Of a stretch of DNA of 64,000 nucleotides, positions 1-64,000 are shown one piece after another; position 1 is the first letter of the stretch; each line of letters begins with the position of its first letter. The notes beneath the pieces are model-generated. The model was not told the DNA's origin, did no database searches, and saw only the letters and a list, made by a program, of their open reading frames with translations. Made by a program: the position numbers and the translations under genes. The DNA lies in NCBI GenBank assembly GCA_000004985.1, contig GG738908.1; one strand, 5' to 3'. Origin of the DNA: Naegleria gruberi (Eukaryota).

Positions 1-3
1 GAC

Positions 4-1047
4 ATGGAAAAGGAACAACAAATATTACAAGAACAAATAGAACAAAAAAAGTTGAAACAACTAGAAATGGAAAGATTAGAAAGAAAAAGAATTACAAAAT
101 TAGAAATGGAAAGAATTGAAAAAGAACGTTTATTAAAAATAGAAAGAGAAAGAAAAGAATTTGAGAAAAAGCAACCATTCATAATCACATCTGAAACACT
201 TTCAAAATTATGTTCACTCAACCAACAAGTAGATAATAATAGAAGAAAAGTTGAAAAACAATTTGAATCAATTCAATCATTTTCTTCTTCTATTCAAATT
301 GAGAAAGAATTTCAAGATGAATATTTAAGAATTTGTGATAATTTAAATAATTGTTGTAATTTAATTGAAAAATTAACAAGTAATAATTATAATATTGAAA
401 ATAATGAACATTTGTCAACTATTAATAATTTAATGAATAATATTAGAACTATATTGGAATTTATTAATAATCAAAAATATTTATTTAAATTACAATCTTA
501 TTCAGAAGTATTAAATGAAAAATTAGAATTATTTAATGAATTTAATTCTCAATTTATTAAACAAGAATTATTTGACAATATTGAAATGAGTGAACAATCT
601 ATTAAGAATATAAAAAGTATTAATATTGTTCCAACTCATAATAAATTTGGAAATGAAACTAAAACAATATTACAACAAGTTACAAAACAATTATCAAATA
701 TTGTAAACTCTATCAATAATTGTAATGAAATTGATTTGACACAATTTTCAAATAATTTACAAAAAGCAATGGAATTATCAGAACAAGAAGAATTATATTT
801 AAATAATATATTGTCAAATTGTAAAATATTAATTTCAGACAATGATCAAATGAATATTTTACAATTATATAATTATTATCAAAAACAAGAATTAAATTGT
901 AAATTATTAATTCAAGAAACAATTCCATATATAATTGAAAAATATGAAATGTTACAAAATATTATAAATATTATGAATAATTATTCAAATTTATCTGAAC
1001 AATTTAAAACTATTCAAAGACAAAAAACAAGAATTNAAGAAATTTAA
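4..1047 (+). CDS. Coiled-coil and Asn/Ile-rich protein segment; probably the 5' part of the downstream PARP-domain gene, interrupted by an assembly gap, and it may start upstream of the window
   Basis: A 347-aa ORF with an N-terminal heptad-like charged repeat (LKQLEMERLERKRITKLEMERIEKERLL) followed by N/I-rich low complexity. It ends at a TAA 7 nt before the N-gap. The same coiled-coil style resumes after the gap. Confidence 0.45.
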   Translation: MEKEQQILQEQIEQKKLKQLEMERLERKRITKLEMERIEKERLLKIERERKEFEKKQPFIITSETLSKLCSLNQQVDNNRRKVEKQFESIQSFSSSIQIEKEFQDEYLRICDNLNNCCNLIEKLTSNNYNIENNEHLSTINNLMNNIRTILEFINNQKYLFKLQSYSEVLNEKLELFNEFNSQFIKQELFDNIEMSEQSIKNIKSINIVPTHNKFGNETKTILQQVTKQLSNIVNSINNCNEIDLTQFSNNLQKAMELSEQEELYLNNILSNCKILISDNDQMNILQLYNYYQKQELNCKLLIQETIPYIIEKYEMLQNIINIMNNYSNLSEQFKTIQRQKTRIXEI

Positions 1048-1053
1048 TTGTGA

Positions 1054-1103
1054 NNNNNNNNNNNNNNNNNNNNNNNNNNNNNNNNNNNNNNNNNNNNNNN
1101 NNN
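1054..1103. other. Assembly gap (50 N), plus a single N at 1036
   Basis: Run of n. Confidence 1.
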
Positions 1104-2036
1104 CATGAAAATTTGAAAATTGAAATTTTAAATCTAGAAAAGGAAAAGAAACAATTTTCAAATTCAAAGTCAAAGAAAAGTGAAGAAATTTCAAAGAAAT
1201 TACAAAATTTGAAACAAAAAGAAATTGAAATTGAGAAGATGGAAAAGGAAATTAAAGAATCAAAATCCAAACAATTAACAATTTCACTTCCAAGTTATTG
1301 GAAAAGAAACACATTCCAAACTTATTCGAAAAGATATTACATTATTGATGTTACACAATATTTAAAAGATACAATGCAAGAAATTATGAATGTATCGTGT
1401 AATTCTGCAACACTTGGATCTGGAAGAGATCAATTATTAAGAATTAATTATTCTAAATTAATTGTTTCAAGTGTTTCAAGAATTGAAAATTCAACACTTT
1501 TCACTTCATTCAAATCAAGAATGAATCATTTAATTTCATATCAAGATTCAATTAATTCACTTCAAGTTCAAACTGAAAATATTTCAAAAACATCAAAAAC
1601 ATTTGAATGGATGAAAACAATTGGATTAAATTCTAATATGAATGAAAAATATTTATGGCATGGAACAAAACCTGAATTTGTGAATACAATTGCAGAACAT
1701 GGATTTGATGAAAGAGTTGCAAATTTAAATGGATTATTTGGAGCAGGTATTTATTTTGCAGAATATTGTTCAAAGAGTGATCAATATTGTACACCTGATC
1801 ATTCAAATGAATATACTCTTTTATTATGTAGAGTTGTAATGGGAAGACAAATTCATTTCACAAAACAAGTGATGAATAATCAGAGAAGACCACCTGAAAT
1901 TTCAGGAAGTAATAATAGAGTTTATGATAGTGTTATTGGTCAATCAAATACTTCAACTAATTCATATAGAGAATTCATTGTCTATGATAAATGTCAATGT
2001 TATCCTGAATTTATTATTAAATACAAGAGACAATAA
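1104..2036 (+). CDS. PARP-family (mono-ADP-ribosyltransferase type) catalytic domain protein; C-terminal portion, with the 5' end inside the gap
   Basis: Translation gives YLWHGTKPEFVNTIAEHGFDE...GLFGAGIYFAEY...TLLLCRVVMGR...YDSVIG...REFIVYD..QCYPEFIIKYKRQ. This is the H-G-T / G-x-G-x-YFA / Y-P-E-(Y/F)-(L/I)-I signature of PARP catalytic domains (PARP10/14/15-like). It is preceded by a coiled-coil region. Stop is TAA at 2034-2036. Confidence 0.7.
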   Translation, partial: HENLKIEILNLEKEKKQFSNSKSKKSEEISKKLQNLKQKEIEIEKMEKEIKESKSKQLTISLPSYWKRNTFQTYSKRYYIIDVTQYLKDTMQEIMNVSCNSATLGSGRDQLLRINYSKLIVSSVSRIENSTLFTSFKSRMNHLISYQDSINSLQVQTENISKTSKTFEWMKTIGLNSNMNEKYLWHGTKPEFVNTIAEHGFDERVANLNGLFGAGIYFAEYCSKSDQYCTPDHSNEYTLLLCRVVMGRQIHFTKQVMNNQRRPPEISGSNNRVYDSVIGQSNTSTNSYREFIVYDKCQCYPEFIIKYKRQ

Positions 2037-2217
2037 GGAATCAATCAAAGAATTATTAATTTCACTTCACTCCCTGATGTGAGAGAATTACATCTCAACA
2101 CAAAATAAATATCAACAAATTTATAAAGTTATGGATCGTGAATTTGGTGAAAAGAATTAAGGAAGGCTGCAATTAGTTCTCTGATGGAGTAAAACTCTCC
2201 GTATGGAAGTACAACGC

Positions 2218-2239
2218 TTTGTTGTAATTTGACTTTAAA
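2218..2239 (+). repeat. Copy of the recurrent 3'-UTR motif TTTGTTGTAATT(C/T)GA...
   Basis: CTTTGTTGTAATTTGACTTTAAA, about 180 nt downstream of the PARP gene stop. Confidence 0.35.
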
Positions 2240-2671
2240 TTTCTACTAATTAATTGCATTGTAAAACTAATCGATCTCAAATAAATCCTACAAATAGGAT
2301 GAATCAGATTCGAATTGAGGGTGTTGAAGACGTTCCTGATTACAGTTTCAGTGAAATTTCAATCAAAACATTTCGTTGCTGATTAGGAAATGCTTTTCTT
2401 AGTCATTTCGAATATTTCTTTACTAATGGCCAATGAAAGAAACACAACAGAAGTAGGAGAAACAAAGTACTACCCAAGAGGTGGTATCTTTAAGCCATCA
2501 ACGTAATATCCGACTTTACCCGCTCTTGATGGGATGAAAGTAAGAAAAAATGTCGAAACGAAATGAGACGAAACTCTCGCTCATTCAACACAACAAATCA
2601 TCAGACGAAACTTATCAAGTTCATATAAAATCATCATCAACGGAGAAAGGAAACATTTCAAGATTTTTCTT

Positions 2672-4669
2672 TTGGATTCGGAAGAAATTAATTCGAATAA
2701 GAAAATTTGGATTTCGTTTATAATAGTTTCGATTATGTTCGGAGGATTAGTTTTATTATTAATGAATGATTCATTCATTACGAACGGATCAGATTTTATT
2801 CGAAAGGATTCGTTTGAAATTTCTACATCCAATCACGAACTGAAATTAATAGAAATTTATTCCAATACCACTTCTTCTACTGAAATACGAAACGATTCAT
2901 CAATTTGTCATCCAATTTTATTAGAAATGGGAGCCGAAAGTTCTTTAGGTCTTTGTGATGATCAAGTTTCGTCCAAAACCATCGCAGCAATCTTTCTCTT
3001 TGCCCACACCATCCTCGTTATTGTCACTCTCTCTGGCCTTCTCTACAAATTATGGAAATTACGAAACGACATTTCGAATAGAGAAGCCAACTTTCTAACC
3101 ATTACCAGAAATCCACTTTTAATGACATTAGGCTCCTTAATTGGATGGAGCTATAGTCTTGTAATGATGGGAAGAGTACTCATTGGACGAAAGGTTTATC
3201 CATGTTTCTTATTCATGTTTGTTTTCTATATGGCAGTTCCTGGATTGGCAAGTACGATCATTATCAGATGTTTGAGATTGATAATTTTATCGAGGATGAA
3301 TGAATTGAAAGTCAAGATTGGGAATAGAGAGATGAAGAGTGTGCCGAATCAAGTGAATGATAAATTGGAAAGGAAATATTCGAATGTTGTTGTGGATGGT
3401 GGAGTGGTGGTTGAAAGTGAATTGAAAGTTGTGAGCTCTGTAACGAGTACGAGTACTCAGCAAGATGCAATTAATTCTTCTCTTGACAATGTGTCAGAAA
3501 GTGAGAGTGCTTGCACAATTTCAGCAATTCCACCAAGTATAGAGCCACAATCAATGAATATTACATTGGAAGATTCTGTGAGTGTAAATCAACCTGGATA
3601 TTCGAAATGGGAATCATTTGAAAGAAGATGGCTCATGAAAATGTACAAATTTCTAATTAGTTCCAAATTCATAGCCATCTGGTATGCATCCATTGCAATT
3701 ATACATATTGGAATTTACATTATCATTGGAGCATTTGATTATTTCAATTTCGAGAATGGTGTTAACAATTTTTCCATTGAAGAACGACGATCCATGTCAT
3801 TTGTGTACGATACTCGAATTTTCTCAGTTGGAGGATGTGGAATTAGTTTCAATTCAGTTTTAATTTTTGTCATTTATTTGGCAGTTTATGGAATTGTGGC
3901 CATTGTCATGTCCATTTATAGTTTTCTGGTCAAGAAGGATATTTGGAAAGTTAAAACAGAGCTCATCCTCATTACACTCAATTGGTTAATCTTTTCAATT
4001 CTGTACGGAGTTTTTTCAATCATTGAAGTGTTGAGCATTCTCGTTGATTATTTCTTTCCAACAGTTGCTTTTATTTTACTGGCATGTGTCATTGACACGT
4101 TTGTTTCATGCACCATTCCAGTATTTTTCTATCAACGTTCCAAGAACTCTAAAGTAGCCAACACTCGACAAGTTTCCACCTCCAACATGCTTTCTAAAAT
4201 ACTATTTGATAAGAAATGGAATGAGGAATTCTTAATCTTTTCAGAGAAGAGTTATTGTCCAGAAAATTTAATGTGTTGGAATTCTATTGAGATTTTTAGA
4301 GAATCTTCTGAGAAATTGAGAAGGAAACATATAATTAGTATTCTGGAAACTTATTTATTGGAAGGATCTCCTTTGGAACTCAATGTTCAACGTCAAATAT
4401 TTAATAATTTTGAAAATATCACGTCAATTGTCAGATCAATCAAAGCTCAAGAAGCAGAATTGAAACGCTTAGCAGAGGAGAATAATAAGGTTGTGGGAAC
4501 AGCTGTGGTAGCTCTGCAACGTAGAAAGTCAATGAAAATCATTCAAATTCCAACAAATTTATTCGATTCCATTCAGAAACATTGTGAAATTAATATGGCT
4601 GATTGTTTTGATAGATTTTATGTGCAACATTGGCAGAAATTATGCATGGAATTGGATGTAGAGGAGTGA
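2672..4669 (+). CDS. Seven-transmembrane receptor with a C-terminal RGS (regulator of G-protein signalling) domain
   Basis: A 665-aa ORF. It has about 7-8 hydrophobic helices, an extracellular Cys-containing N-terminal region and a Ser/Thr-rich loop. The C-terminus reads KKWNEEFLIFSEKSYCPENLMCWNSIEIF...ILETYLLEGSPLELNVQ, which is RGS-domain-like (F..F...E.S.ENL.FW..VE.F ... GSP.E.N). The ORF has no upstream in-frame ATG. An A-rich-context ATG at 2550 is in another frame, so the true start is uncertain. Confidence 0.7.
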   Translation: MDSEEINSNKKIWISFIIVSIMFGGLVLLLMNDSFITNGSDFIRKDSFEISTSNHELKLIEIYSNTTSSTEIRNDSSICHPILLEMGAESSLGLCDDQVSSKTIAAIFLFAHTILVIVTLSGLLYKLWKLRNDISNREANFLTITRNPLLMTLGSLIGWSYSLVMMGRVLIGRKVYPCFLFMFVFYMAVPGLASTIIIRCLRLIILSRMNELKVKIGNREMKSVPNQVNDKLERKYSNVVVDGGVVVESELKVVSSVTSTSTQQDAINSSLDNVSESESACTISAIPPSIEPQSMNITLEDSVSVNQPGYSKWESFERRWLMKMYKFLISSKFIAIWYASIAIIHIGIYIIIGAFDYFNFENGVNNFSIEERRSMSFVYDTRIFSVGGCGISFNSVLIFVIYLAVYGIVAIVMSIYSFLVKKDIWKVKTELILITLNWLIFSILYGVFSIIEVLSILVDYFFPTVAFILLACVIDTFVSCTIPVFFYQRSKNSKVANTRQVSTSNMLSKILFDKKWNEEFLIFSEKSYCPENLMCWNSIEIFRESSEKLRRKHIISILETYLLEGSPLELNVQRQIFNNFENITSIVRSIKAQEAELKRLAEENNKVVGTAVVALQRRKSMKIIQIPTNLFDSIQKHCEINMADCFDRFYVQHWQKLCMELDVEE

Positions 4670-4835
4670 GGAGGAGAGGACTAGAGTTTGTTTTTATGAA
4701 TTACCCCATTAAGATGACTTGTGGCCATAGCTGTCACTTGTCCATATTTGTAATTTATTAATATGCACTTTGCGAAGACGAACGAAGAATAAGGTGGAAG
4801 ATCTGATGCGCCAAGTCCGTCAAAATATTGAAAAA

Positions 4836-6758
4836 AATGCCCAACTGCCATTCACTTGGCAGCTGCCACACGTCACTTGACATTCAAAAACCAAAAACAA
4901 GATTTTTCATCTCTCTATCTCTTCTCATCATGATGACGATGAATTTTCCAACAAACGCATCAATTTTGAATACAACCATCATCAACACTGAATTACGAAA
5001 TGATTCGTCAGTTTGTCATCCAATTTTATTAGAAATGGGAGCCGAAAGTCAGTACGGATTATGTGATGACCAAACACCTTCAAAAGCACTTGCTGGAATC
5101 TTTCTCGGATTGCACACAATTTTGGAAATAGTTTCGTTTATTGGACTTTCGTATAAATTATGGAAAGTAAAAAGGTCAACCAGCAATGAAGCCAATTTTC
5201 TGACCATTACCAGAAATCCACTTCTCATGATTTTGGGCTCATTGGTCGGATATATCTATAGCATTATCATGATGGTTAGAATTTTAATTGGACGAAAGAT
5301 TTTTCCATGTTTCTTATTCATGTTTTGTTTTTATATGGCAGTTCCAGGATTGGCAAGTACGATCATTGTCAGATGTTTGAGAACTATTACATTATCGAGG
5401 ATGAATGAATTGAAAATCAAGATTGGTAATCGAGAAATGAAAGATTTGAAAAATGTCGAGTTGAGTGTGATGAGTTCTGTACAGATTGATGCAGTTTCGT
5501 CTAGTACGGAAACTTCTGAGAGTAATGTTTCACAAACTAATGTTTCATTTTCGGTTGAAAGTAATGCTACTGGATCACATTCTGGAACTTTGGAAAGTGG
5601 AAATCAAATGGTCAACCAGCAAGTTACTTTGGAAGATTCTGTCAGTGTGAATCAACCAGGAATTACCAAATGGGAGAATTTTGAAAAGAAGGTCTTGATG
5701 AAGGTTTACAAATTCCTGATCAGTACCAAATTTGTAGTATTGTGGTATTCAATGATTGCCATCGTTCACATTGGAATTTATATCATTATTGGCGCAGTTG
5801 ACTATGTGAATTATGATAAGAATATTGCACTTTCGTATGCTGAAAAAAAGTCCTCGTCCTTTGTTTACGATACCAGAATATTCACAACCAATGGATGTGG
5901 TATCAGTTTCAATAGTGTTCTCATTATTATTGCCTATTTGGTGTTTTATGGAAGTTTTGCAATTGTGATTATTGGATATAGTTTTTTAATTAAGAGAGAT
6001 ATTTGGAGAGTCAAGATTGAGTTGTATATTATTGTGATTTGTTGGATTTTATTGATTATTCTGTATGCTGTCTTTTCAGTTATTGACATTTTGAGTACCT
6101 TGTAAGTAATATAGTAGTAGTAGTAGAATGATTAACATTTGACAGGGTTGATTATTATTTTCCAACCTTTTTGTTTATTTTGATTGGCTGTATGATTGAT
6201 ACATTCATGAGCGTGACAGTTCCTGTCTTTTTCTATCAAAAGGCAACAATAGATAATAGATATTCTCAATCTTCTAGAACTAACATACTTGTCAAGTGTC
6301 TATTCAATAAGAAGTGGAATGATGAATTTTTACTCTTCTCTGAAAAGAGCTATTGTCCAGAAAATTTGATGTGTTGGAATGCCGTTGAGCAATTTAAGAG
6401 AGCTCCTGAAAAACTGAGAAGAAAACTCATTAAGGTCATTATGGAGACCTATCTTATCGAAGGTTCTCCACTCGAACTCAATATTCAACGAAATATGTTC
6501 AATAATTTTGAAGATATTTCAGCCATCACTGATTCTATTAAGAGACAAGAGAATGAAATGAAAAGACTTGTCGCAGAGAATAATATCGTGGTTGGAACGA
6601 TCAAAAAGAGAAGATCTATGAAAATGATTTCAATTCAACCAAATATTTTGGATAGAGTTCAGAAACAATGTGAAGTGAACATGGTTGACTGTTTTGATAG
6701 ATTTTATATTCAGTATTGGCAAGATATGTGTAAAGATTTGGAATCTGATGAGAATTAA
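4836..6758 (+). CDS. Seven-transmembrane RGS-domain receptor, tandem paralog of the upstream gene; 2 exons
   Basis: CDS join(4836..6101,6146..6758). Intron 6102-6145 is GTAAGT...TTGACAG, and splicing restores ...ILSTL|VDYYFPT, matching the uninterrupted ILVDYFFPT of the paralog. It shares NDSS(V/I)CHPILLEMGAES, LTITRNPLLM, CFLFMF.FYMAVPGLASTII.RCLR and the RGS region KKWNDEFLLFSEKSYCPENLMCWNAVEQF. Confidence 0.75.
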
Positions 6759-7063
6759 TGTTGTGATGAAATATGAAGAGGAAAATAGGATTTAAAATTT
6801 GGTGAAAATACGTTCGAAGTGATTGACAAGCTAACGAGCTCCAAATATTTATTTGAAATATAAGGTAATTGAATTACATCATTGGCTTGTGGTCTTTCTG
6901 TGGAATTCTTATTCAAAATGAGAGAACAATTTAATTAATTCTTTCGAATAGAGGTTAGGTTCTTCCATTCTTTCAGTAAGCCATTGTTGAACGTGTTCTG
7001 GATCTTTGGTAAGATATTGTTCACTAGTAGAGACAAAAATAAATAAAAATATTTTTATACCTT

Positions 7064-10000
7064 TTACATATTTGTTTCATGATCATCTAGCCATTGATAA
7101 TTGAGTTCCTTTTCCTGTTCCATAATTTGAATCATTTCGGTACTGCTGATTCTTCCATTCTCTCCAGCAGAAGATCTTCCACTTCTTCTGTACATTTCCA
7201 AATCAATTAAATAGCATTGCAATACTGTATCAATAACAGTTTGGAAAATTGTAATAAACAATGAGCTGACAAGTACACTCATAGCAAAAACAATAACCAG
7301 CAACATAAAGCTATGATTCACATCAAGCCATTCCTTTCCTGAAAAGACAATTTCAAACAAGCCATAATTACCTTGTTCATTGTAGGCATTGGTTATCTTT
7401 CCAACAACACTTGTGAATTCCTCAAGTGATTTATCTTGGGCATGAATGATAATATAAGCCACAGCAACACTAATAATGGCGACTAACATTTTCATACAAA
7501 ACATGATCCAATCGGTAATCCATTCCAGAACTGCAATAAATGTAATATTCTTACGCATCAGCTTGGTAGAACTGAGTGAGGAGTGGAAGAATGTTGTACC
7601 AAAAATGGCACAGTGAATCAAACTGTTTCTAGCAAAGAATTCCATGAATTTTTCAATGTACTTGAGAATAACAAATAGAATTCTATGGATAAATCTTGTT
7701 AAGAAATTATTTCTAAAATTGTTAATAAATCTAACAATAAAGAATTGACTCTCAACTGCTTGTTCAACAGTGCTCTTTTCACTTTGATATCCCATCAAGG
7801 AAAGGGATGTCTTGATAACCAGTATCAAATATTTCACAAGTCCAACAAATAAACTAGCAAGTGCAATACTTCCTGCATTGTAGTACATGACAAATAATGA
7901 AGCTTGAAGAACTGGAAGCTTTAGACACATGAGCGTCTTTTCATAGCTGTCAAATATTGCAGAGCTTGATTCACCTCTTCTTGCTGCTGTTATAGTTCCA
8001 GAAACGTTTCCAAACTTGAAATAGAAGGTAGAGGTAACACGAGCAACAACAATAGTAACAAAACTCAACAAGAATTGAGTAATCCAGAAGAAACCAAGCA
8101 AGTAGTATGCAAACCATCCTTTCAAGAGATGGGACTGCAAAGTTAAAATAAAGCTTGTTGGATTGGAGAGTGATTGCATCTTTTCAGTAAGGGTATTACC
8201 TGTGGCAATATTACTTGTAACTTTTCCAGCCAAAGATGAAGCATCTGTAATTCCAGCGGCTGTCAGTTCATTGGTGAGCAAGAGGGCAACAACACAGAAC
8301 CACCAAACACAGAAAATAATGCCTCCAATAAAGATTGCAATAGGCAGTACTGTAAACATTTGAGGCACTGTCGTAATAATCATGGCACTCTCCTTAATGA
8401 TAGAAACTGATCTGGATAATGTCTTTTTCCAATAATTCCAGAAAATAAATGTGAACAACAAATTTGTAAAGAGTAAGAATAAACCACTGCCCAAGTAGAG
8501 AGAATTTTCCCAAGTTAAATCAGCAATAGTGGAAGAGAATTTCTGGGACCATCTTGATGAGCCAGATACATTGAAATGTAGATCAGATCCTCCTTCAACA
8601 AGTAACATGATGGACAAGGAGAACCATGCAAGAATGAGTAGGGCAACGGTACCATAAATCAAAGGCTTGGCCAATACCCTCAACAAGACAACTGTAATAA
8701 ATGATACAGCAGCAGTAATTGTAACTGAGATGAGAATAATTTTCCAACTATTATACAACATGGTAACACTCTTAATGATAAACTTTTCCAAGAAGGAAGG
8801 CATCAAACCAGATAATTCTTGAATATTAATTTCCTTTCCAATATTTGAAATGGTTGGTAAATTATCAATATAAGGACCAATAGTTGCACTGAAATATGAA
8901 GCAGGTGATATAGTAGTAATATGTCGTATCAAATTGGAGAGGGCTGACTTTTGTTGTTCAAACATTTCTTCAGTCATTTCGAAACCTGAAATTGTTTGAA
9001 GACTGGACTTGGTATTCAAATTGTTTTGCAATTTAGCCAAATTAGCTGCTTGTTCAAAGAATGCAAATGAAGACGGTGTAGGAATGCAACGTCCCATCAC
9101 TGAAAAGTAGGTTTGATCTTGAGGAACTTCGAAATAGACAGGTTCTGCTTTCTTTTCCTTGGAGAGGAAGAAACGTTTAGCAGCACACAAGTTCTTCTTT
9201 TTGATAATGACTTTGGTGACATTTTCTGTAATGGTTTCATTTCCTACAATCTTTTTAACTTGTTCGGTAATTTCAGTCTTATCGAACCAGGTTTTTCTCA
9301 AGGAGAGAGGGCATTCATCCGATACAAATGACAAACTTTCTGTTGATTGAGATGAGAATTCATCACGAACATCAAGGTCCTTATTGTTCAAATTCTTTGA
9401 ATTATCAATAGTCTTGACAGCACTTGGGCAACTCTCCACACAAATACCTCCATGTTTAATCCAAGTTTCAAATGGTACTGTTGATTTGGCAAGGTCATAC
9501 TTTTCCTTTCCAAAGAATGCATCCTTTTCATTCATAATCCACAAATATTTACGTGATGAAAGATCTTCCTTCCAATAGTTTTTATCAACCATAGAATCAG
9601 CAAATTGAAGTGCTCTATTTTGAATAGATAAACTATCGAGAGATCCATCATCTTTAGAATAATCAACACCACAAGCTCTTCCCAAATAATCAATCGGATA
9701 GAAGAAACGTGTCATTTCCCTCTTTGATGGAATAAAGTAATTAAAGAATGAAATATTGTCGTCTAATGATGATGGATTGTTGTTGTTACTATTTACAGAG
9801 GAAGTAAGAAGGTCGGCAACACTGGCTTTTAAAAGATTCATCTCTGCCCCTTGATTATGTTCCTTCAATTGTGCTGAAATGTACTCTCTTCTCTTTACTA
9901 TAGCCTCCAAAGCAATAGCAATCATACCAATACAGAAGAGGATAAACACAATAAGGAAGAGAATATCTCTACATGGACGATTTTGATGGAATTCATAAGT

Positions 10001-10336
10001 GTACTTTTTAACGAGGAGACTATTACTCTTTCTATTGTTATTACCAAGAAGTGATTCTTCATCAGAGTCTGAATCAAAGTCTAGTGATGGTTTAGGAATG
10101 GTAGCAGAAGGTCTTCCGCCATTGTTATTATTATGAGATGATGTGTTATTGTTATTATTTGCAGAGTTTGTAGTTTTGTTAGTTGTATGATTGTTATTAG
10201 TTGAAGTTTGTTGTTGTTGGTTTGTTTGATTAATCTTTGTATTGACCAATTCAACTTCCCTCGATAGATATTCTAACAACTCTTCTGGAGAAGGAGTTGG
10301 ATATAAATTGTTATTATTATTGCCTTGTTGACTCAT
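7064..10336 (-). CDS. Choline transporter-like (CTL / SLC44 family) multi-pass membrane protein
   Basis: An intronless 1090-aa ORF. It has an Asn-rich N-terminus, one TM helix, a large Cys-containing extracellular domain and then about 9 TM helices. The C-terminal region KYIEKFMEFFARNSLIHCAIFGTTFF...LMRKNI...VIDTVLQCYLIDLE matches the CTL family conserved block (KF..F.NRNAYI..AIYG..F..SA......RN ... C.DT.F.C.LEDLE). Confidence 0.8.
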   Translation of the reverse strand: MSQQGNNNNNLYPTPSPEELLEYLSREVELVNTKINQTNQQQQTSTNNNHTTNKTTNSANNNNNTSSHNNNNGGRPSATIPKPSLDFDSDSDEESLLGNNNRKSNSLLVKKYTYEFHQNRPCRDILFLIVFILFCIGMIAIALEAIVKRREYISAQLKEHNQGAEMNLLKASVADLLTSSVNSNNNNPSSLDDNISFFNYFIPSKREMTRFFYPIDYLGRACGVDYSKDDGSLDSLSIQNRALQFADSMVDKNYWKEDLSSRKYLWIMNEKDAFFGKEKYDLAKSTVPFETWIKHGGICVESCPSAVKTIDNSKNLNNKDLDVRDEFSSQSTESLSFVSDECPLSLRKTWFDKTEITEQVKKIVGNETITENVTKVIIKKKNLCAAKRFFLSKEKKAEPVYFEVPQDQTYFSVMGRCIPTPSSFAFFEQAANLAKLQNNLNTKSSLQTISGFEMTEEMFEQQKSALSNLIRHITTISPASYFSATIGPYIDNLPTISNIGKEINIQELSGLMPSFLEKFIIKSVTMLYNSWKIILISVTITAAVSFITVVLLRVLAKPLIYGTVALLILAWFSLSIMLLVEGGSDLHFNVSGSSRWSQKFSSTIADLTWENSLYLGSGLFLLFTNLLFTFIFWNYWKKTLSRSVSIIKESAMIITTVPQMFTVLPIAIFIGGIIFCVWWFCVVALLLTNELTAAGITDASSLAGKVTSNIATGNTLTEKMQSLSNPTSFILTLQSHLLKGWFAYYLLGFFWITQFLLSFVTIVVARVTSTFYFKFGNVSGTITAARRGESSSAIFDSYEKTLMCLKLPVLQASLFVMYYNAGSIALASLFVGLVKYLILVIKTSLSLMGYQSEKSTVEQAVESQFFIVRFINNFRNNFLTRFIHRILFVILKYIEKFMEFFARNSLIHCAIFGTTFFHSSLSSTKLMRKNITFIAVLEWITDWIMFCMKMLVAIISVAVAYIIIHAQDKSLEEFTSVVGKITNAYNEQGNYGLFEIVFSGKEWLDVNHSFMLLVIVFAMSVLVSSLFITIFQTVIDTVLQCYLIDLEMYRRSGRSSAGENGRISSTEMIQIMEQEKELNYQWLDDHETNM

Positions 10337-10979
10337 ATTATATAATTATTATTATTTACAAAGTAATATGTACAGATTCATAAATTTACAAATTGTAGCT
10401 TCTTGTTGAAATCTTCTCAGAGTACAAGTCTTTGCTTATTATTATTTAGCTTGTTGAAGAAGAGGTCAAACCAGCTTGGTCCACGTTTGTTGTACAATTT
10501 TGATGAAGATAATCGGAACGCTGGAGAGATGATGAACAATGAAGAAGGCAAATTTTATTAAAAATAAAAAAAATAACGTGATGATGTTGTTCTATTAATA
10601 AAACATTCTATTTTTTGCTTTGGTATGAAGTTTGATGATGAAAATTTAAAAAGATTACATTAGTGTTTTTGTTTCCGGAATAATAATATTTATTTGAATC
10701 TTATTGTGAGTCTATTTAATGATTAATATTGAATTTTTGTAGACAAAAGATTAAGAATGGCATATTTGTGATATTCTTAGTTAAATATTGCTTTGTTAGG
10801 TATCTGGTCGAGTATTCTCTTTTCTTTGGAATATTGGGACCAGTTGGAGGTATCATATTTTCCTGATGGATTAACTTTTTTCAATCCAAAATGAAATTTT
10901 GATTTGTACAATTTACTTTTTTATAATTATTCTAGCTCAAATTAGTAATTTGGTTGATGACACATTAATGGTAAATAGA

Positions 10980-12260
10980 TTAATTAATCACTGTTAGTTT
11001 CAAGTCAGCAAAGTAATGACATGTTGTGGCACAAATTATTTTCAAATTTTCATTGAAATATACTAGACACTTGCTTGCAATTTTCCTATTGTAAATCACA
11101 TAATACGAACTGCCACAATCCACACTCATTTCATAACTTTGTGGACTAGCTCTTCCAAATGAGTAGTACCAACACTCTTGTGGTTCACTGTTAAACTTGT
11201 ACTTTCTTCCAAAATTGGAACCTCCAATACCAAGAAATCCAAATTCATTGACAAAAGTTGTTGAACTTCCACCACACAAAATACTTTTCGGTTTAAATAC
11301 ATGATTACTTGATAGGTTTCCTTCATATACAATTGGAGAAACTGAATCATTCAATGGTTGTAAGGGAAATGATGGAAAATTCAATTTGGTCAAAAATTTC
11401 TCTATAAAATTATAATCGAATCCACATTGAGAATATAAATTAAAACCACACGTATAGACTTGACCATTCTCTAATAGGATACACGTATGAAAAATTCCAC
11501 ATTTCATTTGCTTAATTCGTTCGCCCTTAAATGGCGTATCCATTTCAGAGAAACGGTCCTTTGATATTTGACCATTTTGAACACTGAATGTATCATCACC
11601 ATGAGTGAGAATATGATGAGAGCCATCCTCTTTCTCATACACAACAAATGTGGAATATCCACTCAGTGCAGATGTTACATATTTCTTATCTGTGAAATCC
11701 AATCTCAAGTCAACTTGCTCAATTATACCATTCGAGGTTGTTCTGAAATAATAAATCATGGAATCATTTCCGTACACAATCATGTGAGAAGATGAAGGTC
11801 CACATACAATTTCCCTAATTTCAATTCCATCATCCATAAATTTCTTACAACTATTCGAATATCCAATTGAAGTTTCGAATGTCAAAATTAAATTATTCTT
11901 CATTTGTAAAACAATAAATTCGAGATTGGAATAAACATTTTCCACTTGATAGCAATTTCCTAACTCCATCATTTCCATAGCAAGTTTATAATTCAATAAA
12001 TAGAAATCTTGATTATTGACACATTGATTGAAATATTCGGAACAACAGATTGAGCTTGAAAACTTGACAAAAAGATCTTCTTCCATCAAGGTAGTATGAT
12101 GTTTCGGCCACAATCTCACAACAAAGCAAGTTCCTCCACAAATAACACTCCGAATATCTTTCGAATAATTATTAGAAACCGGTCCGAGATGACAAGGTTC
12201 AAAATCATGAGCATCAGGATTTCTAATTCCCAATGTCAGTAGTGGTATTGTATTTTGCAT
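10980..12260 (-). CDS. RCC1-like repeat (beta-propeller) protein
   Basis: A 426-aa ORF with repeated motifs: ICGGTCFVV, KCGIFHTCILLENGQVYTCGFNLYSQCG, ILCGGSSTTFVNEFGFLGIGGSNFG and DCGSSYYVIY. These resemble RCC1 blades (G..HT..L...G.VY..G.N..GQLG). Confidence 0.5.
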   Translation of the reverse strand: MQNTIPLLTLGIRNPDAHDFEPCHLGPVSNNYSKDIRSVICGGTCFVVRLWPKHHTTLMEEDLFVKFSSSICCSEYFNQCVNNQDFYLLNYKLAMEMMELGNCYQVENVYSNLEFIVLQMKNNLILTFETSIGYSNSCKKFMDDGIEIREIVCGPSSSHMIVYGNDSMIYYFRTTSNGIIEQVDLRLDFTDKKYVTSALSGYSTFVVYEKEDGSHHILTHGDDTFSVQNGQISKDRFSEMDTPFKGERIKQMKCGIFHTCILLENGQVYTCGFNLYSQCGFDYNFIEKFLTKLNFPSFPLQPLNDSVSPIVYEGNLSSNHVFKPKSILCGGSSTTFVNEFGFLGIGGSNFGRKYKFNSEPQECWYYSFGRASPQSYEMSVDCGSSYYVIYNRKIASKCLVYFNENLKIICATTCHYFADLKLTVIN

Positions 12261-12468
12261 GATCGCAGAAGTGATATTTTTTATATTTAAATATTTTGAA
12301 AATGGCCAAAATTATTCTTGTGAAATTGAGAGAAGGAAATGTTGTGCTAATACCAAATCAATTTTGCTTTCATTGCTAGATGTATCAAGGTTATGTTTTT
12401 CTTCATCTGAAGATTGGTCAGACGAATTATTGATATATTGGAATATTCCTGTAGAACTATCAGACTGT

Positions 12469-15400
12469 TTATTGAATGAAAATGAAAGCAAGAATCAATG
12501 AAAACAATACAATGAAATAGAATTTGGAGGAAGATGCTTGGTTGACTGATTGTTGAGCTAAAGTTGGTGAAATGGCAAAATCAGTCAAGTGAACAGTTCT
12601 ACATTTGACTCTGGTATTACTAATCTTGATAGATTCCAATCCAATTGATGAGAATTGTGATGATTGAGTATTGTAGAATTGACACAAACCCATCATTGTA
12701 GAATTCATTAAAGAAATGTCAACTTCAAACTCAATTGGGGAAGTGAGGTCTGAAATTTCGAGTTCAGTACCATTAGAAAGAATGTTAATTGAAATAATGG
12801 AAGAAACCAAATCAGTCTTGATGTGAGAGTAAATATTTTGTGAAATGATTGATAAGGAAATTGAAACAGAAGCACTGGAATCTAATTGATATTTGGAAGA
12901 AAGCAACTTTTTCAAAGAATCCTTTGGTAAGCTCAAGGAAGAAAGTCCAATTTGAGAAGGTGAGAAATTAAAGTTGTCAATTGTGCTCTTTACAACAGCT
13001 GTCTTGACAAGATTTGAAACTGAGACGCTCGATTGTCCATCAACCAATGACATGGCTGCTCCAACTTGACTAGCATCAATGACCTTCTTTAATTGAGAAG
13101 CAAAATTAGAATTTGATGTGGAAACAGTTGAAACCAATTGAGAAACTGTCTTGACAATGGAAGTTCTATCAGTAGATTGTAAGTTTTGCTTCAAAGATGT
13201 AGAAATACTCGACAATAAATTCAAAGTCTTTTGAGCTGTGTCTGATGTAATTTCTGATGGTTGATTGGTTAATCTTTCCAAAAGTCCAATCTTTGCGGTG
13301 TCAGAATCAGTTGAAGCAATAATTTGAGTCAAAATGTTACTTCTGATTGATGTCTTTTCAGTAGTTGTAAGCTTGGAATTGAGTAATGAATTGGCAATTT
13401 CCAAAGAACTCAATGAAGTGCTGCTAATCAAAGAGTTGACAAGTGAGCTAACTTCTTGAGCTGACATGGTAGTAGTTGGATCTTGAATGGTCAAAACTTT
13501 AGTTTTTTCAACTGTTGTAAAAGCAGCATCTCTGACTGCAAAGAAAATTGTCACTTGTCCAGAGCTGAAAGTAGGAAGAGTAAATGTTGGGGATGTTGAG
13601 CTAGCACTCAATTCAGCAACATAAACTTTGCTATTTTCTTGAGTATAATAACCAAATGAATAGAGCATGGTAAATGATTCTGGATCCGTGGCAACCAAAC
13701 TAGCTCTTAAACTTGTCTTGACAGCAAGTGCAGAACTAATTTCCAATCCACTAGTAGCATTGACAACCTTGAATGATGAAATAGTTGGTGATCTGTTAAT
13801 GGTAATCTTTAAATCTTTTGAAACGGATACAGATCCAGTAGCAGAAACACGAGTAGCATTCAATCTGAAAGTATAAGTTGCTCCTTCTGTTAAACTATTT
13901 GCCTTAATGGCTAAATCTTTCTTGTCAGTTCCAGCAACTGAAATAGTTTCCAAATTGACTGCAGTTCCAGAAACTTGAGTCCACTTGTAGCTCAATGAAG
14001 AATACGCACTCAATGATGAAATTGTAGATTTGAAAACAATGTCCATCGATCCAGGAGTATAAACAGTTTGTCCAGAGGTGAAAGTTGGTGAACTGATAAC
14101 AGCATCGAATGACAAATCACAACTTCCATAAACATAATTGGCTGGACAGGTACAAATATTTGGACCAGTACATTGTCCAAATCCACAACCACCCTTAGAG
14201 GAACAATCAAATACGTTACAATCACTTCCAGTATATCCTGACTTGCAAGTACAAACATTAGGTGAAGTACATGTACCATTTCCATTACAATTATTGAGAG
14301 TGGTACAAGTTGGAGTGTTACAACTAGCTCCTGTATATCCAGATTGACAAGTACAGACATTAGGACCAGTACATTGACCACGATTCATGCAATTCGAAAC
14401 CAAATTACAACTATATTGATTACAGGTACTTCCCTTATAACCAGCTTTACATAAACAAGTATTAATGGCAAGACAATCACCATTTCCATTACAATTATTC
14501 ACTCCAGCACATGATGGAGTTTCTCCAGGACGAACAGCTCTCAAGTAATTGCTAGTACATGCAGAGTTTTCACCCTGAGTGAGAAGATAGCCAACCGATG
14601 GATAATAATACTTGTATCCATTTGAATCTACTGCCTTAATATAATATTTTCTACAAGCAGTTCCAGAAGAAAGTCTAGTAGTATTATATTCGAAAGTTCC
14701 TGCATTCAAAGACGAATCAGTATACATACTCGATGTTGGAATACTCATTGGATATTCCACATCATTAATAAAAATGGAAACATTCAATGGAGCTACTCCC
14801 TTTCCCAAATCTGCCTTATGATAATAATTAGCAAGGAATGTAACTGTATCTGTGGCAAACGTAATATGTGTAGCAGCAACGATTGGATTTGAAATACCAT
14901 GTGAACCTGAGGCAAAATTCTGTGTCCAATAATCACTGAAACCTGTGGCTGCAACCTTTGGATAATGTCCAACTCCAAGAAGGGTATATGAGCTTCCAAG
15001 AATGTTGGCTCTGTGTCCATCAGAATTAATCCAAGCCATGGTTACAGAAAGAGGACTTGTCTGTCCAGCTGCAATATTTTCAGCCATTGCTGCTGGTTTA
15101 GTGTAAAAAGTAGCAACTCTGGTGAAGGTTAGAGTTCCATCACATGAATTATGTTGAAAACAAGGTACAGTTGCCATGTCTTTCGAATGGAATCGTCCAG
15201 ATTCTACCAAATTGAAATGTTCGAAAAGTGGAGGCAAACCAGTGGTTTCCAATGACTTTTCTGCTTGGAATAAATTCAAGAATCTGGTCTTGAATCCTGA
15301 AGGAGACATTCTAGCCCAATTTGTTAAAACATGGACCGTCTTTTCGACATATCTCGAATAAGTGTAAACTAAATCAGAAAGTGCATTCACACCAACTTGA

Positions 15401-15651
15401 TCACCAATTCCATAAAATTCCCAATTACCATTATCTGTGCTGCCATTGTTGGTTGAAGCACCACCATCATTAGCAAAAGTGGCCATGACAGCACGTTTGT
15501 TTTTGGCAAATTTCAAATTGCTGTCAAATGCCATCGAAGGAGGATTTTGTGAAATGACAGATAGAGGTTCATGTTCTGCCAACACCAGAAAGAGGGAGGA
15601 TAATACCAACACTACCAAGAGTGCATAATGCAACCTGTTACTCAACAACAT
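12469..15651 (-). CDS. Secreted CAP (SCP/TAPS) domain protein with tenascin-type EGF repeats, a Ser/Thr-rich mucin-like stalk and a C-terminal hydrophobic (GPI-like) tail
   Basis: A 1060-aa ORF with a signal peptide (MLLSNRLHYALLVVLVLSSLFLVLA). The CAP signature is GENIAAGQTSP...AWINSDGHRANILGSSYTLLGVGHY. About 6 EGF repeats follow (CNGNGDCLAINTCLCKAGYKGSTC...). A roughly 500-aa S/T-rich region is next, and the protein ends in FYFIVLFSLILAFIFIQ. Confidence 0.7.
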   Translation of the reverse strand: MLLSNRLHYALLVVLVLSSLFLVLAEHEPLSVISQNPPSMAFDSNLKFAKNKRAVMATFANDGGASTNNGSTDNGNWEFYGIGDQVGVNALSDLVYTYSRYVEKTVHVLTNWARMSPSGFKTRFLNLFQAEKSLETTGLPPLFEHFNLVESGRFHSKDMATVPCFQHNSCDGTLTFTRVATFYTKPAAMAENIAAGQTSPLSVTMAWINSDGHRANILGSSYTLLGVGHYPKVAATGFSDYWTQNFASGSHGISNPIVAATHITFATDTVTFLANYYHKADLGKGVAPLNVSIFINDVEYPMSIPTSSMYTDSSLNAGTFEYNTTRLSSGTACRKYYIKAVDSNGYKYYYPSVGYLLTQGENSACTSNYLRAVRPGETPSCAGVNNCNGNGDCLAINTCLCKAGYKGSTCNQYSCNLVSNCMNRGQCTGPNVCTCQSGYTGASCNTPTCTTLNNCNGNGTCTSPNVCTCKSGYTGSDCNVFDCSSKGGCGFGQCTGPNICTCPANYVYGSCDLSFDAVISSPTFTSGQTVYTPGSMDIVFKSTISSLSAYSSLSYKWTQVSGTAVNLETISVAGTDKKDLAIKANSLTEGATYTFRLNATRVSATGSVSVSKDLKITINRSPTISSFKVVNATSGLEISSALAVKTSLRASLVATDPESFTMLYSFGYYTQENSKVYVAELSASSTSPTFTLPTFSSGQVTIFFAVRDAAFTTVEKTKVLTIQDPTTTMSAQEVSSLVNSLISSTSLSSLEIANSLLNSKLTTTEKTSIRSNILTQIIASTDSDTAKIGLLERLTNQPSEITSDTAQKTLNLLSSISTSLKQNLQSTDRTSIVKTVSQLVSTVSTSNSNFASQLKKVIDASQVGAAMSLVDGQSSVSVSNLVKTAVVKSTIDNFNFSPSQIGLSSLSLPKDSLKKLLSSKYQLDSSASVSISLSIISQNIYSHIKTDLVSSIISINILSNGTELEISDLTSPIEFEVDISLMNSTMMGLCQFYNTQSSQFSSIGLESIKISNTRVKCRTVHLTDFAISPTLAQQSVNQASSSKFYFIVLFSLILAFIFIQ

Positions 15652-16050
15652 GTTTGCCCTTCAGATGTCGTTATTTTTTTTGAATGATTTTAAAGCTGTC
15701 ACCAATATCGCAGGGTTGTTGGCCAAAAACAAGTGAAAAGGATGATTTTGCGGGGTCAACACTCACCTTTCATAGAGTTTACAATTGTTGATCCATGACA
15801 AATCATTAAACTCTATAAATGGAAAGTGAAAAAATTACAAAACGATTTCAAAACGTTAAATATTCAATTCTTAAGTAAGTGGCAATTTAATTTGCATTTT
15901 ATTTAATAACCTTATTAAACTTTCTCTAATATTTACTCTCCCTACAATAAAATCCCAATTTTTGACAGAACGATCAATCACATCAAATAATTCTTCTAAT
16001 TCATCTTTTCTAATTAAACTCTCCAATTTGTAGGCATAAATTGGTCGAAA

Positions 16051-16188
16051 TCAATGAGAACATTGTTGAGTGAAACCTTCCCAGGAATTCCCACTTTCCC
16101 AATGTCTGTTACAATCGGTGCAGTGATAATAGCCGTATTTTCTTGTTGGATTTGAGTTATTGTAAGTTTTCTTGAATTTGTGAGTCAT
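16051..16188 (-). CDS. Small Cys/His-rich ORF (CxxC...C-x2-TGA) ending at an in-frame TGA that is followed by 59 more stop-free codons; either a selenoprotein candidate or a disrupted gene
   Basis: Translation from the ATG at 16188 gives MTHKFKKTYNNSNPTRKYGYYHCTDCNRHWESGNSWEGFTQQCSH then TGA. Reading through yields FRPIYAYKLESLIRKDELEELFDVIDRSVKNWDFIVGRVNIRESLIRLLNKMQIKLPLT before a TAA at 15871. Confidence 0.25.
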   Translation of the reverse strand: MTHKFKKTYNNSNPTRKYGYYHCTDCNRHWESGNSWEGFTQQCSH

Positions 16189-16463
16189 TGTGCTTTTTAA
16201 TTTGTTTTTGAAAATTGTTTTTTTTATAGAAAATTTCACAATTCCTAACCTTAATTAGGTTCATGCTTTTTTATGAAAACTGATCAATTCAAGTCCATTG
16301 TAAACAGCAATACAATTTTTTTGTAATCTTGAACAACCCCTCTCAAATCCTCAACAAGCATTCACAACTCCTCTTCACCGCACTCCTCAGAATTGGCGGC
16401 AATTAACAAGCAATAAAAAGCAAATTCCTTCGAAAAATTAACCGCCCAACACTTTGAAAAAAA

Positions 16464-18109
16464 ATGCAAACCATCTTGATGGTGTTATTGGCTGTGGTGG
16501 TATTGATTGCTACCTTTGTGGTGAGGCGATTGTTTTCCCTCCATAAAATCCACTCGAAAATTAAGCACATTCCGGGGGTGATGCAAGTATTCGAACTTTC
16601 TCCGATAAGAATTCCCTTCTTGTCCACTCATCTCTATCTAACAAGTGATGAGGATTTGGATAAGGCTTGTTTGTTGTATGGAGATGCAGAAACTCAAACT
16701 TTGAGTATTGCTACTTCTACTACACCACTCGTTTTTATTAGTGATCCGAAAATGTTGAAGGAATATTTCATTACTAAGGGTCATTTGTTTGAGAAACCAG
16801 GATATGAGGTGGTGAATTTCTTTGGAGAGGATAATATTTTGACAGCTACTAATACTGAAAAATGGAAGAAACATTACAAGATTTGTTCGGCAGCTTTCAC
16901 ACCAAAGAATTTAATGTATGTGTGTAAGGTTGCTGACAAGTCTTGTGATTTATTGTTTGAAATTTGGAATGAGAGATTGAAAGAGAATGGATCTATGATT
17001 TTGGATGTAAATGAATATTCGAATCTTACATTGGGTAAGTAATTTCGTAGCTCAATGAGTTACTGATCTGAGTCGATCTGTTATATCATAACACAACCTT
17101 GGTTGAATAGACGTTTTGGGAAAAGCTGCTTTTAACATTGATTTTGGTTTTTATTCCAATAATGAAGAGGGTAGATACTTTAGACAAAGTATGGAGAAAC
17201 TAATTTCACCGCAAGCTGTTCTTTCTTTTGCTTTCTTTGGGAATATTCCTTTCTTATTCAAGTTAGCAAACAGAGTGATGGGTGTTCAAGCAGCCACTGA
17301 TCATTGCAGCGATTATTTAGACAAGATAATTGAGCAGAGAAAGAAGCTATTGTCTACTGGTGAAATTTTGGATACTGATGAAGGAAGTGATTTACTGACA
17401 CTACTTGTTGGAGCTAATGTAAAGGAAGAAACCATTACAAATAATCAATTGAAGAGTAATACACTGTTGCTATCAACGGCTGGACACGAAACAACTGCTA
17501 AAACATTGTCTTGGTAAGTTTTAAAGATGCTATTGAAATTTCATTAACCAAATTAGGGTTTCTTATCGTTTATCTAAACATCCAGAAATTCAAAGTAAAT
17601 TATGGAAAGAAGTTGATGAAGTATTGCAAGGTAGAAATCCAACCTATGCCGATCTTCCATCTTTGCCATATGTCAATGCGATTATCACTGAATCTTTAAG
17701 ATTGAATCCACCTGTATATCACTTGGGAAGAATTGCCACTAAAAATCTCACCCTTGGAAAGTATGATATTCCAAAAGGAACTATGGTTCAAGCTTTCATG
17801 TCACGAGTTCAACAGAGAGAAGATATTTGGGAAAATGCCAAAGAATTCATACCAGAAAGATTCCTCGATCCAAAAGTGAAAGACAGTTATCAGCACAACT
17901 TTACGTATGCTGCATTTAGTTTGGGAAATAGACAATGTTTAGGAAAGCATTTTGCCATTTTGGAGGCTGCCACTATTTTGTGTAAATTAGCTCAAAAGTA
18001 TGAATTCAAATTGTTGAATGATGAGAGTGTTGATCCAGTGGGTGTTTTCAAATTGCCAGTTGCCAAACCAACATCAAACATGAAGGTTCAAGTCTCTTTG
18101 AGAAAGTAA
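16464..18109 (+). CDS. Cytochrome P450 monooxygenase, 3 exons
   Basis: CDS join(16464..17034,17111..17513,17557..18109). Introns are GTAAGT...AATAG (76 nt) and GTAAGT...AATTAG (43 nt), and splicing restores colinearity with the intronless paralog downstream (NLTL|DVLGKAAF; AGHETTAKTLSW|VSYRLSKHPEIQ). It has an N-terminal signal-anchor, ESLRLNPP (ExxR), FIPERF (PERF) and the heme loop FSLGNRQCLGKHFAILEA (FxxGxRxCxG). Confidence 0.85.
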
Positions 18110-18256
18110 ATAATTAAATATTATTAAACATTATTCATTGAAAGTTTTTGGACAATTTCATCTACAGATATTCTCTCTTTAAAACTTGAAAAAGAGTTAT
18201 ATTCCCTCATCATAATATTTCGTCTTACAATTTTATTATAATATATGTACACATAC

Positions 18257-19807
18257 TCAAGCAGCACTGACTATTTCAGGAGTAACTCTTCTTGTGATTC
18301 TAACCTTTAAATTAGGGGAAGGTTTATGGACAGGACTTTGGATTGCAACAATTGGATCCTTCTCCAAATCATTCAACAATTCAAATTCGAATCTCTGAAT
18401 CATTTTGGTCAATATCATGCAAGATTCCAATAGAGAAAACTTCTTTCCCAAACAAGCACGATTTCCCATACTGAATGGAACAAATGTAAAGTTGTGGAAT
18501 GACGATTCTCTGAATTGTGGATCCACAAATCGATCAGCAATGAATTCGGTTGGTTTCTCCCAAACATCAGGTCGTTTCATCAAGTATCCAAATAGGGTAG
18601 CTACATGAGTTCCCTTAGGAATTGAAAAATTACCCAATGTCGTATTCTTGACTGCAACACGAGATAGAATTTGAACTGCTGGATGAAGTCTGAAAGATTC
18701 CATAAGGACAGAGTTGACCAAATGAAGATTTGGAAAATCATCAATTGTTGGATCTCTTCTTCCAATCGTTTTGGAAATTTCATTATAGAGCTCTTGTTGA
18801 ATTGTTGGATTTTTGGAAATTTCAAAGGTTGTCCATTGTAAAAGTGTGGAAGTCGTATCATGACCTGCAAAACTCATTATTACACTGTTACTCTTCAGCT
18901 CATCATCAGTAATTAGCTTTTCTGTCATGTTTGCCTTCACCAATAATGTCAAAATGTCATTCATGTCATTAATCAATGGTTTGTCTTCCAACAATTTTTT
19001 TCTACTTTGAATCATTTCATCCAAAGATTTGCTACAGGTTTCCAAATGTCCATGAATGCCAACTATCTTTGACATGATTGTTTGTAATTTTCCATTTCCA
19101 AATAGACGACGAATTGCCAAAGCTTTCATTGAGAATGTTTGTTGTAAACTTGTCTTGAAAGCTTTTCCTTCTTGATTGGAGGAGAATATTCCAAAATCGA
19201 GATTGAAACCTGCCTTACCAAGTACATCCAAAGTAATATCTGAAAAGTCATCATTCGAAAGCATGACACCACTTTCGTCCTTGCTCCATCTTTCGAATAA
19301 TAATTCTGCAGATTGACAAGCAACTTGACAAACATAGATTAAATTCTGAGGTGAGAATGCTGGACTGCAAACTTTAAAGTGTCTTTTCCATCTTTCGTTA
19401 TTCACAGCACTCACAATATTTTCACCAAACATGGTAATAAATTTAAAATCAGGTTTTTCATAGCAATTTGCTTTTAGAATGAAGAATTCCTTGAATAGTT
19501 TCGGATCACTGATTAAAACTATTGGAGCATCCTTTGTAACGATTCGAGCAGTTTTAGTTTCATCATTCGAATAAGAATCGACTACATTTTCAATTTCCTT
19601 GACTGAACCAAAGTAATAGTAGGGAGAAAGAAGAGGAATTCTGAATGGAGAAAGTTCCAATAATTGGAAAACTCCTGGAATGTTCGATACCTTGCTGTAT
19701 TGCTTGTACAATCTGAAAGCAAAATACGAAACCAAACTAATGACTGTTAGCAACAAGATTAAACCAAATGATTGCCAACTGTTTAAACTATAAAGGTATG
19801 TTAGCAT
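18257..19807 (-). CDS. Cytochrome P450 monooxygenase, intronless paralog
   Basis: A 516-aa single ORF with a TM anchor, AGHDTTS, ESFRLHP, FIADRF and the heme-binding FSMGNRACLGKKFSLLE. It is colinear with the three-exon P450 on the opposite strand. Confidence 0.9.
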   Translation of the reverse strand: MLTYLYSLNSWQSFGLILLLTVISLVSYFAFRLYKQYSKVSNIPGVFQLLELSPFRIPLLSPYYYFGSVKEIENVVDSYSNDETKTARIVTKDAPIVLISDPKLFKEFFILKANCYEKPDFKFITMFGENIVSAVNNERWKRHFKVCSPAFSPQNLIYVCQVACQSAELLFERWSKDESGVMLSNDDFSDITLDVLGKAGFNLDFGIFSSNQEGKAFKTSLQQTFSMKALAIRRLFGNGKLQTIMSKIVGIHGHLETCSKSLDEMIQSRKKLLEDKPLINDMNDILTLLVKANMTEKLITDDELKSNSVIMSFAGHDTTSTLLQWTTFEISKNPTIQQELYNEISKTIGRRDPTIDDFPNLHLVNSVLMESFRLHPAVQILSRVAVKNTTLGNFSIPKGTHVATLFGYLMKRPDVWEKPTEFIADRFVDPQFRESSFHNFTFVPFSMGNRACLGKKFSLLESCMILTKMIQRFEFELLNDLEKDPIVAIQSPVHKPSPNLKVRITRRVTPEIVSAA

Positions 19808-21040
19808 TTTTTATATTAATTCTATTCTAATCTTTCATGCTAATCAAAATCTTTTAAGAAAAATGTCGGCGGACAATTTTCAAAGTCCTCTTTGATTGAA
19901 TTTCAGTTGAGGACTAAGAATCGTAATGTAGATAGTAAATTTCTAAATAAAGTACATATTATTGTTGGAAATGAGATAACCAGTGTATATTCAATCTAAA
20001 TCCTAGGTCTTTTGTTGAAGTTTCGAATAGAAATCAATTACAGATCTGGACGAATCAAGTTGATTCAAATGAGAAAAGTACCAAGTTTACAATTCTCATA
20101 ATTGAACGTTTAATATTCCAAAAGACCTTTTCCATTCCCAAATGAGTAAACTTCCCCTTTCGTCTATTTTACAATATTTATGAAAATTAAATAGTGGTCG
20201 ATTGAAGAAAAAACTCTCATAAAAAAACAAAACAACTCATCTCTTACAATTACCATGATTACTGTTGGTCAACCTTGCTTTTTCACCAAGTGTGTAAGTT
20301 TCGTATATCACTTTCCAGTAAAGAAATATTTTCACACAGGTCAATTAGGAGAATTACAACAAATCATCATCTACAGTTTCAAGATTACCTACCAATATGT
20401 GTGTTTCGTCTACAGTAAGAAGATTTAACCTTCAATCTTTCTAATTTTCCTGTAAATCATCACCTCAGGAAACACTCAAGTGCCAGATGTTTTAAACGAG
20501 AAATATTTCGAATAGGAAACAATCTCCATGCGCTATCTTTCAATTATCTGGCTAGACTATTGCATGCCTGTACCTACACGTTGAATTTGCATACTTTCCT
20601 TTACAATCGAATAGTTTTTTACTTTCCTCTAGTTTCGAACATGATAAAACTTCCTTAATCATTCTCTTTCCAATAACTATGTCTATCCAATATCAGTAAT
20701 ATGCATTAATAGAAAGCATGTTAATGTAGAAACCATTCGAATATGTGAAAATTGTCTCCTCGCTCACTACCTTACTAAGAAAGATGAACAATTTCGAATA
20801 GAATCAATTTATCGAACAGGCAAAATAAACGAAAATCATGAAGCGCATTGTGAAGAGACAATAAAGTTTCGTTCAAATTAATTTTTTCAACTTACTTTTA
20901 TAGTATTAAACAACGTCCAAAAATAGTTACCCCACAAATTTGGGAGGAACCAAAATTTGGAAAAAAAATTTGGTGAGCTTTAAAAAGTGGTGGACAATCC
21001 CAGCAAAAACTATTCGATTGTACTTTAAAAAAACAAACAA

Positions 21041-22117
21041 ATGCCTTCTAACAACAATTTCTCTCTAATTTCACTTCTTTCCTTTACAATTTTACTTTCT
21101 CTCGCCAATTTCACCCTTTCGAATAACAATAACTTAAAGATTGCTTCCTTTAATACTGCTCTAGTACCTGGCACACCAGTCAATGTCAAGAAAATCATAG
21201 AAACCATACCAAAAGACCTCGATGTAGTCTTTCTCCAAGAAGTTTGGCTCCAATCTCATTCCCACCTAATTGCTGAAGAGCTGAAATCCTCATATCCATA
21301 CTCCTTCCATGGACACAAGGAAGTTTTGAATGAAGCATCTTGTACGGATGATTCATTCCATAGATTCGCTCTTCCTTTCCTTCATTGTGTCCGTGAAAAT
21401 AATTTGACACTTTCGTGGACAACTTTGGGACCATGTGCTGAATTTTTGAGTCGAGCTGCCTATGGAAATTTTAAATGTATATCCTGTGTCCTGACATCTA
21501 TCGTTGAGAATAAGAATATGGCCAATTGTTACACTCCTGGACACACAGGTCAGGAATTTCTCTATGACGGCTCCAATGGATTGATGGTTCTGAGTAAGAC
21601 ACCAATCTCACGTGCCAATTACACTTCCTATCCTTCATTTTTATTGAGTAGAGGATTATTAGAGATGTGTATCAATGGTTTATATATTATGGAATCACAC
21701 TTTCCTTTTAATTTTGGGATTGACTTGCCAGTAATGTATCAACCAGAGTTTTCTAGGATGGTTATCATGAAGAGACCTAATATCTTGGTTGGCGATTTGA
21801 ATAGTGGACCAATGACGCAACCAGAAGGTTATGAGACACTTGCTGGATATGGATATCAGTCAATTGATCCAAATAAGGCAACTTTTTGTGTGAATGGATT
21901 AAATTGGGAAAGTGGCGATTGTTCTGATGATCCAGAAAGAAATACTGGAATGGATCATATCATGGTTGATAAATTTAGTAGAATTTTGGAATGGAATTTC
22001 AATAATTCCTTCAAACTCCAATTATTTGGAGACTCAACTCCAACTCCGAGTGATCATTTGGGTATCACAACTGAGCTGAATTATAATATGGCTAGAAAAC
22101 ATCCATATTGTGTCTAA
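21041..22117 (+). CDS. Secreted endonuclease/exonuclease/phosphatase (EEP) family phosphodiesterase, neutral sphingomyelinase C-like
   Basis: A 358-aa ORF with a signal peptide. LKIASFNTA...DVVFLQEV (cf. DVVILNEV of bacterial SMase), VGDLNSGP (cf. GDMNV) and C-terminal SDHLGITTEL (SDH catalytic His motif) are EEP hallmarks. The start has an A-rich context. Confidence 0.7.
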   Translation: MPSNNNFSLISLLSFTILLSLANFTLSNNNNLKIASFNTALVPGTPVNVKKIIETIPKDLDVVFLQEVWLQSHSHLIAEELKSSYPYSFHGHKEVLNEASCTDDSFHRFALPFLHCVRENNLTLSWTTLGPCAEFLSRAAYGNFKCISCVLTSIVENKNMANCYTPGHTGQEFLYDGSNGLMVLSKTPISRANYTSYPSFLLSRGLLEMCINGLYIMESHFPFNFGIDLPVMYQPEFSRMVIMKRPNILVGDLNSGPMTQPEGYETLAGYGYQSIDPNKATFCVNGLNWESGDCSDDPERNTGMDHIMVDKFSRILEWNFNNSFKLQLFGDSTPTPSDHLGITTELNYNMARKHPYCV

Positions 22118-22167
22118 ATAAACTAAAATAACACCTAGGTTTCTTTGAAATTCATTTACTTCTGAAA

Positions 22168-22233
22168 GTTTGTTGTAATTCGAAACTGAAAACAGTTTCT
22201 TCCTAAATTTTGTTGTAATTCGAAACTGAAAAG
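22168..22233 (+). repeat. Two tandem copies of the motif TTTGTTGTAATTCGAAACTGAAAA(C/G), in the 3' UTR of the EEP gene
   Basis: Copies at 22168-22192 and 22208-22233 are identical over 24 nt and 50-115 nt downstream of the stop at 22117. Confidence 0.5.
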
Positions 22234-22288
22234 ATTAAATTCAAACACTGATGAACTTTGCATGATCTAAATTAAATCAAAAAAAAAA

Positions 22289-22747
22289 ATGTCATCATTT
22301 AGTGATTTGCCTCCAGAGGTGCTCATTGAGATTTTCAACTTTCTCTCCATAAAACACCTCGGAACGATATTACAAATCGATCGGTCAACTCATAATATTG
22401 TAATGAATTCCAGAATTTTTTGGAGAAATTTATGGAATGAATATTACAATCGTCTTTTAATTCCAAATATGATGCTGGAGATTTTGGAGAAGAAATTTGA
22501 TGAAAATACAAATTCACCACAACAATTTATTGACTTGATAGAAATGAAGAAGGAAATGAAAGATGGAATTCTCAAGATTTTATCAGATTTGGAATTGGAT
22601 CGAAAAGAGTGTGAAAAATCGAGGGAAGAACATGAGCAAGAGTATGGATATGATGAAACCTCATTGTGGTGGATGGAAATTATTAATGGAATTGAAAGGG
22701 ATATGGAGCACTATGAGAATTTATTGAAATTGTTACAAGTTGACTAA
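22289..22747 (+). CDS. Small F-box domain protein
   Basis: A 152-aa ORF. The N-terminal LPPEVLIEIFNFLSIKHLGTILQIDRSTHNIV matches the F-box consensus (LP.E.L..IF..L....L......V.K.W). The C-terminus is acidic. Confidence 0.5.
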   Translation: MSSFSDLPPEVLIEIFNFLSIKHLGTILQIDRSTHNIVMNSRIFWRNLWNEYYNRLLIPNMMLEILEKKFDENTNSPQQFIDLIEMKKEMKDGILKILSDLELDRKECEKSREEHEQEYGYDETSLWWMEIINGIERDMEHYENLLKLLQVD

Positions 22748-22861
22748 ATATATATTTAATATTTTACAATGCAATTAATTTTTCCCCTGTACTCAAATAT
22801 ATATCATCATACTGATATTTAATTGTAACAGAGTAAGAAATTGAAATTGTTGTTTATTCAA

Positions 22862-23791
22862 TTAAATGTAATTATTTTTGTTGTAATACGAAACTGAAAC
22901 ATTCATTCCAAATCTAACATTTGCATACAATATATGAATATGATCGAGTTTTACACTTCTCAACTCTTTCATTTCACTAATTGCCTTGGAACCTTCCCTT
23001 TCAATATTTTCATTTCCATGAATGTATAAAGTTTTCAAGTTGACCAAGTTACTGAGATACTTTGCACCCTGAGTTTGAATTTGATTGTGATCAATGGTGA
23101 GGAGAGTTAGATTTTGCATTTTTCCAATAAATTTGGCGCCTTCATCTCCAATTTCGTTTAGTCTAATGTTTAGGTTTGTTAATTGGTTCAATTGACTAAG
23201 TGATTTGGCTCCTTCATCATTAATTCGATTGCAACTAATATTAAGAATAGTTAATTTTTGCAGTTGACTAATTGATTTTTCGCCTTCAAAATCACCAAGT
23301 AAATTATTGGAAATGTCTAGCTCTGTTAAATTTTTCAGTTGACCAATAAATTCTGCTCCTTGATAAATGCCATTTATAGAAATATTTAACGATGTTAAAT
23401 GTTCCAATTGACTAATTGATTTGGCTCCTTGAATTCCAATATTGTTATGATTTAGAGTAAGTTTTGTTACATTTTTCATCTTTCGTAAACTTTCGACTAG
23501 TTTCTTCCTTTCGAATAAAACTTGTTCAGCAAACTTGACCATTTCAAAACAATTTAAAAATTCGCTGTTATCAATCAACGTTTCCATCTCATCACTGATC
23601 ACATTAAATTCAATGGAAAATTTCGAATAGTTTCGGATAACATTCATCCATTGTTTGGAGACGAGTATACAATTCAACAAGACAAATTTATAATCATCAG
23701 ATAAATAGGAAAATATTTCTGTGCAAATTTCATCAGGAAATAATTTGTGGCTGTCTTGTTTTTCCATTTTTTTTAAAGTTTCTAATAACAT
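22862..23791 (-). CDS. F-box / leucine-rich-repeat (RNI-like) protein
   Basis: A 309-aa ORF. The F-box is LFPDEICTEIFSYLSDDYKFVLLNCILVSKQWMN. It is followed by about 7 LRRs of 24-28 aa (LTxLxIsxNxIGxxGAKxIsQL). The alternative ATG at 23767 has a better A-rich context. The last roughly 13 codons overlap a plus-strand 3'-UTR motif and may be spurious. Confidence 0.7.
   Translation of the reverse strand: MLLETLKKMEKQDSHKLFPDEICTEIFSYLSDDYKFVLLNCILVSKQWMNVIRNYSKFSIEFNVISDEMETLIDNSEFLNCFEMVKFAEQVLFERKKLVESLRKMKNVTKLTLNHNNIGIQGAKSISQLEHLTSLNISINGIYQGAEFIGQLKNLTELDISNNLLGDFEGEKSISQLQKLTILNISCNRINDEGAKSLSQLNQLTNLNIRLNEIGDEGAKFIGKMQNLTLLTIDHNQIQTQGAKYLSNLVNLKTLYIHGNENIEREGSKAISEMKELRSVKLDHIHILYANVRFGMNVSVSYYNKNNYI
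22876..22900 (+). repeat. Third copy of the motif (TTTTTGTTGTAATACGAAACTGAAAC), about 130 nt downstream of the F-box gene stop
   Basis: It matches 22/24 nt to the copies at 22168 and 22208 and is on the same strand. It overlaps the annotated C-terminus of the minus-strand F-box/LRR ORF. Confidence 0.45.
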
Positions 23792-24199
23792 TTTTAAACT
23801 AATTTCCTGTGACCTAGTTCATAAAAATAATATCTGATGAGAAATGAGAAAATCAAGGCACCAAATGCGAGAAAAGTAATTTGGTTGAATTTCGAAGAAA
23901 TTAAGGAAAAGGGCCGACTTTTGGCGGGAGAATCATGTGCTTCGTACACCATTATCAATGTCCTTAGTTGACCATTTTTGAATAATTTCGAAGGATTAAA
24001 AGTAATATCGATTAGCGAACTATCAATAATTTAAACAATTTCTGTGCTAAATGCAAGTTTTCACACTCGGTATGCGAAACTGTGTGAAAATGCAATAATT
24101 GAGCAAAAATTGAATTAATTGGTTGAGAATTAATAGAAAAAAATAAGAACACTTGAAAGATAGAAAAAGTGATATTGAAAGTTTTTAAAAAGTGTGAAA

Positions 24200-25205
24200 A
24201 TGAATGAGATTTTGCAGTTGACTCACGAATCGATCAAACATTTGGATGTTTTCATGTCGAATTATGTTCCTTACATGAAATCTAATATATCAACAGATTA
24301 TCCAGATGATAAATTATCAGAATTGAATTTCTTTGATGGTGGAATGGTGAAATTGTGGATTTTCATGTTGGAGAATTATTCACTCACGATGGTGACAATT
24401 GTCTTGCCATTTGTCATTTTGTTTTTGAATTATTTCATTCCTAGTGGATTGATGTGGTTGGTAGAGTGGTGCGACTTTGATTTTCTGAGGAAATATAAGA
24501 TTCAACCTGTAAGTAGTTAAATTTTTATTGGAAACCTTGACGAAACTATTTCAGAAAAGGAAAAATAGTGGAATGAAGATTGTTAAGGCAACATTCTATT
24601 TGTTATTCATTTACTTTTTGGTGATTCTTCCAATGTATGCAGTTGCTTTTCACTTTCTTACTCAAATTGACTACTTTAGTCTCGAAGTTTCGAATATCCC
24701 AAATTGGAAAGTTCTTCTCCTTCAATTAGCTTTCTGTTTCTTCATGGAAGACACAGCTCACTACTGGTTCCATAGGTGGCTTCACACACCATGGGCCTAT
24801 CACGTCATCCACAAAATCCATCACGAATTCGAATCTCCAACCATACTTTCCACTAGTTTCGCTCATCCCTTAGAAATCTTAATACTTGGATTCGCCACCT
24901 TTCTAGGACCTCTTCTTCTCCGTCCACATTTCCTTACCCTTTTAATCTTTGTCAACCTTAGACAATTGGCAGCTTGTGAAACTCATTCGGGCTTTGATTT
25001 CCCATTTTCTCCGAATAATTTGGCGCCAAACTTAATTGGAGGTGCAGATTTTCATGATTTTCATCATCGTAGATGTAGTGGAGTATTTTCATCGAATTTC
25101 ATGTGGTGGGATATTTGGTGTGGAACTTGTGGTGGATTCTTTGAGTGGAAACTCAAACAACAAAAGAAGAAACTAGCCGAATCGAATAAAATTCATCAAG
25201 AATAA
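24200..25205 (+). CDS. C-4 methylsterol oxidase (ERG25 / SC4MOL-like) fatty-acid-hydroxylase superfamily enzyme, 2 exons
   Basis: CDS join(24200..24508,24555..25205). The intron is GTAAGT...TTTCAG (46 nt, phase 0). It carries the histidine boxes HRWLH, HKIHHEF and HDFHHRR plus KYKIQP, AHPLEILILGF, THSGFDFPFSPNNL and SNFMWWD, which are strongly ERG25-like. Confidence 0.85.
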
Positions 25206-25318
25206 CCTTGTAAGCATCAGTGTTCAATACTAAACACTTGACAAATATGGAACTTTATAGTTCAATCCGGAGTTGTACTATTTCGGAGTTCACTTCCGTT
25301 AGCCACAAATTAAAAAAA

Positions 25319-28300
25319 ATGTCATCACCACAACATGCAACCCTGCTTCTCGCCTTTTTNNNNNNNNNNNNNNNNNNNNNNNNNNNNNNNNNNNNNNNNN
25401 NNNNNNNNNNNNNNNNNNNNNNNNNNNNNNNNNNNNNNNNNNNNNNNNNNNNNNNNNNNNNNNNNNNNNNNNNNNNNNNNNNNNNNNNNNNNNNNNNNNN
25501 NNNNNNNNNNNNNNNNNNNNNNNNNNNNNNNNNNNNNNNNNNNNNNNNNNNNNNNNNNNNNNNNNNNNNNNNNNNNNNNNNNNNNNNNNNNNNNNNNNNN
25601 NNNNNNNNNNNNNNNNNNNNNNNNNNNNNNNNNNNNNNNNNNNNNNNNNNNNNNNNNNNNNNNNNNNNNNNNNNNNNNNNNNNNNNNNNNNNNNNNNNNN
25701 NNNNNNNNNNNNNNNNNNNNNNNNNNNNNNNNNNNNNNNNNNNNNNNNNNNNNNNNNNNNNNNNNNNNNNNNNNNNNNNNNNNNNNNNNNNNNNNNNNNN
25801 NNNNNNNNNNNNNNNNNNNNNNNNNNNNNNNNNNNNNNNNNNNNNNNNNNNNNNNNNNNNNNNNNNNNNNNNNNNNNNNNNNNNNNNNNNNNNNNNNNNN
25901 NNNNNNNNNNNNNNNNNNNNNNNNNNNNNNNNNNNNNNNNNNNNNNNNNNNNNNNNNNNNNNNNNNNNNNNNNNNNNNNNNNNNNNNNNNNNNNNNNNNN
26001 NNNNNNNNNNNNNNNNNNNNNNNNNNNNNNNNNNNNNNNNNNNNNNNNNNNNNNNNNNNNNNNNNNNNNNNNNNNNNNNNNNNNNNNNNNNNNNNNNNNN
26101 TATTGATGGTATCAATTCTTTCACAATTACTGGCTCTACATTTGCAAACAATTCCAAATTACACATGACAACTGTTTTCAGCTCTACCTTGAGAGGTTTG
26201 ACTTTTGAGGGAAATGAAAATGTTCTTTCTGCGAAAGGAATTGGTTCTTTTACATTGGAGCATTCAAATTTTACTCGCAATGGTAATCCAATTTATATTT
26301 CAGGAAATCAATTGACAAATCAATTTAGAAAAATTAGTTTTTGTTTATTTGAGGACAATTGGTCAACCAGCAATGGTCTTATAACATTGGAACAGTTTCC
26401 CACACATGTGGAATTTAACAATTTCAGAAATAATTGGGCAGTGAATGGAGGAATAATTTATGCAACTAGTTCCATAATTACTTTGGATAAAAATCAGTTT
26501 GTGGATACTTATGCAAGATTCATTGAAGGTTGTTTAGTTGATAATTGTGGAAATGGAGGAATTGCCTATATTTCTAATACTATTTTGTACATGTCCAATC
26601 TCATTATTCAAAATACTCAAGCAATTAGAGGAGGAATTGTTTATTCTGAGGGAAATTCTCGAATTCAAACCCAAAATTGTGATATTTCAGATAATATTGC
26701 TTCTTTGGCTGGTAATTTATTTTACTTTGGAGATGTTATTGATTTTAATGCCCAAAATTATTCGAAATCTGACCTGAGTTCGAGGAAAACAACTCGAGCA
26801 CTTTGGAGAACGGAATCTAGTCAACCTTACGATAATCAACGAATTGCCATCCAACCCGGGCAAACAATACAATTGGATTTTGAGTATTTTGACATGTTTG
26901 ACAACAGATTCAATAGAACAAATTCTGCTCCAATTATTAAGGCAAGTGATTCATCCAACATTCTTGTATCCCTCGTTTCAATTGATCCACTTTCCAATAC
27001 TGACTTTAAATTCTTCTTGCAAGTGTCAGAAACTTCAAAAAGCTCAAATATTTCAGTATATCTCCCATTCCATGACTTTACATTTGAGATTGATATTGAT
27101 ATTATTGGATGCCCTTTTGATTATGGTTTATCACCACTTTTAAATTCACACTACAACGTGTGTGTCTATAGAGGTTATATTATAATTGTATTCTCCTCTA
27201 TTGGCATTGCAATCATTCTACTGGTTGCAATTTATTTATTGATCTATGTTGTTAAGAGATTACTCAAATTGAGAAAGAAGGAAATGACTGAAAAGGAAAT
27301 TGCACAAAAGATTATTGATAAGAATTTTGTTTTTTCTATCAATACTGATAATGAGCACACTCCATTATTATCAAAACTGGAAGTTGCCAAGATTAGTAAT
27401 ATCTTAATTCCAATTGAGGATATTGAAATCATCAAAAGAATTGGAGAAGGAGCTAATGGTACTGTATACTTAGCTAAATGGCAAGGAAATCGTGTAGCTC
27501 TAAAAAGTTTAAAATTCGAAAGGGATAGCACTGACTTTGAAAATGAAGCATCTCTCCTTAATAATTTGAGACATCCTTCTATTGTGAGATTTTATGGAAT
27601 TGTAGTGTCTTCTTCAGTTAAATACATGGTTACAGAGTTTGTGGAAAATGGAAGTTTGGATGCAGCCATTCATAATTCCAAAATTGGAAAGAAGAAACTT
27701 GATTTACAAACAAAATTACAAATTTTGAGAGGAATTGCAAATGGAATGAACTATCTTCATAATTTGAAAACTCCATGTCTTCACAGAGATTTGAAATGTC
27801 AAAATATTCTTCTCAATTCCAACATGGAACCAAAGGTTACAGATTTTGGATTGTCAAAATTGACTTTAAATTCAATGACATTGACTTGCAATATTGGAAC
27901 AGCTCTTTACATGGTAAGTTTTCAAATTTAAGAGAGTTAAACCGAGTCAATCATTGTAAAGTCTCCTGAATTATTTGGAAGTGGTTACAAAATTTCATAC
28001 AAATTGGACGTTTACAGTTTCTCCATCATCATGTACGAATTATTCTTTGAGGAAACTCCATTCTTTAGCTCATCAGCCAAGATGAGAAAATTTATCATTT
28101 CATCCACTGAACAATCACCAGAAGATGATCATGATACAATGAATTTTGGTTTTGCAATTCCAGTAAAAGTTTCGAAAGGAGAACGGCCAATGCTTCCCTG
28201 GACTAATGATGAGGAATGTGAAATGTGGATTAAGGAATTTATAGAACCCTATGAAGGAGGAGGAGGAGGAAATAATAGTAGTAGCAAAAGATCTTCATCC

Positions 28301-28441
28301 CTATTGAAAGTATTGCAAGTTAGCTTACAATATATTAACTTGATGAAGGAATGTTGGAGTCAGGATCCAAATCAAAGACCGAACTTTTCCCAAATTGAGA
28401 CGGAATTATTCAACATGATCAATGAAATTTCCAACCAATAA
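25319..28441 (+). CDS. Transmembrane receptor-like protein kinase with a parallel beta-helix-repeat ectodomain; contains a 741-nt assembly gap; 2 or more exons
   Basis: The start MSSPQHATLLLAF (signal peptide, aaaaaaaATG) runs into the gap 25360-26100. After the gap come repeats of about 22 aa rich in N/G/I/T (...NGGIIYATSSIITLDKNQF... NGGIAYISNTILYMSNLII... RGGIVYSEGNSRIQ), then a TM helix (YIIIVFSSIGIAIILLVAIYLLIYVV), then the kinase (IGEGANGTVY, VALK, HRDLKCQNILL, DFGLSK). The intron 27914-27961 (GTAAGT...TAAAG) splits ALYM|SPELFGSGY, and the CDS continues to 28441 (DVYSFSIIMYEL... CWSQDPNQRP). Confidence 0.75.
25360..26100. other. Assembly gap (741 N) inside the receptor kinase gene
   Basis: Run of n. 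The all-X ORFs in the six-frame track here are artefacts. Confidence 1.
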
Positions 28442-28515
28442 ATTATTCTCCTTCAACTATTTAATATATTTAATATATTTAAAATTTAATACTTAATATT
28501 TAATTATTAAAAAAA

Positions 28516-30180
28516 ATGTTTAAACAACAAATAGTGAAAAGAACATTATCAAGCAGACTGCTTTGTACCCTCATTAAACAATCCAAATCATCATCATCTC
28601 TAGTTATTAATCCTTCCCTTTCATTCCGTAATTTTTCTCTCATCAACAATAAGAATACAACACAAACAACAACATCAACATCAAACTCTAAAAACGAACC
28701 TCCACAAACAACATCAAACAACACTAACACTACTACTGGTGAGGATAAACAAGTCTTTCTATCACTTGATCCGGAAACTAGAACTCTCACACTTGCCAAT
28801 GAAAGAAATTTAAAAGTAGCCTTGAAGGAAACTCAAGAAAAGGTTTCAAAGGTTACGCAAACTTTTAGAACATTATTGCAGAATGCTTGGATTTTCAAGG
28901 CTTTTTCTATAATTTGTGTGTTGGGATTGTTGGTTTTGGAGGAGTACTTTAAATTGTCTCGTGTTGAACAGGAGTTTACTACAACAATTTCTGCTGAGGA
29001 GAGGGACCATTTTGAGAGATCTATTGAGAGAAAGAAGGAAGAGGAAGAGTTGGAGCAATTTGCATTGCATAGTGTCAATCAATATAGTATGATTTATGGA
29101 CAAAGGTTTGTTGTTAATTGTAATGATATTGATTGATTGATTTACTGTTTAATTTTGATATTATGTGATTTTGATTTTGGATTTTGATAATACTGATTGA
29201 TCTATCAATTAATAATAATCAAATTTGATTTGGATTGAATTTCATGAAATTAAAGTGGAAGTGGAAAGACTGAACTTTGTAGAAGATTAATTTATAGAGC
29301 CAAAAGGCAAGGAATTCCTGTCTTTTATTCATCAGCATCAGAAAGACAATACGAAGCTAGATTGAAGACCGAATTGGGTTATTTCACATTTGTTACTCAA
29401 TTCTTCCACTATGTTAAAAAAGCTTTGAGTGTCGATTCATCCAGTGATATTTTGAAAGATTTGGAAAGAGTTGGCAACGAAGTTAAGAAAAAGACAGGAA
29501 AGAGACCAATTATGATTATTGATAATGCTCATCAACTTGTTGCCAATCCAGACAGTGAACAATTTTTGAGGAATTTGCAAGAATTAGCTAAGAGAATGGC
29601 TGATCAAGAAGCTCTCAATGTTATCTTTGTGGTGACACTTGATGGTGCTAAAACTGTTCAAAGAGAACTTTTAAAGAGAGAATTTTCTAGTAGAATGAGA
29701 GTTTATGGAGTTGGAGAAATGACTAAAGATGAAGCAATTAAATATTTGGATACAAAGTTTGGAGTTACTGATCCAAAGCAAATTTCCGACATTTTCCAAG
29801 TTGCTGGTTGCGTTCCAAAGTACTTGAACTGTTACAATCAACTCTCACAAATCACATCATCAATTACTGAGGCCTTTATCTCAGCAAAGGTCGATCCATT
29901 GTTCAATGGACCTTTTAGGGAAATTGCCAAAGCAATTCTAGAAAATGGTTCTGTTGATATTCATGATTTTGAAGCCAAAACACCTGCCACAGAAGTTATT
30001 GATTATCAACATGTTGTCCTTCAATCAACACCACACCCAGTTCGTACCTTGTTAGAAGATAACATTATCTTCACACGTAACGAACGAAAGGTTGTTTTCA
30101 AAAATTCAGGAATTGAAAACTATGTCAAAAACATTGTAAATGGGAACAGGAAAGAACTGTCCAATACCAGCAACAAATAA
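28516..30180 (+). CDS. P-loop NTPase (AAA/STAND-like) with an N-terminal mitochondrial-presequence-like region and a TM segment; 2 exons
   Basis: Proposed CDS join(28516..29105,29256..30180). Joining gives ...MIYGQ|SGSGKTELCRRL, that is Walker A GQSGSGKT. The Walker B-like motif is RPIMIIDNAHQL. The intron is 150 nt with a weak GTTTGT donor and an AAATTAAAG acceptor. The N-terminus MFKQQIVKRTLSSRLLCTLIK is basic and hydroxylated, like a mitochondrial presequence. Confidence 0.5.
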
Positions 30181-30306
30181 CATTTTGCCTTAATGAACGA
30201 GCGAAGAACTTTCTAATTATTTTCCTATTCTCACACAAATCAGACAGATCAGTTGTGTAACATCAATCACAAAAAACCAAAAAATCAAATAGAAAAAATA
30301 TCAACA

Positions 30307-30879
30307 ATGACAGAATCTGAATTTTACAGCTTTGTTGTGCCAGATGCTCAAGGCAATGACGTTAAACTCTCCGACTACAAGGGAAAGGTAGTGATGGTTG
30401 TGAATGTTGCCAGCAGTTGTGGTAAAACACCTCAATATGCAGGATTGCAAAAGTTATATGAAAAGTACAAGGATCAAGGATTGGAAATTTTGGCATTCCC
30501 TTGCAATCAATTTGCTTTCCAAGTAAGTTGTCATCCCGATCATCAATTTAATTACTTTAATGATAATTATTATTCCGATCAATTTAATATAATAATTAAT
30601 TAATAGGAAAGAGGATCTAATGAAGAAATTTGTACATTCACAAGAGACAAGTACAAGGTGACTTTCAAAATGTTTGCCAAAACAACTGTCAATGGAGGTG
30701 ATACTATTCCTCTCTACCAGTACTTGAAGAAGGAAGGAGAAGGTTCTCTCTTCAATGCCATCAAGTGGAATTTTACTAAATTCTTGGTTTCTAAAAGTGG
30801 AAAGGTCTTACAAAGATATTCTCCAAATACTGAACCTGAAGATATGGAAGAAGATATCAAGAAATTACTTGCTGAATAA
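30307..30879 (+). CDS. Glutathione peroxidase (Cys-type, non-selenium), 2 exons
   Basis: CDS join(30307..30522,30607..30879). The intron is GTAAGT...TTAATAG (84 nt, phase 0). Motifs are [14 protein letters not shown] (catalytic Cys in the NVAS.CG.T motif), [11 protein letters not shown]|ERGSNEEI and KWNFTKFLV. The product is about 163 aa, typical GPx size. Confidence 0.9.
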
Positions 30880-30887
30880 TTTATAAA

Positions 30888-32228
30888 TTATTTCTTTTTC
30901 AATCTTTCAATTTCACGTTTCAACTCTTCATTCTCTTTTAAGAGTTGCTGTGTTTGCATGCTAATTCTAATTTCTTCATCGATTAATTGTCTCAACTTTT
31001 GAGGATGAAGCATTTTAGGATTTTGTTCTGTATTATTTCCTCTATTTTCCAATAATTGAGATTTGATAATGCCAAAAAGCTGATTTCTCAATCGCCCTAC
31101 ATCACTATTAGTGTGGCCAAGGTGTCTTCTCAGTTTAGCTTCTATTATTTCACTCAACTTTTCAGGTGTGATCATTTCAATAAACTCAACCTTGGATAAT
31201 TTCTCCACTGCCTTGCTCCAATCATTTCTACAATAATTTACAAAGATTGCCCAATCTTCTGATTCACGTTTGTATCTAATTTTGGTAGAGTTAGTGGTTC
31301 TCTTCTTGTCATGTTGTTCAATCATATCTTTGAGCATTTTAGTTGCAGCTTCTCCCTTCCTTTTCCATACTTGCAAATTCTCAATGGTTGTGCTTGTTGT
31401 GAATCGGTATGTTATTGTATTGTTCTTGCCAGATCGTGCTTCAGTTGTGAAATAGTTGAGGAAAATATCACAAATGCAATCTGAATTGAAAGCGATCATT
31501 TCCTTATACAGTTTAGCTTGATCAAAAACGAGTTTCTCTTTCTTTTTGGTGGAATATGATTGTCCCTCTTCAGATTTAACATCACTCTTATAATCTTCAA
31601 TTTCATTGACATATCTTATTGGAAGAACAGCAACATCTTCACCAAATTCAATCATTACACAAAGACTAGGATCATCCAAAGTGTCAATCCAATAACTCAA
31701 AGCCAAATCAACCTGATAGAGGTAACCATTCAAACTGGCAGTAGCATCTCTCTTATCAAAGAAGAATTCCTTTCCAATTTCATAGAGAATTGGCTTATCT
31801 TCCACCTTTGAAAAGGAACCAACAATTTCATTGAACTTTTTCGAATAGGTTTGCCAATCACCAGTTACCTGTGCCTTGAACTCGAATTCTACTTGTTTAG
31901 CAACCTTCTTTCCAAATGTAAAGACATTCGAAATCCTTCCAATAGTATTCTCTTTCTTTTGGTTTGCCGATTTGGTCGTCATCAACTGATCATAGACAAA
32001 ACTTGGAAAACTCTTTTGATCAACTGTTTCCTGTCCAGCATCATCATTAATCTTGGCCACCAAAACCATTTGCAACTCATTCTTTGTCTTGTCATAATTG
32101 TACTTGGTCAAACATTCCAATTCTACTTTAACAGTTCCGACTCGTGCAAAATTAAATTCCAAAAATCTATTTCGTGATGTCGTTTCTGTGCTGAATATTA
32201 ATTTTACATCGGATGATTTGCCAGCCAC
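30888..32228 (-). CDS. Hypothetical protein with a C-terminal coiled-coil
   Basis: An intronless 446-aa ORF with no recognisable domain. The C-terminal 40 aa are heptad-like (LIDEEIRISMQTQQLLKENEELKREIERLKKK). Its stop lies only 8 bp from the stop of the convergent GPx gene. Confidence 0.5.
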   Translation of the reverse strand: MAGKSSDVKLIFSTETTSRNRFLEFNFARVGTVKVELECLTKYNYDKTKNELQMVLVAKINDDAGQETVDQKSFPSFVYDQLMTTKSANQKKENTIGRISNVFTFGKKVAKQVEFEFKAQVTGDWQTYSKKFNEIVGSFSKVEDKPILYEIGKEFFFDKRDATASLNGYLYQVDLALSYWIDTLDDPSLCVMIEFGEDVAVLPIRYVNEIEDYKSDVKSEEGQSYSTKKKEKLVFDQAKLYKEMIAFNSDCICDIFLNYFTTEARSGKNNTITYRFTTSTTIENLQVWKRKGEAATKMLKDMIEQHDKKRTTNSTKIRYKRESEDWAIFVNYCRNDWSKAVEKLSKVEFIEMITPEKLSEIIEAKLRRHLGHTNSDVGRLRNQLFGIIKSQLLENRGNNTEQNPKMLHPQKLRQLIDEEIRISMQTQQLLKENEELKREIERLKKK

Positions 32229-32566
32229 ATAGTAGGTGCAGGTGAAGTGAGCAGAGACATTTTTTTGTGTTTTGTTGCTGTGAATTCACGTTCTGCAAGT
32301 TGTTACTTTTTTACCTTTTTAAATCTTTGTGTGAACAAGAATTCTTGTCTGATACAAATCCAGTTTCACTTGGGTTTGTTGTGCAGTAAAATTTTACATG
32401 AGGGAACATTTCTTCTTGTTTGGATCTTTGGAATTGAGGAGGACTGGAAGGAATTTTTGTAAATTAATGAGTTTGATCTTGTTAAGGGTTTGTATGGTGA
32501 GTTCTCTGACTTGTTCTCTTTCGTATAGGTTACATTCCATTATGGTGGGATCTGTAATGCTAAATT

Positions 32567-33518
32567 TCAAAAGATATTCACGTAAACGTTTTGTAAAATA
32601 TGTCTTGAACTTTTCGAATAGTTCTGGTCCTTTCCTCCATAGTGAATTCCAAACGAAATAATATATCTATCCATTGTAATTCTAGAAAGTTTGAACAATT
32701 TTTCAAATCCTCCAAAACCATTATTTACCAGTGAATCAAAATCTTGCTCGGCACTATAAACTACCACTGTGAAAATCATTGCATGATTAGTCTTGAGATA
32801 CTGCTCAATCATTGCTGTGAAATCCTCAGAAAAAACAGCCGAAAATATACTGAAATATTGTCCATTCAATCTAGTTCTATACACATCAGGACACGAAGGA
32901 TCATATCCCTCAACAAAGTATCCTCCACACAATTGAGAACAAAATCCCTCTGCGTAGACATATCCCTCATTACTTGCACTAATCAATCGTGGAATGAATC
33001 CTTCCTTCTTATCATCATCACTTGGCAAATACAATTCATCATTCAAATATTCCCTCGGAAGCAAGTTTGTATGTTTTTCATAGAATTTGATATGAAAATA
33101 GGCTCGCATCAGTTTTCTCTTTCCTACAAATTCTTTTTGAAAACTTTCCATTCTAAATAGACTAACATGACATGAATCGGCATCATCTCTTGTTGTATAA
33201 CTATTATTATTATTGCTATTGTTATTTAAATTATTATTTAATTGATGATCCTGATGACGAATTAATTGTGTTTTGTATTCTCGTTCAAAGAGTTTGATCC
33301 AAAATTCATCACAATTTTCGAAAATTCCATAGATGTATTTGCAGGATAATAAAAGGCTAGCTAGATCGCCTCCATTTCCATTCTGTTTGTTGTGGTTGTG
33401 GCTATCGGAATGTTGTTGTATAGTAAAATATGTTGTTAGGAAGGATCCGATAACATCAGTAAATAATTCGCTTCCGACTTTTTCGTACCATTTTGATGAA
33501 GATGACATTTTTTCAAAT
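32567..33518 (-). CDS. Hypothetical protein
   Basis: A roughly 317-aa ORF starting at MSSSSKWYEKV (aaaaaATG context). The longer ORF extension to 33679 overlaps the divergent neighbour's start region and is probably not coding. No domain recognised. It has an Asn-rich internal stretch. Confidence 0.4.
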
Positions 33519-33623
33519 GAATTTTTTTTATTAATTTTTGAAAATATTGATAACGGTAACTTTCCAAAAATGAAACTCAATATTCGCGCCACTTTGCACC
33601 AGTTTAAAAATTTCAAAAAAAAA

Positions 33624-36600
33624 ATGACAAAACGAAAGGCCAAATCTACTCGGTCACCTTCACCTATCTTTGATATCAACGTTCTTCAAAATATGCTCAA
33701 AGCTCGGAATGACATATTCACTCTAGATGATTATGGTGATGATTTTTCCAATAGTGATGACTACAATTCCGATAGTGATGATTGGATGGATGAAGGTTTA
33801 TCATATGATGGACCAACGGATCCAGTGCTCAGGCCTTGCGATTTAGTTGCTGAGAAATTATTACCTGCCGAGAAGAATATTAAGAAACGAATGAGTGATG
33901 TGTTAGAATTGTCTGGATTTGATGGAGAGTTTTGGAGTGGAGGAAAATTGCATTCAGATTATATGATGCCTTCTATTGAGATGTTGGATGAGGAGAGTGG
34001 TACATATAGGCTATTACCACTTCCGATTGTGTATGAGGAACAAGTGAATGATTTGATTAGGAGTTCAATGAATGCAGGAGAGAAGAATTTGTGGAAGTTG
34101 ATTGAACCAAAAAAGTTTAGAATAACAAATCCTAAATGGGATGTGTTGATGCAAGAGTTGTTGAATAGAATTAAACCAGAATTAGGTATTCTAAAAGAGA
34201 AAAAGATTGATATATCACTATATAGAATGGTGTTATACGAGAAGGAAAGCCATTTTGATTTCCAGGCAGATATTGAGCCTAATGCGATTGGATCAATAGT
34301 AATTCAACTGCCTAGCTTGTATGCTGGAGGTGATTTTGTAATGGTTAATGGTAACACAGAGAAGAAATTTGAATTCCAAAAGGAAGCCACCTATTCACCC
34401 TATTATATGACTTGTTATTCTAATAATTTCACACAAAAATCAGATATAATTACCTCAGGACACGTTTTGTCTTTGGTTTACAGTTTGAAATATTCTGGAA
34501 CTGAAAAAATTGCGCCATATACTAGTACTCAACAATTAAAGGATATGCAACAAGTGATTGAAACATGGATTAAGGCTCCTATGTACTCAAAGCTTTGTTA
34601 CATCCTTGAGAATGAATACGACAATAACTCATTTACTTCTTCCTCATTGAAAGGGAATGATGCGATTGCTTTTAAACAATTTTCCAAACTTGACCATACT
34701 GTGGTACATTTGGGATTCTTGGAAAAACGTGAATTTTCTGAATTCAATAGTGATATAAGCGCAATAACTGAAATGACATACAGCTTTCAAAATAATGTAG
34801 GCGAAACTCTGGTTTCAATAGTTGAAGAAGAAGTGTTCCCAGAAAATAGAAGAAAACAAATGCCAGTAGCCACTCAGAAGGTAAGTATCTGACATGAATT
34901 TAAAATTTATATCTAAAATACAAAAAGAAAAGAGAAGATTTTGATGTGGGTGGACTTGAAATTGAAAGACGATACAAGAGTGCATGCATTCTTGTTTATC
35001 CAAAGAAATTAAAGTCGCTTTGCAAACCCAAGAAGGATTTTTTGAATAAGTTGTTAGAGGATTATAAGGATAAGAAAACAGATAAGAGGAAACATTTATT
35101 GATGGCCTATACTTCGTCCCTTGTTGGTTGTGCTGAGGATAAACGTGGAAAGACAACAAACGGATTGGATATTCCAAAGGTTTTGGAGGCTTGCCTTTTA
35201 GTGAACTATCTTCCATTGAGTTTGAAATTTGTGGAAAAAATGTGGCTTGCAGATGGTTTTACTGAAGAATCTACTACATCGGCCACCAAATTAATTAAGC
35301 AACACGGAGCTGGAAATTTCAAGCCATTATTCATCCATTACTTGGATCAAATGTCATGTAAGTCATGTTTTCATACATTTATAGTTTATTGAACTATTAT
35401 CATTTGAATAGTTGAAAGTTATACTTTTTCGAATCGAGTATTCTCAATAGGAACTATGATTTTAGAGTTGAACGAAGAATCTTGGTTAGATCTTTTTATA
35501 CCAAAAGTGCTATCTATTTCCCTTCGATTAGAACTTTTGGAACCAAAATCGGTTTTGCTCATTCTTAGTTTTAAAGAGAAATATCCAGCATGTTCTGCAA
35601 AAATTGATCAATTCATCGATCTGTACACAAAATCAGAAATGCGAAACACAGCATTTTCATCGGACGAATCAAAAATCAATGCACAAGTTATTATCAAATT
35701 GAATTTACCAAGTTTATGTGGAGTACTTTGTGCAAGACTGGTTCATTCGAAACAAGAAATTAACTTGAATGTATTACAAGAAATTGTGGCAGTGACGAAA
35801 CATTTTGGAATTCAAGTATTGGAAGAATGCTTAAATGCCATTGTAGAAGATATGTTGGTATACCCTTTACGACAAAGGATTGAAGCATATACTCGACTGG
35901 CTGGTGGTGAAAGTGATGAGGCTAAACATTTTGCAAGCAAAATACTCTCAAGTATTATTCGAAAATTTGACAACACATCAGAAGATCCATCTGAAGAATG
36001 TGCCCAATTACTAACATTTTGTAGAAAGAATGACAAGATTACAGAGGAAATGAGTATTGCAAAAGTGCTAGTTGAAAAGATTACCAAAGCAAAACATGGT
36101 CATTCTCTAGTACAAAAATTAATCAAGGAAAATGGAACTGAATGTTTTTGGACTGGATCAGGATTGAGATTAGTTTTGGAACATTGCTACAAACTTTTAT
36201 ACACTGCAGCTTCAAATGTAAATATACCAATTGACTTTGACCTTGGAGTTGACTCTACGAGTGAATGGGTTTTCAAACATGTTAAAATCAAGTGCAAATG
36301 TAATCATTGTAAAAGTGTAAAGAAATTCCTTAAATCCAATGAAATGGAATTTTCTTTCAAGGAGAAGAAGGATGCCAGAACACATGTGGAAACCATTCTA
36401 AATGGCATTGAGGACATTAAGAGAGAAACAATCAAACATGGCTCACCTCAAACTCTCAAACTAACCAAGATTCGTACAACTCTCGAAGCCAAGAAGGCAA
36501 TTGTGACCTCAGCCGAAACTGTTCTCAAACAATACATTGAGTATGCCACCAAATCAGATCAGAAACCACATGCAAGACCAGCCTCTGAATCTGTATCATC

Positions 36601-36640
36601 CTCAACTACTGATCCACCAACCAAGAAAGTCAAACAATAA
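33624..36640 (+). CDS. Large protein with a 2OG-Fe(II) oxygenase (prolyl-hydroxylase-like) fold domain; proposed 3 exons
   Basis: Proposed CDS join(33624..34880,34928..35357,35412..36640). The introns are GTAAGT...AAAAAG (47 nt) and GTAAGT...GAATAG (54 nt). The oxygenase-like segment is LYRMVLYEKESHFDFQADIEPNAIGSIVIQLPSLYAGGDFVMV...ITSGHVLSLVYSL (the HxD...H pattern of the double-stranded beta-helix fold). The C-terminal roughly 400 aa are helical with no recognised domain. Linkage of the three ORFs into one gene is inferred from frame-compatible canonical splice sites only. Confidence 0.45.
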
Positions 36641-36787
36641 CACACTCATAAGTATTTATCCAACTATCTAAATCTTTCATACGTGATTTTAGAGGGTTAC
36701 CCTTCGGAGTCTCACACAAGCAATGATAACACTTCCAATTAAGTGTGCCACTATTGGTTAAACAAAACTCTTTAAAAGTGAAAAAAA

Positions 36788-39700
36788 ATGGAGAAAGTAC
36801 CACTCCAGCAAATATCAAAAAGAAAAGGTACGACCTTCAGATTCTTCCATGAAGCTAGTTGCAACGAGATAAATCAGCACAGAGCAGTGCTGTCATCATC
36901 ATTGACAACAAGGAGTGGTTTGATCACACTGATGATTGTTGTTATAATAATGATGCTGGTTGTTGTGGAACATTCGGAAGCATCTCCCACAACAATAGCA
37001 GTTGCTGGTAGTGTGGGTAATACAGACGAGGCTTGGAATTTTCCACTGTATGGTACGGGTATATTTGTGGTGCCAAACAGTGATCCTTCATTGTTGCCAA
37101 CTTTTTATGTTTCTGATGGAAATTTGTGTGTTGTGAGACAGATCATTGGAAATCAAAGTCGAGTGGTGGCAGGAACAGGTGAATGTTTACCAAACGGTGC
37201 TGATTCAGTTCCTGGAACAGAATCTACCTTGTATGGACCTACGAATATGTATTATGATGCTACTACAGATTTTCTCTACATTTTGGATTCGTCATCTATT
37301 AGATTATTGGACATGAAGAGTGGAATAATTTCTAAAATGCTCATTACATTCAGTGGAACTAATTTAAACTCATTTTCTCAACCAAGTGGTATTACCATGT
37401 TCAATAAGGATATTTATGTGGCAGATACAGGAAAAGCTGTTGTGTGGAAAGTGCAAATTACCTATAGAAATGTTGGTACAGCAACAATTAGTGTTGGAAG
37501 TTTGAATAATATGAATAACAATAATTATTGTGATAATGTTTATGCCACCACGTGTAAACTTATCAAACCTACAAGTATCTCTTTCTTCCCAGATGGAACC
37601 AAGGCAATTGCAGATGGAAGAAGAGTTATTATTGTTACTCCAACCAATTCGGCATATGAAGCTCCTGTATCCATGTCTATGAACAATCCAGTACATGTTG
37701 TCGCCTATGATGCATCCAACTTGTTGATTTCAGATCTAGGACTAGCACGTTTTATACAATTTAACAAGGATCAAGCACAACCAAATACTAATGTGGTATT
37801 GTCATCTTCTTGGGCAAGAAATACTTATTTTGGACTTGTGAAACAAGCAGACAATTCTAAAAATGTATACTTCCTCACAGGTCAAGATTACACAACAAAG
37901 AGAAGTCAAATTGTTTCGTTTAACTTTATTGATAGCGATTTACCAAGTACTTCTACAACACCATTATATGGCATGTATGACTCTGGATTCCAGTTTGATA
38001 ATCCACATAATGCATTGAGTGTTTACATGCCTAGTCCACAACAAATGAGACTAACTTCAAGTAATCAATTGTATTTCCCAATTTTTAATTCTGCTGTTGT
38101 AAAGGTAGATTTGAATTCTGGATTAGTGACAAGAATTGCTGGAAGTATTACACAATTTGGATATAATCAAGACAGTATCCCTGCAACCATAGCTCTGATG
38201 ACTAGACCAAATACTGTTTTACAATTGGATTCCGGAGATTTAATCATTTCAGATACAGGTAATAACAGAATTAGAAAAATTGATTCAAATGGAATTATAA
38301 CTACAATAGTTGGTACAGGAACGCAAGGAAATAGTGGAGATTATGGGCCTGCAAGTCAATGCCAATTAAATGGTCCACAAGGACTGGCAACACCTCCAAC
38401 AAGCATGAAAGGTCAATTTTTGTTTGATTTTGCTGACACTAATAATAACAGAATTAGAAGAATACAAAATGACTTGACAGTTATACCCCTATTAAGCAAT
38501 AATCCTAATAATGATGGAATTAACGGACCAAATGGAATAATGTACACGCCAAATGGTGATCTTTATATCGCCAGTCAAGGAAATCACAAAATAATGAAAT
38601 ACAGTAATTCACAATTGAGTACTGTTGCTGGAAATGGTTATGCAGGTTATTCAGGAGATGGAGGACCAGCCAGAAATGCCAAGTTGAACTATCCTGCAGA
38701 TGTTACAGTTTCCTCCACAGGTGAAGTTTATATTGCAGGTATGTTTTGAAGAAATTTAATGTAATTTTTAAACGATTCATCTACTAGATTGGGGAAATAG
38801 AGCTGTAAGAAAAGTTTTCAGAAATGGAACAATTATTACTCTTATTGTTAGTGGCGGACTTTCGGACTTGAATGGTGTTACATTGACACCGAATGGAGAT
38901 TTGTTGTATTCAACACAATTATGGGTCAAGCTGTATATGGAGGGAGATTCAGGAAGTTGTATTGATAAGAATACATGCAATAATCATGGCAGTTGTGTGA
39001 ATGGAAAGTGTGTTTGTGATAGTGGATGGAGAGGAAATTTGAATTGTGGAACATTTTCATGTGACATTACACCACCACCTCATTCTTCACAATGTATTGG
39101 TCCAAATCAATTTTCTTGTCAAGATGGGTGGACAGGATTAAATTGCCAGGAACCAGTTTGCTTTGGAACTCCAGCAAACACCACAACAGTATGCAGTTCA
39201 CACGGTAAATGTATTTCCAATAATACATGTAATTGTGTGAGTGGATGGAGAGGCAATTCAGATTGCAGTGCATTTTCATGTGATGTAAAATCTGAACATG
39301 GAGAGTATTGTATTGGACCTAATACCTACAAATGTCAAGATGGCTGGATTGGTGATTTATGTGACATTCCACTTTGTAATGGAATTCCAGCAAATAATCC
39401 AGCAGTTTGCAATTCACACGGACAGTGCATTTCCAATAATACATGTAATTGCTTTAGTGGATGGAGAGGAAATAGTATTTGCACTCAATTTACATGTGAT
39501 GGTGTCAATAATTGTCAACCTCATGGTCAATGCATTTCTAATAATACTTGTAAATGTAGTACTGGTTATGGTGGAAATGGATGTAACGATAGAATGTGCT
39601 TTGGTAAATGGGGTCAAGCAGGTTGCAGCAATAATGGATATTGTTCAAATACTGACAAGTGCAGTTGTTTCCCTCTCTATTTTGGACAACAATGTCAGTG

Positions 39701-41048
39701 GCTTGATTGTAATCCCTCTTCAAATGATCAATCCATTAATTCTACTAAGGGCTGTTCTTCAAATGGAAACTGTACTGTTATTGACAATGATCAAACCAGA
39801 CAAAACTCAACAATTTGTAAATGTAACGAAGGATTTGATGGGCTGTATTGTCAAGAAAAGAAGTCATCAGGAAATGGTGGAACTGTTGCAGCTGTTGTCA
39901 TTGTTGTGTTGCTTTTCATTTGTTGTTTGATTGCTTTCATAGCAGTTGGTGGTTTTGTTTATTACAAGAAACGAGCAAGTTCCAAATCAGAGGAATTTGA
40001 GAATTTGATTCCAAAATCTGTTAACGACGATTGGACTTTGAGAACTGTTATTCCTCCAGAGGAGGCAACTGTGAAAAGTACAGCCTCTTCTGTTAAATCT
40101 GAAAATAGCTTTATACGGTCAATTAGAAAGCAACTGGGTAGTTCAAGTACAACATCTTCTGTATCAACCATTAACACAAGAGATCATTTCCATATTAGAG
40201 ATAAAGAATATGTGAAATCAAAGAAATTGGGATCAGGTGCAAGTGGAACAGTTTTCATGTTTGATGAGTTGACCAATAAGGAACAAGTTGCTGTGAAAAT
40301 TATTGAAGTTTTAAATCCAAATGGAAGCGAATTTAAGGAAGTTGTGAACATGTTTGAATTGAGTGAAGAAGCAAATCCTCACATTGTTCCAATTCTAGGA
40401 TGTACAATGGTTGAAAATGGAGGATATATTTGTATCTTGATGCCATTATACAAATGTGATTTGAGAAATTGGATGTATTCCAATAAGGAGACGGTTCCAA
40501 TCGAAATAATTGTCGAAATTGTGAAACAAATTGCATCAGCACTTCAATATCTCCATTCTAAGAACATGGTACACAGAGATTTGAAACAAAGTAATATATT
40601 TGTTTCAAAATCACCTGATCTTTCAAAGAATAATGTGAATGTTTCATCTTTCCAACTTTGTGTTGGAGATTGGGGATCTTCAAGATATCAAACAAGATCT
40701 TCTTTAACTGCTTATGAAGGAACAATTCAATACAGTTCACCAGAGTCAATTGTAAAAGCAGAATTTTCACCAAAAAGTGATGTTTGGAGTCTTGGATGTA
40801 TTTTATATCAATTATTATCAGCAGATTACAATACTTGTTTGATGAGAGTGAAACAAACCTCAATGAATGACCAATCAGATGTTCAAATCATAGGAAATGT
40901 TGAAAAATTCTTTTCAAAACGTTCAGATCATTCACACAAACTTTACAAAATCATTTGTGATTTAATGTTGGAAATGTTGAGATTTAATCCAGAGGAGAGA
41001 ATTTCCACAGATGAAATTGTCCAAAAACTCTCAATGAACAATGTTTAA
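36788..41048 (+). CDS. Receptor-like protein kinase: signal peptide, NHL-repeat beta-propeller, tenascin-type EGF repeats, TM helix and cytoplasmic kinase domain; 2 exons
   Basis: CDS join(36788..38738,38788..41048). The intron is GTATGT...CTACTAG (49 nt) and splits ...GEVYIAG|D. NHL blades show as (Y/F)..GDLYI(A/S)D..N.RI.K. There are about 9 EGF repeats (C.SGWRGN..C..FSCD). The TM helix is VAAVVIVVLLFICCLIAFIAVGGFVYY. The kinase carries LGSGASGTVF, VAVKII, HRDLKQSNIF, the variant G-D-W-G in place of DFG, SPE and DVWSLGCILYQLL. Confidence 0.8.
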
Positions 41049-41110
41049 TAATATTATTTAATAATAAATTAAATATTTACGAATATTTATAAAATTTTGA
41101 TAAGAAAAAA

Positions 41111-42187
41111 ATGCAACAAGTTGTTTTATTATTGGATGATGATTTGTCTCAATCGTTTGGTGATATCGGAAGTGATTGGTTGTTTATAAAATTATCAACA
41201 CAAATGCGAACTAAATTATTGCAAAATTCACACGAATTTCACACCACAAACTTTAAACTCGTGCACACGATTGGTGAGTGCAAACGAAAAGGCTCTTCCG
41301 AATATTTGTTGAATGATCCTATGGGTTTAAAAATTAGCAAATTGATGAATTGGTTGTTAATATGTGATTCGGGAAATAAGAGAGTACAAATATATGACAG
41401 ATTTAATTTTGAATACTTGTATTCGATTCGGATGAAAACTCAACCTCAATATGTGGAAATTGAAGAGTGGCATGATCAGTGTGGATATTATGCAGATGAG
41501 AATTCATTATTACTATACATTACTTGTTCGAATCAGGTTTTAATCAAGATGAAAGTTACTGTAGTGATGGAAGAAAATGAAAAGAAACTTCATGTTGAGG
41601 AATTGTGGAATACTCGAGAATTATTGGAAAGAAATGAACTAAGTGCAGAGTATGGGCTATTCTTTGAGAGATTCAACCAAGAATATTTGAATTCTGTCTT
41701 GTATGTTTGTGATTCAACCAAGAGAAGAATTGTCATGTTGAATGCCCTTGATGGAAGCATTCTCAATCAATTATTTCTGAAAAGAAAGGAGAAATTCAGT
41801 TCAGCAGTCTCTATTCTAATCGATTCTAAAAAGAAATGGATTTTAGTGAGCGAAATGGCTGGTCAACGTGTGAAAATTTTAGATTACAAAACTAGACAAT
41901 TATTACACTCACTTGGAAAGTATGGAAAAGAGTTGGATGAATTTTCATATCCTAGAGGAATATTCTTGGAAGAGAAGATGAATAGATTATATGTGTGTGA
42001 TGCTTCAAATAATAGAATTTCGCTGATTGACTTGGACAAGTTGGAATTTGTGGAATATTTTGGAGGAAAGAATTCGAATATGGAACAAGTTCAATTGAAA
42101 ACACCAACTTCAGTGGTGATTGATGATTCGACTGGAACTCTTCTAGTTTCTGATAACAAATTAGATCAAGTTTTCATCTTTAGATGA
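41111..42187 (+). CDS. Cytosolic NHL-repeat protein
   Basis: A 358-aa ORF with no signal peptide. Its NHL-like blades are LNDPMGLKISKLMNWLLICDSGNKRVQIYD, FSYPRGIFLEEKMNRLYVCDASNNRISLIDL and LKTPTSVVIDDSTGTLLVSDNKLDQVFIF. Confidence 0.65.
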   Translation: MQQVVLLLDDDLSQSFGDIGSDWLFIKLSTQMRTKLLQNSHEFHTTNFKLVHTIGECKRKGSSEYLLNDPMGLKISKLMNWLLICDSGNKRVQIYDRFNFEYLYSIRMKTQPQYVEIEEWHDQCGYYADENSLLLYITCSNQVLIKMKVTVVMEENEKKLHVEELWNTRELLERNELSAEYGLFFERFNQEYLNSVLYVCDSTKRRIVMLNALDGSILNQLFLKRKEKFSSAVSILIDSKKKWILVSEMAGQRVKILDYKTRQLLHSLGKYGKELDEFSYPRGIFLEEKMNRLYVCDASNNRISLIDLDKLEFVEYFGGKNSNMEQVQLKTPTSVVIDDSTGTLLVSDNKLDQVFIFR

Positions 42188-42339
42188 ATTTGAAAAAGTT
42201 TCAGATTTACTTTTTCCTAGTTTGAATTGAACCACGAAGCCTATTGAAAGGAACAATGGCATGATAAAAGTCCACCACAAAATCCATATTATGTGCCATG
42301 CTCATATTCACAAGAGTTGTAATCTTCTTGTTATCAATG

Positions 42340-43257
42340 TCAATGGTCATCCCTCACTGGTGTGTAAACATTGGAATCAAAATTTTTCTCAAACCAAATT
42401 CTAAAATGTGAACTACTCGAAGCCAAAACAGTTTTGTGGCAATTTAAGGAAAGTTTTGAACCCAAAATGATTTTCACATCACTGGTCGACTCTTGATTGT
42501 ACAATTTCTTCAATGCTTGCAATATTGATGATGGTAATTTGTCGTTGCAAGTTAATTTGATTTGGGTTGGCTTGGTAAGGTTGACTTTGGCCATAATCTT
42601 TGCATAGTTCCGTATAATTATTGGACTATCCAACAATTTCTTGGAACAACCAACTTTAGGATGCTCAAAAGCCACCACTGTAAACTCAATACAATAATTA
42701 TGTAATAGATCTAACAAATAATTCACCTTATTGAAATTCTCAATGAAATTCTGTTGTAAACCATCAATTTTCTCGAACATGACAACTAAATTTTTCACAG
42801 TTATACTCTTCGTCACACTATTTATCAAATCCTGTTTCAAATTCGTCAAATACCTCCCATCATTCACAGCAGACAATCCCAAAACATACAATATTTGCAA
42901 TGCAGAATAATAATTCCTCCAATATTTATCTGCATGTTCCTTATAAATCAATTGATCGACCAAATGTTGCACAATTTCCAAGTATTCCTCCTCCATAATT
43001 GATAAATTGTGTTCCGAAAGCACATTCTCACCAAATTCGGGTGCCATTTCATTGATTAAAGGTCGAAAGGCCGTAACATTGGAATGAGCAATTAAATCTC
43101 TTTCGTGTTTTTGAAGAGAAAATTTACGTTCAGAATTTGATGATGGTGATGTTGAGGGAGACGATGATGAATAAGCAGAATCAAGGGATCGGGGAGATGA
43201 AGAAGGTGAATAAGTTGAAGTATTATTAATACTGCTTATTGATAAATTATTCCTCAT
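42340..43257 (-). CDS. BTB/POZ-domain protein with a Ser-rich N-terminus; the 3' end appears disrupted by a frameshift or an unusual short intron
   Basis: A 305-aa ORF. The BTB domain begins DVKIILGSKLSLNCHKTVLASSSSHFRIWFEKNF near the C-terminus. The ORF stops after ...VYTPVRDDH, yet the +1 frame continues MTIDIDNKKITTLVNMSMAHNMDFVVDFYHAIVPFNRLRGSIQTRKK down to 42203. The only GT..AG that would join the two frames is a 31-nt interval, which is implausibly short. Confidence 0.5.
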   Translation of the reverse strand: MRNNLSISSINNTSTYSPSSSPRSLDSAYSSSSPSTSPSSNSERKFSLQKHERDLIAHSNVTAFRPLINEMAPEFGENVLSEHNLSIMEEEYLEIVQHLVDQLIYKEHADKYWRNYYSALQILYVLGLSAVNDGRYLTNLKQDLINSVTKSITVKNLVVMFEKIDGLQQNFIENFNKVNYLLDLLHNYCIEFTVVAFEHPKVGCSKKLLDSPIIIRNYAKIMAKVNLTKPTQIKLTCNDKLPSSILQALKKLYNQESTSDVKIILGSKLSLNCHKTVLASSSSHFRIWFEKNFDSNVYTPVRDDH

Positions 43258-43554
43258 TGTCTTTTTCTATTATAAATCACTCGATGGCGATAAGTGAAGA
43301 GATGATGAGGGCAAGATGGTGTTCCTCTTTTTTGAAGTTCTTCTTTGTTGTTTAATGTTATTATTAAACACAAAATTACACACATTGATGGATCCTTAAT
43401 TGGAGTTTGTTGAACCAATTTAATACCAATGGTCTACTGTAAATTTTGAAAAAATAAAAAAATAAAAGTAAATTACAAATTAGATTATTAAGAATGAAAT
43501 ATTTGATAATACATATTGTTGATAATAAGTATTGAAAATTATAAAACTTTTCGG

Positions 43555-43628
43555 TGGAGTATAGAGTGATTTGAACACCTGACCTCCCGCTTGCAGAGCG
43601 GGCGCTCTCCCATCTGAGCTAACACCCC
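43555..43628 (-). tRNA. tRNA-Ala (anticodon UGC)-like gene
   Basis: The reverse complement reads GGGGTGTTAGCTCAGATGGGAGAGCGCCCGCTCTGCAAGCGGGAGGTCAGGTGTTCAAATCACTCTATACTCCA. It has a canonical Ala D-arm (GCTCAG..GGGAGAGC). The anticodon stem is CCCGC/GCGGG with loop TCTGCAA (TGC). The acceptor stem GGGGTGT/ATACTCC carries the G3:U70 alanine identity pair and an A73 discriminator. The T-arm has one extra nucleotide or bulge (AGGTG-TTCAAAT-CACTCT), so it may be slightly degenerate. Confidence 0.55.
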
Positions 43629-43720
43629 TTAGAAGAAAAATTTTAAAATAAGGAAAATGTTGTACTCATGGCAATTATCTATCCACAATGTGAAATTTGA
43701 CACTAATTTACCATAATAAA

Positions 43721-44497
43721 ATGTCATCACCAGTGAAATCCAGAGCAAAGAAAGCCAGAGAACGTTTTCTATTGATTACTCTGTTGACCATCACGACAAC
43801 CGTGACCATACTTTCAATTGGATTATTCTTCCTTTCAGTTCCATTGAGTGGAGCTCATCACAATGATTGTTCTGCTTCTAATTGTCGAGTTACCTCTTCA
43901 TCAAAACAACTCTATCTACAATACGATTTGACCACTTCTAGACGAAACCTGACCATAACCATGCAAGTTATCTTTGATGAATCATTACTCTCGGATCAAT
44001 CGAATACCATTCCGTGCATTATCACACCTCTATCATCATCTAATCAATCAATTAATAATAATAATAATAATATTACGGAAAATAATTTAGTGTCATTGTT
44101 AGGAAAAACAACAACAACAAAATCATCATCATTAGACAATCAACAAAATTTAGAATCATCCACTCGTATTCTTCTGATGACGGAAAGTTCTTCTATCATC
44201 ATTACTTACAATAATATTAATTACTCCATCACTACCAATTCTTCATCATCAGACGCAATTCCATGCTACTACAATGATGCCAATTCCTTCTTCTTTGGCA
44301 TGACATTCTCCCTCCCGAAAGAACATGCTCAGCTCGAACTCATCCTCGGAGGAGTAATGATTCCCTTCATCATTCTCGTTGTTGGTTGTTTGTGTTGTTT
44401 ACCTCTGTCCATGTCATGGATTTGTATGAAGGAGGATATTATGGAGAGGAAGCAGAAGGTAGATTTTCATAAATTGGACTCAACTTGGGATGAATAA
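43721..44497 (+). CDS. Hypothetical membrane protein (N-terminal signal-anchor and C-terminal TM; Asn/Ser-rich middle)
   Basis: The ORF 43697-44497 has its first ATG in A-rich context at 43721 (MSSPVKSRAKK). Hydrophobic segments are LLITLLTITTTVTILSIGLFFLSV and LILGGVMIPFIILVVGCLCCL. No domain recognised. Confidence 0.4.
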   Translation: MSSPVKSRAKKARERFLLITLLTITTTVTILSIGLFFLSVPLSGAHHNDCSASNCRVTSSSKQLYLQYDLTTSRRNLTITMQVIFDESLLSDQSNTIPCIITPLSSSNQSINNNNNNITENNLVSLLGKTTTTKSSSLDNQQNLESSTRILLMTESSSIIITYNNINYSITTNSSSSDAIPCYYNDANSFFFGMTFSLPKEHAQLELILGGVMIPFIILVVGCLCCLPLSMSWICMKEDIMERKQKVDFHKLDSTWDE

Positions 44498-45043
44498 AGA
44501 TGATGAAGTAACCCACAATATTTTGCCTGATGCATATTTTTTTTAACAACAATTTGTAACGGTAACTTTTACTGGAAAGAAAATTGCTTTGTTAGAAAAG
44601 TCATTTTGTGTTGGTTTCTCTCAGATCACTTTTCTGATTCAAAATTGTACTTTGTATTATTGCAAATTGTAAAGGGACTGAACTATCATTACAACATGAT
44701 CACTTCAATTTTTGAAACCTTCATTTCAAATTACTATAAATACTTGTCTCGAGAGTAAGATCTTTCAAACAAGCGTCTCTTGTGCAAAAAAAACGAAAGA
44801 AACGAACAGCAATACATGTCTTCGAGAAAGAATAAAGGCATTGTATTGGGCCCCTTGATAGGATCATTAATAAGTTGTTCTCTCCAAATTGTTTTACAAC
44901 TCTGTCAACATTAGTTGCGTACCAAGATCTGTCAAGGGGCATTCGAAACTGGAAAAATAAAGCGTTTTTTAAGCTCATCATTTTCCTCATCATTTTCTAT
45001 CATTTTCAGTTTCCAAAGCAACCTTTAGTTTACAAAAACTCTT

Positions 45044-45953
45044 GTGAACTCATCAAAAAAAATGGCTAAATTCACAATCTTCCCTCTCGCCCTTTTATTC
45101 ATCCTCCTTCAGCTCACCCACAATCTCCTCGCCAAACGTCAAGTCCTCTACTGGATGGGCCTCGAACGCACTCACGAAAATATCACTCACGATTTGAATG
45201 ATATTTTGGAGAGAGCAAGGGAAGGCGAATTTACACAAATTTCCTATGAAGTAAGTTGTGTGGAAAATTGATGGAGAATTGATGGAATTGATAATGTGGA
45301 ATGGTGGATAGGCTTATAATTTGGGAGAATATTCATCGTTTGTGGATAATCACTTTAGTAATGTGTTGCCATTACTAAAAAAGGCTAATTTGCAAACTTT
45401 TCCAATGATAACTACTGTTAATATTCCGTATTTGCAAGAATTGTTGAATAATGAGACGACTATGGATAGATTTATTATTCAAGCTGTCGAAAATCAAAAG
45501 AATATAGACACAACTGGATATAATATTGATTTTGAACCTATTCGAAATGATATTACAACTCAACTAGCTCCAAATTTTGTAAAATTCTTGAATAGATTTG
45601 CGGATTCTCTTCATCTTGTTGGAAAGAAACTTACTGTTTGCATTGCTTCTTGGAGTTTCTTCTGGGATTGGAATTTATTATCAGAAAGTCGAGTTGACAA
45701 GATTATTACCATGGACACCTATGCTGCTCGTGCAGAACAATTCGATTCTGCATTTAAAAAGGCAGTTACAACAATTCCTATTAGAAAGTTAGGTTTAGGG
45801 TTAATGATTGATTCGAGAGTAAACCAAACTGAACTAGGAAGAAGAATTTCAATGATTGAAAATTCTGGAATTGATGAAATTGATGTTTGGCAATATCAAG
45901 ACGTGCCTGAGTTTTGGTTTAATGAATTGGAAAAATTCGTCAAGAATAATTGA
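45044..45953 (+). CDS. Secreted protein, 2 exons; weak GH18/TIM-barrel glycosidase-like motif
   Basis: CDS join(45044..45250,45312..45953). The intron is GTAAGT...GGATAG (61 nt, phase 0). It has a signal peptide (MAKFTIFPLALLFILLQLTHNLLA). The motif TTGYNIDFEP resembles the GH18 D-x-D-x-E catalytic strand with the first Asp replaced. Function is uncertain. Confidence 0.5.
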
Positions 45954-46157
45954 GTTTCTAATTTGGATTTTTGAATGAAATTGAAAATAAATCAAACCTC
46001 AACTTTTACGGAGATGCAATAAAACAATTATAAAAAATGGATCCAACACGTTTCTCTTTGAGTTTGATTGTTGTGTTGATTCTTTTCAACACCTTTCATT
46101 TATCAAACTGTCAAACATCAACACTTTCGAATAATTTCTAAACAAGAGTCTTGCTGC

Positions 46158-46703
46158 TTGCCTCCAAATTTCAATTACAAATACAGCTACATGCAAACAG
46201 TTGTTGGAAACTCTAGCCAACACATCAGTGGAACTTTCGAATATGATTTTGATGCAATTGGAGGAAAGTCAAGATTGGATTCGTATACAACCGGACCTTT
46301 AGGTCAAGTGAATGTGGCCACAAATTGGATCTTTCTCAATAACTCTAATGGCCTACAACTTTCCTACACCAACACTCAAGGTTCCTGCACCTGTGTCCAA
46401 ATCAAGAAAACTCATTTCGACCAAATATGTTATCCTATTGGAAACCCAATTGAAAATGAAAAGATTGTGATTGGTGGATTAGTTGCCAATCGTTTGGTTT
46501 ACCTCGAAGAAAATGGACAAACAAGAATTGAAAGTACCATTTTCAATCAAGATGGAAATTGTTGGATTTTGAATAGAAATGTTTTTTCCAAAATGATTGT
46601 TCAATCATTCAATTATTATAACATGGTTGGAAAGTTGTATGTTGAGAGATTTAGATTACCTGCTAATTGTCCAAAAGCAGATCATTGCACTCCACTTCCA
46701 TGA
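46158..46703 (+). CDS. Hypothetical small Cys-containing protein; the upstream signal-peptide-like ORF lies in another frame
   Basis: A 181-aa ORF with an internal ATG at 46191 and 8 Cys. A short ORF at 46037-46138 (MDPTRFSLSLIVVLILFNTFHLSNC...) looks like its signal peptide but is in a different frame. I found no canonical intron that joins them. Confidence 0.35.
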   Translation: MPPNFNYKYSYMQTVVGNSSQHISGTFEYDFDAIGGKSRLDSYTTGPLGQVNVATNWIFLNNSNGLQLSYTNTQGSCTCVQIKKTHFDQICYPIGNPIENEKIVIGGLVANRLVYLEENGQTRIESTIFNQDGNCWILNRNVFSKMIVQSFNYYNMVGKLYVERFRLPANCPKADHCTPLP

Positions 46704-46908
46704 ATTTGAGAGATTGGTAAAATACCTTTCAAGAAAACATAAGAATCAATAAAGAAAACATTTAAATTTATTCAGTTATCATGAATGATTACATGCAATA
46801 AGAACTTTTTTTCTTCTATAAATTGATCTATTAAGCAAATATGTGTTCAGTAATTTCAGTCATTGTAATTTAGTATTTCGGAGCTTGGGATTCTTAAGGA
46901 AGAAAAAA

Positions 46909-48389
46909 ATGTCCTACTCCCTCTTTGTGCCTCTTTCTCTGAGTCTTTCTGACGATGCACCAGGTTTTAATACCAGCAATACTGCAGCAATAGATTCATC
47001 ATCATCTCATCAGCAACACCTTCGGAGGAGGAAAATCTTGGACCATTGTGCTGGAAATGTGATGGCACTGGCTTGCAAAAAAGAAAAGGACCAAAACCTC
47101 CCAAATCATCAAATAATAATCATATAATTAATAATAATAGTAATAATAATAATTTAATAGATGATGAAATTCCACCATGTAAAGTTTGTAAAGGCATGAA
47201 AAGGTTGAAAATTAAAAAACAATTATTGGAAGCCAAAAGTCGGATGGGAGAAATTACTCAAGTTTCCATTCCAAGTGATTGGAACAAAATAGTAGGACTA
47301 GGAGACGAGCAAGAAGGTTCTAGCTATGATAATGTAGAACATTTAAATCAAGTACTTCTCACACAAGAAGAACTCCAACCAAAAGAAGGAGAACAATTGT
47401 GTGGTCTTGTTGGAGGATGGAGAATATTCCAAAAGAAAGGAGGACATCGTTGGACTACTGATGATATTGTTACAGCTTGGGCAGCATGTACTGCAGTGAA
47501 AACTATTTTACCTCTCATTAGGAAATTTAACAGAGAAAATCAACCATCATCATCATCTTCATCGTCTACTGATATTTCAATCGAGGAAGAAGATGCTGAT
47601 ATCAAATGGGAAGATTTGATTTCAAATTATTTAGATATCGGATGTGGAAATGGTTCTGTTCTAATGATGGTAGCTCGGAATATGCCACTCACAACCAAAT
47701 GCATTGGAGTTGAGGCAAGAAGTGAAGCTGTCTCTCTCGCCCGTAGGAGCATTGCTTTCAATTGTGGATTGGATTCAACTCGTATTCAGGTGAGAAATAG
47801 AGATTTTCGAGAAATTAATTCCAATACCATGATGAATGTATTACCTGAAGGAAGTGGTTTTTTCGATCTAGTAACAGGCACCCCTCCTTACTTTAGAGTA
47901 AATTTCAAACATAATAGCAACAAGGTGGAAGAAGCATTAATAAGACAAGGTGGTATGCCTTCTAATAAGGACTCTTGTCCTGCAAGATGTGAATTCAGAG
48001 GAGGAATAGAGGCCTACTGCCAAGCTGCGTCTGTTGCCATGAAACCAATGAGTGGTGTGTTTGTGGTGTGTGAAAATTGGTTGAATCATGATCGTGTGGT
48101 AATGGCCGCAAAAGAAGCAAGGCTGCACATTTACTCTATGAATAAGATAAGCGGAAAAGAGGGTAAAGATGTACTATTTTGTGTCTATTCAATGATCAGC
48201 CAACAATTGGTTGACTCTATATCGGAAAGCACATATGTACAAATAAGCAACTATTCAAAATTAATAGAAACCACTATCAACTCGCAAGCAGTTCGAGATA
48301 TGGATGGAGCGTGGACAAATGATTATGGACAATTATTGAGGGATGTTCTCTACCCAGTTGCAAGCCTTCATCCCAGTGGTAAATATTAA
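46909..48389 (+). CDS. SAM-dependent methyltransferase of the small-domain / (D/N/T)PPY class with an N-terminal CxxC...CxxC zinc-ribbon-like motif; the 5' region contains a frame discontinuity
   Basis: The main ORF 47046-48389 reads GGWRIFQKKGGHRWTTDDIVTAWAA ... LDIGCGNGSVLMMVARNMP (motif I) ... IGVEARSEAVSLARRSIAFNCGLDSTRIQV ... FDLVTGTPPYF (motif IV, TPPY). It has no in-frame ATG. The ATG at 46909 (aaaaaaATG, MSYSLFVPLSL...) is in the -1 frame. CWKCDGTG...PPCKVCKG lies between the two. Confidence 0.6.
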
Positions 48390-48948
48390 CAACAATATTT
48401 TGACCTACCAAATACTTCATTTTCAATTTCCATTTATTTAAAAGAGATGATTGACTTTGAAATGTGTCAACATTTGAGAAGAAAAATCATGTTTGCCCGC
48501 TGTAACAATTATTGTAGATCAATTGTAGTTTCTCGTAGAAATTCAGGTATGTGCATGAAAATTTACTTTAGCTGTTTAGCCAGCTACAATGGGTCTTTGC
48601 TTGCCTCTTATTTGTACAGAAGCCTAATGATGGCGATGTGATGGAGGTTGATGGGCGAATGTAATATTCTTCACCTACCATTAAGGAAGAAGCCTTTTAA
48701 AAGCAAGAAAAAAAGAACACCGTTATGAGCGAATCACATGATATCGGCAACAGTGGTGCTCTCAAACATCATCATCATCAATTAGATAATAGTAGTAAGG
48801 AAAATGGTGGCTCAATTGTTAGCTCTTCATCAAATACCCAATCAAATATCAGCAAGGGCGCATTTTCCTTCATGAAGAGCATAATATATGATAAGCTTTT
48901 TAATTTTCTAGCAATGGCCAAATCTTCCGAGAGCAGAAATGGAAGAAA

Positions 48949-51900
48949 ATGGCAATCAATCTATTATTTGTTTCATATCTATTTCTTTTTCGTCATCTTA
49001 ATAATACCTACTCTATCAACATATTATCCAAACCTCTATACATCAGATACAACACAATATGCATCAAGAATTCAGAGTTTCCCTCTCCCTTTGGATACTA
49101 TGGTGGTTTTGTATTTAGAGTTTTGAACTACTTCATAACGTTTGGCGTTGATACTCTTAGTGCTCCCTATTATTTTACTATTGCACTGTCATCAGTCATC
49201 ATATTACTTTACTCATGCTTCCCACTCTTGGTTGTTTACACTCACAAAAAACTCTATGGAAGCGCCAAGAAACGACTCAATTCTTTTGTGGGCATATTTT
49301 CCTTCCTTGTTCTTGTTTTTGCTCCTTTCAGTATCTTTGTAATGACTAGTTTTATTGATTGTGATTTGAAAACAACAATAAGTGTGGATGGTTTTGATGT
49401 ATATCCACTGATCAGGTTTCCAACCTATGCATGCTACGATTCAAGCAATGTCATTCTCATTGTAATTAACTATATAGGAATGGCCATCTTGTTGGGAAGT
49501 TCTTTGATGGCTGTACATATTCTTCCAATGGGTAATCCAGAATCTTCCATACCCTTTCTTTCTGAAAACCAATTCACATTGATGGGAATTATTGGAAACA
49601 CCATTTTTAGAATTGGTATTGTTTTTGCAATTCCATATTATCTACTTTATTTGAGAGCTATTGTACACGCAGTATTTTCAATTGTTTCAATAGTCTATCT
49701 TTTTTTTGGAGTGCCATTCTTTAAAAGATATGAAAACTCTGTTTATTCTGCAGTATTATTTGGTTCATTTGGATCAAGTATTGGAGTTTTGATTAGCTGC
49801 CTTGTAAATACTTCAAACGATAATAATTTGGGAGCTGGAATGCTTGGTCTGGTATTTGGATTAACAATAATTTTCATGTCAATTGGATATATTGTTATGG
49901 AAATTTACACAAGATTAATGGTACATAAAATTAGAAAGATTTTCCACCAATTCTTGAACCAAACAACAGACTCCATGTCAGAGGATGATGGCTTGACAAG
50001 CATAATGGAAAGATACTGTGCTGAGATATTTTCGACCATTTCAAACACATCACTAACAGCATTCAGAATGTATATGCAATTCAATATCAAGAAAAAGGTT
50101 GGCTATGCTGTTAACGAAAGAACGGATAGCAATATCATTTTGGTATTCATCAAGACATATGCTCCCAAGAAGAATTTCGATTCACCAATCCTATTATTGT
50201 ACTCTTCCTTATTTATTTCTCATCAATGGACTGATCCTAATAGGTATTCCTTTGCACTTTATCTATTGAAGAGAACTGAGAAGAATCATAACAATAATTA
50301 TTTTGTAAAACTTTCAGTCTTGTGCAGATGTAGAGATATGGAAATGCATATTGACAAGTCACATAATGGAAGAGGAAATTTGGAAGTGAAAGCACTTTTG
50401 GATAAACTGGAACAAAAGCAAGAGGAATTGAAGAATGTACATAGAGCATTTTGGAAAGAAATGACAGCAGAACGTCCTAAAGAGGAGAAAATCTACACTA
50501 TCAATGCTATTTCAGCAGAAATTATGACATACTGTGATGAATCCTATGAGCACTTACTAGCAAACTTTCCTCATGATAAAACAGTGATAAGATACTATGC
50601 TAATTATGTTGAAAATATCAAGTTGGATAAGGAACTATCTACTGGACTCTTTGAAGAAGCACAAGTTTTAGAAGAGGAAGAATCTAAAAACTCGAGAACT
50701 TCAACCTATCTCTTCAACACCTCAAGAAAGGGATCCAAATTCAAAACCAACCGAGTAGCTCCAGCAAATTCTCACAGTTTTTCAGACAATTTGAGAACCA
50801 GTGAAAATAGTCTTACATCTTTTACCCAAAGAAGACCATCATCTCCTACAAATCACACCATTACTCCGGAATTGAGTGTTATCGACAAACAAATACTCGA
50901 AGATTCAGATGATTTTCGTGGGGTAGAAGAAGAATTAACTCCACAACAACTTCACTACCGTCGGGCTGCTGTCTTTAGAAATGCTTTAAACACTCCATAT
51001 GAATCCTCTATTAGAAAATCTATTTTCATAGGACTTGCTGTACTCTCAGTTCTTTTATTGGCTGCTATTTTTTCTGTCTCTGTTTATTATGATATTGAAG
51101 TTACGAAAACATATTTGGTAAAATCCAGCTGTCTTACTATGAGTTCACCTGGTGCAATGCTTCGAGATATTAGATTGATGCAAATTCTAACTGAAACATA
51201 TGGAAATTTGAAATGGAAAATACCTGAAAATGGAACCGTAGAGTACCAAGAATTACAGACCTATATGAGCTATTATACCAAAGCTTTTACTTTCCAACAA
51301 CAAAATTTATTGAACCTTCAAGCTGTTTCACAATCAGGATCTTTTTCTGAAAGAATGTATCAGGACTATACAGTTGAGGACAAGACCATAATGGTACCAA
51401 TTTCTAACGATACATCTTCAAACACACTTCTAGAATATACAAACACATTCAAAAAAACAACATCAGTCAGAGAAATTACTCAAGAATTATTAACCCATGC
51501 CAATTCTGTTCTAGAATTACAAATAGACTATAACAAATCTCTAAATAGTTATCCATTCATGTACATTTTTCAAAATAGAAAGTATGCAGCTGATGCTTTT
51601 TACACCTTTTGCAAAGCGTAAGTTTTTAAATTTTGAATGCTATCTTAATATCATCTTACAGATTTCAAGAAAGTGAAAAAATTCACATTCAAGAATCTAG
51701 AGATATCCTAGGCCAAATTCTGCTTGGATGCTCTGTTGGATTTTCTACTATAATTCTAATTAGTATCTCAATTTCAAGATTAGAAATGGAAAAATCTTCA
51801 ATTATATTTAAACTATATAAAACCATTTCGAAGGATATTATTGGAGTTATTTTTCAAGAGTTGGATAAGAAACATAAGAATGATGAGCTTAAAGGACTTA

Positions 51901-54298
51901 AAAAGAAACGACTTCCAAAACCAAAACATACAACAGTAATTGTTTCATTTATTATTATTGCAATATTTTTGGTTTGTTCTGGAATTTTCTATCAGGAAAT
52001 GTTGACAAATGTTGAAAGAGCAAATATTGCCATGCAAAATGTTGATATTGCATCTCTAATGATCAGAACAACCAATAGAATTACTCTGAGATTGAATGAA
52101 ATGTTTTCCTATCTCAGTATTCCACTAGGAAAATCGGTAAATAATCCTGCTATTGTTACCGCTTCTGTTATTGCACAATACAGAGCAGATGTGAGAACAT
52201 TTACAACAACTGTACAATCTCTATTCTCTCAATTAGTTTACGGAACTAACAGTACAAACTCAATTATTGGCATTTACCCTAAAATTGATGAAATGTTAAA
52301 GGGAGATCCTACTTGTGATAATGTTACCTTATTGTATTGTGGAAGTTTGGAACAAATGGTATCAATTTATACTATTTTGGGTGGAGGAATGTCTGAAAAC
52401 TTTTTCAATCCAATCTATGCCAAAAACTCTAAAGAAGTGTTGAATTATCTTGTAAAAATGTATAATATGAACGATATGGTTTTCGAAAAGCTTGTTGATT
52501 TCATGGATTTGTTGGTTACCTATACTGGTCAAGCTAGTTTATCATCAACTATTGGACTTTTTATTGCTGGATTGATAGTCTTGTTAATTTCCAATTACAC
52601 CATGTATTTATCTATTATTACCTATGACAGACAAGTTTCCAGTTTGAGAGGAATGTTGAACTATTTACCTTACGAGTGGATTGAATCGAATGAAACTGTA
52701 AAGAATTTTGTTTTCTATAATTCCTTGCCACTCGTTAATCAAAGGAATAATTTAAAGAAGGGAAGTGATACACTCAACAATTTACTTCATTCCATGGTTG
52801 ATGGTGCAGTGCTTTCTAACGAGAAGGGAGAAATTCTTCTATTCAACACTGCATGTCAAAGACTATTCTCTAAAATTCCTTCAGAAGTAATGGGACTCAA
52901 ATTCTACTCATTATTTGATAAGGCCAACGAATCTAAATTAATAGACATTGCCAGAAATTGTAGAGATTACCTTGTTGAAGGAGAGAACAATAAGAATGGT
53001 GAAGTTATGGAGTTGAATTGTATCAGAAAGAATCTATCCACATTCCCTGCACAAGTTAATATTTTCGTCACAAGAGATGGTGATAATAAGGTTGTCATTG
53101 TATGCTTTATCAAGGATATTACTACAGAAAAGAAGGCAAATACATTACTAAGTGAAGAAAAGAAGAATTCTGAAAAGTTGTTGAGAAATATTCTACCAGA
53201 ATCTGTTGCATTGAAATTGAAGAGTGGTAACAGCTTTGTTGCTGAAAGATTTAATGATGTTAGTGTATTCTTTTCAGATATGTAAGTATTCCACAATTAT
53301 TATTATTCATAATATTCATATATATTCCATAATTATTATTCAATATATTAATATTACTCAAATTAAATAGGGTTGGATTTACAGCATTATCATCGGATAT
53401 GAATCCATCTGATTTGATATTACTATTGAATAATGTAGTGAATGGATTTGATGATTTGACTGACAAGTATGAATTGGAAAAGATTAAAACTATTGGAGAT
53501 GCATACTTTTGTGTTGGAGGTTTACCAATCAATCCACAATCTGATCACCCTGAAAGAACGCTCCGATTTGCTATGGATTGTTTTAGTGTAATTAGAGGAT
53601 TCAACCAAGCTACAAATGGAGAGAAGGTTATCAATATTAGGTTAGTATTATTATTATTTGTAATATTTAGGTAGATGTTAATATTGTTGTTGTGCTCATC
53701 CATCTATATAGAATTGGTATTAATACTGGATCAGTTGTAGCTGGTGTTATAGGAAAGAAGGTAAGTTTTTATAATTGTTATTAATAATATTCATGATGAT
53801 AATTGTTGAATAGAAATTTGCATATGTGAGTGTTGTTATTATTAAAACATTATTAATTGTTTAATATTTTCATACTGATGCTGAATGATGAATAATTATT
53901 ATTAGGATCTGTGGGGAGTAAGTAAATTATAATTAAAATTCAAATACTAACCAAACATCAAGGATACAATCAACACTGCCTCCAGAATGGAATCTAACAG
54001 CAAGCCAGGGCGTATTCAAATTTCACGATCAACCTATGAAAGGTATGTGTTAAAATCTTCTATTTGTTGATATATTATTCTACTTTATAGAGTGTACGAT
54101 TTAGGATTTGAATTTGAAGAAAGAAGTATTGATGTGAAAGGAAAGGGTGTATGTACTTGTTACTTGATGAATGAAAGGTATCACGATAATCCACTGGATA
54201 TTCAAGTTGTTGGTAATAATACTGTTGTTCCACCTGTGGCTTCCGAGAATCCAATCATGACAGCCTTGTCTGATGACCAGACTTCATTGACACAATAA
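48949..54298 (+). CDS. Multi-pass membrane class III adenylyl cyclase with a PAS-like region and a single cyclase-homology domain; at least 8 exons including two 12-nt microexons
   Basis: CDS join(48949..51617,51662..53281,53371..53640,53712..53760,53814..53825,53906..53917,53963..54042,54091..54298). All introns are GT(A/G)AGT...AG and 44-89 nt long. The N-terminus has about 8 TM helices, a long loop and one more TM. The PAS-like region is DGAVLSNEKGEILLFNTACQRLFSKIPSEVMGLKFYSLF. The cyclase-homology domain (CHD) reads FFSDM|VGFTALSS...LEKIKTIGDAYFCVGGLP...INIR|IGINTGSVVAGVIGKK|KFAY|DLWG|DTINTASRMESNSKPGRIQISRSTYER|VYDLGFEFEERSIDVKGKG. The substrate-specifying residues are Lys (K-TIGD) and Asp (YDLWG), which is the adenylate type. 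Metal Asps and the N/R transition-state residues are present. An alternative upstream His-rich ORF (48725) in another frame may be a 5' extension. Confidence 0.8.
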
Positions 54299-54539
54299 AA
54301 ATTGTCATATATTGTGATGATATGAAGTTGTTTCTTGTTTTTTGTTATTGGTTTAAAAAGAATCTTGTAATATTTGAATTTGTTCTAATTGTCGGTAAAA
54401 ATGGCCGCTTTACCAACATTAAAAAACAACAAAAAGAATTTATTTCTTACATCACCAGCAACAAGCCTAAAATCATCACCATGACAATAGCGGGGATCCT
54501 TGGGCATTCAATCTTTCACCCTAAGCAATTTCTTTGCAC

Positions 54540-55800
54540 TAACCTTTGGCGTTACAGCAGTACCAGTGGAAGGAGAAGCTGAAGGAGTAGAGATTGGTAT
54601 CCAAGATATCAATCATGAAAATGACTGAAGTCAAATTGGCAGCAAGTTCAGTAACAATACCCTTGGTAGCAGATGACAAGATATTTTTGATTGATTCAGA
54701 AGCTGCTGAGGTTGAGGTAGATGGATTGGAATGATATTATCGGTAACATCAAGAACTTGGATTCATGGCACCTGTTAAAGTGGAGGATGTAAGATTACTC
54801 AAGATATTCAAAACTGTGTTAGATGATGTTGTAGTAATTTCCTTCGAGTTGACCGTAACCTTGGAGAGAACATCTAAAACTATTGCCATCAAAGGAATAC
54901 TGTAAAGTTCCTGACTAGTGTTACCACCAATATTACAACATCTGATACAATGGAAAGTATGGCTGAATCATTGAAATATGAAGCATCCAGTTATTCCTTT
55001 TTATTCCTTTTCATTCTCTGTAAATGTTGGACAAGTAGGCATTACTGCAGGTTAAAACACTACATTTGGACACATTCATCAAACATTCCAAATAATGCTG
55101 AATCTTATTATGCCAACAGTACTTTTATTGCGTTGACCAAGCAAGAATATGATTATCAATACAGAGAACACACCTCTCACTCTGGCATGTTCTGTTTGAG
55201 CCACCACTCTAGATGTCTTTATTTACAATTATAGATATGAATCTGAAGATCAATATCAATTGAATACTTTTCGAAGAATTTCGGTATGATTTGAGTTTTC
55301 CAAGAGATTGATTGATTCACTCCCCTGCTGGTGCAAATCAAGATGTTAGAAATAAGTACAAGAAGTTCCTTGATTACTATTATGGTACCGCTGTTGTTAC
55401 CAAGACCACAATGGGAGATGGTATCTTCTTTAAGCTTAACTTTAAGAAAGACCTTACCTACTCGTGATTATTACCTGAAGAAGCTGTCTCAAGCATTCAT
55501 TCAACACTCCTCTGTTGAATTCAACATACAAGGTGGTGCTTGAACTCCAGAAATTAATGACGTGAGACCAACTGGTCCAAATGCTCTTAATATTATTGAT
55601 TCTCCATAAGCTTACATGAGTTGGGAAGATTATGCTAGTTCTATCAAATATGATCCTTATCCAGTCAACTATGAATTGACCAATCACACCATCTTTGTTG
55701 AAAGGCCAAGCAGGCTACATTACACAGCCTATTATGAAGTCTGTTCTTGATGAATCAAGAAAAGTCAATCAAAAACCAGCATAGAAGAGGAAAGGAATAT
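54540..55800. pseudogene. Decayed gene remnant(s): coding-like sequence with elevated GC that is interrupted by stops and frameshifts on both strands
   Basis: Plus strand 55330-55760 reads ANQDVRNKYKKFLDYYYGTAVVTKTTMGDGIFFKLNFKKDLTY*...EFNIQGGA*TPEINDVRPTGPNALNIIDSP*AYMSWEDYASSIKYDPYPVNYELTNHTIFVERP. This has protein-like composition with in-frame TGA/TAA. Minus strand 54560-54900 gives S/T-rich fragments. I could not assemble any intact ORF or consistent splice pattern. Confidence 0.3.
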
Positions 55801-55929
55801 TAATAAATCAAGTTAATATTTAGAATTTCACTGAAACTTGTAAAACTATCCGTAATAATTTGTATTCGATTACAATCTCACTTTTGTTACGGATCAATCA
55901 TTTTTCACTATTTTCAAACTCTTAAAAAA

Positions 55930-57492
55930 ATGACTGCACTCTTCATCTCTTTCCTTCTTCTCCTTTGCACATCACTGAAACTATCACATGCTACTACCTA
56001 TCCAGTTTATAACATTTCCAATTTTTTGGGAGGTGGTAGTGTTTTAGGAGATGGTGGATTGGCTGTGAATGCCAAAGTAGAATATACTGAAGGAGTTGCA
56101 GTCAATTCTAAAGGAGAAGTATTAGTAGTACAGAATTTTTATGGTCGTGTTAGAAAGGTTGATAAAAATGGATATGTTACAACGATAGCAGGATTTGGAA
56201 CTTCTGGTGATAGTAGTGGAAATGGAGGTTTGGCAACTAATGCAATGCTTGGCTACCCTGCAGGAATTACAGTTAACGATAAAGATGAAATTTATCTTGT
56301 GGAATATGGAACTCACATGGTTCGAAAGATTTTGGTGAATGGAACAATTCAAGAATTTGCTGGAATTTTAAATGGTGGAGGATTTGGAGGAGATAATGGA
56401 TTGGCAACGAATGCTATTTTTAACCATCCGTATGGAGTTTCAGTTAATCCATTAACAGGTGATGTTTACATTTCAGATTTTTCGAATAATCGAATTCGTA
56501 AGGTAGATTCGAGTGGAATCATTTCAACATATGTTGGAACTGGAAATACAGAGTATGGAGCTGATGACATTTTGGCTGTTAATGCTAATATTAACAGTCC
56601 TTATTATATTGCAACAGGTCCAAATGGTGATTTATACATCCCATTAGTAGGATCATCTAGAATTTGTAAAGTTTCGTATAGTACTGGAAAAATTACAACC
56701 ATAGCAGGTACTGGAGCTTATGGGTATAGTGGAGATGGTGGATTGGCAATTAATGCTGTGATTAGATATCCAAAAAGTATAGCCATAGGTAAACATGGTG
56801 AAATTTTTTTTACTGATTCGGATAATCAAGTCATTCGTCGAATTACTCCAGATGGAATCATTACAACCATAGCGGGCACTGGTAATTTTGGTTATTCTGG
56901 TGATGGCGGTTTAGCAACAAGTGCTGATATCAGTAAGCCAACTGGAATAGCTGTAGATTCGAATGGAACCATTTACTTTTGCGATAATAACAATAATAGA
57001 GTTAGAAAGTTAGTTCCTTACTGTTTGGATGGAAAGCTAGTGAATGGAACTTGTGAATTTTCTTGTTTTGGAATCAAGAACAATCTTGCAACTGTTTGTA
57101 ATGGTCATGGAAATTGTTTGGCCACAAATAGTTGTTTATGTGATTCTGGATGGAAAGGAAATGTACAATGTTCTCAATTCAGTTGTGATGGTTTGAATAA
57201 TTGCAATGGGCATGGCAGTTGTGTTTTGAATAATACTTGTCAATGTCAAGATGGTTGGAAAGGAAATTTAGAGTGTTCTCAATATAGTTGTGAAAGAGTT
57301 AATAATTGTAATGGAAGAGGAGCTTGTGTAGGTGTCAATACTTGTTTGTGTGTTAGTGGATATTTTGGAAAAGAATGTCAATACAAAACCTGTTTTGCAA
57401 ATAGTAACAATGAAATGCTAAATTATGGAAATAGACCATTTACCATGTCTGAAAGATTTTGTCAAAAGATAAATAAACAGTTATTGGTTTAA
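55930..57492 (+). CDS. Secreted NHL-repeat plus tenascin-type EGF-repeat protein; ectodomain paralog of the NHL-EGF receptor kinase, with no kinase domain
   Basis: A 520-aa single ORF with a signal peptide (MTALFISFLLLLCTSLKLSHA). It has about 6 NHL blades (GDVYISDFSNNRIRKVD..., GTIYFCDNNNNRVRKL) and then 4 EGF repeats (C.C.SGWKGN.QCSQFSCD). It ends without a recognisable TM. Confidence 0.75.
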   Translation: MTALFISFLLLLCTSLKLSHATTYPVYNISNFLGGGSVLGDGGLAVNAKVEYTEGVAVNSKGEVLVVQNFYGRVRKVDKNGYVTTIAGFGTSGDSSGNGGLATNAMLGYPAGITVNDKDEIYLVEYGTHMVRKILVNGTIQEFAGILNGGGFGGDNGLATNAIFNHPYGVSVNPLTGDVYISDFSNNRIRKVDSSGIISTYVGTGNTEYGADDILAVNANINSPYYIATGPNGDLYIPLVGSSRICKVSYSTGKITTIAGTGAYGYSGDGGLAINAVIRYPKSIAIGKHGEIFFTDSDNQVIRRITPDGIITTIAGTGNFGYSGDGGLATSADISKPTGIAVDSNGTIYFCDNNNNRVRKLVPYCLDGKLVNGTCEFSCFGIKNNLATVCNGHGNCLATNSCLCDSGWKGNVQCSQFSCDGLNNCNGHGSCVLNNTCQCQDGWKGNLECSQYSCERVNNCNGRGACVGVNTCLCVSGYFGKECQYKTCFANSNNEMLNYGNRPFTMSERFCQKINKQLLV

Positions 57493-57595
57493 GATTTCAT
57501 GGTAACTTCGATTAGGTAAAGTGTTTTGGTCAGCATTATTAATTGCCATTTTGTTGTTGGTACCTGTCATTATCTCTGGTTTGGGATCCGCATGT

Positions 57596-57658
57596 ATTTA
57601 AGAGATTACTTAGTGAAGATTTATATCATTGATTATATTTCTTATCATCTATTAATGA
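57596..57658. repeat. 63-bp direct repeat, copy 1
   Basis: ATTTAAGAGATTACTTAGTGAAGATTTATATCATTGATTATATTTCTTATCATCTATTAATGA. It is 61/63 identical to the copy at 58081-58143. Confidence 0.6.
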
Positions 57659-58080
57659 ACCTGTTGTGACTTCTAAGGCCAAATTCATTGGTAATGAGCT
57701 AGTAGAAACCATTATACTTTACAAATCATGTAACAGTGATACTACACAAAAAAACAAATTCCTAACTGTTGGTGGATTTATTATTCAGAAAGATGATGTT
57801 GACAGATGCAGAATCATTGATTTGAAAATGTTTAACATGGGTGGATTTTTACAAAGCGATTTCATCTTTATTGAAAGTGTGACATGAAAATTAAAAAATG
57901 ACTTAAAACTAGTTTTTATCCTTAATTGGTTGAATAACATTTTCATATAGTAAATTGAATGTTTACTTTGGTAAAAACAAACCCTTGCAAACTGGTAATA
58001 AAACCAAAACCAAGAACCATTACTTTGGTACATAAATTCAAATGGGTTTGGTTAGGATTCAGAGTTGATTTATTTGGGTT

Positions 58081-58143
58081 ATTTAAGAGATTACTTAGTG
58101 AAGATTCATATCATTGATTATATTTCTTATAATCTATTAATGA
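58081..58143. repeat. 63-bp direct repeat, copy 2
   Basis: ATTTAAGAGATTACTTAGTGAAGATTCATATCATTGATTATATTTCTTATAATCTATTAATGA. It lies about 485 bp downstream of copy 1 in the same orientation. Confidence 0.6.
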
Positions 58144-58981
58144 TGTAAATTTGATGGTTTCATTTCGTATATTGATAGATATATAAAGGTCAGGTCAGTA
58201 TCAACTTTTGAATTATGGACTTTGAGAAGTCAAATGTTTGGGACGTGAATCTACTCATTAGATTTCATAGGTATTGCTAATAAAGGAACATTTCATTGAT
58301 TTATTGATCATAACGGTCAAATTGAGTTGAATGGAAGTGAATCACATGTTGATTCATCGTGGTTGGGTAGTTTCGCCACGTAGTGGTGCAACTACCAACC
58401 TTTGTAGATTGAATCAGGTTGATTTGCATGCAATATGAATAAGTAACATTATCAAGAGTGATTATTCACCAATTCAATGACCAATATTCAATAATCGGTT
58501 TGATTCAATCAATAGCTTAATCATCAAGCTTTGAATATTAATATTCCAGTAATCAACGGCAGTCTATTTTTAAATTTAATCAAAGACCATATATAGTATC
58601 TTGACTTTTATGATATGTAAACTATCTAGATGTGTTCTATATTGAATAATCTATATGAAAATGAGAAGAAATAAAATTAACTCTTAAATTGAGTTTATTT
58701 ATATTACTATATATGGTATTATTTCTTACAGAGTCTTCCACAGAACCCACTCTTGAACTAATAATTGTACTAGAGCGTGTGAGAAACATAATGGTGGTGA
58801 AAGTGATCAGTAACTTGTTGAAATGACTGAGATGGAATGTAAACTATGGTCTAAATGTCATGTATTTGTAACTAGACAGTGTCAACTCCGCCAAAGTGCC
58901 TTAAAATAGATTGATATCATCAGATACACTTCTACGCACCACATATACCTCATAGAACGAGTTATGACATTATATATTAGA

Positions 58982-61900
58982 NNNNNNNNNNNNNNNNNNN
59001 NNNNNNNNNNNNNNNNNNNNNNNNNNNNNNNNNNNNNNNNNNNNNNNNNNNNNNNNNNNNNNNNNNNNNNNNNNNNNNNNNNNNNNNNNNNNNNNNNNNN
59101 NNNNNNNNNNNNNNNNNNNNNNNNNNNNNNNNNNNNNNNNNNNNNNNNNNNNNNNNNNNNNNNNNNNNNNNNNNNNNNNNNNNNNNNNNNNNNNNNNNNN
59201 NNNNNNNNNNNNNNNNNNNNNNNNNNNNNNNNNNNNNNNNNNNNNNNNNNNNNNNNNNNNNNNNNNNNNNNNNNNNNNNNNNNNNNNNNNNNNNNNNNNN
59301 NNNNNNNNNNNNNNNNNNNNNNNNNNNNNNNNNNNNNNNNNNNNNNNNNNNNNNNNNNNNNNNNNNNNNNNNNNNNNNNNNNNNNNNNNNNNNNNNNNNN
59401 NNNNNNNNNNNNNNNNNNNNNNNNNNNNNNNNNNNNNNNNNNNNNNNNNNNNNNNNNNNNNNNNNNNNNNNNNNNNNNNNNNNNNNNNNNNNNNNNNNNN
59501 NNNNNNNNNNNNNNNNNNNNNNNNNNNNNNNNNNNNNNNNNNNNNNNNNNNNNNNNNNNNNNNNNNNNNNNNNNNNNNNNNNNNNNNNNNNNNNNNNNNN
59601 NNNNNNNNNNNNNNNNNNNNNNNNNNNNNNNNNNNNNNNNNNNNNNNNNNNNNNNNNNNNNNNNNNNNNNNNNNNNNNNNNNNNNNNNNNNNNNNNNNNN
59701 NNNNNNNNNNNNNNNNNNNNNNNNNNNNNNNNNNNNNNNNNNNNNNNNNNNNNNNNNNNNNNNNNNNNNNNNNNNNNNNNNNNNNNNNNNNNNNNNNNNN
59801 NNNNNNNNNNNNNNNNNNNNNNNNNNNNNNNNNNNNNNNNNNNNNNNNNNNNNNNNNNNNNNNNNNNNNNNNNNNNNNNNNNNNNNNNNNNNNNNNNNNN
59901 NNNNNNNNNNNNNNNNNNNNNNNNNNNNNNNNNNNNNNNNNNNNNNNNNNNNNNNNNNNNNNNNNNNNNNNNNNNNNNNNNNNNNNNNNNNNNNNNNNNN
60001 NNNNNNNNNNNNNNNNNNNNNNNNNNNNNNNNNNNNNNNNNNNNNNNNNNNNNNNNNNNNNNNNNNNNNNNNNNNNNNNNNNNNNNNNNNNNNNNNNNNN
60101 NNNNNNNNNNNNNNNNNNNNNNNNNNNNNNNNNNNNNNNNNNNNNNNNNNNNNNNNNNNNNNNNNNNNNNNNNNNNNNNNNNNNNNNNNNNNNNNNNNNN
60201 NNNNNNNNNNNNNNNNNNNNNNNNNNNNNNNNNNNNNNNNNNNNNNNNNNNNNNNNNNNNNNNNNNNNNNNNNNNNNNNNNNNNNNNNNNNNNNNNNNNN
60301 NNNNNNNNNNNNNNNNNNNNNNNNNNNNNNNNNNNNNNNNNNNNNNNNNNNNNNNNNNNNNNNNNNNNNNNNNNNNNNNNNNNNNNNNNNNNNNNNNNNN
60401 NNNNNNNNNNNNNNNNNNNNNNNNNNNNNNNNNNNNNNNNNNNNNNNNNNNNNNNNNNNNNNNNNNNNNNNNNNNNNNNNNNNNNNNNNNNNNNNNNNNN
60501 NNNNNNNNNNNNNNNNNNNNNNNNNNNNNNNNNNNNNNNNNNNNNNNNNNNNNNNNNNNNNNNNNNNNNNNNNNNNNNNNNNNNNNNNNNNNNNNNNNNN
60601 NNNNNNNNNNNNNNNNNNNNNNNNNNNNNNNNNNNNNNNNNNNNNNNNNNNNNNNNNNNNNNNNNNNNNNNNNNNNNNNNNNNNNNNNNNNNNNNNNNNN
60701 NNNNNNNNNNNNNNNNNNNNNNNNNNNNNNNNNNNNNNNNNNNNNNNNNNNNNNNNNNNNNNNNNNNNNNNNNNNNNNNNNNNNNNNNNNNNNNNNNNNN
60801 NNNNNNNNNNNNNNNNNNNNNNNNNNNNNNNNNNNNNNNNNNNNNNNNNNNNNNNNNNNNNNNNNNNNNNNNNNNNNNNNNNNNNNNNNNNNNNNNNNNN
60901 NNNNNNNNNNNNNNNNNNNNNNNNNNNNNNNNNNNNNNNNNNNNNNNNNNNNNNNNNNNNNNNNNNNNNNNNNNNNNNNNNNNNNNNNNNNNNNNNNNNN
61001 NNNNNNNNNNNNNNNNNNNNNNNNNNNNNNNNNNNNNNNNNNNNNNNNNNNNNNNNNNNNNNNNNNNNNNNNNNNNNNNNNNNNNNNNNNNNNNNNNNNN
61101 NNNNNNNNNNNNNNNNNNNNNNNNNNNNNNNNNNNNNNNNNNNNNNNNNNNNNNNNNNNNNNNNNNNNNNNNNNNNNNNNNNNNNNNNNNNNNNNNNNNN
61201 NNNNNNNNNNNNNNNNNNNNNNNNNNNNNNNNNNNNNNNNNNNNNNNNNNNNNNNNNNNNNNNNNNNNNNNNNNNNNNNNNNNNNNNNNNNNNNNNNNNN
61301 NNNNNNNNNNNNNNNNNNNNNNNNNNNNNNNNNNNNNNNNNNNNNNNNNNNNNNNNNNNNNNNNNNNNNNNNNNNNNNNNNNNNNNNNNNNNNNNNNNNN
61401 NNNNNNNNNNNNNNNNNNNNNNNNNNNNNNNNNNNNNNNNNNNNNNNNNNNNNNNNNNNNNNNNNNNNNNNNNNNNNNNNNNNNNNNNNNNNNNNNNNNN
61501 NNNNNNNNNNNNNNNNNNNNNNNNNNNNNNNNNNNNNNNNNNNNNNNNNNNNNNNNNNNNNNNNNNNNNNNNNNNNNNNNNNNNNNNNNNNNNNNNNNNN
61601 NNNNNNNNNNNNNNNNNNNNNNNNNNNNNNNNNNNNNNNNNNNNNNNNNNNNNNNNNNNNNNNNNNNNNNNNNNNNNNNNNNNNNNNNNNNNNNNNNNNN
61701 NNNNNNNNNNNNNNNNNNNNNNNNNNNNNNNNNNNNNNNNNNNNNNNNNNNNNNNNNNNNNNNNNNNNNNNNNNNNNNNNNNNNNNNNNNNNNNNNNNNN
61801 NNNNNNNNNNNNNNNNNNNNNNNNNNNNNNNNNNNNNNNNNNNNNNNNNNNNNNNNNNNNNNNNNNNNNNNNNNNNNNNNNNNNNNNNNNNNNNNNNNNN

Positions 61901-62910
61901 NNNNNNNNNNNNNNNNNNNNNNNNNNNNNNNNNNNNNNNNNNNNNNNNNNNNNNNNNNNNNNNNNNNNNNNNNNNNNNNNNNNNNNNNNNNNNNNNNNNN
62001 NNNNNNNNNNNNNNNNNNNNNNNNNNNNNNNNNNNNNNNNNNNNNNNNNNNNNNNNNNNNNNNNNNNNNNNNNNNNNNNNNNNNNNNNNNNNNNNNNNNN
62101 NNNNNNNNNNNNNNNNNNNNNNNNNNNNNNNNNNNNNNNNNNNNNNNNNNNNNNNNNNNNNNNNNNNNNNNNNNNNNNNNNNNNNNNNNNNNNNNNNNNN
62201 NNNNNNNNNNNNNNNNNNNNNNNNNNNNNNNNNNNNNNNNNNNNNNNNNNNNNNNNNNNNNNNNNNNNNNNNNNNNNNNNNNNNNNNNNNNNNNNNNNNN
62301 NNNNNNNNNNNNNNNNNNNNNNNNNNNNNNNNNNNNNNNNNNNNNNNNNNNNNNNNNNNNNNNNNNNNNNNNNNNNNNNNNNNNNNNNNNNNNNNNNNNN
62401 NNNNNNNNNNNNNNNNNNNNNNNNNNNNNNNNNNNNNNNNNNNNNNNNNNNNNNNNNNNNNNNNNNNNNNNNNNNNNNNNNNNNNNNNNNNNNNNNNNNN
62501 NNNNNNNNNNNNNNNNNNNNNNNNNNNNNNNNNNNNNNNNNNNNNNNNNNNNNNNNNNNNNNNNNNNNNNNNNNNNNNNNNNNNNNNNNNNNNNNNNNNN
62601 NNNNNNNNNNNNNNNNNNNNNNNNNNNNNNNNNNNNNNNNNNNNNNNNNNNNNNNNNNNNNNNNNNNNNNNNNNNNNNNNNNNNNNNNNNNNNNNNNNNN
62701 NNNNNNNNNNNNNNNNNNNNNNNNNNNNNNNNNNNNNNNNNNNNNNNNNNNNNNNNNNNNNNNNNNNNNNNNNNNNNNNNNNNNNNNNNNNNNNNNNNNN
62801 NNNNNNNNNNNNNNNNNNNNNNNNNNNNNNNNNNNNNNNNNNNNNNNNNNNNNNNNNNNNNNNNNNNNNNNNNNNNNNNNNNNNNNNNNNNNNNNNNNNN
62901 NNNNNNNNNN
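58982..62910. other. Assembly gap (3929 N) in the subtelomeric region
   Basis: Run of n. Confidence 1.
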
Positions 62911-63581
62911 TATTTGATAGACTTGGTCTGACTTGTCTTTCCTTTCAGTCAACTTTGTAAAATCAACATTTACATTCCCATGGTACCATTTCTAATTCTT
63001 ATGATATGAAATTGAATTCTACATCATTATATATCATCTAAATCATGATGGTAAAGTTTCAATAGGTGGTCCTTTATCAAGATTTCCACCTTTTCATCAT
63101 AGTTGACCATGTGTGGTTGAGGGAAGAAATCTGTAAATATGAAAGTTAAAATAAATTTGATATTCGATGTATACTCACCAAATGGAACATTTTCATGTCT
63201 GGATTCAATATGTTTTGATGAGAAACTCAAAAGTTATTGTTGACCTCTTTTACCTCACATCTTCCCTTTTCACTTGATACTTTTATACCTACAGACATGA
63301 ACTTTTGAAATTTTATATGAAAGTGATTATAAATGTTGTTAATGATGATATAGACTATATAATCTCATTAAAGGATTTTGAAATTATCATTCTTCCTATG
63401 GTTTCATTTTATAATTTTTAATATGACATTATTTACAAAGTTAATATTTTATAAATTGAAAAACTAAGTATAATACATTGTTCTACTCATCATTTACAAT
63501 CGAATGATATAATATTCAATAATTTGGGCTAGGGTTTGAACTTTGAAACATTGGGTCTGGTATTTCAATTTTAGGTTCAAA

Positions 63582-64000
63582 GGTTTGGGTTTGGGTTTGG
63601 GTTTGGGTTTGGGTTTGGGTTTGGGTTTGGGTTTGGGTTTGGGTTTGGGTTTGGGTTTGGGTTTGGGTTTGGGTTTGGGTTTGGGTTTGGGTTTGGGTTT
63701 GGGTTTGGGTTTGGGTTTGGGTTTGGGTTTGGGTTTGGGTTTGGGTTTGGGTTTGGGTTGGGTTTGGGTTTGGGTTTGGGTTTGGGTTTGGGTTTGGGTT
63801 TGGGTTTGGGTTTGGGTTTGGGTTTGGGTTTTGGGTTTGGGTTTGGGTTTGGGTTTGGGTTTGGGTTTGGGTTTGGGTTTGGGTTTGGGTTTGGGTTTGG
63901 GTTTGGGTTTGGGTTTGGGTTTGGGTTTGGGTTTGGGTTTGGGTTTGGGTTTGGGTTTGGGTTTGGGTTTGGGTTTGGGTTTGGGTTTGGGTTTGGGTTT
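63582..64000 (+). repeat. Telomere-like hexamer array (TTTGGG)n with the G-rich strand 5'->3' toward the window and scaffold end
   Basis: About 70 near-perfect GGGTTT units run to the last base. Variant units are GGGTT at about 63758 and GGGTTTT at about 63830. Degenerate related motifs (GGGCTAGGGTTTGAA, GGTTCAAAGG) lie immediately upstream at 63520-63580. Confidence 0.85.

What the first reader, a model, noticed from the sequence alone, without database searches (positions are those of the whole stretch)
48949..54298. Membrane adenylyl cyclase with a multi-TM N-terminus, a PAS-like module and a single CHD with Lys/Asp (adenylate) specificity
The gene has only one cyclase-homology domain. That domain carries both metal-binding Asps (FSDMVGFT, TIGDAY), the Lys-before-TIG and the Asp in YDLWG (ATP specificity), and the Asn/Arg pair of NTASRMES. 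It would therefore have to homodimerise. This is combined with about 9 TM helices and a PAS-like sensor segment (DGAVLSNEKGEILLFNTACQRLFSKIPSEVMGLKFYSLF). That architecture differs from 12-TM two-CHD cyclases and resembles sensor-type cyclases, so it may be a ligand- or stress-gated cAMP source.
Basis: partly seen in the sequence, partly recalled or inferred. Interest (0 to 1): 0.5.

Follow-up and report, generated by a model that had tools for sequence, protein, structure and literature searches.

The report
Naegleria sensor-type membrane adenylyl cyclase
This is a real Naegleria gruberi gene for a large membrane-bound, PAS-containing, single-domain adenylyl cyclase; it belongs to a big, uncharacterised cyclase family of free-living amoebae whose membrane part is related to a Dictyostelium regulator of cAMP signalling.

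Summary
Window 48949-54298 (+) is an 8-exon gene of Naegleria gruberi, 100% identical to an NCBI 'predicted protein'. It has one cyclase-homology domain (Pfam E=6e-55) with all seven catalytic and adenine-specifying residues. It also has a true PAS domain (E=1e-11), a class IIIa-type transducer helix and many TM helices.

Corrections:
- The organism is a heterolobosean, not a dictyostelid.
- I count 12 TM helices (8+2+2), not about 9.
- The true start is probably ATG 48725.
- The NCBI model wrongly fuses the upstream methyltransferase gene.

New points:
- The N-terminal TM bundle plus TPR region is a TmcB/TmcC-type module (PF25474).
- The TM9/10 and TM11/12 loops are confidently predicted extracytoplasmic four-helix bundles of the bacterial sensor kind.
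- The whole architecture recurs in dozens of paralogues in Naegleria, Willaertia and Acrasis, and in two amoebozoans.

It is most likely a homodimeric receptor adenylyl cyclase. The ligand and the role of the membrane module are unknown. I rate it a new member of a known kind, of moderate interest.

The parts
48725..49075 (+). Probable true first coding stretch (frame 2): cytoplasmic N-terminal tail plus TM1 (KWQSIYYLFHIYFFFVILIIPTLSTYY)
   Evidence: The N-termini of paralogues P0002, P0020, P0021/P0170, P0022 and P0201 align here in frame 2, including the conserved (I/L)PTL(S/G) motif. A hybrid protein starting at 48725 aligns from residue 10 to residue 1677 with N. fowleri P0201.
49063..49087 (+). 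Frame break (frame 2 to frame 1). Most simply a 1-nt indel in the assembly or the strain, in a TTT/CCC-rich stretch.
   Evidence: Paralogue alignments switch frame between ASRIQ (frame 2) and PFGYYGG (frame 1). No canonical GT-AG intron restores the frame while keeping the conserved IPTLS motif.
48949..51617 (+). Encodes TM2-TM8, the TPR region, a linker, TM9 and most of extracytoplasmic bundle 1.
   Evidence: ORF list; splice donor GTAAGT at 51618
49081..49923 (+). Conserved polytopic TM bundle (TM2-TM8; TM1 lies upstream). Carries the conserved FIDC...RFPxxxC loop and the PFFKRYENS motif (49714-49740).
   Evidence: Hydropathy. AF2 model with pLDDT 89.7. Conserved columns in A5/A6. No solved structural homologue.
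49966..50724 (+). Cytoplasmic all-helical TPR-like domain; the Pfam TPR_TmcB (PF25474) match lies at 50383-50688
51022..51773 (+). TM9 (51022-51078), extracytoplasmic helical bundle 1 (51079-51716, interrupted by intron 51618-51661), TM10 (51717-51773)
   Evidence: AF2 model with pLDDT 86.8 and pTM 0.79, helices continuous with the TM segments. Conserved Cys pair and NxS sites.
51774..51932 (+). Basic cytoplasmic loop (15 K+R in 53 aa) with the conserved K-D-x-x-G-K-I-(Y/F)-H motif
   Evidence: Positive-inside count; consensus of A3
51933..52589 (+). TM11 (51933-51989), extracytoplasmic helical bundle 2 (51990-52532), TM12 (52533-52589)
52644..52664 (+). Juxtamembrane motif LRGMLNY (nearly invariant R, N, Y) between TM12 and PAS
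   Evidence: Nearly invariant columns R550, N554, Y555 of A3
52776..53123 (+). PAS domain (residues 1262-1377)
   Evidence: Pfam PAS_9 E=1.3e-11 and PAS E=3.2e-9. The closest solved PAS is FixL, E=5e-4.
53133..53237 (+). Helical linker / cyclase-transducer element (LLSEEKKNSEKLLRNILPESVALKLKSG)
   Evidence: Aligns with the helix preceding C2 of AC9 and AC8. Weak HNOBA C-terminal match. The family consensus is conserved.
53238..54172 (+). Single cyclase-homology domain, split over exons 2-8. Residues: D1429 (53277-53279), K1469 (53486-53488), D1473 (53498-53500), R1520 (split codon 53639/53712), D1541 (53906-53908), N1548 (53972-53974), R1552 (53984-53986).
   Evidence: Pfam E=6.2e-55; alignments to AC9 C1/C2; coordinates
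53814..53825 (+). 12-nt microexon encoding KFAY
   Evidence: Flanked by an AG acceptor and a GTGAGT donor. The product matches the conserved KKFAYDLWGDT of paralogues.
53906..53917 (+). 12-nt microexon encoding DLWG (contains the adenine-specifying Asp)
   Evidence: Flanked by an AG acceptor and a GTAAGT donor. The product matches that of paralogues.
54091..54298 (+). Last exon: end of the CHD, a short C-terminal tail and the TAA stop

Best explanation
The locus encodes a receptor-type, homodimeric class III (IIIa-like) adenylyl cyclase of Naegleria gruberi. It is about 1,640 aa as assembled and about 1,714 aa if the upstream exon is included.

Shown:
- One complete CHD with both metal Asps, the transition-state Asn/Arg and Arg, and the Lys/Asp pair that specifies ATP.
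- A PAS domain, followed by a helical transducer element directly upstream of the CHD.
- Twelve predicted TM helices.
- An N-terminal TM bundle plus TPR domain of the TmcB/TmcC type.
- Two large loops that are confidently predicted as helical bundles continuous with TM9/10 and TM11/12.

Inferred:
- Two chains pair through the transducer helices and the CHDs to build two symmetric active sites.
- The two bundles face outward. The basic TM10-TM11 loop, the conserved Cys pairs and the NxS/T sites support this topology.
- The bundles act as a ligand- or stimulus-sensing ectodomain, as four-helix-bundle sensors do in bacterial chemoreceptors and histidine kinases.
- Movement of TM12 passes through the conserved LRxMLNY juxtamembrane segment and the PAS domain to the transducer helix. 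This sets the relative orientation of the two CHDs and so the rate of cAMP synthesis.
- The PAS domain may add a second, cytoplasmic input.
- The 8-TM/TPR module may add regulation or partner binding. Its role is unknown.

The gene is one paralogue of a large cyclase family expanded in Heterolobosea.
For: - Organism and gene: 100% identity to an N. gruberi predicted protein.
- Domains: Pfam Guanylate_cyc E=6e-55 as a single stretch, PAS_9 E=1e-11, TPR_TmcB E=2e-12.
- CHD type: the best solved relatives are AC9, AC8 and AC5, and the homodimeric mycobacterial class IIIa cyclases 5o5k, 4p2f and 7yzi (E down to 1e-50). The alignment covers the helix before the CHD.
- Catalytic residues: D-K-D-D-N-R-R is present here and in 33 of the 39 family CHDs compared, with the query row excluded.
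- Topology: 12 TM segments; 15 K+R in the TM10-TM11 loop and 5 in the TM2-TM3 loop.
- Family: a profile of the non-catalytic 1,150 aa finds 210 cluster representatives, 74 of them at E<=1e-30. Nearly all full-length ones also carry PAS and CHD.
- Distribution: members occur in N. gruberi, N. fowleri, N. lovaniensis, Willaertia magna, Acrasis kona, Cavostelium and Phalansterium.
Against: - No biochemical data exist for any family member.
- The orientation of the loops rests on hydropathy, the positive-inside rule and conserved Cys and sequon patterns, not on a dedicated topology predictor.
- The PAS domain shows no recognisable cofactor signature. It lacks the LOV Cys motif, and the FixL proximal His position is Leu.
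- The assembled sequence has a frame break at the 5' end, so the intact protein is a reconstruction.
Confidence: 0.7

Rival explanations
1. The membrane part is not a receptor. The 8-TM bundle, and perhaps TM9-12, is a transporter, channel, lipid-handling or scaffolding module, or simply a dimerising anchor. The PAS domain is the only true sensor. This would resemble the channel-cyclase fusions of ciliates and apicomplexans, or the debated role of the 6-TM anchors of mammalian and mycobacterial cyclases.
For: - The TM bundle is strongly conserved, with polar signature motifs (FIDC...RFPxxxC, PFxKRxENS), from Heterolobosea to Amoebozoa and a chytrid.
- The module occurs without any cyclase in some proteins (P0026, P0076, P0158), so it has a function of its own.
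- The four-helix-bundle hits are generic.
Against: - The bundles are continuous with TM helices that lead directly into PAS-CTE-CHD. This is the layout of transmembrane signalling receptors.
Confidence: 0.2
2. The locus is a pseudogene or an N-terminally truncated, non-functional copy, because the conserved first exon is out of frame with the rest.
For: Frame break near 49063-49087. No acceptable intron repairs it. The family has many paralogues, so loss of one copy would be tolerated.
Against: - Downstream of the break, 1,600 codons over 8 exons stay open. All splice sites and all seven catalytic residues are intact, and family-wide conserved motifs are retained.
- A single-base assembly error is plausible here. 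The region lies in a gap-rich scaffold end, with N runs at 25360-26100 and 58982-62910.
Confidence: 0.1
3. The enzyme is a guanylyl cyclase or a dual-specificity cyclase rather than an adenylyl cyclase.
For: Pfam PF00211 does not separate the two activities. Receptor guanylyl cyclases are among the good sequence matches (E=1e-47). Rare Lys/Asp enzymes show side activities (general knowledge).
Against: The purine-specifying pair is Lys (KIKTIGD) and Asp (YDLWG), as in AC C2 domains and the mycobacterial adenylyl cyclases. It is not the Glu/Cys or Glu/Gly pair of guanylyl cyclases.
Confidence: 0.05
4. The NCBI gene model is right: a 1,950-aa fusion of an N-terminal SAM-methyltransferase-like domain with the cyclase.
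For: P0001 as deposited joins ORF 47046-48389, a small exon at about 48447-48545 and the cyclase at EFPSPFGYY.
Against: - No homologue has this N-terminus. All start with a short tail plus TM1, which matches the ORF at 48725.
- The methyltransferase ORF runs on to its own stop at 48389.
- The model needs an intron of roughly 530 nt (my estimate from the sequence). The seven verified introns of this gene are 44-89 nt.
Confidence: 0.04

Closest known systems
Mycobacterial class IIIa membrane adenylyl cyclases (Rv1625c/Cya; PDB 7yzi, 4p2f, 5o5k)
   Same: - Single CHD per chain, acting as an obligatory homodimer.
- Complete D/D, K/D, N/R residue set.
- A helical transducer segment between the membrane part and the CHD.
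- Sequence match E about 1e-49 to 1e-50.
   Different: The mycobacterial enzymes have a compact 6-TM anchor with no large loops, no PAS and no TPR. Here there are 12 TM helices, two ectodomain bundles of about 190 aa each, a PAS domain and a TmcB-type module.
Mammalian 12-TM adenylyl cyclases (AC9, AC8, AC5)
   Same: The best overall CHD matches (E about 1e-63, summed over C1 and C2). The catalytic residues align with those that C1 and C2 contribute separately. The nominal TM count is also 12.
   Different: The mammalian enzymes have two CHDs in one chain (a pseudo-heterodimer, one active site), a 6+6 TM arrangement and G-protein regulation. Here there is one CHD, 8+2+2 TM helices and PAS input.
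Dictyostelium TmcB/TmcC (tiny macrocysts proteins; Pfam PF25474 TPR_TmcB)
   Same: The TPR region matches the Pfam family above its cut-off. UniRef labels cyclase-less family members as 'TmcB/TmcC TPR repeats domain-containing protein'. tmcB is reported to regulate the cAMP pathway during macrocyst formation (PMC12750705, citing Muramoto et al. 2005).
   Different: As far as the tools could show, TmcB-type proteins lack PAS and CHD. I could not obtain the Dictyostelium sequences to test whether their TM bundle and TM9-12 region are homologous along the full length.
Dictyostelium ACG and trypanosomatid receptor adenylyl cyclases
   Same: Eukaryotic microbial cyclases with one CHD and an extracellular sensor, working as homodimers. 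ACG is an intramolecular osmosensor (PMC9928731, citing Saran and Schaap 2004).
   Different: These have one or two TM helices and CHASE-type or periplasmic-binding-protein-type ectodomains (my own knowledge). They have no PAS and no TmcB module. No sequence relationship outside the CHD was seen here.
Bacterial four-helix-bundle sensor domains (4HB_MCP of chemoreceptors, NarX/NarQ, TorS, NIT of NasR)
   Same: The predicted fold of the two loops. Helices are continuous with flanking TM helices and the output lies on the cytoplasmic side.
   Different: Sequence identity is only 5-8%. Designed bundles score equally well. Here two bundles lie in tandem in one chain, whereas the bacterial sensors have one per chain.
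Bacterial soluble PAS/GAF-CHD cyclases (e.g. Anaerolineales proteins P0007-P0014)
   Same: A PAS domain directly upstream of a class III CHD. They align over about 21% of the query.
   Different: They are soluble or have different sensors. Identity is only 23-27%.

Membership tests
Class III nucleotidyl cyclase (CHD, Pfam PF00211) | Significant match to the CHD profile | tested here: met
   186 bits against a cut-off of 21.9, E=6.2e-55, profile positions 2-182 of 183
Class III nucleotidyl cyclase (CHD, Pfam PF00211) | Two metal-binding Asp, transition-state Asn and Arg, plus the second Arg, all in one chain (competent as a homodimer) | tested here: met
   D1429, D1473, N1548, R1552 and R1520 align with the AC9 C1/C2 residues
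Adenylyl (not guanylyl) cyclase | Lys and Asp at the purine-specifying positions | tested here: met
   K1469 in KIKTIGD and D1541 in YDLWG. Actual substrate preference was not measured.
Adenylyl (not guanylyl) cyclase | Measured preference for ATP | not testable with these tools
   Needs an enzyme assay
Class IIIa subclass with cyclase-transducer element | Conserved helical segment immediately N-terminal of the CHD, and closest similarity to IIIa enzymes | tested here: met
   LLRNILPESVALKLK aligns with LLRNIIPYHVAEQLK of AC9. The top hits are tmACs, Rv1625c/Cya and receptor guanylyl cyclases.
PAS domain | Match to PAS profiles above the curated cut-off | tested here: met
   PAS_9 45.1 bits (cut-off 27); PAS 37.2 bits (cut-off 22.6)
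LOV (flavin) PAS | GXNCRFLQ motif with the photoactive Cys | tested here: not met
   By my own reading of the sequence, the equivalent stretch is GLKFYSLF, with no Cys
FixL-type heme PAS | Proximal His on the F-alpha helix | tested here: not met
   FixL is the closest solved PAS (E=5e-4), but its SRHDSY His aligns with Leu. The alignment is weak, so this is not decisive.
TmcB/TmcC family | TPR_TmcB (PF25474) match | tested here: met
   47.7 bits against a cut-off of 27. Also met in relatives P0002, P0026, P0076, P0152, P0158, P0169 and P0201.
TmcB/TmcC family | Full-length homology to Dictyostelium TmcB/TmcC, including the TM bundle | not tested
   The Dictyostelium sequences could not be retrieved. 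Word-indexed searches with profiles returned nothing. The chytrid 'TmcB/TmcC' protein P0158 does match both the TM bundle and the TPR region.
Four-helix-bundle sensor domains (4HB_MCP / NIT / TorS-like) | Fold similarity clearly above generic helical bundles, or a sequence-profile match | tested here: inconclusive
12-TM two-CHD adenylyl cyclases (ACA / mammalian type) | Two CHDs, each following a 6-TM block | tested here: not met
   One CHD only; TM layout 8+2+2

The most novel reading that the evidence does not exclude
The TmcB/TmcC-type 8-TM plus TPR module may be an ancient, dedicated input module for cAMP synthesis. In Heterolobosea and some Amoebozoa it is covalently fused to PAS-CHD. In Dictyostelium (TmcB/TmcC) and chytrids it would be a separate protein. 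The fusion would then act as a 'Rosetta stone': it predicts that Dictyostelium TmcB acts directly on an adenylyl cyclase. It would also define a new TM fold as a receptor or regulator class for cyclases.
Probability: 0.2. Interest if true: 0.55.

Novelty: new member of a known kind. Interest (0 to 1): 0.35.

Why it matters
Naegleria species carry many membrane cyclases. PMC9928731 counts at least 81 in the genus pangenome, and none has a known signal. This locus shows the anatomy of what appears to be a major type. That type is shared with the pathogen N. fowleri, with the aggregative Acrasis, and with two amoebozoans.

The anatomy gives concrete, testable parts: two ectodomain bundles, a juxtamembrane motif, a PAS domain and a TmcB-type module. 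It also links an otherwise obscure Dictyostelium regulator of cAMP signalling to a cyclase.

For the single gene, however, the result is expected biology: a sensor-type class III adenylyl cyclase in an organism known for cyclase expansion.

Tried and rejected
- Word-indexed searches. The search for homologous proteins with profile queries of the membrane module returned only the query's own record or nothing. The exhaustive representative search was needed instead. It first failed because the profile was too long and then because the job was lost.
- Hybrid N-terminus.
- Missing library. afdb50 was not available, so no AlphaFold-database neighbours such as TmcB itself could be retrieved.
- P0003 and P0006. 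These Logan-assembly proteins have an analogous multi-TM, PAS and CHD layout, but no significant N-terminal similarity (BLASTP E=0.47; hhalign probability 1%; no hmmsearch hit). I do not count them as family members.
- Intron repair of the 5' frame break. The only GT-AG candidates (48970-49046, 48992-49068, 48992-49077) have poor donors and would delete the conserved IPTLS/TM1 segment. Rejected.
- PAS cofactors. LOV-type and FixL-type signatures are not supported.
- Internal duplication of the TM-bundle-TM unit. hhalign gives E=8e-4 but only 25% probability. Left open.
- Literature. A search for TmcB or 'tiny macrocysts' gave only a secondary citation.


Full report
**Identity of the sequence.** The window is AT-rich (about 33% GC) eukaryotic DNA. 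The product of the locus is 100% identical to an NCBI/UniRef 'predicted protein [Naegleria gruberi]' (P0001).

**Gene model.** From the ORF list and the raw sequence I built an 8-exon model:
- 48949-51617
- 51662-53281
- 53371-53640
- 53712-53760
- 53814-53825
- 53906-53917
- 53963-54042
- 54091-54298

The seven introns are 44-89 nt long and have 15-23% GC. They start with GTAAGT, GTTAGT, GTGAGT or GTATGT and end in AG. The product is 1639 aa with no internal stop. Two exons are only 12 nt long. They encode KFAY and DLWG, and the joined sequence KKFAYDLWGDTINTASRMES is what paralogues and the deposited model have. The microexons are therefore real.

**The observation.** Pfam finds one Guanylate_cyc domain (residues 1416-1598, E=6.2e-55, one stretch), PAS_9 (1270-1377, E=1.3e-11) and PAS (E=3.2e-9), both above their curated cut-offs. 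No second CHD is present.

Against solved structures the CHD is closest to mammalian AC9, AC8 and AC5 and to the homodimeric mycobacterial class IIIa enzymes (5o5k, 4p2f, 7yzi; E about 1e-50). The alignments place D1429 and D1473 on the C1 metal Asps. They place K1469, D1541, N1548 and R1552 on the C2 Lys, Asp, Asn and Arg. The helix LLRNILPESVALKLK falls on the transducer helix before the CHD (coordinates).

**Topology.** A Kyte-Doolittle scan gives seven to eight TM segments in residues 69-325, then single segments at 692-710, 909-927, 981-999 and 1181-1199. With the upstream exon (see below) the count is 12, arranged 8+2+2. Three features fit one topology:
- The TM2-TM3 loop has 5 K+R.
- The TM10-TM11 loop has 15 K+R in 53 aa.
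- The two large loops (711-908 and 1000-1180) carry NxS/T sites and conserved Cys pairs.

In that topology the N-terminus, the TPR region, the basic loop and PAS-CHD are cytoplasmic, and the two large loops are extracytoplasmic. This rests on simple rules, not on a dedicated predictor.

**5' end.** The N-termini of paralogues (P0002, P0020, P0021/P0170, P0022, P0201) align first with the frame-2 ORF that starts at ATG 48725 (MSESHD...KWQSIYYLFHIYFFFVILIIPTLSTYY, a TM helix with the conserved PTL(S/G) motif). They then switch to frame 1 at PFGYYGG (about 49087). A reconstructed 1714-aa protein aligns over residues 10-1677 with N. fowleri CAG4713405.1 (40.6% identity) and over residues 54-1681 with N. 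gruberi D2VSW1 (40.3%). No acceptable GT-AG intron repairs the frame without deleting the conserved segment.

The simplest reading is a 1-nt indel between 49063 and 49087. This could be an assembly error, since the region lies near a scaffold end with large gaps, or a strain lesion. The deposited model P0001 avoids the problem by fusing the upstream methyltransferase-like ORF (47046-48389; weak Methyltransf hits) through a small exon and an intron of roughly 530 nt (my estimate from the sequence). No homologue supports that fusion.

**Family.** A profile of the non-catalytic 1,150 residues (this protein plus paralogue P0002; alignment A2) was searched exhaustively against 1.84 billion representatives. 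It found 210 proteins at E<=1e-3 and 74 at E<=1e-30. Of the 150 listed, 43 contain a CHD and 50 a PAS by local phmmer. Of the 42 representatives of 1,100 aa or more, 35 carry a CHD and 36 a PAS. Many short representatives are fragments of 1,600-1,800-aa cyclases.

Named members come from:
- N. gruberi: at least seven loci.
- N. fowleri: at least eleven loci.
- N. lovaniensis, Willaertia magna and Acrasis kona (the last annotated 'adenylate cyclase').
- The amoebozoans Cavostelium apophysatum and Phalansterium solitarium. Pfam confirms TPR_TmcB, PAS and CHD in both.

Cyclase-less versions exist: P0026, P0076, and the chytrid Geranomyces protein named 'TmcB/TmcC TPR repeats domain-containing protein'. 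The chytrid protein matches both the TM bundle and the TPR part. D-K-D-D-N-R-R is present in 33 of the 39 family CHDs compared, with the query row excluded.

**Structure predictions.** Residues 670-1262 (TM9 to just before the PAS domain) fold with mean pLDDT 86.8 and pTM 0.79. The model is almost entirely helical. Each loop forms a bundle whose outer helices are direct extensions of the flanking TM helices, and a long helix runs from TM12 into the cytoplasm.

**PAS domain.** The closest solved sequence is the heme PAS of FixL (E=5e-4), but the proximal His aligns with Leu. The LOV Cys motif is absent (my own reading of the sequence). The cofactor or ligand, if any, is unknown.

**Mechanism.**
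- Shown: a complete single CHD with Lys/Asp, preceded by a class IIIa-type transducer helix and a PAS domain, at the end of a 12-TM protein.
- Established for class III cyclases: a single CHD with all residues forms a head-to-tail homodimer with two active sites. Rotation or register changes of the preceding coiled coil control activity.
- Inferred: the two outward-facing bundles sense a signal. TM12, the nearly invariant LRxMLNY segment and the PAS domain relay it to the transducer helix. The PAS domain and the TmcB-type module may add further inputs.

The main rival is that the conserved TM bundle has an autonomous function (transport, scaffolding or partner binding) rather than sensing. Its occurrence without a cyclase supports this view, but there is no similarity to known transporters.

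[quoted passage not shown] 2005 (PMC12750705). A TmcB-type module fused to an adenylyl cyclase in two eukaryotic supergroups is therefore a suggestive functional link. I could not obtain the Dictyostelium sequences to test full-length homology.

**Novelty and interest.** The gene and its Pfam domains are already in public databases, though with a wrong 5' model and no name. Cyclase expansion in Naegleria is known ('at least 81 cyclases', PMC9928731). I found no paper that describes this architecture or its family, but the library is incomplete. I rate it a new member of a known kind (sensor-type class III adenylyl cyclase) with an uncharacterised membrane module, interest 0.35.

Noticed in passing
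window 63582-64000: About 70 perfect tandem copies of GGTTTG, i.e. (TTTGGG)n, with the G-rich strand running 5'->3' to the window end, just after a 3.9-kb assembly gap. It looks like a chromosome-end telomere repeat. A 2013 survey said no telomere information was available for N. gruberi (PMC3622300).
   Followed up: partly
window 47046-48545 (and P0001): The deposited N. gruberi protein (1950 aa) fuses an upstream SAM-methyltransferase-like ORF (47046-48389, which has its own stop) to the cyclase through a small exon at about 48447-48545. No homologue has this N-terminus, so the model is probably chimeric.
   Followed up: partly
window 49063-49087: A one-base frame discontinuity between the conserved first coding stretch (from ATG 48725) and the rest of the cyclase ORF. 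It could be an assembly error or a real lesion.
   Followed up: yes
window 53814-53825 and 53906-53917: Two consecutive 12-nt microexons (KFAY, DLWG) inside the catalytic domain. Five of the gene's seven introns lie in its last 760 bp.
   Followed up: partly
window 1054-1103, 25360-26100, 58982-62910: Runs of N (50, 741 and 3929 bases): assembly gaps. ORFs listed across them are artefacts.
   Followed up: yes
window 36788-42187 and 55930-57492: A cluster of genes for NHL-repeat and teneurin-type EGF proteins (36788-38749, 41111-42187, 55930-57492) and an EGF-repeat protein kinase (38868-41048) flanks the cyclase. It may be a local family of surface or receptor proteins.
   Followed up: no
window 43553-43628 (-): tRNA-Ala (anticodon TGC).
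   Followed up: no
window 51022-51773 versus 51933-52589: The two TM-bundle-TM units align in register by profile comparison (E=8e-4, probability 25%). This may be an internal duplication that mimics the dimeric ectodomain of bacterial chemoreceptors within one chain.
   Followed up: partly
P0003 and P0006 (Logan assemblies, organism unknown): Proteins of about 1,570 aa with the same order of parts (multi-TM, helical region, further TM pairs, PAS, Lys/Asp CHD) but no detectable sequence similarity in the N-terminal 1,200 aa. They are either very distant relatives or a convergent architecture.
   Followed up: partly

Follow-up and report, generated by a model that had tools for sequence, protein, structure and literature searches.

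The window analyzed, a 64,000-nucleotide stretch of the Naegleria gruberi contig GG738908.1, had a G+C content of ~33% and contained many ORFs of 500–1,090 codons that were open under the standard genetic code, a pattern that points to a compact, intron-poor eukaryote. The domains identified in these ORFs included choline-transporter-like, cytochrome P450, EGF/teneurin-NHL, CAP, protein kinase, RGS, PAS, F-box/LRR, RCC1 and TmcB domains. The P450 ORF (18257–19807, minus strand) matched an NCBI entry, "predicted protein [Naegleria gruberi]", at 100% identity along its whole length, and its next matches, in N. lovaniensis, Willaertia magna and N. fowleri, were at 39–44% identity. This match placed the window in N. 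gruberi and overturned a dictyostelid (social amoeba) origin, at which the TmcB, EGF and NHL domains had hinted. A tRNA-Ala(TGC) gene (43553–43628, minus strand) was the single Rfam match in the window.

Many of the ORFs in the ~55 kb adjoining the terminal array described below (2672–57492) were EGF/teneurin-NHL, CAP-domain or EGF-receptor-kinase-like. Examples of these EGF/NHL/CAP/kinase-like ORFs were found at 12469–15651 (minus strand) and at 36788–38749, 38868–41048, 41111–42187 and 55930–57492 (all plus strand). A TEN_NHL/EGF gene was likewise found near the contig end at the N. lovaniensis locus that carries the P450 homologue. This EGF/NHL/CAP-rich set may represent a subtelomeric surface-protein family. 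The opposite end of the window (1–2000) was very A-rich, with 21% G+C and numerous short imperfect tandem repeats. Besides the large assembly gap considered below, there were three more gaps in the window, with N runs at 1036, 1054–1103 and 25360–26100.

Part of the gene-bearing region was also recovered from the environment. A metagenome contig of 7,635 bp (L001; ENA ERZ929261, run ERR1078381, PRJEB11402) matched the window at ~10.9–17.7 kb, and its proteins (a CAP/EGF protein, an RCC1-like protein and P450 fragments) were 97–100% identical to the window ORFs with their order kept. This identity and conserved order indicated that N. gruberi, or a near-identical strain, was present in that sample. 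Among the environmental TTTGGG contigs listed in the scan described below, no Naegleria-related sequence was found besides this contig.

The last stretch of sequence before the large gap contained two small features. The first was a direct repeat of 64 nt, whose two copies (57595–57658 and 58080–58143) were 97% identical and 485 nt apart, each with a TTTGGG ~15 nt or less ahead of it; this could be a small subtelomeric duplication. The second, located a little way inward of the gap at ~58043–58080 on the plus strand, was a short degenerate telomere-like patch (GGGTTTGGTTAGGATTCAGAGTTGATTTATTTGGGTT) that held the sole TGGGTTTGG 9-mer outside the terminal array. The patch may be an interstitial telomere relic, or it may have arisen by chance.

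A gap of 3,929 N (58982–62910) parts this gene-bearing portion of the scaffold from a terminal contig of 1.09 kb (62911–64000). The contig begins with 609 bp (62911–63519) of AT-rich, apparently non-coding, unique subtelomeric sequence, so that the AT-rich subtelomere and 3.9-kb gap reported in the first-pass annotation were both borne out. The whole non-repeat part of the contig (62911–63581) amounted to 671 bp with 27% G+C, and its longest stop-free stretch was 68 codons. There was no significant similarity between these 671 bp and the remaining window, and no repeats were found within them.

Between this sequence and the array was a junction of 62 nt (63520–63581, plus strand) composed of degenerate G-strand-like units, namely TTTGGG, CTAGGG, TTGGG, TCTGG, TTTTAGG and TTCAAAGG. 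The strings quoted for it in the first-pass annotation were present, with GGGCTAGGGTTTGAA at 63526–63540 and GGTTCAAAGG at 63574–63583. Within the 62 nt there were three GGG and no CCC, and at least three GGG were reached by just 0.34% of the other 62-nt windows of the sequence; a G-strand bias of this size exceeds chance and is what telomere units in decay should show. A single unit of the junction (CTAGGGTTT) is similar to the TTTAGGG and TTAGGG telomeres. The earlier description of these units as TTTAGGG-type over-reads them, as there was a single TAGGG in the junction. The window as a whole contained four copies of TTAGGG and two of TTTAGGG, none of them within the array. One coordinate of the span originally given, 63520–64000, is corrected here: the array does extend to position 64000, but the pure repeat begins at 63582 and not at 63520.

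The pure (GGGTTT)n array (63582–64000, plus strand) was delimited by Tandem Repeats Finder run on the whole window, by a unit census and by direct reading of the sequence. It was 419 bp long and filled the last bases of the window. Tandem Repeats Finder assigned it a period of 6, 69.8 copies, 99% matches, 0% indels and a score of 822, the highest in the window by a factor of approximately eight (the runner-up scored ~100). These values agreed with the earlier description of a uniform array of about 70 GGGTTT units that runs off the window end. The census showed 67 of 70 units to be exactly GGGTTT. The other three were single-base length variants: GGTTT at 63582 (at the junction), GGGTT at 63755 and GGGTTTT at 63826. 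TTGGGG units within the array numbered zero.

The G-rich strand of the array is the plus strand and, as had been stated, it runs 5' to 3' outward, off the 3' end of the window; unique sequence was visible on its 5' side, the flank that lies inside the window. In the other 63.5 kb of the window there were no two-unit copies of TTTGGG on either strand, and TTTGGGTTTGGG, CCCAAACCCAAA, GGGTTTGGG and CCCAAACCC were likewise absent from that part of this single window. Outside the array the repeat was seen just as isolated, scattered 9-mers of 1.5 units.

Together, the polarity of the array, its homogeneity, the lack of internal copies in 63.5 kb, the G-biased junction and a published assignment of the same repeat support the reading of a right-end telomere. 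We conclude that the array is very probably a genuine chromosome-end telomere of N. gruberi, built of the hexamer TTTGGG. The published assignment is that of Fulneckova et al. 2013 (Genome Biol Evol 5:468), who looked for telomere-type minisatellites in 143 genome assemblies, used the position and orientation of a candidate repeat at scaffold ends as their criterion, and for N. gruberi gave TTTGGG as the candidate (PMC3622300). Their call was made in silico, and the authors stated that experiments were required (PMC3622300). Our literature search recovered no Bal31 or TRAP proof for this repeat.

The window shows a single flank of the array. Consequently, the same sequence could in principle be an interstitial (TTTGGG)n microsatellite or satellite, generated by slippage and with no role in capping an end, inside which the window happens to stop. 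Many genomes have internal telomere-like blocks as well, as the same survey points out (PMC3622300). A scan of public metagenome contigs for runs of eight perfect TTTGGG units returned at least 120 loci; the arrays were sorted into internal ones and those at a contig end, and the latter were divided by whether the G-strand pointed outward or inward. Internal arrays made up 71 of the 122 arrays listed; they were 48–139 bp in length and occurred chiefly in contigs of high G+C. For contigs with at least 42% G+C, the matches listed comprised 54 internal arrays (mostly short), 10 outward and 8 inward, and this preponderance of internal arrays means that (TTTGGG)n by itself is no proof of a telomere. 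In contigs below 42% G+C, by comparison, 30 of the terminal arrays among the matches listed were outward versus 2 inward (binomial p = 2e-7), with 17 internal.

The array in the window differs from these interstitial blocks in several respects. At 419 bp or more it is three times as long as any internal block among those listed, its G-strand is directed outward, and there is no second copy in 63.5 kb. The degenerate, G-biased junction is on its inner side only, and an AT-rich, gene-free flank and an assembly break adjoin it. Furthermore, an independent study judged the repeat to be terminal in this genome (PMC3622300). We therefore consider an interstitial origin of the N. gruberi array highly improbable.

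The metagenome scan also identified a second genome in which the repeat was consistently terminal. In the assembly JAESGV01, all 21 contigs among the matches listed (21/21) carried the array at a contig end with the G-strand outward (p = 1e-6 versus random orientation, two-sided binomial). The organism, which is uncultured, uses the standard code, has ~35% G+C, and has PPR ORFs, a few kb from the telomeres, that end in a DYW-type deaminase motif. The DYW domain is rare outside plants, yet it has been described in Naegleria and Acrasis. The SET1 histone methyltransferase of JAESGV01 matched that of Acrasis kona with 49% identity over 76% of the query (E = 8e-168), the second-best match being at E = 3e-21. 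The code, base composition, DYW-type PPR ORFs and SET1 affinity together identified JAESGV01 as another heterolobosean, and it is not closely related to Naegleria. Its terminal arrays strengthen the telomere reading for N. gruberi.

Several further features were observed on the JAESGV01 contigs. Two of them, L041 (JAESGV010000876.1) and L107 (JAESGV010001824.1), carried DYW-type PPR ORFs of 935–1,349 aa a few kb from the telomeres. On L041, a Ty3/gypsy-like pol ORF abuts the telomeric array, as judged from protease, RT, RNaseH and integrase motifs that were read by eye. A third contig, L069 (JAESGV010000192.1), had an internal TTTGGG stretch of ~3.5 units at 10907–10927, which was 3.6 kb inside the terminal array and on the same strand; this stretch is a possible interstitial telomere relic.

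Elsewhere, the TTTGGG hexamer is most familiar from Paramecium, which has it as one of its two telomere hexamers (PMC13085455; PMC5855555), and the terminal contig contains no demonstrably Naegleria gene. These two points would fit foreign or artifactual sequence, such as Paramecium-type ciliate DNA or a library artifact, that had been wrongly scaffolded. Paramecium telomeres do have the identical hexamer, with the G-strand outward and made by telomerase (PMC13085455; PMC5855555). In those telomeres, however, TTTGGG is a variant amid TTGGGG that has been put down to a single template position at which misincorporation or stuttering occurs (PMC13085455; PMC5855555), whereas the window array was uniform TTTGGG without TTGGGG and thus lacks the intermixing that defines the Paramecium type. 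The hosts differ also, the window deriving from a standard-code heterolobosean and Paramecium being a ciliate. In addition, TTTGGG was judged to predominate among the terminal repeats in the assembly of N. gruberi (PMC3622300), and a related heterolobosean had the same pure repeat at 21/21 contig ends among those listed. On these grounds contamination or artifact is scarcely credible as the source of the terminal contig. A ciliate origin of the window itself was ruled out by the ORFs of at least 1,000 codons open in the standard code, which exclude a ciliate with reassigned stop codons, together with the lack of TTGGGG and the presence of Naegleria proteins.

That the array belongs to this chromosome arm and to no other depends on how the assembly was first scaffolded across the 3.9-kb gap. 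The terminal contig is linked solely by mate pairs across the 3,929 N, and it has no gene or other feature that ties it to the remaining window. A genuine telomere could thus have been placed on the wrong scaffold, the 1.09-kb contig belonging to another chromosome end and having been joined here, for example, via shared subtelomeric repeats. Nothing positive favors such a misjoin, though. The 671 bp of unique sequence belonged to no repeat family in the window and so gave no hint of a subtelomeric element, present in multiple copies, by which the scaffolding could have been misled, and the degenerate telomere-like patch near the inner edge of the gap fits a subtelomeric neighborhood. We regard a misjoin as unlikely, and it would in any case be compatible with the array being a genuine N. 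gruberi telomere.

With regard to known telomere types, the array has several properties of the telomerase-type TnAmGo class: a homogeneous unit consisting of a T-run and a G-run with a period of 6, an outward G-strand, and, within this one window, no long internal blocks. It has the general TnAmGo design, the polarity and, very probably, the terminal location in common with the Arabidopsis-type TTTAGGG and human-type TTAGGG repeats, but TTTGGG is without the A of either. The first-pass annotation was thus correct that the hexamer is unlike these common types, although this is not a new observation. Other A-less T/G motifs are known from insects, in which TeloSearchLR identified TTTGG in Sitophilus and TTTGGGTTTG in Hyposoter dolosus (PMC12134996). 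Like the array studied here, the insect motifs were found from sequence data, in their case by stranded terminal occupancy (PMC12134996). Their units, however, are 5 and 10 nt versus a hexamer, and the lineages are unrelated, from which we infer that the insect motifs arose independently of TTTGGG.

On the model of all other TnGm/TnAGm telomeres, we propose that telomerase would extend the G-rich 3' strand in the 5' to 3' direction by copying a short RNA template that contains a permutation of CCCAAA, of ~1.5 repeats. The C-strand would then be filled in and capping proteins would bind the array, which in this way would cap the end of the chromosome and offset replicative loss. The single-base length variants GGGTT and GGGTTTT may reflect either telomerase slippage or read errors, and the 62-nt junction would consist of old repeats that have mutated since telomerase no longer renews them. 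In the window there was no match to an Rfam telomerase RNA family, the tRNA-Ala being the only Rfam hit, nor was there a convincing template-bearing telomerase RNA locus among the scattered 1.5-unit 9-mers.

Alternatively, the array could be truly terminal but kept by recombination, through ALT-like copying, instead of by telomerase. The lack of a template-like RNA gene in the window would be in keeping with this, as would our literature search, which found no publication on a Naegleria TERT or telomerase RNA; a missing TERT paper, however, says nothing on the absence of the gene. Against recombination, the array was almost perfectly homogeneous and its sole variants were single-T length changes. 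Such near-homogeneity with single-T changes is what templated synthesis that slips now and then typically produces, while in arrays maintained by recombination variant units are usually present and become spread. Maintenance by recombination is accordingly very unlikely in our estimation.

The array is an instance of the already published candidate telomere of N. gruberi, and it is mechanistically ordinary. The organism, the hexamer and the type of evidence are the same as those of the candidate of Fulneckova et al., and nothing of substance is different (PMC3622300); our analysis re-confirmed that in-silico call from the raw sequence. What is presented here beyond the main text of their paper, which is without per-scaffold detail, is a description of how a single end is built, together with another heterolobosean lineage that has the identical repeat (PMC3622300). 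The JAESGV01 arrays are an only modestly new element of the analysis. Our literature search found nothing besides that survey linking Heterolobosea, telomeres and TTTGGG, nothing relevant on Acrasis telomeres, and no discussion of telomeres in later Naegleria genome papers.

The occurrence of the same terminal repeat in two heteroloboseans that are not close relatives suggests that the motif is shared within the group. The contigs of other members of the group that we inspected ended at assembly breaks or away from chromosome ends: the N. lovaniensis and W. magna contig ends were unique sequence without the repeat, the A. kona contig started within coding sequence, and the N. fowleri locus was internal. 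A lack of the repeat at such places does not contradict the telomere reading. We give roughly even weight to the proposition that TTTGGG has long been conserved as a telomere repeat common to much of Heterolobosea and is no Naegleria oddity.

For N. gruberi, the array marks this end of the scaffold as a probable true chromosome end, which helps in judging the completeness of the assembly and in defining the subtelomeric gene neighborhood. If the repeat does prove to be shared across Heterolobosea, an A-less TTTGGG telomere throughout the group would add a data point to the evolution of telomere motifs in Discoba, and it would supply a template sequence with which heterolobosean telomerase RNA might be found.
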